Positions 1 through 64,000 of a stretch of 64,000 bases of DNA are shown in pieces. Positions within the stretch are counted from its first letter, which is position 1. Every line of letters begins with the position of its first letter. The stretch is from Chrysomallon squamiferum (Eukaryota > Animalia > Mollusca): positions 7,626,001-7,690,000 of the forward strand of contig CM022673.1 of NCBI GenBank assembly GCA_012295275.1, in the 5' to 3' direction. The notes under the pieces were generated by a model, which was not told where the DNA came from, ran no database searches, and saw nothing but the letters and a program-made list of their open reading frames with translations. The translations under genes and the position numbers were made by a program.

Positions 1-16709
<16,709 letters not shown>

Positions 16710-17830
16710 TTATTATTTATTATGTCTGTACTATTACAAATTATTTTTTAGCAAGCAGTGTTGAAAATATTTGTCCCCTGTTTAACAAATGTTTAAAATT
16801 CAAATCTTTGCTTATCATTTTCTGCCAAACGGAAGTTTTCAAATTCATCCGACAAGCTGTTTAACAGCTAGGCTAACTAAGGAAATGAATTTCGCAATCA
16901 GTTACATGTAACTGCTTGTTATTTTATTGGTTTACCATTGAATTATTCATTACTAATATAAGCAGAAATGACAAAACTTGAAAATATCATTAAATACAAG
17001 GAGGAAGTCTGCTCTCAAACTGTTAACTATGTAAAATCATGTTCTGTTACTAAATGCTATGTTATAGATAAAAGCAGAAATTCTTTTCTGGCCATGCTCA
17101 AGCTTATTCAAATAAACAGCTGGCTGGCCATTTCACACTTAACATTACAGAGTTTGGGTATAAAAGACATTTCTAAATATTGAGGTAGTTAATGAAAATT
17201 ATATTATTAAGGGTTTTTTTAATACTAAAAATATTTAATAATAATAGTAGTAATAAATTAAACAAAACAAAACAAACATATAATAAACAAATAAAAAAGA
17301 TAGTAAGAAAATAACTGCAATCTCTGCAGATTTAAATAAAATTAAATTTATCTTTAGATAATTAACTTATACTGAGCAAGTTAATAATAATGTTTGAGGG
17401 ACAATCAATTTTCTCAGATAAAATAACTAGACAACAGAAAAGGGGGGATTTCATTTCAGTGTAAACACAAAAATGTCTCAGTCAAAAATGTTAACAAATG
17501 TAACGATAATAATAATAAAATTCAAAAATGATAAATTACGAAACCTAAGGGGAAAAAAATGAAAACAATTCTATTTGTATTGTATCAACTAACTATATTT
17601 GTGAACGGTTTATCTGCATGTCTAGATCCATCTACACTGGCTCAAGCAGTCAACTGCTGTCAAATGCTACTGCGCTGAAAAGAATTATGTCGGTTGCTTC
17701 GTCACATGGACCTTGTTTACATCTTGCCGACACGGAAACTTTTACCATACGTCGTTGAAAATCACAAAAAAGGCTAAATAATGCCGCGATTCATCAAAAC
17801 AATAGATTCAAAATACGGAATGCCACTTAC

Positions 17831-18180
17831 TTCTCAGCTTGATTAGTTCCTAAAAAGTCGAGTTCGCAGTAAAAACGTCTTAGACAGGAGCACGGTGATC
17901 GTGTTTTCAGAACAAAGCAAGATGGAATTCAAGATGACCATGACCTTACACCAGTCGGAAACCACAAAGTTGATCGTCGAACAGTTGCTTTGATGGTCTT
18001 TGTTTCTGTTTCACTTGTATAATACACAAATCCCCCTATGTTTTACTTCAGCTGGATAATAAAATAACGTTCTGAAACCCCCGAAAATTTGGCTCTTATT
18101 GAGCCATCTCTATAAGCGCAACATGTCGGGCTGGCTTTCAATGGGGGATTGACCGCGGATAAGGGAAAATAACTGCGTTT
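17831..18180 (-). other. Probable non-coding first exon (5'UTR) of HIPK
   Basis: CpG-richer segment ending in a strong donor AA|GTAAGT (intron starts 17830). An in-frame TGA just before the junction makes 16580 the start codon. The 5' limit is approximate. Confidence 0.55.
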
Positions 18181-18339
18181 CATTTTCTTTTCACATATTT
18201 TAATTCTTTTCATGTGGAAATACAGCTTCAGTCAAATTTTCTAAAACAATGAATTACAATATTTCTCTGTCTTAAAAAGAAGAATATGTAAAATTTTAAT
18301 GTAATACTTACAAACAAATAAATGAAGACTATAACTACC

Positions 18340-18495
18340 ATTTACATTATATCCGTTCGATCCCCCAAAGTCACGTGACGTCATGGATACCAAAGTAAGG
18401 CGGATAGGAAATAAGCAGCCAATAGGTCGTAAGGTAAAGCAAGTGCGCGAACAAAGTTTTACCGCGCTCTGGGTAGTAAATCCGCCCGTCCTAAC
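18340..18495. promoter_or_regulatory. HIPK promoter region: GTCACGTGAC E-box overlapping TGACGTCA CRE, plus CCAAT box
   Basis: GTCACGTGAC 18370-18379, TGACGTCA 18376-18383, CCAAT 18419-18423, in a CpG-containing island within AT-rich DNA upstream of the putative first exon. Confidence 0.55.
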
Positions 18496-18821
18496 AACAA
18501 TACTGTTATGATAAATACATGTTATTATAATTATAAACAACTTTACGGAATAATAAAACAGATTACTAATAACTAGATTTGATAATAACGGCTGAAATAA
18601 AACAATATTCTTAACACTTTAGAACATTTATGACTGATATAGATCTAACGGTGAGAAAAATAAAATAAAGATAAAATATGTATATATATTGTGTATTTTC
18701 AAGTATTTATACTGAGTTCAAACTTTTGCTAATTATAAAGTATGATAGAAACAAGCCACGTTGATAAACTAAGGCTGTAGTTCACCATTTGATAACCTAA
18801 CTGGCTACAGGCATTTAAGAG

Positions 18822-18824
<3 letters not shown>

Positions 18825-18864
<40 letters not shown>

Positions 18865-18957
18865 TTAGAAAATCAAATTAACCATCTCCCCGCTTAATAA
18901 TTTATAATTTTACGACGATGAGTCAACGAATATAAACATCCGATAGTAAATACTGCC

Positions 18958-18995
<38 letters not shown>

Positions 18996-19020
18996 GTTTA
19001 TTTTTTTTATTATTATTATT
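18825..19020. repeat. (AAT)n tract 18825-18864 and inverted (ATT)n tract 18961-19020
   Basis: Direct reading. Other (AAT)/(ATT) tracts occur at 22440-22479 and 49247-49283. Confidence 0.85.
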
Positions 19021-22000
19021 TTTTTTTTTTAGTTTAGTTTGGGGGCATTATGTATACAACCTTTCTCACACTTGTTTAAATTTATATCGACAAACCAACG
19101 TAGTTTGTTTATTTGCTTGTAGCCATTCAAGGGCGCATCTAGGATTACAGAAAACAGGATCTTCATTGTAATGGATAACTTTTGGGAAAATTTTCTCTCT
19201 CTCTCTCTCTGCATTTCTTTCTCTCTATATCTTGCTGTATTACACAGTCAATTTTTCAGTGACGTTTGGCGATATATATTTTAAAATTGTATGTACGTGT
19301 GTTTGTATGTATGTATATTAACGATCGAAATTTAAGTATTTAGAACGGAACTATTTTTACTTCGATAAATTACTTGTTTTTCACGCACGCACACACACAC
19401 ACATTCTTGTGTTTAATTGCAGACTTGAATCTTAAAAGATAATTTTGTAAACATTTTTCATTTTAAAAATAACAAATAAATTGTTCTTAAACTAAATGAA
19501 GGCACAGTTTTTATAGGTGAAAAAGTTAGCAATATGCGAGAATCTACTACTCTCGAGGCGACGTAGATGAGAAAATTAAAAATAATAATAATTAGTAGTT
19601 TATTTATAACTAAACATTTTTTTTTTTTTTTTTTAAATATCTGTTGGAATACTATCCTTCCATGATCAAATTTTATTTAATTTATATATTTGCGCCTGTG
19701 CACATGTTTCCAAATAAACACTTTAATATTAACGGTTATGTGTCGAATATAAATATACATTTTGATATTACGGTTTAGACCACTTGTTGGAAACGGAACA
19801 AACTCCAGAGCTCAACGACCATTCAGGCCTTGGGTCAGATATTTAATTTCAAACCTAGTACAAAGCGTGCCTATTCATCATCAAATATAAAATTATAACG
19901 TGCTTAAAATCCATTTAATAATAAAATATTATTTTTATTATTATTATTATTATTATTTTTTTTTTTAAATATATCTTTTTCTTGGATTTAGTTGGTTTTA
20001 TTTTTCTTGTTTTTTTTTTTTTTTTTTTTTAAATTAAAAAAAAAAAAATTAAAAAAAAAAAAAAAAGAGGAAAGAATTACTTATTACAATAATTTAATTG
20101 GTTAAACAATGATAAAACCCAGACAGCTCAACGTTTTTTTATTGTTGTAATTATTATTATTGTCCTTGCTCTTACTGCTGTTGACTGCAGGCCAATTGAC
20201 ATTTCCGATCATGTTAAAATTAAGTATACGTTTAACACACACACACATGTATGTACAGAACTCCAAAAATATAATTATGAATGTCAACGGAATTAGGTTG
20301 TTTTCCAAACAAATCTATGACTATTGGTTTGACCTCTCTAAGTTCGTGGTAAATTTGTTTGATGTTTTGTGAAGTACACACTTGAACTCAAGGCATTGCA
20401 GAAAACTTGGATAATTATAAAGACTTTCCGTTTAAAACGGCTTTTAATTATTAGAAGCGAAATGTAACCCGGTAGAAACGTGCTTAGCTGCTGTTCGTCA
20501 TTCTAACATCGACAGAGGAACGGTCCCATTAGACTGTTTTCCATTCTAACCAGAGGCGAGCTATGACTCTTTGCTTTAACCAGTTCCAATCACGGTTTGA
20601 ATATCAGATATCATGGTGTCTTACTCCAGGAGAAAATGAATAAAAAAAAGTTGTGTTGCAGTAAAAGGAAAATACAATGAAAGCTGTAACTCATATCAGA
20701 AATTACCAAATTTTGAAAATATGACATCGAATAAGCTTTTATAGAAAATTCATATTTCACTGGTCATTCTACACGAAGTAATTGCCAGTACTTTACAAAT
20801 CTCTTTCGTATCTGTTCACGTTTCTACTTCAAGCAGTTCATTATTTTATTTCTATTTTTTTTCTTCCCACATTGTTTAAAATGTCACAATATATTTGTGA
20901 CATTCAGGTGACATTATCTAGTGCTATGGTATAACGCATCCTTGGGGCGCGGTCGATTTATGTCGGAGGCCCAAAGGCTTTATCTCACACCTCCTATAAA
21001 CATAATAAATAATTACACGAAAAGGATTATTTGTTCTGTCTATGGAATTGGGAAATTTGATAATTTTTATTTCTCTCTGTAACAAAGGTTACTCGAAGCA
21101 GTCATTTTGTCAGAGTAGCGAAAAACGACGAAATTTGCTAAAAGCAATTTCGAGATTGAATTTAATTTGTTTGTTAAAGAATTTGTCAAAGAGTTTGAGC
21201 AAATGAATTTTCCTAAGTAAATAACTAACGTAATTATATGTTTAAACCCACCCCAAAAAAAAACCCATTCCAAAACAACAACATCTAAACACCAGAATAT
21301 TACGTCGTTAGTCCTTTTAATCATTTTCCTTTAAAGGTACCTTTGATGTAGCATATTTAACGTTATAATATTCAACAGCATTGTTATAGGATAGAAAATA
21401 TTCGTTTGTATTGAATTTTTCTTATTGTAGAAATCTCATGAATGTATACTTAATTATAAACACAGATGCGAAAATATATGAACAGACCTGGAAATATGAA
21501 TAAGTGAAAACTGTATCAATTCCTAATAAACATTAATGAAGTCCCGGAAGATCCAGAGAATGACAAAATTCCTATACTTGCTGAGTCACTTCAATTTTTA
21601 TTGTTTCTGTCGACTACTTTCTTCCTGACAAATACTTTAAAAATGTAAAATATGAACTGGGCCCGATATTAATTTTTCTGTTTTGATCATCAAAAACTCA
21701 AATACAATAATTATAATTATAATATTTCAATTTTTATTTGCAATTTTGCTTTATTTTATTTTATTTATTATTATTATTATTTTTTTTTTTTTTTTAAAGT
21801 AAAAGAATATCTTAAGTCAATCTAACGTGATAATGTTGGTTTCACGTCAAAAAGTAATGAGGTATTTCGCGAATGGGTTGGTTAGAACGCGCGTGTGTGT
21901 GTGTGTGTGCAAAATTGACCTTGCCAATTTTTTCACGAAACAGTTTATACAAATTTTCTTAATAAGGTAATTCATTCCATTTTGAAAATTATAATTATAC

Positions 22001-22437
22001 TGATACCACAATAGCGAAAGCCCTTGCCATTACTCTGATTTTTGTTCCGCCCCTTATAACAGAAGATAGATTTTTTTTTACACCAAGTCAGAACGTACAT
22101 AATTTATTACTGATTATATGATTAAACCTGACGAAAAAACAAACTCTTTACAGAATTGATTAAGGCTCGTTAACTAAATAATTAATTACCAGCTTGGTTA
22201 TAAAATCGAACTTTAAAATATTTTTCTCTCTATGTCTGTCTCTCTCTTAGTTTCTGCTGCTGCTGCTACTACTAATACTATTACTACTGCTACTACTACT
22301 ACAAATCCAGAACATCTTCCGAATAATAATAAGAAGAGGAAAAAGAAGGTACTGCAGAAACTCTTGATCATGGAAGTTGTTTCTGTTAATTCAAATGATT
22401 CTGGTACAGGTTTCTCGGTAGAGGTTGTAAATACATC

Positions 22438-22479
<42 letters not shown>

Positions 22480-22499
22480 TCAAAAGCTGATACACTAGA

Positions 22500-22697
22500 C
22501 CAAGTTTAAACATGTTGGAAAACCCCACCACCAGTATTGCGACAGGTGTTCGAAGTCACGTGACAATACTTTTCAATATGGCCACGATGGATTAGCAGTT
22601 ACTAAGCTGCACGTAAACAGTTGATGGTTACACTAATTGACTTAAACTAATGGCTACTCTGTGTTCACATAAGTACTGATCATAATGATGAGCAGAG
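22500..22697 (+). promoter_or_regulatory. Probable promoter and first non-coding exon of the MAP3K19-like gene
   Basis: GTCACGTGAC 22555-22564, then AATATGGC (YY1/initiator-like), then donor AG|GTGAGG after 22697. The next strong acceptor leading to the ATG exon is at 33229. Intermediate UTR exons are not excluded. Confidence 0.45.
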
Positions 22698-25600
22698 GTG
22701 AGGTTATTGATTTTACCTTATATAATAATTTATATCTATGATGTTCCTTTAGATTTTTGTGGTTGCTGACGTTACTTGTAAGATTAGCAGCCGACGCTGA
22801 GAAGGGCATGATTTTTTGTTTTCATACCATTGTTTCTTTAAACAATAATTATTATGATAATATCTGTAGAATTAATAATAGACTTTGGAGAATTAGTAAT
22901 AGACTTCTTTATATTTCGTCATACAAAAATTGTTTACAAACTGCTGAGAAATAAAACATTTGTGAGAAAGATAAAGATCTAACAATAATTTCCTTCACAT
23001 GTTGTCGCATGTCAGTATTGTCTCGTTAATTTTTACTAATATTAGGAGACCACATTTTTTGTTTATATTTTGAATTATTATTTTGTTAAAATATTTAATA
23101 GTGTACTTTGTTAATTGAAATGTGAAAATAAATAATTTTACTTTTGTAAAAAAAAAAAATTAATTAAAGGAATGTTTTGCTTGATTATTGCCAGCTCCAA
23201 GCTACTTAAATAAATAAATAATGTTAATTACAAAAAAGCATCTAAATGTTTTCTTGTAGAAAATTAAGTGAACAAAAAAACTACATCAAAATGTTATATA
23301 TATATAGAAGGTGTAAAAAAAATCCCACACAAGACCCCCATAAAAAACCCCATTGAACCCAGAAATTATTCATCTCAAATAGTTCCAAACAGTAGAAGAA
23401 AATAATAATAAAAATTCAAATTTAATAATTAAAAATTAAATAAAATGTTATAAATAAAATGTTGTTTTATAAAAAATTTATTTTATTTTATTTTAATTTG
23501 TATTTTTTCTTGCTTTTATATATAAAACTAACAGTTTACTTTGTACTTTAAAAAACAACCCCTAAGCAAATCAGCAGTCACTAAAAAAAAATACCAATAT
23601 TATTTGTTGATGTTGTTGTCTTCTTTTTCTTTTTTTAAATTAAAAATATATTAATATTAAAGTGAGGTGAAATTTTTTTTTCTGTAATATGTAAAATACA
23701 AATTGTTTGTCTTCAACAAAGAAAGATTGATTATTAAAATATATTTAAATACTACAGTGATATTTACCCTTTTGAAATGTTTATATATTTAAATTTATAA
23801 CTGGAAAAAAGTCAATCAGATTTTCAAAACAAAACCTAAGTTATGCATTTTTAACTAGAAAAAAAACAAAACAAAACAAACAAATATGAAAAAAGAAACA
23901 AGAAAAAGAAAGAAAGAAAAATAAACAGCAGTTGTCTTTTAATAATATATCTCTTAGCTAGGCAAATATACCTAGACAGTGTACAATTCACAAGGTTTAA
24001 AAGCATGGCCCAGTTTTTCATTGTTGTTTATTTTCCAAAGTAGTTAATAAAAATAGGCTAAGTTGTCAGTCAGTGTTAGTGGTACCGTTCTGTAATAATA
24101 ATATCCTGTGTGTCAGTGGTACTCTGTGTATTTAACCTTACTCTGCTAAGTGAAAAATACAGTCTTAAAAGAATGTTAGTGCCTAGTTTAATAAAAAGAA
24201 AAAGGAAAAAAAAGAATAACAATAAAGCTTGGTCAGTCAGTTCATTCAATTCATATTTTTTTTCTATATAGAGAGAAATAAATTAAACAACATTATATGG
24301 AGCAATAAACAGTATATAATAGATCTGTGAGAAACATTAATTATTTTTAGATGACAAAAATATTTTTCTACTGTTTTTTTGTTAAAGTTGTATCAAAAAT
24401 TTAAAAATAAATAATAATAATAATAATAAAAATAACAAATAAATAGAAACATTGTTTTTTTATCTTTTGCAGTAATTTCAAAATATATGTTCTCTAAAAT
24501 AGCTTCTCATTTGAAGCATAGATTGAATATTGTAATAAGAATTACTGAATTAGTTAATTAACAGAAACCTGGTTTCTTTATTCCTATTGTTTTGGTATAG
24601 GCATGGAAATGGACTGGCAAAAACAATAGATGTTAATTAATTTCTTTTCTTTTGTTTGTAAATTATGTTCATTTAAGCTTTAAGCTGAATGTGATAGGAT
24701 TTATTTCATCATCTTTTATTAAATGAACTACCAGCTAAATAGCATAATTAAATGCTATAGGTTTTACCTTTACTGGTTAATTGAGAATTGTAAGTTTGAG
24801 AAGAAGATTCAAGTTCTACTAATTGACTTGAATTACCGATATACCTGATATTACAGAAATAAATGTAAAAAATTATATATATATATAAATCTAAATTCTT
24901 CATCTGATATTCTTACTTTTAACATAATTAATTAATGTGATCTGGTACCAATACCACTTAATTGATAATACAAAAAGGTAAAATTCTGTTTCTGGTGATA
25001 CACTTTTGCTTGTAATAGAATATATTTTACCCCATTTTTGTGAAGTTATTTCATATACAGAAATTAAGAACATACTGCATGTAAAACGACAATGAGATCC
25101 TTTTATACTCAGTCTGTCAAGAATTATATATTTCTACATAAGAAATATTTCGTATCATGATAAAAACGAAAATGTTGGTTTACATACAACTCATTACCTT
25201 GACTTAAAAAATGTGTTTTAAATTTGGGGTTAATAAATGCTATGTGGCAAACAAAACAAATTGGCAATTCTGAAAAGTTATTTAGGCCACTGACACTTAA
25301 GACCAAATGTGCATTCTGTTGTTAACCACAGCTGTCTTTCCATTAAGAAGTGATGTTAATTGCCTGATATTATTGAAGCAGATGTCAGGTATTGATCTTT
25401 TTATAAAGATCTGAAGTAAGTGACACACTGACAAAGCTGTTGATCTAATTAATTAATTAGATGATATGTTTAAATTTCCATATGATTCTGATCTAACTAC
25501 AACTGACGCTGATATTTTATTTTTTAATTGTTTTTCTCTTTAATTTATTAGTCAGAAGTTAATATTTTTAGTTGTTTTTCATTAGCTTTATTAAACATAT

Positions 25601-28600
25601 TTAAATTTTTAAAAATTAAAATTAAATAAAAATATAATACAAATTAACAATTAAGAATATAAAATATAAAAAGTGATTAGGAATTATCTGATATTTTATA
25701 TAGAAATTAGATAATTTAAAAATTATGTGACTCTAGAATATCTAGAAAGAATGAGGTTTGATTTGAATCTGTAGACCTTAATATTTAATCTCTTTGACAT
25801 GGCTTAGTAAGCTGTTTACATTACCCACCAAGACGAATTTTGTATAAGTATACTTATGTTCTTTTGTGGGTCATATTATCCAAAAGAAAGTTTATAAAAA
25901 AAAAAAAATAAAAAAAATATTTGCTAAAAAAGTCTAATCATAAAGGTTTTTTTTTATTATTATTATTTTTTTTTTTTTTTTTTTTTTTTTTTGCGTTTTG
26001 CATTTAAAATATATTTAAATATTTCACAAAGGAAATTAAAATTTCCATGACAGTCTCCACTGCCTAGTTGATTGTTGGGCAATCACAGCAGTTGAGGATA
26101 TTTCATTTAATTTTCAATACTTAGGGGTTTTTATTGATGAGAAAATACTTACAAAATATATTTTCTGCTATATGAAAATTATACTCCAGTATTTGATAAC
26201 AATAATTATATTCATGTCTAGGCAGTATTTATATATATTTATTTGAGTAATTCTAATATTCACAATCACACTAGAAAATCAAAGAGATATAATTAGAAAA
26301 TAAGGAGATAATTACATGTAACCCAGCCCTGTCCATTTTGACAAAGACTACATTTAATGAAAAATTTGCATTAAAGGATCTTCCCTAGCACAGGGCAGAT
26401 ATCTAGACACAGTAAAGCTGAGATTTTCCTTTTTCAATACAGAGGCAATATATATCATTCTTTGTGACAAAGAACTTGGCAGTGAACCAGATATATATTT
26501 AGGTTTATTCAAACAAAGAGACATCAACTGCAAATAGAATTTAACTTTATTCAAGTCAGCAAACTGCATATGCATTTCATTGGTATTGGTAAGTTTATAA
26601 ACTTAATTTTTTTAAAGTGTAAATTATTTAATAAGGTGCATTCTTAAAGTTAAATGTATTCACTGTAAGATATGTACATGCATGTATCCTCTATGGATTT
26701 TTAAGTATATATGTACTCATTTAAAAAAATAAAAAAATAAAATAAAATGAACAAGCTGTGAAGTTGTGTCTAAGTATTATGTACAATTTATTTATTTGTT
26801 GTTAAGAATAAGATTTATATACAATGGACCCTCTATTACATAATAACTGTTGAATATTAATAAATATATAATGAAGCAATAATTACTATCAAGACCAGGT
26901 CAAACAAGGTGCAGTATTGCAGCATTGTTTATTTAGATAATTTTGCCTAACTGTTAATTTAATAATGTATAAGATGTGGATATTATTTATATGTATGAGT
27001 ATGTATTTACCTTATTTAAATGTGCATTTTTCATGTTTTGCTCTTGTTCTGGATATCCAGAGAGTTTGACATTGATCCTCAGACATTCATGATATGTTTC
27101 TGAGGTCAAAATTCACTATGGAGTTGTTGGGTGAAGGCATCAATTTTGAATTTTTAACTTTGTTGAACTAAAAACTATTCATTCTCAAAGAGAAAAAATA
27201 TATCACCTGTTATGCATAATATATTAGCATTTTGCACAACACTTTTGAATACAGAAATAATTGAATTAATAATTCTAAATATTTTATGCATGTATCCACT
27301 ACATAGAATAGTTTAATTTTATATTTATATCTATGTTTTGGTATATTGCTTTGTTTGAGGTATGGGGACTGAACACAGGTTTTGTCATATCTGGTTTCAG
27401 ATTTTTGTAGTGGTGAGAATAAATAAACCAAGCATTCTATAAGATACGAAACTTTAAAATTTTATTTACATTTGTAATTAATGATATTTTTTTGTTCTGT
27501 TTATTAATTGATATTTGATATGACTCAAAGTTTGAGAGACTTTAATGTATTAGTAAAATCAAAATGATTACAAAGCAAAACGTTGTTTCAGTTCATACAA
27601 CATCGTCAAATGTCTTTTTTTCTTTTTTAAAATTTTAATTTACATTATAGGATATCCCCTGTTATCATTCACTTGATTGAAGATCTAGACTTAAAATTTA
27701 ATTCAACCAGTGTTAAGTAAACCACGTTTATAAAAGTGCACAACAGTTAAAAATGTAACAATAACTGTGTGGATAATTGTAACACTTGTGTCTGATCATT
27801 AATCAATTCTGTTGTTTTAGTATCAGAATTACAAAATAATCAATAACTAATGACATATTGTACTTTTCATTTTCCTGAATTATTTGTCTGACGTGAATAT
27901 CTTAGATTTTAAGTATTTTGCTATTTCTTTCAGTTATTATTTTACATAGATTATTGATCTGACCTATAAACATACTTACATATAACCATGTATACATTTA
28001 TAACCATATGATTTAACTTAGTTGACTGATTTTATCAGTATGTTGCTCTTTGTTTTGCTATTGTTTTGGCTGATAGAACAACATTAAAATATACTATATT
28101 TGTAAATGGAAAGTTCCAAATGGGATCATATGTCATCTAATATATCTGTAACAGTCACTGCATACAGTAATGACCTAATTAAAATGTTGTTGGTCACATA
28201 CTAAATCATATGTTCATATATAATAACTTGTCTGGGGTTACCTCAGGTTCATTTGAGACACAGACACAAATTCGTTATTTGTCATAAAATGACTTCTTAG
28301 TGATAAACATCATGAAAGGTAAATCTTTTGACAGTGAAATCTGAATATTCAGCTTCAGAGATTAGATGAGTTTTCACTTTTGATCATGTTTTTCAACCTC
28401 TAAGGTAAGATATGTCTTAAAAATATCATTAATAATATTAACAAGTTTTTATTGAAAGACATCACAGTTAAATTTTTAAAACAAGCAGTAATGATTTATC
28501 CAGTCCTTTTGCTGGTTCATTATGTATACCTTTGTATTAATCAAAGAGTAAGGAACAAAACAACCATTCATGTTCTACCATTCATCTTACTTTTAATTAA

Positions 28601-31600
28601 TATATTCAGCCAGACTAGATCAATATTAATGAAGGTTTAAGTAGGTACTTTTTTTCTTTTTTTCTTTGTGCCATAAAAATCCCAGTCAGAAAAGATAATT
28701 TAAAAAAGTAAAAATAATACAGTTTTTTTACTAAAACATAATAATAATAATAATTTATGTCTGCATGTATCAGTCTGTTTTTGTTTCTTTGAAAAATGCA
28801 AACCTTACTGTAATTTTATTACATATTTGTATAAAGGAAATATTTTAACTTTTTTTTTTTTTTTTTTTTCATTTTCATTTTAATTTTTAAATTTTATTTG
28901 TTATTATTTTACTGGTTTAAAATAACTCCAAAATATAAATTAGCATTAGATTAATCTTGCTCCTTGTTCTTTTTGTAATGAGATTATAATGACTTGTTGT
29001 CACACTGCAAAATTCAATACATCTACATTATTATTACATTGATTTACTCACTGTAAAGTGCAGTTTATTTCTTTCTGAACACAAAAGATTTCAAAGAAAA
29101 GTCTTAAATCTAAAACATGCTGGAATTAGTAGCAATCAATGAAAGTTTAATAACTATCCAATCTCTGAACATTAAGTTTAACACACCAGTTCACTAATTC
29201 AGTTCTAGATTTTTAGCCCATGAAAGCATACTTCAGTCTTAGCAGAATATAAACATGGCATAGTCTTTGAAACTGAATATGTTCATGACTTCATTTTGTC
29301 CTTGTGCCAAACTGTGTTGATGTCATACTGAGTTCTTGTAAGGCCATTGACTAAAACATCCAGGCAACAAAGAGTAATTTGGGGATATATTGTCAGAAAT
29401 AAACAAAGGCTTAGTTTTTTTTCATTCCTGTTAATTTATTTTACTATTAATATGGTTACAGTATGATTCTATTGAACATTACAGTTCCAAGCTATATATC
29501 CCAAGTGCACAAGAGATTTTCTTTAGTCATTCAATAAATGGGTAAGAATTGATTAAATAATTAATTCAGGACAACAGTTGTTCTTGGTGTAACAATTGAT
29601 TACTTGTAATGCCAGGTGAAACTGTCTGGTTTCTTAAGGACATTCTGCAGACATTTGCAGGGAACTAAATGTTCTGGGTATTCATATGGAAAGGCTAAGT
29701 GTTTACCATGTTATTTAATTTTTCTTCCATATAATTATTTTTTAATCTGCAGTTAACTAAAGTTTCAAAACTTTCATAAATGGAGATTATATAAGCACAT
29801 GGACACATGCAAACAAATAAACTATAAATAAAGGTAAAAACTAAACTATTTCACCAGATATTTATGTACATCTTTTTATTTTCAAATTGGATTTTTATGA
29901 AATAGCATAATTATTGTTTAAAGACAATTGTAATGAAAGTAATAATTAAAATACAATTGGAAAATATTTTGAAAATTAAAGAAAAGAAGTTGATTTTGAA
30001 ATGTTTTACTTTGTTATTTTTAAATATTGTTAATTTTCTTGAAAATAATTAATAAATGGACATGAATTCATTTTCTAATGGTATCTGGCAGAGATAAATT
30101 ATTGGAAGGAAAGAAAGTGTATTATTAGTTTTAAATTGGTTAAAAGAGAGAAATATTGATTTAATCATCAAGATGACTTCTTTACTTCATTTCTTGTTTT
30201 TTTAAATTTTAAACTGGATAGAATAATACTGCCCCAAAACTGGCTTATTAAGATTCATGATTTATGTACTTCTGTTTGTTTTGTGTGGGGGTTTTTGTCA
30301 TTTAAATTAATCTTTGTGTACTGTGAGTCATTTGTCATTTGTCACTATTTTTATTTATTGCAGACTGTTGAATGTTTGAACTAGGAAAATCTTGGAAACC
30401 CACTGGCTTTTAAATTGTACAGTTGGCCATAAACATTAACATGCTCTAGAAAATCTTTTGTAGATTAGATCTAATTTTTTGTTTTTATCTTCTGTTGTTT
30501 TTTTTTTATCAAAAGGTAAATGAATGTCCTTTATTATTATTTGATTTTATTTTACATTTTTATTATATATATATTTTTTTTTTGTGCTGCTCATTTAACA
30601 TCTGTTGTTTCATTATATCTATAAAATGATTTTTAACAAATATAAACAGCAAAGCCAGCTCATTTCTGTTGCAAGTCAACCTGATATTGTATCATTTTGT
30701 ATGACCTTAGTTATTAAAATAGTGTGTGTATGCTTCTGTTTATATCTTTGTAAGACAGGTATATAAAAACATTGTGTCAGACGTGTTTGTATTAAACAGT
30801 TAATCTCTGGTTGTTTTATGTTCAAGTACTTGACTGTCCACATAAGAGTATATACAGTAGTAGGTTTGTTGACATATTTCTACCTATTTTTATATTTAAA
30901 TAAATAACAATAATCAGTAAGCATCCAAAGCACAGATCGTTGAGTAATAAAAGTTAGTTATGTAATAAACTTGTTCTTTGTGAAATTGGTAGAAGTTTGA
31001 CTATGGTTTAAATATTATGGCTAATTAAAACAGTAAATAATAAAAGATATATACTAACTTTTATTGCTATTATTATATAAAGCTTTATTGGGATATTGAA
31101 AAGTTAAAAAGAGTAATCTTTCAATTGGAATTCCTTTGTGGCTACTGATAACCTGAAATGAATTTAGATTGTTTTAAACATCAGAAGCTTTATTTGGTAT
31201 TTAAAACTGAACTGAGGTTTGTTACTTCATCCTTTTTTAGCTGGCAAATTAATGGATGTTTTATATTCCAGATTTGGCTATTTAAATTTATTTTAAATTT
31301 ATCTGTAGTTTTAGTATTTTTCAGATTATTTTGTAATCACTTAACTGCAATATACTTTATTACAGTTCTGGAATTTCTTTTCAAAACTGTTCATAAAAAA
31401 GGTCCTCTAAAATCATTACAAAAACTTAATCTTTCTTTAATACCATAAAATGTGGATAGTTTTATATTGTTTTTATTCTTCTCTATTTTTACTGGGCACT
31501 TGTCAATTATATCATGAAATAAGGCATGAAGAAATAGGCCTGTGGCTGTATTTCTAGCACCGAATATACGGTGTTACATAGTATTTCTTCTTTTCAAAGT

Positions 31601-32640
31601 AGTTATGTGTTATTAACTGGATGTTGATAAAGAGAGGTCTAAACATCACCTGGGGCTATGTGTACAGCAAGTAGTAATCTAGTAAAGCTGGAAATGTTTA
31701 CACCAACACTGGATGTTCAGGATGAACACAATGAATTGTTTTTCATATGTTCAGGTTTGTGTAGAATTTATGGTAGCATGATAACTTAATGAAAGAAAAA
31801 TAAAGGAAAATTTAATCCATAATTTAAATCTAAGAATTAATCTTTAAAAATTATTAATAGTAGGCCAGAAGTAAATTTAACTGTCATCTTTGATGTTGGA
31901 AGCTTGTATGTCACATTTTCAAGAAGTTTAATTTTATTATGACAATTTTGTTATTTTTTATATATTTTTTATTATTATTTTTTTTTTAATGTCATAAAAG
32001 AAAAGAAAAATGTCAAACTACACTAATCATGAATATTCATCATCACATACATTTATCAGTGTGAATATTATATGAAACAATTTCATATTCTGTTTACATG
32101 TTAACAGACACCTAATGTATATTAAATATCAACTAATTATAATCTTTTAAGTTCATATATATATATAATTCACAATTTATTTATTATAAATAAAAATGTT
32201 GGTTTTTTGTATTCATTTTTTAAGGAAGATAGCAAATAAATAAATATATTATAAGACCTTGGCAACTGGCCATGGTGATGTCATATGGCCTTATTTTGTC
32301 ACTGAAAAGAGGGTTTATTTGTAAAACAAGATTATAATGTTCAATACTGGCAAATAATAAAAATAATCAACAGTGCATGAATAAAGGACTGACTCACTGG
32401 TTTGACGTAGTAAACAGACAAGACAATACTCATAAGGTTAGATTATCTATTTTGTTGAAACTTTTGTTTGCAACTTCCTTGGAACATTAACAAGATTTGG
32501 GTCTGTTCATTTACTAACGAGAACTGTGAGTAATTTTACTGAAAGAGTCAGAAGTATCTTTTTCAAATTATATTTCATATGCTTGATTTAGTATCTGAAC
32601 TTCTTTTGACAGAAAGATATAATTAGACACACCTAGAATG

Positions 32641-32647
<7 letters not shown>

Positions 32648-32726
<79 letters not shown>
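32648..32726. repeat. (TC)n microsatellite
   Basis: About 39 uninterrupted TC units. Confidence 0.95.
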
Positions 32727-32732
<6 letters not shown>

Positions 32733-33292
32733 TCACACACTCACAACACCTTTATATAGTAAGAAGTCACAAGAATTTTTTAACTTAGAAAAGAAAATGT
32801 TCAAATAACTCTATATCCAGTAGTTTATTGTTTATTTATTCCAAAGCAACAGAATTTATTATGACAATTTGCATATCCCAGTGATTTATTTTCTGTGTTT
32901 TTTTTTTTCTTTCTTAATATTATAAACAGATAAGTTTGTGAAATTTATTTATTTTTGATAGTTCAGTTTAATCTTTTTATCGTGTTAATTTACACTTACT
33001 GACAGCATTAATATATGCCATTTAAATTATATACATGCAAAATAGTTCACCTACAGGCAGATTATTTACATCATATACTTAGATAACATTTTCAAATTTT
33101 TAATCATTTTCTGTATTTTACAATGTAAACACTTTTAGTTTTTGTTTAAGAAATAATACATAAAAAGATATTTCCTAATAAATAAATAAATAATGGGGTT
33201 TTTTTTTTTTTTTTTTTTTTTTTTTCTAGGAATGTTTTCTTTGAGGTGGCAGTCTTGATGTCACAAAACAATGAGGCTAGTACAATTGCATC

Positions 33293-35139
33293 ATGCCAGA
33301 GTCATCACAAGACGTGAATCAGGCTGGTGTAACATTATCATCAGGCAACACCTCTACCAGAGGATCAGCAGCATCATCATCTCACATAGTCTCGTCAGCT
33401 CAGCTTCTGGCTCAGCGCAGGCAGCGTTTGACTTCAGCCAAATACTATGACATAGCATCGACTCTGCTGGGTGGAGATTCAGATCTAAATGAACTGTTTC
33501 TGGCTGCGGCAAGAGTAAGTTGATTAGCTAGTGTCTGATGTTTTAGAAATGTGATCAATAAATTTTAATATTATTAATGAAAATGCCTTAATTTTCCGGT
33601 TTTGTTGTGATAGCCATTCTAGTCTTTATTGGGAGGTTTAAACAAGGATAAAAAAATATATATTTTTATCATATTTAATAAAGAAGTAAAGTAAAGTATA
33701 CAAAAGCTGAATAAAGCTACTGATGGTTTGCATTTGAGTTGAATAAGATAATTTTGAAGTAAAATTGCAGATAAAAAAAAAATCATAAAACTTTAATAAT
33801 ACAGAATAACACATATGGTAATATTCTTGATATGTAGAAACATTTTGGACCTTCTTTTTCAGGAAGGGGATTACAACAAGATAGAATATTTTCTCCAGGG
33901 CAGAACTGATGTAATAGTTAGTATAGATGTGAAAGATAAAAGGACAGGCAACACCCCACTAATCTGGGCTGTTAAGAAGGGGCATATCAAGGTAAGGGAT
34001 AATTCATAAATATGTAAAATTTGGATTAAAAATTTTGTTTGTAATATCAAGGTGTTTGATATAAAACACACACACAGACACAGACACACATAGACACACA
34101 AATACACATACACACGCCAATACATACATATATAACGGCAGTTTTACAAATGCACAGGTACATTCAATCATCATTGTGTGTGTGTGGGAGGAGGCATACA
34201 AATCAAAATGAATTTTCTATTTACCTTGAACTTTAACATTTCAGATTGTTCATCTTCTGTTAAAACATGGTGCTGATCCTACCCTTCGAAACTATGAAGA
34301 CCAGACAGCCCTGGAGGTGGCAATACCAACCATCAAAACTGTTCTCTTGGACTGTGTGGAAAAAATGTCATATTCACCACACAGGATGTTGCTACAGGCA
34401 GCCTGGCAAGGAAATGCCAAAGTGGTTCAGAAGTTGCTGGTCAGTAAATTTAGTATTGATATACCTTTGATATTCTGCATATTATTTTTCAGGTTTTTGG
34501 GGGGTTTTTTGTTGTTGTTTTTGATAAAAATCATTTGTTTATTGTGGTCCATTTTAATATTAATGTTAATATTTTTATTATTATTTTTATTAATATTGTT
34601 ATGTTTTTTTTTTCTCATTTCATCATTCAAATTATTATTCACATATGAACAAACATAATTTCAGTTGCAGTATTGAATTTTTTAACAGTGGTCATTTTAC
34701 AAATAAATCTAAATGCTAATTTAATATTATCATATATTTTTGGGGGTTAGAAAAAGCAAACCAAATTTCTATAGTTTAATTATTACTATTATTGTTGTTT
34801 ATTTTTATTTTTAGTCTGAATAACAGTCAGTTACATGAACTGTTTAACATAACAACATGAATTCTATTTTGGCTTTATTTTGTTGCATTTAAATATAAAT
34901 AATTTGGCAGTTAGCCCAAATCACATGTTCTGTTTTATGCTAACAGATCTTTAGTCAGTTAAATAAATAGAATCTGTCTATGAATAATTTATTACTATTA
35001 TTTTTATTTTATTTATTTATTATCATTATTCTTATATTACTAAATATACGCACTGTGTAATGTTGTATTATATAATTTATCATATTTGTTTAGAATAATA
35101 TTCATTTACTGCTTACAAAACATCTTTTTTCTTTTTTCT

Positions 35140-35171
<32 letters not shown>

Positions 35172-38100
35172 TTTTTTTTTCTCTTTTTTCTCTTACTATT
35201 TTTATTTTTATTTTTTTTTTTTTTCAAATGGGGTCTATTACAGAAATTCATTTTAGCAGTAGTGTATAAATGTATTACTATCTCAGAGAAGTAATGTTAT
35301 TTAAATGTGTTATATAATACATCTGATTACTGTTTACAAAATTCATTGTTCATTTTGAGAACTGCTACAGCACTAAATTTGTAGTTGTTTCAGTTTGCAT
35401 TATATATGGCTCTTTGTCTGGCTGGCTATATGGCTGTCATCTGTTAAATCAGGTTGGGGTGACTTGGTTCAGCAATTACTGGGTCATTAGTCCTTCCCTG
35501 CAAAGAGAAATAAATCATATATTTTTATTTCTGAACTATTACACTCTGCCATTTATTGATTAGTAAAGATTTGTTACTGGCATTTATATATTTTAGCTAC
35601 ACTGAATTGAGAATCTTGGGGTATTTAATGAATTGCAGATAAATCTTAGAATACATATTCGAAATCAGAAACATTAACAGGTTTATTTATCATTTATTTT
35701 TGGTTAAGAACAGCATTAACAACATATGATAATTTCAAGTTGGCATATGCATTTCAATATTAATTTGAAACTGAAATATTTTTGACATGAGATTTGTAAA
35801 CGTTTTGGATAAATATTTTTTATTTGACGGAATTGTTTAATTTTTTAAATGTTTATTTCAAATATATATATATATATAAACTAATTTGTGAAAGTTAATA
35901 TCAAACTGATTAACACTACATTTAAACAAATAAAATAACAAATACCTATTGGCATTAGCCAGTCAAAATACAACTTTGAATGATGTAAGCATATGCTCTG
36001 TATAGGCAGTACTAAGCACAATAGTTCAGATGGAACGAAATATTGCCATGTCATATGTGGTGTTTTCAATATGTTGTGCAGATTGGTTTGTGAGGCATAT
36101 AACATTAATCAAGTATGATGCAGCGCAGTTGCACTGAGGTCAGTATTTCTGATCTTGATCAGATTACATGGAAGCTGGCAACCTTCAATCACTGTGTGTT
36201 GTGTTAATAAGATATAACTCCCTCTGGACCTCAGCGAGTTTCATGTTGATCAGGAACAAGCTCTGATAAGACCAATGACCTGTAGATGAATTTTTTATCA
36301 AGGACACTTCATCTACCACCATAGCTCTCTATATAAGATGCAACTTGCAAAGAAAATGTCATTTTTGTTTCTATTTTGTTTAGTTGTTTTTGTTTTTTTT
36401 AATGTTGAATTAAAAAAATATTTTGATAAAGTTTTTTTTTTTTTTTAGATACTTATAATGTTTTTTAAATGTTGAAGAAAAATAGAATTTTCGCAGACAT
36501 GACGTAAATAATACATATTTGTTAAATATCTGTTATAAAGTTTATATCACACTTCATATTTGTATAGAGGACCCCAAAGCTTTTCCTAAACATGTAACAA
36601 AAGTTGTTTTTTTTCCATCTAAGTGAAAATAACATTTTTCATTTTCATTCAAGAAATTCTTATATCAGTTAACTTACTTTTACATAATGTTTCATCCTAA
36701 GTGTTAATTTTTTTGGAATGAAAATAACATCTCTGTGTTAAAGTTTCTTTTATTACTTTTTTTTAACAATATGCCTATATGTAAGGGAGTTAAAATAGAT
36801 GCTAAGCATTGAGACTAATTGAAAATAACACCTCTTTGTTAAGGACACTTCAAATAACAATTCTCCATGTCATTTAAGGCAATTTGTTGCTATAAGAATA
36901 ACAATAGGGAAATTAAGAATACAATTATGTATATGGGAGACAGAGATACTGTTTATTTTTAAGCTAAGTCTTAATCAACCAACAACATTTTACAAATTAA
37001 AAAGTGGTTGAATATGAAAAATACATTTAATATAATTATTATGTGGATATTTTCAGTAATTATATTATTTTTATAATAAAGAGATGATCTTTAATAATAT
37101 TTGATATATGAATTTGTTTATATAGATATACATGTGTGTGTGTGTGTGTGGGGGGTTTAATCAAAAGAGAAAACAGTCATTTATAAAAACAGAAAATCAA
37201 ACTTTTATTATCTTAGCCATTTTAAAATGAATTAAAATGTTTGAGTGTCGGTATATTTTAGATGGAAAATAAAGTTATAGATATCAACTGTCAAAATGCA
37301 GAAGGATTAACCCCATTGCTGTTGCTGACGAGGGACATGCAGTTGTTTGAAAGGATATCCACTCAGCTACACCGACCTTACAGTCCTGTTCATGTTCTGC
37401 AGGAATTACTAAGTAACAGAGCGTAAGTAAACAACAATAAAACCCAAATATCAGTTTCCTTGTATCAGTTCAAGATTCTAAGATTTGTTATGTTACTGAA
37501 ATTTTGTCTGTAAAGTTTATTTTCTATATTTTTGTTCCTTTAGTTTTCAGTATAAAAGTTCTTTTTTTTAATAATTTTTATATATATATATATGTGGGTT
37601 TTTTTTATTCATGTAAATGTATCTATTTATTAAGAAGTATAATTCTATGTTGAGACTCAATTCAACTTTAGTTTAATACAACAGGCCTAAAGAAGAGCAT
37701 TTATGTTCTCTCCAGATTGGTAATTACAGCTTTCAAATCATTATTTTTAACATAGTGAAAATGATACACTACTCTTTTTTTTTCTCCATTATATTCATAT
37801 TGTTGCCTTTTAATAGCATCATTATTAAATTTCTCCATTACCCTTTTCCAATAATGAGTCTTTTGTAGATCCTTGATAATTCACGTAGGATATTAGCCTA
37901 GTTTGACTGGTACAGTTTTACTAACAGAGCTGTCCAAAAATATAGGGACAGTTATATCTATTTGGAAATAGAAGTAATTAGAACTGTTAATAAAGGGTAG
38001 TAAAAATATATTTGTAGAATCTTTTGCTGCCTTCCCAACAAAGGATATTATAAATAAACAAAAATAGAAAACAACCCCACCATTAAAATAACGTGTGTAT

Positions 38101-39097
38101 GTTGGTTAATACCTCTTCTTTAAACAATAGGATTTAACATAAAAAGCTCTGAACACTAGTTTCATAGTTTTAACATTTTATATTATAATGTTTTTAATAT
38201 TTTATTCTTTATTTGTACTTTTGATTATTTATTGCTATTTTTATTGATTTTTAATTTATTTCAGGAATGTGCATGCTACAGATGACGATGACAAAACGTG
38301 TCTTCATTATGCTTCCCAGTCAAAGGCCATGTTGGCTCAGTCTGTTGTGAATATGTTGATTAACAAAGGTTCATGTACAGGTGAGATTCTGGTAGAGAAA
38401 TCAATATTATTAACCTAGCAGAGACCTGGTCTTTCACACTATTTTCTTTACAGTCCACAGAAGCTAAATCCTGATTTACAAAATCTGATCAAAATTACTT
38501 CCTGATATTAAGGTAGATTTAGTTTCACGGCATAAACAAAAAAATGAAGAAGAATTCAATAATGAATAATTGTTGCAAAAACTGAATGAAAAAGAGAAGA
38601 AAAAGAAACAAGCATCTTTCCTACCTTATTATTATTATATTTGCATTTTCAGATGCCCCAGACAAACGCCACTTTATGCCAATTCACCTTGCTTCTAAAT
38701 CAGGAAACACAAACGTGATAGTGTCACTGGTTGAAGGAGGATCAGAGGTTAACTCTAGAGGTTATGCTGGTTTAACACCATTACATATCACTGTGAGTCT
38801 TAGATATTAATGTGTCAGCTCTTAATATCAGTTAGAAGGTAGTGAGGAATTTTTGAAATTTTTACTATTTTTATTGGTTGGTTGTCTGCATGAATTATAT
38901 TTCTAAAAGCTGATAATAAGAATCGTGTTGCACCGTAAAAGTATATTGTTTGCATTTAGCTATTAAAATATTATTTTATTAACATAATCATGATAATGGC
39001 ATATTTTTATTTCTTCACCTATCACTAAAGATCAATGCCTTTATGTTTTACATTCCTTTACATTTAATTTAAAAAGAAAAAACTGAAATAAACAAAC

Positions 39098-39128
<31 letters not shown>

Positions 39129-42100
39129 GTAAAAATATAATAAATATAAAACAAACAACATTATACTGAATTTTGGCCAAAATGATGACCATTATTAATG
39201 TGTTCAAAAATATTGAAATACAGGGTGGTGCAAAAGTAAAAATACAATTATGAAAAAAGAAAACACTTACAGTACTCATGGCATTTATTATTCAAACAAA
39301 AAATGTATTTTTATTAATTTAAATAAAATATGATTAATGACACTCATAATAAGAAAAATGAGACCAACTATTTTAATGTGCTGCTAAATTCACTGATGTG
39401 ATACTGCTGTATACCCTCTTTTTGCACCCCCTCTGGATATCTCTTAACATAGGAAGATAATTATATAAAATTCTCTACTTCAGGCTTACAATGATCACCA
39501 TCAGGCTGCCAAGATGTTGCTGCAACATGGTGCTCGACGTGACACTGACAGATGACAGTGGAATGAGAGCAGTTGATTTGGCAAAAAGTCGCAAGATGAA
39601 GACAACTCTTAAAGAAGCATGGACAGAAGCTGAAGAAAAGAAGCAACCAACAAACTTGTCTCCAGTAAGAGCTCCCAGTAGGGAGCATTCCAGACTGTCA
39701 TCAGAAGGCTCCAACAAGAAACGGACAGGAGAAGTCATTTTTGATGTTAGTATTCTAGCAGTGTATTGGTCTTAAAACATAAAAATCTGATTTAAAAAAA
39801 CAAAAATCAACTGATTTTAATAAATATTTTATTGTTCAATGTACGGTATATTTGTTACATGTTATATTTTTATCTTTTGAAAAAGAGAACTGCATTTATG
39901 AATAATGAACTTGGGAAATACATTTTTAAAACATTTTAATTGGATTTCATATGAATAAACAGTATGTTAATTCTAATTTAGTAAAACGTTTAGTAAAAGT
40001 ATAAATTTAGATAACTTTTTATATTTATTTATTTATAATTTGTATTTCTGTTTTTCAGGGATTGCAGATACATGCAGTTTCTTCTCAGGGCAGTATTTCA
40101 CAAAGTATGTTAATATTTTATATTTAGTTCTGTTTATCTCTATATTTTTGCATTAGATGAGAAAACATTTGTTGTTCATTTTTTTCTCTGTTTATATGTC
40201 TTCATATTTGTCTAATAACTTTAACATATCTGAAATATTTTCTATGTTTTGGGTTTTTCAGGGTCAATCTTGACAAGATCTCTCAGTAATGCTGAAAAAG
40301 CTAGAAAGGCAGAACAACAGATGCTTAGAGACATTGAATCTGGAAGGTTCACACCAACACCTAAGTATGAACTGCTGGTTATTTGTTAATGATATAATAC
40401 TGGTAGAATCTGACATCAGTATCTTTAATTTACAGGAATATAATAATGGTTTTACAAAAGTAGTTGATGTTTTACTGCAGTAGAGAATAAAATAAATTAG
40501 TATTACTGGATAAAACAGTTCTTTTCATAAGCACCATTGAATGAATAGATATATGGACAAACATTTATTTAATTACAGTGAGACAGTTATTAAATTTGAG
40601 AGAGAACAATACAGCTACGACTTCATGAAAAACACATATCTATTCACAGCAATAATTCTTTTGAAAGCCAATATTTCCCAAAGACACAAAAATATTTTAC
40701 CATAGTCTTTACTTGAATAAGAAAATTCCAAGTGAATGCACTGAGAATACTTGATTCCCTGATCTGTAAACTCCTTAAATTATTGCTCTAACCATTTAGC
40801 ATTTTCAAAAGCAGTCTTAACAAGATAGCCAAAGAAATTAAGAGTAAAAACAGTTTAAACATTTGTTAATAAAACTAAAATATCATTTTACCTTATTTTT
40901 AAATTTTGTTTTAGAAATGCTGGAATTCTAATAAAAACTGATATATTCTTATCATATAGGGATAACTTTCGAAAGCTTGGTCAGCTGAGGAATAAACCTC
41001 CTCCTATTCCTCAGATTTCACAAAGTAGTAATATACCCAGCAGTCCAGACAGTTTGTCACCTGCAACACCTGGTTTACCCAAACATGTGGATGATGTTCG
41101 CAGGTCGCTGGAAGATGGCAGACATATGTGTCAGAAAGGACAACTGACCATACTTTGTATGTATCAGTTTGAGTACTTTTATCTGATCTAATATAACATT
41201 CAGTAATGGACTAAAGATTACTTGTTATTGTTTATTATTGGCTAAATTAAGATATTAAATAAAATTTTTTGTACACTTTAATCAATACTGAGGTCAGAAA
41301 TTTAAATATATTTTGTTAAAGAAAGTTTTAAGTATACAAAAAAATTGATACTGTTTTACTTTATTATTTGTTTATTTGTCAGTTTATTATTGTTATTTCT
41401 GTTTTAGTTGTCACTGCTTTAATTTTTGCAAAAATTGAAATATATCTGTTTTTCCTCTTTGTTTTTAATTATTTCTCTTTTTGCTTTCAGCTGCATCATC
41501 CAGTGCATTGAGTTCATGCAAGGATAAAGATGTCAGCTTTTGTATTAAAAATAACAGGTATGCAAAATCTTTTCAAACTGCAGTTAAAGGAACATTACTC
41601 TTAATGATTTTCATGTAATGTCATACATAATGAAAAGAAAAACGGAACTGACCTTTTTAGTGATTTATAGTGGATTCATGTTAAGAGAATATGATCTTTA
41701 AGAGAAACTTAAGAGAAAGAGAGGAGACAGAGAAAAATAAGAATTTGTGATTACGTCTCTTGATAATTATCTGAATATTCACCTAACATTTATTTAAGAT
41801 AATTCCTTTTAACATTTAGTTCCTTTTAATATATTATTTATTAACATTTACTTAAAATAAATCATGTTTTAAAATAATAGCTAATTTCTTTCCACCCTCT
41901 ATGCCGATGTTTACTATTGGCTTTTTTTTTTTTAAATAGACAACATTCTCACATAATCACAGAAGACAGCAAGGAGAAGAAACATAAACGAAGTGGATCT
42001 GATCCTTTCACTGCCTGCATTGGTGATGTTGCTTTGTCCTGTGATCAATATCTGTCAAGAAAGGGTATTTTATTCTTCATTATTCTTTTATAAAAATCTA

Positions 42101-45100
42101 GAATTAAACTTGGTAGTTAAAATTATTTTTAAATAGTAGGCAGATACATTATACCTAAAGTTAATATTTACAGTTGTCTTTATTTCTGTTTAAGGATTGG
42201 ACAAAACAGTTTTCATTATTTTAAAGTAGATCGTTGTCATTTAACAGAATTTTAATTTTTTTTTTAATTTTTTTTTTTTTTTTTTTTTTTAATTTTTTTC
42301 ATTTTTAATTTTTTTTTTTTTTTTAAATTGTTTTTTCAGCACGTTCTCATTCAACCTCTTCTTATGAAGAAACTGATGATGACCCACTGAAGATGATGCC
42401 ACTGGATAGAGAACTGACAGGCTTGAACATTCCCTCAACTATCCCAGAAGTCAACAGTCCAAGAGTTACTGCTGTCATCATGGGTGCAGGTGAGATGTGC
42501 TTTATGAAAACAAATTCTCAGTGTATTAACTCATCCCTGAACTCAGATCTGAGGAAGATAAGCAGCATATTTTTTTCATAATATTCTTATAGTTTTAAAT
42601 CTGATGTTTATTGTTTTAATTTGAAAGTGTATTTTATTTATAAACAATATTTTTTTCTATTATTTTTCAGCTTTATTTTTTTGTATCAAAAAATGAATTA
42701 TCTGAATCCTGTTAAATGTATTAAATTTATTAAATTTATTTAATGTTGAACACTGGAAGAGATTTGATAAAGGTCTAAAGCCTTCAAGAGATCTTAATTT
42801 AGGTAATTCTATTTGTATAAAAATTTGTATTTTATTACTTTTGTTACATCATATGGTTTTATAATACATTATCTTGCTTTATAAATATTTATATCATATT
42901 TAAAATTTTTATTGCTGTTTACAGAGGAGCATTCTGTTTCATCATCAGTGATACCTATTTATCCAAACTCTTCACGTGTGCTACCCCCAACACCGGTTCC
43001 TACATTTCTCACCCAGAAGTCTTTCAGTCTGCTGGATGGGAAACTTGTCAGATCACAAGAAAAGGTAACTGTATAACAGAATAACGTAATTATTTTTATT
43101 TACCTTAATTTTTACTGATATACCACTATAGCAAACCACTAAGTCAAATGGATTTTGTAGCAGTACCATAAGTTTAATTGATTCTGGATCATTTCAGTTA
43201 AGTCTGTATGAATTAATGTAATAGGAATATTGTATCTAAGTTATGAACATACTGAATGTTATGTAAGACACTGTTGTATTTGAATCAAATTTTTATAATT
43301 TCAGGAGCTGTCTCCTAGGTCTAATGACGAACTTCCTAAAATATTACAGGATCCGGTGAAGGCTGTGAGTGGAAACAGCCTGCTACGCAGTCACTCTATT
43401 TTCAAGGAAGAGTTCATTCTGGAAGAAAGTCGGCCAAAAGATCCATTACTGCAGTCCTCGGGCAGTGATCCTATGTCCAGTCCTAGCAGTCTTTCATCAT
43501 CTTCCCCAAGAGACATGACCAGTATTATCCTCATAAATAAAAATACTGCGAAAATTGCCAAAGGTAGGATGTCACCTTTGATAACATGTGACTCAAAGCA
43601 AATCAGTGCCTGTGAGAACACTGCTGATTCAGGGCAGCAAAATGGAATTAAAACTCGTTCTAAAGTTGGCAGAAGTCAGAGTTTCAATACTGCAGGGTCA
43701 AAGTCAGCTTCTGCTAGGAAGTTTTCTGTGCCTGATAGTGTAACAGTGCATAATAAGCATATATCACCTGGGGGAATGGAGAGTTCTAATTCTGCAGTCA
43801 AAGTGAAATTTTCCAGAAGTGATTCAGAACTGCACAAACAGTTAGAGAATGCTGTTTCTCAAAATGGTAAAAATAAATTTACAAAGACCAGACATTCAAC
43901 TCCTGCTTCAACAGAAGTGCTTGTATCTCAGAACTGTGATAAAACACATGTAAAGGACTGTGGTGCAAAGTCTAAGACTGTAGCATCAGAAACTACTGGT
44001 AAAGAAAATATCAAAAGTTTGAATATTAATTTGAGTAAAAATCCACAAAGCAACAGCTGTGTAACGTCCTAAAAATAAGGAATCACAAGTATCAGATAAA
44101 AGTGCAGACACTAAAACATCTGATAAAAATATTGTAGACAAGAAGCAAACTGTAACATCAAAGAATGCAGTAACAAATAAACCCAGTAACAATGATATGA
44201 AAGTTTCAAGTAACAGTGCCACTTCAAATAACAGTCTGAAATCAAAAACATCTGACAAAAATGACAAGGATAAACAGCAAATTACATCCAAGAATTTGGC
44301 AACCAAATCATCAGATATTTCTAATGCAAAAAAGTCTGGAGAGAATGTTGCAGTAAGAAAAAGTTCAGATTCAAAAGTATATGATAACAAAAACAGTCCT
44401 CTACAACCAGTCAGAGAGGCAGTTATAAAAACAGAGACCAAAGAAAATAGTGCTGATCAGAAAAAAGATACAAAGCTGGAGAAAGAAAATGTTTCTTATA
44501 ACGCTGAAGCGAAAAATAATGACAAGATTGTGAAGGGATATGATGCTGTTGACAAGGATCAGAAGAAAGACATAAAAAAAGAAAATAATACTCAAAACAT
44601 TTCTACTTTTACCTCACAAAACCTTTCAAAATCTTCTGGGACAACACAGAGCATTTCCTTTGTCAGTAAAAAGCAGATCGTCCCTTCAAAATCTACACAA
44701 ATGACATCTATTACCAATCAGAATAAGACTAAATTCGTAAATGCTTCAAAAAAGGTTGACTCTACTAATAGTCTTGTTAAAACTGTAGTTCACAAAACTC
44801 AACAAGTAGTTCAGGTATCAGTGGAGAAGAAATCTCAAGAGAAGGAAGATCAAACAAAGCCTGCAGTTGAAATATCCAGTGCATCAACTATTGTTTCTAA
44901 AAGAGAGATTATTTCCAGTAAGTCTCCTAAACCTGCAGTAGTTGTTCCAAAAGCTGGAGTAACAAATAATGCAAATAATGTTCATTCATCAGTTTCTAAC
45001 AGTGTGCCTACATTTAAAACGGGACCTCTTGTTCCAAAGCATGATCCTGGTGGAGTAGTAACTAAAACTGTAACAACAACTGCAAATAGTGTACCAGTTA

Positions 45101-48100
45101 CCTCAACAATCCAGACTCAGAATTCTCCAACCACAGTTTCCCAGAACAATAAGTTGAAGTCATCAGTCTCCGCTGCTGTAAACCTTCAGCCTAAAACTTC
45201 CACATCTATTCCCTCCCAGTCTCAAAAGTCTTCTGCTCCAAACAGTAAATCATTTGAATCTGCTAAGAAAAGTGCTTCCAACCTTATTTCTTCCATTAAG
45301 AACTCTGTGCAAATGAAAAATGTAAAAAGTAGTGTTACTAGTGATCCTAATTCAAAGTCAGAACATTATAAACTTTCTGATCATCACCAGTTTGGACATG
45401 TTTCTTCAACAAAGGTAAATAAAAGTGAAGCAACACCAGCTAGCAATAAAAATGATATAAATTCAAAGATAACAGTCATAAGTTCACAGCATGATTTAGA
45501 TGCTGTCAAAAATAAACATGTATCAACTCCAAAAGAACCTTTAGTAAAGATTTTACTTACAGGAGAAGAACCAAAACCCAGGATTTCCAATATACCCACT
45601 GTTAATCCTTTCCCAAGTGAAACGATACAGACACCTCTTATAGTTAATCCATTTGAAGACTTTGCTTTACCAGATTACAATATTCCTACTGTTAAACCTG
45701 CAAAAATTGCCAAAGGTGTTCCTGTGACTTCCTTTGGTTATGTGGTTGGAAAATCAACAAAAGATGCCACATGTAGATATAAAACTGCATCTAAATCTCG
45801 TGTTATCAAAAGTGCCAAAAAGACTCAGAGTAGTAAAGATTCCAAGAGACCTGTGTCTAGTAATCGACAACCATCTGCCAGAAGACGAGGTGCAAAGTCA
45901 AAACCAGGAGAACAAGAAGAAGCTCATAAGGTTAAGAGTGCTAAGGGTAAAAGGTTACGTTCAGGTAGAAGGAAGAAATCTGACCAAGAACCTGCTGAAC
46001 TTACTAAGAATGCATTAAACCACGATGTTGCAGTTATAACTGGAATTGGCTGGCATGTTACCACTGATTGTTTTGATACATCTGATGTCAAAGTTGCTAA
46101 AATGATTGATTTGTCAGATTCTGAAGACTCTGATGTTTCTGTTGTTGAACTGATAAAAGATGAAGATCCATACTTCAAATTAAAACCAAAATTAACAGAT
46201 AGATCCGCCAGTCCAAGCACACCAAGATTTCAAGAAGTCAAAATGAAACCAAAACAGAAGTCTTTACTGCCTATAATGACCAATGATGGGTTTCCACCCA
46301 TGAATCTTGATATGACTCAAGAACCATTGCCTGGTGTCCAGATTACTGAAGCAACAACTTCATCAGTAAATAAAAAACCAAATTCCAAAGAGAATAAATT
46401 TTCTTCTAAAATGGATGATATCACAGATGAAGTCCATAAGAAAACAATGTTAAAGAAAATAAATTCCATTCCTCAGTCTCCCACACTTGTCAGTACTACT
46501 GTGAATGCTATTCACTATTTTGACCAGACTGTCACAGGAGAACAGTTAGATGAGCTTTTAGGAATTAATCCTGATGAAACCATTTTGAGTAGTCACTCTG
46601 CCATAATTAAGCAAGGCTTAAGAAATGAGGCACCATCTGGTAAAAAACATTCAAGTACTATGAAGAAGAAAGCAGATGGCAAAGCCACTTCTAATTCTCA
46701 GTCATTAGTGCCAGAGAATGAAGGAAAAACATCTGCTTCAATGGACCTTAATAAAGATACATCCAACTCAGAAGAGGATAAAAACAATTTACTTGAACCT
46801 GCACTTAACAGAGAGCCTAGTGAAGAAGAGATAACTAAGATCATTAAAAAATATGCAAGCTTGAAACATACCTCCTCAAAGCCTTCCAGAGAAAGAAATG
46901 ATGCCATGGACAACGATGATTTTATGTCCAAAAGATGTGAAAGAAAGTTTTCAGAAACTAAACGAGAACAACATGAGAATGACAGTGAAATTGATGAGGC
47001 TATTGAAGAGATCCTCAATTCCACTGCTGGAACATCGACTCTGAATTCGACACTAAGATCTAATAGAACTGTGAAGTCAGTGAACAGTACACTTACTGAA
47101 GCAGACATGAGTGTTCTTCTACAACTGAAGCAGACTGATTCTGTTTTCCATGCAAAACAGTCACATGATGATGTGCATCAGACAGAAACATCTGTTGATG
47201 AAACCAATCTAAATCTTTTGAAAAGATTCCATGATGACAACTTCAAAATGGGTTCAAAACTGAAAGCTATGATAGATGCTGATGCTGATGAGTCCAAAGT
47301 AAAAGCAATGATCAATGCAGATGATGAACACAAGCAGCTAGAAAAAGTAATGAACTGTGTACGCAACATGGAGCTGCAGGTTACCATGACAAATACTTCA
47401 GGCAAAACATCAAGTAACATCAGTCCACAGAAAATTCCTGTTAGGTCTGAGCAGACTATGGAGAGTCCACACAAAAGTAAAAAGCCTCCAAGTTGTCATG
47501 GACTGCCACCATTGTTCAAGGAACTCAAGAAAACAAGTGTCCAAAAAGGAAGAGCAATTTCAGAGGTAAAATATTAGATACATCATATTTGTAGTTTTTA
47601 ACATTCCATTACAGTCATATTATTGAGTGTCTATAAAAATTGTTCTGTTTTACATGATTTAATATTTTAAAATAAAATTTGACTATCACAAAATTATTTA
47701 AATTTTTACAGCATGAAGATCAGAGTCCTCGTATTGGTAATAAGGAAGAAGCCGTACTGGAAGCCATCAGTAAAGAGATCATTATAAACCCTTCAGAGGG
47801 AGAGGTGAGTTATTTTTCTACTTTAATATATTACAAAATATTTAACTCTTTTTTTCATTGACCTCATTTTACATACCTCTAATTTCACAAATATAAACAT
47901 ATATTTTCAACAAATTGTCATCAGATGAGAAAAAATATTCAACTAAACTTAAAAAATAAACAATTTGTTTAGAAAATAAACAGTTTGTTTAAAACATAAT
48001 AATTTTTATTATTTTGTAGACAATGTGCAGTCACTTGCGTGGTCGTAGAGGCAGCAGAACAAGCAGTGCTGGGACAGTGGACAGCATTGCATCAGATTCT

Positions 48101-49241
48101 GATGAGATGATAGAGTGGAAGAAAGGAAATGTTCTTGGAAGAGGAGCATTTGGAGTGGTAAGGAAGAATTTTTACAAAACGTTTTCATAGAAAACGATAT
48201 CTTGAATTTGCCTTGGTCTGAATATTGGCATCCTAGAGGCAGATCTTGTGTGAAATACCCCCGAACCTTAATTGGATGTTAGTGCATTAATCAGGTTTTA
48301 TTCTGGTACAGAAATAGTGTAATTTTTCAAATCAAATTTGGGCTTAAATAACATTTTATGGATATATTTTAGGATGTATGTATATGCTTGTGTGCTTGTG
48401 TCCATGTGTGTGTGTGTGTGTCCATGTGTGTGTGTGTGTGTATGTGTGGAAACATTTGTTTCTGTGTGTGTATGTATACATGTGTGTGTATATATATATA
48501 TTTAGTTGTTTATTTCAAAAGTGATTTATCTTATAATACATATTAAATAATTACATTAGCAAACTTAACTTTGTTGTAATATTTGAAAATAGTTCTGGTT
48601 TAAGAATAATTTGTCTGCAGTTATATTTTTTTTTAAATATGGGGTTGTTTTTTTTTTTTAAATATTTTCTACTTCATATTTGTTTCCTTCTCCAGGTTTG
48701 GTGTGGATTAACAAATGAGGGGGAACTGATTGCTGTGAAGCAGATAGAACTGAATGCAGCTGATCACAGCAAGGCACAGCGAGAGTATGAGAAAGTTCAG
48801 GAAGAAGTGGAACTGTTGAAGAATCTCAGACACAAGAACATAGTTGGGTTTGTATTTTTTCCATTAACAGTTTACACAGCAATTTACACAAATAAAAAAT
48901 ATATATATTTACTGTGGAAAAAATTGTTTTCAGGGCATCTCATGAGGCAAATTTATTGTTAATATGTTTGTACCTATTGACAATAAAAACTATTCATAAA
49001 AATTGGTATATTATTCATGGCCATGAAATTGCCCTGGAGTATCAAAAACTGGGCATCCACTTCTATCTATAAACTAGCTGTTAAAAGCATTTGGACTCAT
49101 TGCACCTTGCAATTTCTTTATTTTTATTAAAAGTCTTAAAACATTTATGTATTTATTATTTTATTTATAAGTGTTGTATCAAAAACTGATTGTAATTACA
49201 AAATGTTTCATCTTCATTTATTTATTTTAAAATATTATATA

Positions 49242-49286
<45 letters not shown>

Positions 49287-51352
49287 TTGTAATTCTTTAA
49301 TTTTATTTATTGTTATATTTATTTTTTAGATATCTTGGAACAAGCTTTGAGAATGATATTGTCAGTATATTCATGCAGTTTGTACCTGGTGGCTCTATTG
49401 CTAGTATTTTAGCCAGGTTTGGTGCTCTGGATGAGAGTGTGTTCAGACGTTACACTAAACAGATTCTAGAAGGTGTTGAATACCTGCATGAAAATGACAT
49501 CATCCACAGGTAAAGAGATTAACTGATACAAACAAACAAAATTTACAAAAATAAGTAAATAAATAAATGCATAAATAAATGAATCTTGAAGCATTCTTAA
49601 TCCTGAATACAAAAACAGAAATAATTTACTTGTTTGTTTTTTTTTTCTTTTTTTTTAACTCTTCTCATACTATAAGTAACAAGTTTGATTTTTGGTTGAT
49701 TTCAGTAAAATGTGAATGAAATTAAATACACACACACATACACACATATATATTATTTATTTATTTATTTTAATTACAGGGATATCAAAGGAGGTAATGT
49801 TATGTTAATGCCTAATGGTGTAATAAAGTTAATAGACTTTGGCTGTGCTAAACGGCTGTGTATAAACCTCAGTTTAAGCCAGTCACAGATTCTCAAGTCT
49901 ATGAAGGGTACACCATACTGGATGGCACCAGAAGTTGTTAATGAAACTGGACATGGGAAGAAATCAGATATATGGTAATAAAATTACATTTAACTAAAAA
50001 AATGTATATGTATATTTTTCAGTAATCATAACTAGTTTCAGATATATGAAAAGTATTGTATGTAAAAACACTTGTTAACATTAGTGGGTAGAATAATGAT
50101 ATGAAGAAAACAATTGCTGCCATTTTGTAAGCTGCTATAATTGATTATATTTTCTCACAAACAAAACACACATCATAATCAGGGAACTCTGAAACTGGAA
50201 TAGGAAAACCCATTTGTGTAGTTGAAAATCTATGAAACAATCACAGTTTACATTTATCTGTCATATTGTTTTTTAGTATCTACTAAAAGGAATAATTTTT
50301 ATTAAAGATATTTATTTATATTTGATTTGTTTTTATTCTATTTCAGGAGTGTTGGTTGTACTGTGTTTGAAATGGCAACTAAAAAACCACCATGGTAATG
50401 ACAACTTTTTTTATTTAGTTATTTGGTTGTTAATAACATCAAATCATTTTATTTTAATAAGATTAAATTTTGAGAAAAAATGAAACTTGTTTCATGCTTA
50501 TTTTTATGCAGAAATATGGTGCATTTTTTTATGCACATTTTTTTTTTTTGCTGGAATACTAAATATTTGTCTTAATTTATCAAATGTTTCTTTCAGGGCA
50601 AATGTCAATCCACTGGCTGCTATATTTGCAATTGGTTCAAATAAACCCATTCCTCCTTTACCAGAGCAGTTTTCTGCAGATGCTCGTAATTTCGTTGAAA
50701 GCTGTCTTACCAGGTAAAAATATGTCACATAAAAATCATTGAAAATGTATTAGGCATTCTGAAACCAAATCATACCAAATGAATAAATAAGAAGTAAAAA
50801 TGTGGGAAAAAAAGTAAAATGCATAGATACAAATTGTAAGAAAATTATAAAAAATATTTTTAAAAAGTTAGCCTCTCATTTCATGATTTTGATTTTCATG
50901 CTAGCATATACTGATAATGATTCACCACCTTTTTGTTTGTTCTATCTTTGATCCTTGATTAAAATTATATTCATTTATAAAATTCAACCGAAAATTTGAC
51001 TGAAAACAACAACAAAAACAACAAAGGTATAATTACAGAAAAAGAAAAGAAATTGGATTTATAAATAAAAAGGTCACTGCATTTTGTTATCATTTATAGC
51101 TGTAATATTTTTTTCATAACTAACAGTTTCTTTATTTTCAATTAATAATTAACAAAACTATTAAAATATTGTTTGAGAAAGTAAAGGCTACTTAATAAAA
51201 GCATCATTAATATATAAAATAGCCTGGTATTAAATGTGCCATTATAGTAATATTATAACTGTCATATTTTCAGAGACCAGAATAAAAGATTATCTGCCTC
51301 AGAACTGCTGCAGCATCCTTTCATTTTGAAGAAATCTCCATCAAGAAAATAA
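33293..51352 (+). CDS. MAP3K19: MAP3K19/YSK4-like STE11-family kinase with N-terminal ankyrin repeats (about 2,437 aa after correcting two 1-nt insertions)
   Basis: Exons: 33293-33514, 33863-33991, 34245-34439, 37262-37422, 38265-38380, 38653-38792, 39484-39745, 40059-40104, 40262-40364, 40960-41156, 41491-41557, 41940-42064, 42340-42489, 42925-43064, 43305-47565, 47712-47804, 48020-48157, 48696-48847, 49330-49509, 49780-49974, 50347-50394, 50597-50713, 51274-51352; all GT/AG. Kinase WKKGNVLGRGAFGVVWCGLTNEGELIAVKQ...SIFMQFVPGGSIASILARFG...HRDIKGGNVMLMPNGVIKLIDFGCAKRL...[43 protein letters not shown] matches MAP3K19 as recalled. Extra bases near 39535 and 44066. Confidence 0.88.
33863..39745 (+). 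CDS. MAP3K19: Ankyrin-repeat exons of the MAP3K19-like gene
   Basis: GNTPLIWAVKKGHIKIVHLLLKHGAD; LLQAAWQGNAKVVQKLL; EGLTPLLL; KTCLHYAS; FMPIHLASKSGNTNVIVSLVEGGSEVN; GLTPLHITAYNDHHQAAKMLLQHGAD, all ankyrin consensus. Confidence 0.88.
39221..39435. mobile_element. Possible Tc1/mariner-type MITE relic
   Basis: TA followed by CAGGGTGGTGCAAAAG at the left end, an imperfect inverted copy CTTTTTGCACCCCCTCTG at the right end, about 215 bp and non-coding. Confidence 0.4.
43305..47565 (+). CDS. MAP3K19: 4.26-kb exon encoding a Ser/Lys/Thr-rich low-complexity linker of the MAP3K19-like kinase
   Basis: ORFs 43356..44072 and 44197..47577 are joined by a +1 shift at 44063-44070. Acceptor tttcAG at 43304, donor GAG|GTAAA after 47565. 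Confidence 0.85.
48020..51352 (+). CDS. MAP3K19: Kinase-domain exons of the MAP3K19-like gene
   Basis: Gly-loop GRGAFG, VAVK-type IAVKQ, HRD, DFG and APE are all intact across 7 exons; stop TAA at 51350-51352. Confidence 0.93.
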
Positions 51353-52220
51353 AGAAAATTTCTTTGTAAACAGTGGAAATTCAAAAAATAAACCATCTTG
51401 CAGCCAGTAACATCATTATGATAAATGTTGTGAAAAAGAGTGCCAGATAAAAGGAGTTATACTGCAGTATTTCATCTGTGTTATGCAGCTGTATTTCAGC
51501 CAGTTCATGCTTTTGTTATACAGCAGTGTGTCAGTCAGGCAAAGTTCTGTTTGTATGTGTATTAAACAGATGTATTTCAGCCAATTATACATGTATAGGT
51601 ATACTTTAGTTGCTTATCTACTAGACAGACATATGGAATTTTTCAGTCATTTAATGATTTATATGCAATTTACTCATTGTGATTAAAGCCACGTGGAAAT
51701 ACAACGGTATTACACTTAAAATGTGATTTTGGATGCACCATGATTTAATTATTCATATATTTAAAAAAAAATTATATGAATGTGCAAAATAAAGAATCAG
51801 ATTTGGTTTTTAATTTTGTACATTAAGTTCAGTGCAGGAATAAATATTGCATTAAATCAGTATTTCCTCTTTATTAAATCACTGTATTAGTACCACCAAG
51901 CTAGCATTAACATCTTTCTGACAGGAACATTCAACTTGAAAATCTTAAAGTTTTAAATAAGTACTGCATTGAACGAACATCAACATTTCAGTAATAAGAG
52001 TAATTATTGCAAACATTCAACAAATAGTATCAGTGATTATCAAATACATTAAAGAAGTTTTCAACAAACATTGAATAAGCACAAAAAACTTTCTCCAAGT
52101 TTTGAATTAGTACCAGAGATATTTAACAGTAACTGAATTAGCAATCACTCAGTTGGCATTATGTTAAAAAAATACTGAATCAGTGTATAAATTATTCAGC
52201 TAGAATTGAATAAGTAGCTG

Positions 52221-52775
52221 AAGTATTCCCAAGTATTGAATCAACACCTTAAGTATTCCACAAGTATTGAATCAGCACCTTAAGTATTCCACAAGTATTG
52301 AATCAGCACCTGATGTATTCGTCAAGTATTGAATCAGCACCTGAAGTATTCCACAAGTATTGAATCAGCACATGAAGTATTCCACAAGTATTGAATCAAC
52401 ACCTTAAGTATTCCACAAGTATTGAATCAGCACCTTAAGTATTCCACAAGTATTGAATCAGCACCTGATGTATTCGTCAAGTATTGAATCAGCACCTGAT
52501 GTATTCGTCAAGTATTGAATCAGCACCTGATGTATTCCACAAGTATTGAATCAGCACATGAAGTATTCCACAAGTATTGAATCAGCACATGAAGTATTCC
52601 ACAAGTATTGAATCAGCACCTTAAGTATTCCACAAGTATTGAATCAACACCTTAAGTATTCCACAAGTATTGAATCAGCACATGAAGTATTCCACATGTA
52701 TTGAATCAGCACCTGATGTATTCATCAAGAATTGAATCAACCACCTGAAGTATTCATACTAGTACTGAATCAGTG
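52221..52775 (+). repeat. 31-bp minisatellite, about 18 copies, in the probable MAP3K19 3'UTR
   Basis: Unit AAGTATTCCACAAGTATTGAATCAGCACCT(T/G), starting at 52221, 52251, 52282, 52313 ... 52716, 52748. No spacers. Confidence 0.95.
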
Positions 52776-55580
52776 TCTCAAGTATTCAGCAAATATTGCG
52801 TAAATTTAACGTTAAGAAAGAAAAGATAAACTGTACTATGTTCACATGGATGTACATAGTAATTTTCTTTTTGCAATAATGATTCGAATGGGTATTTTGT
52901 AAGAATGTTGGTTTTTTTACTGTGTTCTTTAACCTGAAATACAGAGATAACTGTTTAAAGTGTGCCTAACTTTTGTAATGGTGATGTGTGGTTTTGTGCA
53001 GCAAGAACTGTATGAAAATGGATAACTTGTCTTTTTACAAGTTCCTATTATTTGGCTGTTTTGGAATGAGTTTATGAAGATATGATCTCAAAAATGTAAT
53101 ACTCTGATTTTGTTTTTGAGATCTTGGACAAAGGTGCTAGAAATTTAGCACACTTCTGTGTTAAAGTGTTGTGATGGACTTGTTACTCTTGTGAGAGGAT
53201 TACATTCTATCGATTTTTCATTTAGTTAATTTATTTACCTTTTATTTGAAATTAAGAAAAGCAATGATTTTTGGGGAACAAAGATGTGTGTTTTTATTTT
53301 CAAAATATTCTTCATTTCTTTTTCTTTGTTTTTTATGAATAATTCTGAAAAATAAAACATTGGACACATTTGAGAATTTGAAACCTGGAGAGTAATTTCA
53401 GTCCAGTCACCAACTGCTGATGGATTTTAATTGTGATATATCAACTATTCACTTAGATTTTCAACAAAAATGCAATCTTTTGTACTTGTTGTGACTTCAC
53501 AAAATCATGATCAATAATTCAGTGTGTGAAATTTTGTAACAATTAGTATTTTACAGGACTCAGTTTTTAATGTGTTGGTTGTAACAAAACTAAACATTCC
53601 ATCTTTTTTGCTATTTACACAGTTGTGATATATATATAAAACGTTTTAGAATTATTTACAATGATTTTAATTTACTTTTGCTGTTCTGAATTTTGTTTTA
53701 ACCAATAACTTTTGATAATATTTTAACCAACTTAATATTTGATCTTTGTACATGAGCACAAGCACACTCACATACATTAATTTCAAGTATATTCATTTAC
53801 TTAACCTTGTAAAAATCTGTATAGAGAAAATTACTAATTTTATAAAACTAGGATCATTTTAATTTTATGTAATGGTTTTTACTCCACTTGGGTTTTATGA
53901 TAATTTTTACTGCTTTATGTAAATTACTTTTTTAACAATTTTGAATGAAATGATAAATTAAGACTGTATTGAATGGGCATTTCATGTAAATATTTTATGG
54001 CAGGAAATGTGTAAAAATATTACAAATATCTTCTATTGTGTAAATCTATAGTTTGATGTTTGTAACAAGATTTAGAATCTTTGACAGTTTTTCTTCATAC
54101 AGTTTTGTGTTTTTTTCATTCTACCATTATATATTTGAATATTAATATAGAATTCATTTGTTTTAAATACAGTGTCTTCATTTGTATCACTTTTATAGTT
54201 TTTACAGTTCTTTGTAAATATACACCACCATTTTCCTTTTCTAAAGTATCTTTTAAATTTTAAAATCAATGAAAATATGTATACTGCTGATAATTTACAT
54301 TTTTTGAGTGCTAAAAGAATAACTTTTTATGCAGAAATTTTACATTTTTCCACACCAGGTTTGTACATTTTATACAAAACCCTGAGAAGCAATCTAATTC
54401 ACCTCTTTTTTTTTTGGATGTAACCTTTTTATTTCATTTGTCATGCAAAATGCCAATTATGCAATATTTGAAAAGCAATTTCAGATTTGTTAAGTACCTC
54501 TTTTTAAAAGGTTAAGAAATTAATACAAAAATAAACTTTTTAAACTTCTATGTATCACTGATATTTTGGGGAGTTATTTAGCTTTTGGATGCCAAAATTA
54601 CCTTTATCTTTAGTTTTGGAAGTTGATCCTTTTATGTACATATATACGTATAATTTTATTGTTGTTTATGCACATTCCACTTTTAAACTTTATAAATTTA
54701 TTTGTAATATATTTTGTAAATCATATCAAATCATTGTATTTAGCATTTATTATAAAATATAACCAAACTAGTACTAGTTACTATTCACCCATTACTAAGT
54801 GTTTCTGTGCTGACTGAAGACTGCAATTGTTTATTAACATATGAAATGTTTTAAATAGTTGGCTTGTTCAGCTTTTTTGAAAGAATAAAATAACTGTATT
54901 ACACCAAGTATTAATAAGTAAGCAGAATGATAGCAAACAATGGAAACAAAATCAGCTAAAGATTAAAATCTTACTTAAAATTCAGCACATTTATATTACC
55001 ATTTGTATATAATTTTTTAAAACATGTGGAAGTTTATTTTTGTCATACAACTGCTACCGATACCAACTAAGCCATGTGTACATTTTGTTCAGTGTAAATA
55101 CCAGCGATACTTACTAGCATGACAACAATGGTTAGAGCTAAATACAAGTAATTCACATTTTAATTTAATATTTTGTGTATTTTTATTTGCATCGTCCTCC
55201 CAATTCAGATGTAAATAACTTCCTTACCCCAACTAACATCAATCATACAAGTATAACCATTAGCCAAAATTGTATTTTTGTATGTACCACATGTACAATC
55301 TTTAATAAAAACATTTTGAATAATACTGTTTTGTTTTGTCAGTAATAATATAATCTTTTTCCACACAAATAAAAACACTGATTACTGCTGTAAACAAGAA
55401 TTGGACATATGGACAAATACAAGTTTTAATTGGAGTGTAGCTGGAAAATTAAAATGGTTGGATGTATTAGTTCAACTGACCATACATTAAAAAAAAAAAA
55501 AAAAAAAAAAATTAAAATTAAAATGAAAACAAATAACAAAAAAGTAAGATGTATACATTTTATTTTCAGTCTGTCACTGT

Positions 55581-55704
55581 TTAAAATTTACGAAATGCTT
55601 TTTTAGATCGTGAAGTCTTCATAACTTTCAGAACATTGAAGCATACAGTTTTGGAGAGAGGTCTGCATTCACCAATTGTCACAACATCACCAACGGAAAT
55701 ATCC
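55581..55704 (-). CDS. RPS11: 40S ribosomal protein S11 (uS17), last coding exon; upstream exons lie beyond the window
   Basis: ttttcAG acceptor at 55705-55706, then (R)[40 protein letters not shown] with the RPS11 C-terminal GECRPLSKT motif. AATAAA on the minus strand at 55559-55564. Too short for the ORF track. Confidence 0.92.
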
Positions 55705-55846
55705 CTGAAAAATTAAAAACATTTGTTACAAATAAATAGTCATAAATGTATCAAAAGATAATAAATGGTTCTTTTATTCTGGAACTTTTTTTGGTAAATA
55801 TTTGAAACAAGTAGTAATGGTTTAATAAAACCTGTTTGGTACAAGC

Positions 55847-55931
55847 TGGTGTAAAATCTTTCAGAGACTTCTGAAGTATCATCACAGGATTTATGAAGAC
55901 CATCGTGATTATCATTTCGGATAATGCACCA
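55847..55931 (-). ncRNA. SNORD35: U35/SNORD35-like box C/D snoRNA, copy A1 (variant C box)
   Basis: Minus strand: ATGATAA-TCACGATGGTCTT-CATA ... GTGATGA ... CTGA (55861-55864), with a flanking TGGTG/CACCA stem. Confidence 0.65.
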
Positions 55932-56223
55932 AGAGAAAAGGTTAACAAATATTTAGTGACATATGTTACTTTAGCAAACACTGTACTGCACCTTCAGTAT
56001 TTAAGTATCTTTACTCACCTTTTTAAAAAATTTATTTCAACTTCAGTGGTAAAAATGTTTTTAACCATATGCTTATTTAATCTTAATATTATTGTAAATA
56101 GCAAAATATTTTCCATGAGAAAATTTAAAAAAATCTATGCATTTTAATATATTTCTACATCAAAACTGATCAGAATATTTAGACTAACTAAAATCTTAAT
56201 TTTATTATCATGGTTTGTTTCAA

Positions 56224-56315
56224 GTGCAACATCTGCAATCAGAAATTTAAATTTGTCATCAATTATATTTTATGAAGACCATCGTGATTAGATATCATCA
56301 TTGCAGATAATGCAC
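56224..56315 (-). ncRNA. SNORD35: U35/SNORD35-like box C/D snoRNA, copy A2 (best canonical copy)
   Basis: Terminal inverted repeat ATCTGCAA/TTGCAGAT, C box ATGATGA (56295-56301), guide TCACGATGGTCT complementary to 28S AGACCGUCGUGA, D' CATA, C' TGATGA, D CTGA (56239-56242). Confidence 0.85.
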
Positions 56316-56776
56316 CAATAAAAATGAAAAAACCAAGAAACAAATAAAATAAATTATTTTAATCAACATTACTCTGGATTGGTATTTAAAAAAGTAAACC
56401 AGCAGCAGTATCTAATCAATTCCTGTGTATGTATGGAAATGTAATGTATTAGCTATTGTGTACTAATATTTATTTCTTTAGACATCTCCATCATGTGGAA
56501 ATAGTCGCAAGAAAACTGACTGATCTACATAAATAAATCATGATAAAAATGGAACATTTTTGTTTAAAACACTTTATAGCTTAACATTTTCTTTCATGTT
56601 TATTTGTTTACTGAATAACACAGCAATATTAATATTAAAAGATTTACTAAATGTAGTTTCAAACTGGATGTTGGATAATATACAAAATCATGCAAAGATT
56701 GAACTGCAAAAATTGACAGAAAATCTAAGATAAAATGACATAGTAAATTACTTCTACATATGTACAGATTTTATAC

Positions 56777-56878
56777 ATCAGTGCAATATCTGCATTGTCA
56801 GAATTTTAATTTGTCATCAATTTTATTTTATGAAGACCATCGTGATTAGATATCATCATTACAGAACACACACTGATG
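56777..56878 (-). ncRNA. SNORD35: U35/SNORD35-like snoRNA, copy A3
   Basis: C box 56853-56859, intact guide, D box 56798-56801, outer stem CATCAGTG/CACTGATG. Confidence 0.8.
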
Positions 56879-57151
56879 AAAATTTTAAAAACAGCTTTAA
56901 ACTAATACAAAACTGAATTCAAACCTTTAGAGTAGTGAGAATCAAAAGGATGATTTATTATAAATTTGCTTAAAAAATATGCTGAACAGATAGTCATAGG
57001 ACCATTTATCTGGCAAGCTTGGGGCTTGATGTGATCTAGATTTCTGGTCCAAAACTGAAGATCAATATAAAATAATGAAAAATTGTGAGTGCAAAAGCTT
57101 TTAGAAGTGTAACATGCTGTGTATTATAATTTCATTAGAAAATGTGTTATT

Positions 57152-57238
57152 AGTGATTTATCTTACTTCAGAAACTGGTGAATATCTTCATGGTTTTTTT
57201 TAAGATAAAATAATTTCATCACTGTAGATAAACTCACT
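57152..57238 (-). ncRNA. Box C/D snoRNA-like unit related to the B type, U35 guide lost
   Basis: C GTGATGA (57216-57222), D' CTTA, C' ATGAAGA, TATTCACCAGTTT, D CTGA (57168-57171), terminal stem AGTGA-TTTATCT/AGATAAA-TCACT. Confidence 0.5.
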
Positions 57239-57548
57239 GTTCATGTGTGCTGGAGTTAATACAGATTTTGATATATTCTATAGTAGTATTAGCTGTCAAA
57301 TGCATTCAGAAAAGCAAATTACTAAATCTACATCCTGAAGAGCCATGCCTTGTTAGAACAGTCATAAACCAAATGTAGAACAATTAACAAACTGAGGATG
57401 ACAGATATTCCTATTTCTTTACCAATAGATGAAATGTTTAGTAATTAGTACTTCTGAACTACTTTATATTCTTTAAATATATTTTATATATTAAATTGTA
57501 CTGAAATTTGTCTATTAAAAATAATTTGAAAATTAAATATAATTTCAA

Positions 57549-57610
57549 CATCTGCAATCAGAAATTACAATTTTGTCATCAACATGTTATGAAGACCACA
57601 TCATTACAGA
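57549..57610 (-). pseudogene. U35-like snoRNA copy A4 with deleted guide
   Basis: Aligns to the A copies but reads GAAGACCAC-ATCATT on the plus strand, i.e. about 15 nt of guide and C-box flank are missing. Confidence 0.65.
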
Positions 57611-57900
57611 AAAAAACACTGTTAAAAATCATTAAACTTCAAATACTTTTCAAGCAATATATAGAATTTTATCTATGCTAGAATTTGGTTTGTATCCATA
57701 TAAAAAATATAAATCCTGTTCTTGCAATAACTTAAGTTTGTATATTTATTTAAATTTTATACTGCTGAATAAAATAAAGCATCTACAACGAGATATTTGA
57801 AAATGAAATTAATGATTAAATATATCTGTACAAAAACCCATTTTATTAAATATAAATATTGCAATAAAGCATCTACAACTATTTGAAAATATTAATGGTA

Positions 57901-57975
57901 TATCTGCTGTCAGAAAGGTGAATATCATCATGACATTTAAGAAGGGGATCGTGATTGTTTCATCATTGCAGACAT
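57901..57975 (-). ncRNA. B-type box C/D snoRNA, copy B1 (altered guide AATCACGATCCCCTT)
   Basis: TCTGC stem, C ATGATGA (57960-57966), D' CTTA, perfect C' ATGATGA (57925-57931), D CTGA (57910-57913), GCAGA stem. Confidence 0.75.
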
Positions 57976-58951
57976 CAAAATTGTTAATTTATGATCAACA
58001 ATGTTTTTACAGACTAATAATTTTTTTTTAAAAAGGATGGCAGATAAATGAATGAAGATTCAGTAACACCAATGGAAAGAAAGATTTTTGCTATAGGTTG
58101 TTTAAGACTGAAAGCATGCCAATGAAGAAGCTAAACCCTCCAAACTAAATCCTGCATCCAAAGCAAAAAATGTGTGATGTTGCTTGAAACTACATTCCAT
58201 TTACACTTAGATACAAAAATAATAAAAGACTACTGTGATACATTTTTATCATTACAGACAGGAATTGAAATAATATCAATTTATTAGCATGCACATGCTA
58301 AAAAATTAATTGTTGTTCTGAAGTACATGCCCTGAAATAATATCAAAGAAAAGAATTTACAAATGTTCTCAATGCTAGTTTCATCATACAAGTATCACAA
58401 GTAGTTATTTAACTATAAAAGGCTTCTACAATACTTCACAACGCACAGATGGATATTATAGGGAAATCTGTTTAATTTGCTTGTTAATATGTTCTTGGCA
58501 ATATGATCCATATTTAGTATAATCCTATCTTTAATAATTTATTTTCCTGTAATTTACTAATCTAATAAAATTGTTCATGTGTGCTGGAGTTAATTCAGAT
58601 TTTGATATATTCTATAGTAGTATTAGCTGTCAAATGTATTCAGAAAAGCAAATTACTAAATCTACATCCTGAAGAGCCATGCCTTGTTAGAGCAGTCATA
58701 AACCAAATGTAGAACAACTAACAAACTGAGGATGACAGATATTCCTACTTCTTTACCAATAGATGAAATGTTTAGTAATTAGTACTTCTGAACTACTTTA
58801 TCTTCTTTAAATATATTTTATATATTAAATTGTTTGGCCTGATCTAATTAGTGCTATCATGTAGTAAAATATTATTACATTTAAATTTCAAATAGGTTAC
58901 AACCCAAGTAATCTATTAATCATTGAATTATGAAAATTAACATTTATATAC

Positions 58952-59045
58952 CAGTGCAACATCTGCAATCAGAAATTACAATTTTGTCATCAACATGTTA
59001 TGAAGACCATCGTGATAATGTATCATCATTACAGAAAAAACACTG
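58952..59045 (-). ncRNA. SNORD35: U35/SNORD35-like snoRNA, copy A5
   Basis: C 59023-59029, intact guide, D 58969-58972, stems TCTGTA/TGCAGA and CAGTG/CACTG. Confidence 0.78.
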
Positions 59046-59403
59046 TTAAACTTCAAATACTTTCAAGCAATATACAGAAGTAAATAGCTATCTATGCTAG
59101 AATTTGGTTTGTATCCATATAAAATGATGTTTGTATCAAGAATTACCCCATACACATGCCCCCCAAAAATCCTGTTCTGCTGATTAACCAAGTAACTTAA
59201 GTTTGTATATTTATTTAAATTTTATACACCTGAATAAAATAAATCAACTGGACACAATTTCTTTCCGAGATGGAAATTTTATAAATGGTCTGAAAATAAT
59301 TTGATTAAATATAATTTCTAACTGTTGTGTGTACAAAAACCCATTTTATTAAATATAAATATTGCAATAAAGCATCTACAACTATTTGAAAATATTAATG
59401 GTA

Positions 59404-59478
59404 TATCTGCTTTCAGAAACGTGAATATCATCATGACATTTAAGAAGGGGATCGTGATCGTTTCATCATTGCAGACAT
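59404..59478 (-). ncRNA. B-type box C/D snoRNA, copy B2
   Basis: C 59463-59469, D 59413-59416, guide GATCACGATCCCCTT. Confidence 0.75.
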
Positions 59479-60466
59479 CAAAATTGTTAATTTATGATCA
59501 ACAAGCCTCTTATTAAATTTACTATGTTCTTACAGAATAATAATTTTTTTTAAAAGGATGGCAGATAAATGAAGGAAGATTCAGTAATACCAATGGAAAG
59601 ACAGATTTTTGCTATAGGTTGTTTAAGACTGAAAGCATGCCAATGAAGAAGCTAAACCCCTCCAAACTAAATCCTGCATTCAAAGCAAAAAATGTGTGAT
59701 GTTGCTTGAAACTACATTCCATTTACACTTACATAGATACAAAAATAAAAAGACTACTGTGATAAATTTTTATCATTACAGACAGGAATTGTAATAGTAT
59801 CAATTTATTAGCATGCACATGCTAAAAAATTAATTGTTCTAAAGTACACGCCCTGAAATAATATCAAAGAAAAGAATTTACAAATATTCAGAATGCTAGT
59901 TTCATCATACAAGTGTCACAAGTGGTTATTTAACTATAAAAGGCTTCTACAATGGCTCGCAACACACAGATGGATATTAAAGGGAAATCTGTTTAATTTG
60001 CTTGTTAATATGATCCATATTTACTATAATCCTATCTTTAATAATTTATTTTCCTGTAATTTACTAATCTAATAAAATTGTTCATGTGTGCTGGAGTTAA
60101 TACAGATTTTGATATATTCTATAGTAGTATTAGCTGTCAAATGCATTCAGAAAAGCAGATTACTAAATCTACATCCTGAAGAGCCATGCCTTGTTAGAGC
60201 AGTTATAAACCAAATGTAGAACAACTAATAAACTGAGGATGACGGATATTCCTATTTCTTTACCAATAGATGAAATGTTTAGTAATTAGTACTTCTGAAC
60301 TACTTTATATTCTTTAAATATATTTTATATATTAAATTGTTTGGCCCGATCTAATTAGTGCTATCATGTAGTAAAATATTATTACATTTAAATTTCAAAT
60401 AGGTTACAGCCCAAGTAAACTATTAATCTATTAAATATTGAATTATGAAAATTAACATTTATATAC

Positions 60467-60560
60467 CAGTGCAACATCTGCAATCAGAAATTACAATTTT
60501 GTCATCAACATGTTATGAAGACCATCGTGATAATGTATCATCATTACAGAAAAAACACTG
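60467..60560 (-). ncRNA. SNORD35: U35/SNORD35-like snoRNA, copy A6
   Basis: C 60538-60544, intact guide, D 60484-60487. Confidence 0.78.
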
Positions 60561-60874
60561 TTAGAACTTCAAATACTTTCAAGCAATATACAGAAGTAAA
60601 TAGCTATCTATGCTAGAATTTGGTTTGTATCCATATAAAATGATGTTTGTAACAAGAATTACCCCATACACATGCCCCCCCAAAATCCTATTCTTCTAAT
60701 TAAGCAAGTAACTTAAGTTTGTATATTTATTTAAATTTTATACGCTGAATAAAATAACGCAGCTGGACACAATTTCTTTCCGAGATGGAAATTTTATAAA
60801 TTGTCTGGAAATAATTTGATTAAATATAAATATTGCAATAAAGCATCTACAACTATTTGAAAATATTAATGGTA

Positions 60875-60949
60875 TATCTGCTTTCAGAAATGTAAATATC
60901 ATCATGACATTTAAGAAGGGGATCGTGATTGTTTCATCATTGCAGACAT
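60875..60949 (-). ncRNA. B-type box C/D snoRNA, copy B3
   Basis: C 60934-60940, D 60884-60887, guide AATCACGATCCCCTT. Confidence 0.75.
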
Positions 60950-61939
60950 CAAAATTGTTAATTTATGATCAACAAGCCTCTTATTAAATTTACTATGTTT
61001 TTACCGAATAATAATTTAAAATAAAAGGATGGCAGATAAATGAAGGAAGATTCAGTAATACCAATGGAAAGACAGATTTTTGCTATAGGTTGTTTAAGAC
61101 TGAAAGCATGCCAATGAAGAAGCTAAACCCTCCAAACTAAATTCTGCATCCAAAGCAAAAAAATGTGTGATGTTGCTTGAAACTACATTCCATTTACGCT
61201 TAGATACAAAAATAATAAAAGACTATTGTGATAAATTTTTATCATTACAGACAGGAATTGAAATAATATCAATTTATTAGCATGCACATGCTAAAAAATT
61301 AATTGTTGTTCTGAAGTACATGCCTTGAAATAATATCAAAGAAAAGAATTTACAAATATTCAGAATGCTAGTTTCATCATACAAGTGTCACAAGTGGTTA
61401 TTTAACTGTAAAGTGCTTCTACAATGGCTCACAACACACAGATGGATATTATAGGGAAATCAGTTTAATTTGCTTGTTAATATGTTCTTGGCAATATGAT
61501 CCATATTTACTATAATCCTATCTTTAATAATTTATTTTCCTGTAATTTACTAATCTAATAAAATTGTTCATGTGTGCTGGAGTTAATACAGATTTTGATA
61601 TATTCTATAGTAGTATTAGCTGTCAAATGCATTCAGAAAAGCAAATTACTAAATCTACATCCTGAAGAGCCATGCCTTGTTAGAGCAGTCATAAACCAAA
61701 TGTAGAACTCATAAACTGAGGATGACGGATATTCCTATTTCTTTACCAATAGATGAAATGTTTAGTAATTAGTACTTCTGAAATACTTTATCTTCTTTAA
61801 ATATATATGTTAAATTTTTTGGCCTGATCTAATTAGTGCTATCATGTAGTAAAATATTATTACATTTAAATTTCAAATAGGTTACAAGTAATCTATTAAT
61901 CTATTAAATATTGAATTATGAAAATTAACATTTATGTAC

Positions 61940-62033
61940 CAGTGCAACATCTGCAATCAGAAATTACAATTTTGTCATCAACATGTTATGAAGACCATCG
62001 TGATAATGTATTATCATTACAGAAAAAACACTG
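61940..62033 (-). ncRNA. SNORD35: U35/SNORD35-like snoRNA, copy A7 (C box mutated to ATGATAA)
   Basis: C variant 62011-62017, intact guide, D 61957-61960. Confidence 0.65.
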
Positions 62034-62389
62034 TTAGAACTTCAGATACTTTCAAGCAATATACAGAAGTAAATAGCTATCTATGCTAGAATTTGGTTTG
62101 TATCCATATAAAATGATGTTTGTATCAAGAAGTACCCCATACACATGCCCCCCAAAAAAAACCTATTCTTCTAATTAAGCAACTTAAGTTTGTATATTTA
62201 TTTAAATTTTATACGCTGAATAAAATAAATCAACTGGACACAATTTCTTTCCGAGATGGAAATTTTATAAATGGTCTGAAAATAATTTGATTAAATATAA
62301 TTTCTAACTGTTGTGTGTACAAAAACCCATTTTATTAAATATAAATATTGCAATAAATCATCTACAACTATTTGAAAATATTAATGGTA

Positions 62390-62464
62390 TATCTGCTTTC
62401 AGAAATGTAAATATCATCATGACATTTAAGAAGGGGATCGTGATTGTTTCATCATTGCAGACAT
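62390..62464 (-). ncRNA. B-type box C/D snoRNA, copy B4
   Basis: C 62449-62455, D 62399-62402. Confidence 0.75.
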
Positions 62465-63435
62465 CAAAATTGTTAATTTATGATCAACAAGCCTCTTATT
62501 AAATTTACAATGTTTTTACAGAATAATAATTTTTTTTTAAAAAGGATGGCAGATAAATGAAAGAAGATTCAGTAATACCAATGGAAAGACAGATCTTTGC
62601 TATAGGTTGTTAAAGACTGATAGCATGCCAATGAAGAAGCTAAACCTTCCAAACTAAATCCTGCATCCAAAGCAAAAAATTAGGACATGTTCCTGTGTGA
62701 TGTTGCTTAAAACTACATTCCATTTACACTTATATAGATACAAAAATAAAAAAAGACTATTGTGATAAACTGAAATAATATCAATATATAAGCATGCACA
62801 TGCTAAAAAATTAATTGTTGTTCTAAAGTACATGCCCTGAAATAATATCAAAGAAAAGGATTTACTAATATTCAGAATGCTAGTTTCATCATACAAGCAA
62901 TTATTTAACTATAAAGGGCTTCTACAATGGCTCGCAACACAGATAGATATTACAGGGAAATCAGTTTAAGTTGCTTATTAATATGTTCTTGGCAATATGA
63001 TCCATATTTACTATAATCCTATCTTTAATAATTTATTTTCCTTTAATTTATTAATCTAATAAAATTGTTCATGTGTGCTGGAGTTAATACAGATTTTGAT
63101 ATATTCTATAGTAGTATTAGCTGTCAAATGCATTCAGAAAAGCAAATTACTAAATCTACATCCTGAAGAGCCATGCCTTGTTAGAGCAGTTATAAACCAA
63201 ATGTAGAACAACTAACTGAGGATGACGGATATTCCTATTTCTTTACCAATAGATGAAATGTTTAGTAATTAGTACTTCTGAAAAACTTTATCTTCTTTAA
63301 ATATATTTTATATATTAAATTGTTTGGCCTGATCTAATTAGTGCTATCATGTAGTAAAACATTATTACATTTAAATTTCAAATAGGTTACAAGTAATCTA
63401 TTAATCTATTAAATATTGAATTATGAATTTTATGA

Positions 63436-63504
63436 ATCTGCAACCATCAACATGAATTATGAAGACCATCGTGATAATGTATCATCATTACAGAAAAAAC
63501 ACTG
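63436..63504 (-). pseudogene. U35-like snoRNA copy A8 lacking the D box
   Basis: C box (63482-63488) and guide are intact, but the segment carrying the D box is deleted (plus strand ATCTGCAA-CCATCAAC). Confidence 0.65.
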
Positions 63505-63866
63505 TTAGAACTTCAGATACTTTCAAGCAATATACAGAAGTAAATAGCTATCTATGCTAGAATTTGGTTTGTATCCATATAAAATGATGTTTGTGTCAAG
63601 AAGTACCCCATACACATGCCCCCCCCCAAAAAAACCTATTCTTCTAATTAAGCAAGTAACTTAAGTTTGTATATTTATTTAAATTTTATACGCTGAATAA
63701 AATAAATCAACTGGACACAATTTCTTTCCGAGATGGAAATTTTATAAATGGTCTGAAAATAATTTGATTAAATATAATTTCTAACTGTTGTGTGTACAAA
63801 AACCCATTTTATTAAATATAAATATTGCAATAAAGCATCTACAACTATTTGAAAATATTAATGGTA

Positions 63867-63941
63867 TATCTGCTTTCAGAAACGTGAATATCATCATGAC
63901 ATTTAAGAAGGGGATCGTGATTGTTTCATCATTGCAGACAT
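63867..63941 (-). ncRNA. B-type box C/D snoRNA, copy B5
   Basis: C 63926-63932, D 63876-63879. Confidence 0.75.
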
Positions 63942-64000
63942 CAAAATTGTTAATTTATGATCAACAAGCCTCTTATTAAATTTACAATGTTTTTACAGAA

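Follow-up and report, generated by a model that had tools for sequence, protein, structure and literature searches.

The window, a 64-kb stretch of DNA from Chrysomallon squamiferum, carries on its reverse strand the last coding exon of RPS11 (uS17), and RNA contigs of two runs, X8 and X9, match this exon with 0 differences and continue into the upstream RPS11 coding sequence. The upstream exon itself is absent from the window. Since the last exon is spliced to an exon missing from the window, we infer one intron of more than 8.3 kb, and the 14 snoRNA-like units listed below most likely sit in this single intron, the last of RPS11. The first-pass annotation had named RPS11 as the host and had placed many units in its last intron; the spliced last exon, lying downstream of the units and on their sense strand, bears this out, the identity of the intron being deduced from an exon beyond the window. 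The exon was also considered as a pseudogene, as it encodes Cys for the usual Arg in KTV(R)F, and this was rejected because the RNA contigs are identical to it; nor is the Cys a sign of decay, as it is found in the closest RPS11 and in 17 of 120 matches. The features are as follows (bit scores are those of model R2, introduced below, unless marked as Rfam).

55581-55704, minus strand: final RPS11 (uS17) coding exon; its splice partner lies upstream, beyond the window
55705-64000, minus strand: putative last RPS11 intron, at least 8.3 kb and still open at the window edge, with an acceptor AG that ends at 55705
55860-55921, minus strand: A0, guide intact, box C non-canonical, weak stem, B-like 3' half, 29.7 bits
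56232-56306, minus strand: A1, intact SNORD35-like, 46.5 bits (Rfam SNORD35, 25.5 bits)
56792-56865, minus strand: A2, intact SNORD35-like, 42.8 bits
57162-57227, minus strand: B0, C and D boxes and stem, guide unrecognisable, not matched by model R2
57238-58571, unstranded: repeat unit 1, terminal, most diverged (6-8% from other units)
57550-57610, minus strand: A3, broken by a 14-nt deletion that removes the last part of box C and the greater part of the guide, 15.4 bits, partial
57903-57971, minus strand: B1, boxes intact, guide altered, 25.2 bits
58190-58268, minus strand: decayed A-like remnant; others near 59720-59798 and 61180-61258, partial in unit 4
58572-60078, unstranded: repeat unit 2
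58962-59034, minus strand: A4, intact SNORD35-like, 44.7 bits (Rfam, 23.4 bits)
59406-59474, minus strand: B2, boxes intact, guide altered, 24.1 bits
60079-61564, unstranded: repeat unit 3
60477-60549, minus strand: A5, intact SNORD35-like, 44.7 bits
60877-60945, minus strand: B3, boxes intact, guide altered, 28 bits
61565-63065, unstranded: repeat unit 4
61950-62022, minus strand: A6, guide intact, box C with a G>A change, 39.6 bits
62392-62460, minus strand: B4, boxes intact, guide altered, 28 bits
63066-64000, unstranded: repeat unit 5, cut off by the window edge
63436-63494, minus strand: A7, broken by deletion of the 3' half with box D, 34.3 bits
63869-63937, minus strand: B5, boxes intact, guide altered, 25.5 bits

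Eight A-type and six B-type units are thus present on the RPS11 strand, as had been claimed, with three to four extra remnants besides (one of which scored 13.8 bits); that all 14 are complete is not borne out, as A0, A3, A6, A7 and B0 are defective. Boxes C (RUGAUGA) and D (CUGA) together with a terminal stem were found in four of the eight A units (A1, A2, A4 and A5), the full set being lost in A0, A3, A6 and A7. Nine units between the last RPS11 exon and the window edge, these four and B1-B5, keep C box, D box and stem, and every intact unit has a terminal stem. Only four of the 14 units are predicted to be able to act as SNORD35-type guides. The extended external stem of A1 is the strongest (duplex -19.6 kcal/mol; fold z=-3.3), and this unit is the best candidate for the working copy. 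A0 is probably decaying; in run X7, seven of its 12 guide bases are different.

The Rfam SNORD35 model (RF00211; gathering score 36 bits) gave 0 matches in the 64 kb at its gathering score. The Rfam check proposed in the first-pass annotation thus failed at the cut-off, below which lay six SNORD35 matches of 20.2-25.5 bits. In a control, one of 12 homologous copies in seven other loci reached the cut-off, which indicates that RF00211 misses most non-vertebrate copies. Model R2, built from homologs of other organisms (35 of 53 distinct matches, with near-duplicates and likely chance matches omitted), placed 12 of the 14 units above background, its training matches having all been picked by guide pattern, so that it favours the guide by construction; another model, R1, was set aside with its implausible predicted structure. 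Seven instances of the 17-nt guide-plus-D' motif are present, as against 0 in 100 shuffles. The A guide is identical to the Rfam SNORD35 consensus guide and pairs over 12 bp (one G-U) with the 28S site, as judged on 28S fragments from other eukaryotes; the base five positions upstream of D' faces the expected C, and one of 60 shuffled guides scored as well on this target. Both the U35/SNORD35 homology of the A units and their assigned 28S target are thus upheld, and, judged by sequence, the A units are SNORD35-like, though not filed as Rfam members. Human RPS11 hosts SNORD35B, described as the guide for 28S-C4506 (PMC6466398). The D' box reads CATA in all eight A units and in 0 of the 53 distinct matches from other loci, which could weaken the A guide; C' and D' boxes are described as often degenerate (PMC11028025). 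For units B1-B5, which have boxes and stem intact, R2 scores of 24-28 bits, where the background does not exceed 15.2, still indicate homology to SNORD35; their guide differs from the SNORD35 antisense element at three adjacent bases.

Ten of the 14 units lie inside a head-to-tail repeat of about 1.49 kb, which begins at 57238 and is still open at 64000, in agreement with the tandem repeat of about 1.5 kb reported earlier on the RPS11 strand. Its five units are 2.6-8% apart and have private indels. Three older single copies, beside the repeat, also lie upstream of the last RPS11 exon. The final ~260 bases of each repeat unit are more uniform (2-3% versus 7-11% for unit 1; p=0.004 with unit 1 and 0.18 without it), which we read as recent homogenisation. 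A search of the repeat for a hidden H/ACA or other RNA gave no Rfam match above noise and no convincing fold.

Three of the five A copies in the repeat are broken. Variable columns amount to 9 of 74 in A, 4 of 70 in B and 124 of 1077 in the spacer (p=0.85 for A, p=0.17 for B), and the repeat A copies contain two indels, compared with an average of 2.0 for every 70 columns. The spacer DNA shows 38 indel events over 1566 columns. Within units 2-4 alone, A varies at 1 of 74 columns versus 73 of 1160 (p=0.12). None of the five B copies has an indel or a box change; 15% of 70-column windows have no indel. Thus, no purifying signal on the repeat A copies was found by column variation and indel comparison in five units; the low A variation in units 2-4 and the intact B copies fit weak selection, which would be invisible in five young copies.

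A pattern scan yielded 60 snoRNA loci, three of which contain RPS11 exons (L024, L027 and L045), and in all three the snoRNA occupies the same last intron. The suggested comparison with other RPS11 introns therefore places SNORD35 at a constant position, and a SNORD35-like gene is likely to be ancestral there. In L024, a locus of another organism, this intron holds two SNORD35 copies, ~85 nt apart, with no workable exon between them. The unusualness attributed to the array is weakened by the two-copy intron of L024 and by the fact that intronic clusters are a described class. Among the other multi-copy loci, host ORFs (148 of 242 short ORFs scanned) gave only Noc2 (L005) and TPR matches. An exon lies between the snoRNA copies of the Noc2 locus.

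Birth-and-death expansion of an ancestral intronic snoRNA is the best reading of these data. We lean, at somewhat better than even confidence, towards a SNORD35-like gene present in 14 or more copies, of which only the few intact ones (A1, A2, A4 and A5) work as guides, all for one 28S methylation, while the rest drift or decay. Older small duplications would have produced A0-A2 and the B and remnant units, and unequal crossing-over would then have amplified a block of one A, one B and one remnant. Every intact unit is 0.5-8 kb away from the 3' splice site, and snoRNP proteins may assemble on them independently of splicing by means of the external stems; long external stems are described as permitting such assembly (PMC5519232). 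Exonucleases would trim the excised intron to whichever unit had assembled, mostly one per intron molecule, and two assembled units on one molecule would leave a snoRNA-ended intermediate, then cut or degraded. The B units are likely to be orphan paralogs, passengers of the repeat. If most intron molecules assemble only one snoRNP, then an endonuclease, spacer exons and sno-lncRNAs are all unnecessary.

An assembly artefact is scarcely credible as the source of the tandem array, even though run X1 may be the assembly's own source. The divergence of the units (2.6-8%) and their private indels speak against it, and the head-to-tail junction recurs as a loose end in three runs, X1, X9 and X7, of which X7 comes from another study and is ~5% diverged (43 of 826 bases differ); contigs at the repeat start are 2.4-3.7 times deeper than their single-copy neighbours, which is a rough hint only. 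This reading is thus largely refuted. Could the B units instead be retargeted guides, selected for a new methylation site, with the repeat spread by amplifying B? The three adjacent guide changes, boxes, stem and D'-guide are constant in all five copies, the B D' four-mer also occurs in two of the 53 matches from other loci, and in frogs point changes are described as having switched targets (PMC6984369). On the other hand, no B guide target above chance was found in 18S (1-1137 and a core part) and 28S (2326-3401), a set limited to these parts of other organisms' rRNAs and including one contig (L069) that proved not to be rRNA. The best pairing in these partial rRNAs scored 20, which 43 of 60 shuffled guides reached, the conservation of B is not significant (p=0.17), and we judge retargeting quite unlikely. 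A B-type unit is absent from all 60 loci of the pattern scan.

The remaining alternatives concern the fate of the intron. Retention of boxes C and D and stem by nine units would suit a working polycistronic box C/D cluster, in which several units assemble per intron, an endonuclease separates them and snoRNA dose rises; the two-copy intron of L024 suggests that animals tolerate such introns, and working clusters of this kind are assumed for Drosophila intronic H/ACA and plant intronic snoRNAs. Clusters within introns are described in Drosophila (PMC3089462). In the same source, however, Drosophila C/D snoRNAs stay one per intron, and the breakage of three of five repeat A copies and the lack of significant constraint also make such a cluster unlikely here. 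Still less probable is the combined proposal that an endonuclease frees up to nine snoRNPs per intron and that the amplified, three-base-changed B guides direct new lineage-specific methylation. Non-coding spacer exons or recursive splice sites, used in a minor (probably NMD) isoform, would give each snoRNA its own intron. Between A1 and A0, position 56018 has a near-consensus donor (score 8.4), and a moderate donor at 57237 coincides exactly with the repeat end; the rough matrix behind these scores gives true donors in the window values of -1.5 to 8.6, the low end of which leaves room for weak sites in the repeat. Yet the 56018 donor has an altered G in run X7, the 57237 donor is missing from units 2-5, 74 equally scoring sites occur in the remaining 55.7 kb of the same strand, and the coding mRNA contigs (two RNA runs of one study) join the upstream exon straight to the last exon, so that spacer exons appear very unlikely. 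We find it harder still to believe that the intron yields sno-lncRNAs, stable long RNAs of 0.4-8 kb with a snoRNA at each end, left after trimming as far as the outermost assembled units. Such RNAs are described where a mammalian intron holds two snoRNAs (PMC11028025), and both ends could be capped here by intact units, one at 56232-56306 and others upstream, but the spacer DNA is young and freely mutating and has no Rfam match or conserved element, and the known examples are mammalian. The RNA comparison, covering 55515-57450, gave scattered low-depth contigs in the intron (2.8-6.0 versus 201-241 on the exon), built from long-RNA libraries and, as contigs, unable to rank levels; among the contigs listed, none lay between A1 and A2 and none had an RNA-only joint inside 55515-57450. 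Such cover speaks neither for sno-lncRNAs or spacer exons nor against them.

The rule of one snoRNA per intron for animal box C/D genes is based on few model species, and this locus, in a gene that is essential and highly expressed, is probably an exception. Private SNPs in each copy make maturing copies distinguishable, which allows a test of multi-snoRNP cutting from one animal intron, and five young copies side by side offer a view of how snoRNAs arise, decay and perhaps gain new targets. Should most of the copies be silent passengers, the array would be an ordinary tandem duplication in a tolerant intron.

The SNORD115/SNORD116 arrays have a non-coding host, repeated exons and largely one snoRNA per intron, whereas no repeated exon is seen here. 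Like the present array, they consist of tandem C/D genes with orphan or drifting guides (PMC7038934). More than one C/D unit per intron, which exonucleases alone cannot separate, is also described for the PWS locus and for SNORD49A/B in SNHG29 (PMC11028025); the present array differs in having a protein-coding ribosomal host and more units, and any long product of it would be putative. One C/D snoRNA per intron is the reported rule in animals. Drosophila (box H/ACA) and rice intronic clusters (PMC3089462) likewise place several related snoRNAs in one housekeeping intron, whereas here they are animal box C/D units, multiplied by a 1.5-kb tandem repeat, with many broken copies. Host, guide and predicted target base are shared with vertebrate SNORD35B (U35B) in RPS11 (RF00211; PMC6466398), which also has the same C/D/C'/D' layout with a terminal stem. 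Relative to SNORD35B, the locus analysed here has 14 or more copies instead of one, a CATA D' box, 61-63 nt between boxes, scores below the Rfam cut-off, and B paralogs with a changed guide.

The cluster of SNORD35-like box C/D units in this animal ribosomal-protein gene is real, and it is an unusual but explicable locus, in which over half of the copies are broken or have no known target. The last coding exon of the host gene, RPS11, lies towards the right end of the window; this exon and other features of the window are as follows.

55581-55704, minus strand: last coding exon of RPS11
52205-52798: minisatellite, 19 copies of a 31-bp unit, between a kinase gene and the 3' end of RPS11
33281-50717, plus strand: ankyrin-repeat and protein-kinase gene, with a 1170-codon open exon (44065-47577) without Pfam hits
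300-16709, minus strand: second kinase gene

From their sequences, we take the two kinase genes to be MAP3K-like and HIPK-like. Among 127 hits, the best match to the last RPS11 exon was the same protein from the vent snail Gigantopelta aegis, at 88% over 40 residues, so a related gastropod is the probable source of this DNA. The KTV(R)F motif has Cys where Arg is usual (55641-55643 region); G. aegis shares this Cys, which occurs in 17 of 120 hits and is expressed in RNA contigs. Such contigs, from two runs of one study, matched the exon with no differences and continued into upstream RPS11 coding sequence. Because they join the last exon to one absent from the 64-kb window, the array most likely lies within a single RPS11 intron of more than 8.3 kb. 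The stretch was present in nine runs under one organism label, from three studies; four runs were aligned over 55515-57450.

The first-pass annotation had listed eight A-type and six B-type units (here A0-A7 and B0-B5, minus strand, numbered upward in window coordinates). All of them could be located, but only A1, A2, A4 and A5 are intact with SNORD35-type guides, having box C, guide, D', C', box D and terminal stem. The 17-nt guide-plus-D' motif occurred seven times, as opposed to none in 100 shuffles. Box C is non-canonical in A0 and bears a G>A change in A6, A3 carries a 14-nt deletion spanning parts of box C and guide, and the 3' half of A7 is deleted. B1-B5 have intact boxes and stem and a guide altered at three adjacent bases, and B0 has no guide. 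In addition, a third, decayed copy is present in every full repeat unit; in total, boxes are intact in nine of about 18 related elements, four of these nine having SNORD35-type guides.

Most units reside in a run of head-to-tail ~1.49-kb repeats that begins at 57238, upstream of the RPS11 exon, and has four full units and a fifth truncated by the window edge. Divergence is 2.6-4.1% among units 2-5 and 6.2-8.0% for unit 1. The junction at 57238 was seen in sequencing runs X1, X7 and X9; since X7, about 5% diverged, belongs to a different study, the repeat is not the product of a single faulty assembly. Contigs on the repeat start had 2.4-3.7 times the depth of their neighbours, a rough hint that the array comprises a handful of units, not hundreds. 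The repeat terminates exactly at a GTGAGT donor-like site (57237, minus strand), and the adjoining ~260 bases vary less among units than the remainder of unit 1.

Rfam gave no hits at the gathering score in the 64 kb; in E-value mode six A units matched SNORD35 below the cut-off of 36 (20.2-25.5 bits), their guide being identical to the consensus. Outside vertebrates this cut-off says little: only 1 of 12 homologous copies from seven other loci reached it. Our own model, trained on 35 of 53 distinct matches from a metagenome pattern scan with window sequences excluded, gave 29.7-46.5 bits for seven A units, 24.1-28 for five B units and 15.4 for A3; B0 was missed, and the rest of the window gave at most 15.2. 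The model is biased toward the guide by construction, since its training set was picked by guide pattern. Despite this bias, the B-unit matches show common descent.

With 28S fragments of other eukaryotes, the A guide forms 12 bp (one G-U) at a conserved site, and the fifth base upstream of D' faces the expected C, a result equalled by 1 of 60 shuffled guides. All A units have CATA as D', which none of the other 53 matches does; this calls for caution about the predicted guide. The C in question is presumably human 28S-C4506. Human RPS11 hosts SNORD35B, which guides this position (PMC6466398).

Among the five units, variable columns number 9 of 74 for A and 4 of 70 for B, compared with 124 of 1077 for the spacer (p=0.85 for A, p=0.17 for B), a test whose power is low with only five young copies. 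A has two indels and B none, where 70 columns hold 2.0 on average and 15% of windows are free of them. Three of the five A copies within the repeat are broken, and 7 of 12 bases of the A0 guide are changed in X7. Against decay speak units 2-4 taken alone, where one A column in 74 is variable (p=0.12), and B, undamaged in all five copies. It is improbable that the B units are retargeted guides under selection: their guide found no better target than 43 of 60 shuffles did, in rRNA parts from other organisms that covered neither the 5' two-thirds of 28S nor the 3' end of 18S. Additional snoRNA copies and target switches are described for frogs (PMC6984369).

We lean, with little more than even confidence, towards a reading in which the guide comes from a few intact A copies, one trimmed snoRNP is released from most intron molecules, and the repeat copies are largely passengers. 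Anatomy, guide pairing, host splicing, synteny and decay are shown by the data; the history behind them is inferred. A0-A2, B and the decayed A-like remnant would have arisen by older short duplications, after which unequal crossing-over may have amplified the 1.5-kb block. All intact units have terminal stems, the strongest being that of A1 (-19.6 kcal/mol; z=-3.3), and their distances from the 3' splice site range from 534 to 8171 nt. Human C/D snoRNAs favour positions ~50 nt before the branch point, but splicing-independent assembly is possible with long external stems (PMC5519232). A working polycistron with endonucleolytic release of the snoRNAs is unlikely. Spacer exons within the intron seem very improbable; their best hint is a strong, near-consensus 5' splice site at 56018 (56011-56024, minus strand) between A1 and A0, yet its G is altered in X7, where the A0 guide is disrupted too. 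Least probable are stable sno-lncRNAs, which arise in mammals from two C/D snoRNAs sharing one intron (PMC11028025).

Of 60 SNORD35-pattern loci in other organisms, three have RPS11 exons (L024, L027, L045), and all three carry the snoRNA in the same last intron; thus this position is old. L024 has two copies ~85 nt apart (L024:1010-1235) with no workable exon between them, so multiple copies in this intron are not unique. L045 and L027 each have one visible copy, and their contigs end close upstream. Elsewhere SNORD35 has other hosts, e.g. a Noc2 gene, one per intron (L005). A group of 37 related loci (including L053:2982-3950) has SNORD35, often as two copies separated by 0.6-1.9 kb that holds no Pfam-positive exon; in L053 a 34-nt stretch may be a non-coding exon, like those of non-coding snoRNA host genes. 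A separate matter is an animal-type 18S rRNA fragment in a bacterial symbiont contig (L063:9255-10437), probably host contamination or chimeric assembly.

A literature search covering few subscription papers found no report of a mollusc snoRNA cluster or multi-copy SNORD35 intron. The main text of PMC11014333, in the part available, names neither RpS11 nor C/D clusters within one intron; supplements of this and the other papers may bear on the point. One snoRNA per intron is the prevailing animal pattern (PMC11028025, PMC7038934). In Drosophila, H/ACA snoRNAs form intronic clusters, while C/D snoRNAs stay one per intron (PMC3089462); the RPS11 array described here is built of C/D units.

What the first reader, a model, noticed from the sequence alone, without database searches (positions are those of the whole stretch)
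57901..63941. B-type paralog: intact C/D boxes but a rewritten guide (GGTCT to CCCCT), a candidate new-target or orphan snoRNA
Seen: five copies keep a perfect C box, perfect C' (ATGATGA), D box and TCTGC/GCAGA stem. They share ATCACGAT with the U35 guide, but the D'-proximal part reads CCCCTT-CTTA instead of GGTCTT-CATA. That change removes pairing at the +5 methylation-determining position on the U35 site. All five B copies keep their boxes, whereas 4 of 8 A copies are damaged or variant. Inference: a neofunctionalised guide with predicted target 5'-AGGGGAUCGUGAUUG-3'. By eye the nearest rRNA stretch is the neighbouring 28S UAGGGAACGUGA, but it has mismatches close to D', so the true target may be another RNA or none.
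Basis: partly seen in the sequence, partly recalled or inferred. Interest (0 to 1): 0.8.

Follow-up and report, generated by a model that had tools for sequence, protein, structure and literature searches.

The report
U35 relative aimed at helix 64
A vent-snail relative carries five recently duplicated copies of a small-RNA-like gene with intact boxes whose guide no longer fits its neighbours' ribosomal target and fits best, though imperfectly, a different site methylated in vertebrates, so it is likely a recombined or retargeted guide whose activity is untested.

Summary
Five minus-strand box C/D units keep perfect C, C' and D boxes and an 8-bp stem; their D' guide ends ATCACGAT-CCCCTT, against ATCACGAT-GGTCTT in neighbouring U35 copies.

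The five-copy argument for selection fails. The copies ride in a young 1.5-kb tandem repeat (3-9% diverged), and B is no more conserved than spacer (3/70 vs 100/1228 variable columns, p=0.36). Better evidence: boxes and stem survived while B's flanks became unalignable with U35 copies.

The best lead is new: in register, B pairs +2..+7 and six distal positions with 28S helix 64, placing +5 on the equivalent of human LSU-G3606. That site is methylated in vertebrates, and its zebrafish guide SNORD201 has the same +1..+6. All six B-specific guide letters pair there (chance about 0.001 before allowing for post hoc choice).

The duplex still has three core mismatches or a bulge and breaks the 9-bp rule. 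The snail's rRNA was unavailable, and RNA contigs cannot show a mature RNA. Verdict: likely a U35 x G3606-guide recombinant or retargeted paralog, a weak guide at best.

The parts
57900..57975 (-). B1 box C/D unit: stem, C 57966-57960, D' guide 57959-57942, D' 57941-57938, C' 57931-57925, D-side element 57924-57914, D 57913-57910
   Evidence: sequence; contigs of 4 of 4 runs laid cover part or all of it
59403..59478 (-). B2 (A>G at guide +15)
60874..60949 (-). B3
62389..62464 (-). B4 (identical to B3 over 70 nt)
63866..63941 (-). B5
57155..64000 (.). Tandem array, unit 1471-1521 bp, about 4.5 units inside the window and running off its end; each unit holds one B and one A
55857..55925 (-). A0: U35 guide, broken C box, 3' half resembling B
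   Evidence: SNORD35 16.5 bits
56230..56309 (-). A1: intact U35-like copy
   Evidence: SNORD35 25.5 bits, gathering 36; 12-bp duplex with 28S
56791..56864 (-). A2: U35-like copy
57546..57613 (-). A3: U35-like copy with most of the guide deleted
58955..59040 (-). A4: intact U35-like copy
60470..60555 (-). A5: intact U35-like copy
61943..62028 (-). A6: U35-like copy with variant C box
63428..63499 (-). A7: U35-like copy with 3' end lost
57162..57227 (-). C-type unit: boxes and stem, D' CTTA and 3' half shared with B, no U35 guide
55584..55704 (-). Last coding exon of an RPS11-like gene, the likely host; no other RPS11 exon found in the window
   Evidence: 35 of 40 residues identical to Gigantopelta aegis RPS11-like

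Best explanation
B is a box C/D snoRNA-like gene related to the neighbouring U35 copies, copied five times inside a young tandem repeat upstream of an RPS11-like exon, and its D' guide likely arose in one recombination or conversion event that joined U35 sequence to a guide for 28S helix 64 (the SNORD101/SNORD201/snoR60 type). If expressed, it would assemble a normal C/D RNP and would pair +2..+7 with helix 64, with +5 on the equivalent of human G3606. The U35-derived centre leaves three mismatches or a one-base bulge, so it is predicted to methylate weakly or not at all. Shown: boxes, stem, homology, young array, lost U35 pairing, in-register match on stand-in rRNA. Inferred: intronic biogenesis, the recombination event, the target, any activity.
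For: (1) Register match: 13 WC + 1 GU of 18 on stand-ins L012, L031, L048, 12 WC without +1. The zebrafish row for LSU_3606 gives the same target with C at +1. All six letters where B differs from A1 in register (+4, +5, +6, +16, +17, +18) are WC there, and B2's +15 variant stays paired as G-U. (2) The +5 base is a mapped Nm site in human, mouse and zebrafish (PMC8210301 Table 1). Its zebrafish guide SNORD201 has +1..+6 UUCCCC like B, also at D', and itself carries a mismatch at +7. The Rfam snoR60 consensus guide is the complement of the same site and aligns to B5 with one gap. (3) Chance: 124-205 of 3000 shuffled guides and 174-266 of 4096 variants of the six positions find such a site anywhere in three rRNA sets; scaled to about 110 Nm sites this is about 0.001 (110 from PMC4696412). 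(4) Three adjacent changes among 40-45 constrained positions have p about 0.003-0.004 as independent hits, favouring one event or selection. (5) B's flanks are unalignable with A1, A2, A5 and C (8 of 8 tests p>=0.087) while boxes and stem are intact, which points to long maintenance. (6) No difference listed in C, guide, D' or C' in 4 runs of 2 studies (5 rows not shown).
Against: The duplex breaks the published rules: 9 bp from +2 to +10 (PMC7668251 section 8) and no bulges (10.1101/037259; PMC4696412). B mismatches at +8, +10, +11 and has G-U at +9; energy -12.6 vs -31.5 kcal/mol for a perfect guide and -19.2 for A on its own site. The test criteria were chosen after seeing the site and several other sites were tried first, so the true chance is nearer 0.01-0.02 (my judgement). 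4 of 7 stand-in loci holding the helix lack the GGGG run. No mollusc rRNA was examined. snoR60 scores only 17 bits (gathering 40) for B5 and is not among the 28 hits listed for B1, where SNORD100 and others score alike. A0 has a full U35 guide on a B-like 3' half, which fits plain descent of B from a U35 copy. No intact G3606 guide was found in the window (motif scans). Among 64 triplets at +4..+6, CCC is unremarkable by strict core pairing in L037 and L018, both of which lack the canonical helix-64 site.
Confidence: 0.45

Rival explanations
1. B is an old U35 duplicate that lost its guide (an orphan or early pseudogene) and was then carried passively by the tandem repeat; the helix-64 match is chance and B guides nothing.
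For: B shares ATCACGAT, the stem and its terminal geometry with A1, and its 3' half with A0. The locus is full of decaying U35 copies. No depletion of substitutions in B; 197 of 1391 spacer windows are as conserved. No rule-conforming target in stand-in rRNA. Precedent: U77 proposed to derive from U80 with loss of a guide function (PMC2653536 section 14).
Against: Does not explain why all six B-specific letters pair with one mapped Nm site, nor why the changes cluster while boxes, stem and ATCACGAT stay intact.
Confidence: 0.3
2. B is a working guide for a lineage-specific site I could not see: a variable rRNA stretch in this snail, or a tRNA, snRNA or mRNA.
For: Read by eye in PMC7668251 supplement 2, human 18S has a stretch near nt 1600-1610 that would pair with B at +3..+10 (8 WC); a fungal-type 18S stretch pairs +2..+10 (9 WC, -15.7 kcal/mol; 3 of 60 shuffles as good). 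No guide difference listed across runs.
Against: The first 18S stretch already differs in both zebrafish rRNA types and the second differs in all three vertebrate sequences shown. No SSU_160x site in the zebrafish table. No snail RNA tested.
Confidence: 0.2
3. One reading: B acts on the 28S stretch 21 nt upstream of the U35 site (+5 = human G4485 equivalent), as a methylation guide or chaperone.
For: 9 of 10 WC pairs at +4..+13; the three changed letters all pair with its GGG; present in 33 of 42 stand-in loci, most of the rest not covering it.
Against: +3 and +8 unpaired in 33 of 33, +2 in 32 of 33; -12.3 kcal/mol, within the shuffle range (mean -9.9, sd 3.0); no LSU_448x site in the zebrafish table.
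Confidence: 0.05

Closest known systems
SNORD35/U35 (Rfam RF00211; yeast snR73; guides LSU-C4506; RPS11 intron in chicken and zebrafish)
   Same: Host neighbourhood (RPS11-like last exon), guide at D', central TCACGAT; the A copies are its local members.
   Different: B mismatches the U35 site at +4..+6 and gets no SNORD35 hit at E<=10.
Zebrafish SNORD201 (related to human SNORD101; rps12 intron; guides LSU-G3606)
   Same: D' guide, identical +1..+6, same predicted +5 base, naturally imperfect duplex.
   Different: SNORD201 resumes pairing from +8 after one mismatch at +7; B pairs +7 then fails +8, +10, +11. Different host gene. No body similarity tested beyond reading by eye.
snoR60 (Rfam RF00339; that it is a plant family in one clan with SNORD101 is recalled)
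   Same: Consensus D' guide is the complement of the helix-64 site and aligns to B5 with one gap; similar letters before box D.
   Different: 17 bits against a gathering score of 40; not listed for B1.
Cis-duplicated snoRNA families with guide gain or loss (U77/U80 in gas5; zebrafish SNORD52/SNORD202 cluster)
   Same: Tandem paralogs in one host gene with degenerate or new antisense elements.
   Different: Here about 14 units may share very few introns, and the two guide types are amplified together in a 1.5-kb repeat.

Membership tests
Box C/D snoRNA | C (RUGAUGA) and D (CUGA) boxes at the ends, internal D'/C' | tested here: met
   5 of 5 copies
Box C/D snoRNA | Terminal stem closing C and D | tested here: met
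   8 bp in 3 of 3 copies folded, same 2-nt spacer geometry as A1
Box C/D snoRNA | Intronic position in a transcribed host | tested here: inconclusive
   Same strand as and upstream of an RPS11-like last exon; upstream exons not in the window; only 2 GTGAGT donors downstream of the array; RNA contigs cover B1 and flank
Box C/D snoRNA | Stable mature RNA bound by 15.5K/fibrillarin | not testable with these tools
   Only assembled contigs were available
Box C/D methylation guide | >=9 contiguous bp from +2 to +10 with an rRNA target, no bulge | tested here: inconclusive
   Not met at helix 64 or the 28S neighbour site; met only by a fungal-type 18S stretch that differs in vertebrates; snail rRNA not available
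SNORD35/U35 | D' guide complementary to the LSU-C4506 site with +5 paired | tested here: not met
   +4..+6 changed; -11.5 vs -22.3 kcal/mol
SNORD35/U35 | Rfam RF00211 score at gathering (36 bits) | tested here: not met
   No hit for B at E<=10; even A copies reach only 16-25 bits
SNORD35/U35 | Shared ancestry with local U35 copies outside the boxes | tested here: met
   0 of 2000 box-fixed shuffles reach the score for B5 vs A0, A1, A5; stems are partly generic, so this is somewhat overstated
SNORD101/SNORD201/snoR60 (G3606 guides) | D'-proximal guide placing +5 on LSU-G3606 | tested here: met
   On stand-ins L012, L031, L048 and by the zebrafish table row
SNORD101/SNORD201/snoR60 (G3606 guides) | Continued pairing at +8..+12 | tested here: not met
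   +8, +10, +11 mismatch, +9 G-U
SNORD101/SNORD201/snoR60 (G3606 guides) | Rfam gathering score | tested here: not met
   snoR60 17 bits vs 40 for B5; SNORD101 not listed, possibly hidden by the clan filter
SNORD101/SNORD201/snoR60 (G3606 guides) | Orthology by synteny (RPS12 host in vertebrates) | not testable with these tools
   No animal genomes searchable; here the neighbour is RPS11-like

The most novel reading that the evidence does not exclude
B is a natural guide swap caught in the genome: a U35 body recombined with, or was selected towards, a helix-64 guide, and it now methylates the snail's G3606-equivalent through a bulged 8-bp core helped by distal extra pairing, released from an intron packed with many snoRNAs or as the capped end of a sno-lncRNA with the downstream U35 copy.
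Probability: 0.15. Interest if true: 0.7.

Novelty: new variant of a known kind. Interest (0 to 1): 0.42.

Why it matters
How snoRNAs acquire new targets is mostly inferred from distant species. A locus holding intact U35 copies, decayed copies and a copy whose changed letters all point to another mapped methylation site would be a compact, testable case of guide switching by recombination. If B works, it would also show that a bulged duplex can guide methylation in an animal. If it does not, the locus is an ordinary birth-and-death cluster and a warning that intact boxes in young tandem copies are not evidence of selection.

Tried and rejected
No whole genome is held for this window, so no snail rRNA, tRNA or snRNA could be searched. 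Rfam at gathering thresholds: 0 hits in 64 kb. B-type pattern: 0 matches in viral contigs; 11 in metagenome contigs, with GC 0.49-0.72 and no C'/stem likeness to B, judged chance. Attempts to fetch animal rDNA: three viral scans gave 0, one gave 2 loci; the genome scan gave 40 of about 260 eukaryotic contaminant stretches, none identified as molluscan; an SSU family search in 5 genomes returned only low-scoring, apparently prokaryotic SSU genes, not used; the matching LSU search gave no answer. No perfect complement of 9 nt or more to the D'-proximal guide elsewhere in the window outside the array. D-side elements of B: three versions among five copies and no consistent target. The C unit's D-side pairs 7-8 nt with a motif next to helix 64, but that motif occurs twice in 28S and also matches the U38 guide, so it is not used as evidence. 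RNA contigs of X8 and X9 do not cover 58184-58420 where DNA contigs do; both are from one study and absence in contigs is not evidence. Contig depth was not used for copy number. A tRNA variable-loop target and U1 were considered from recall only and not tested. Full-text search for the guide or target 12-mers gave 7 papers unrelated by title. Searches for a prior description of this locus or of mollusc snoRNA clusters found none relevant; one search was noise. Earlier scan notes: nothing near, by sequence or by words; irrelevant.
Full report
Setting. The window is from an AT-rich animal genome. A HIPK exon is 97% identical to Gigantopelta aegis HIPK2 and at most 76% to the other full-coverage hits, so the organism is close to that peltospirid gastropod. 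At 55584-55704 on the minus strand lies the last coding exon of an RPS11-like gene, 35 of 40 residues identical to a G. aegis RPS11-like protein listed with the same longest-contig length as its HIPK2. No other RPS11 exon was found in the window. U35 is hosted in RPS11 in chicken (PMC2653536, passages) and zebrafish (PMC7668251 supplement 4).

The observation. Five B units exist as described. Each has C, D' (CTTA), C', D and an 8-bp terminal stem (3 of 5 folded). Eight A units carry or carried the U35 guide; they hit SNORD35 below gathering, and A1 forms a 12-bp, -19.2 kcal/mol duplex with the U35 site. B gets no SNORD35 hit at E<=10 but is homologous to A0, A1, A5 and a C-type unit beyond the boxes (0 of 2000 box-fixed shuffles each).

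Is five-fold integrity meaningful? No. The copies sit in a tandem repeat of 1471-1521 bp. Units 2-5 differ by 3.4-5.2% and unit 1 by 7.8-9.4% (unit 1 counted only over its homologous part). Among units 2-5, B has 3 variable columns of 70, the rest 100 of 1228 ungapped columns (Fisher p=0.36); 197 of 1391 spacer windows are gap-free and as conserved; 22 box bases stay unchanged by chance with p=0.15; 4/8 vs 0/5 damaged gives p=0.098. The better argument for selection is older. B's 60-nt flanks do not align with those of A1, A2, A5 or C (8 of 8 tests p>=0.087), yet every box and the stem are intact. The scaffold was therefore probably maintained for a long time (inference).

Population and RNA data. 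Nine runs of three studies hold part of the region. Four were laid on 57880-58420. Differences listed inside B1 fall only in the D-side element (57917, 57920); none is listed in C, the guide, D' or C' (5 rows not shown). Contigs from two RNA runs of one study cover B1 and continue into its flanks. That fits a precursor transcript or DNA carry-over and says nothing about a mature RNA.

Target search. The snail's RNAs were not obtainable. I used 42 eukaryotic rDNA loci as stand-ins, three of them with near-complete LSU (L018, L037, L048), none identified as molluscan. B has lost the U35 site (-11.5 vs -22.3 kcal/mol). Its +5 base is human G4485 by counting from the LSU_4493 row, and no LSU_448x entry exists in the zebrafish table. 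A 9-bp match to a fungal-type 18S stretch is absent from the three vertebrate 18S sequences read by eye; a second, variable 18S stretch matches +3..+10 in human but not in either zebrafish type.

The helix-64 lead. In register from D', B pairs with the 28S helix-64 sequence at +1..+7, +12, +13 and +15..+18, with G-U at +9, in L012, L031 and L048; the other 4 of 7 loci holding the helix lack the GGGG run. Zebrafish early 28S has the canonical site with C at +1. The +5 base is LSU-G3606, methylated in human, mouse and zebrafish but not yeast, with no guide given in PMC8210301 Table 1 (section 14). One preprint assigned SNORD12 under relaxed criteria (10.1101/037259, passages). The zebrafish study assigns SNORD201, related to human SNORD101, hosted in rps12, whose +1..+6 equal B's and which has a mismatch at +7. 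The Rfam snoR60 consensus guide is the exact complement of the site and aligns to B5 with one gap, at a sub-threshold 17 bits; for B1 other families score alike and snoR60 is not listed, so Rfam is not diagnostic. All six positions where B differs in register from A1 and that lie outside the shared core are Watson-Crick at this site, and B2's single guide variant becomes G-U. 4-7% of shuffled or permuted guides find an equally good site anywhere in a full rRNA set; scaled to about 110 Nm sites this is about 0.001. The criteria were set after seeing the site, so I discount this to about 0.01-0.02.

Against activity. The core has three mismatches in register, or one bulged target base giving 8 pairs; -12.6 kcal/mol against -31.5 for a perfect guide. 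Zebrafish guides need 9 bp from +2 to +10 (section 8), and bulges are described as absent from validated pairs. Extra distal pairing can raise methylation up to fivefold according to the review, which keeps weak activity possible.

How it likely arose. B's centre equals the local U35 letters while both ends fit helix 64, and the three D'-proximal changes are adjacent (p about 0.003-0.004 as independent hits). One recombination or conversion between a U35 copy and a G3606-type guide explains both facts. B shares D' CTTA and its 3' half with the C-type unit, which may be a relic of such a donor, but C's best Rfam hits are SNORD36 and SNORD24, and A0 carries a full U35 guide on a B-like 3' half, so plain descent from U35 with a chance match remains a serious rival. 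These steps are inferred.

Biogenesis. Fourteen C/D-like units lie within 8.2 kb upstream of the RPS11-like acceptor, 355-1075 nt apart, with only two GTGAGT donors, both downstream of the array (simple motif scan). Either unrecognised non-coding exons exist or many units share an intron. In mammals two snoRNAs in one intron give sno-lncRNAs (PMC4696412, passages). An earlier scan note reports a similar array in one ribosomal-protein intron of another animal (e1-8672560; unchecked lead).

Comparison and novelty. B works, if at all, like a D'-type rRNA methylation guide. It fails membership in U35 (guide) and in the G3606 guide families (core pairing, Rfam score). Tandem snoRNA paralogs that gain or lose guides are known, so this is a new variant of a known kind. 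My searches found no paper on this locus. Papers seen: PMC2653536 passages and section 14; PMC3845636 abstract and outline only, not used; 10.1101/037259 passages, supplements not opened; PMC8210301 passage and section 14; PMC7668251 passages, section 8, supplements 2 and 5 whole, 3 part 1 of 2, 4 part 1 of 4 plus row searches; PMC4696412 passages.

Verdict. The feature is real. Selection on the five copies is not shown, and the proposed target is weak. The helix-64/G3606 match is a specific, testable lead. Interest 0.42.

Noticed in passing
window 57162-57227 (-): C-type C/D unit with boxes and stem; best Rfam hit SNORD36 at 26.4 bits (gathering 30), next SNORD24; shares D' and 3' half with B; starts about 10 nt after a GTGAGT donor.
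   Followed up: partly
window 58226-58261, 59750-59785, 61219-61254 (-): A further decayed U35-like 5' half in three repeat units (nhmmer E 0.028 to 0.001), deleted in the fourth.
   Followed up: partly
window 58374-58390 (-) and copies near 59900, 61372, 62885: A C box followed 10 nt later by a D'-like CTGA in three of four units; possibly another decayed C/D gene.
   Followed up: no
window 55584-55704 (-): The RPS11-like exon reads KTVCFNV, as does G. aegis RPS11-like (a one-member cluster); canonical RPS11 has R at that place (recalled). Likely a divergent ribosomal-protein paralog; 88% identity against 97% for HIPK suggests fast evolution.
   Followed up: partly
window 55705-64000 (-): Fourteen C/D-like units with only two strong donor motifs: many snoRNA-like genes may share one intron.
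   Followed up: partly
window 52137-52849: 31-bp tandem repeat, downstream of a kinase gene.
   Followed up: no
window 33281-50714 (+): Exons of an ankyrin-repeat-like, MAP3K-like kinase gene with one very long exon (about 43300-47570), judged by eye from translations.
   Followed up: no
L012-L051: Many bacterial and archaeal genome records contain eukaryotic rDNA contigs (40 of about 260 stretches shown), i.e. contamination.
   Followed up: partly
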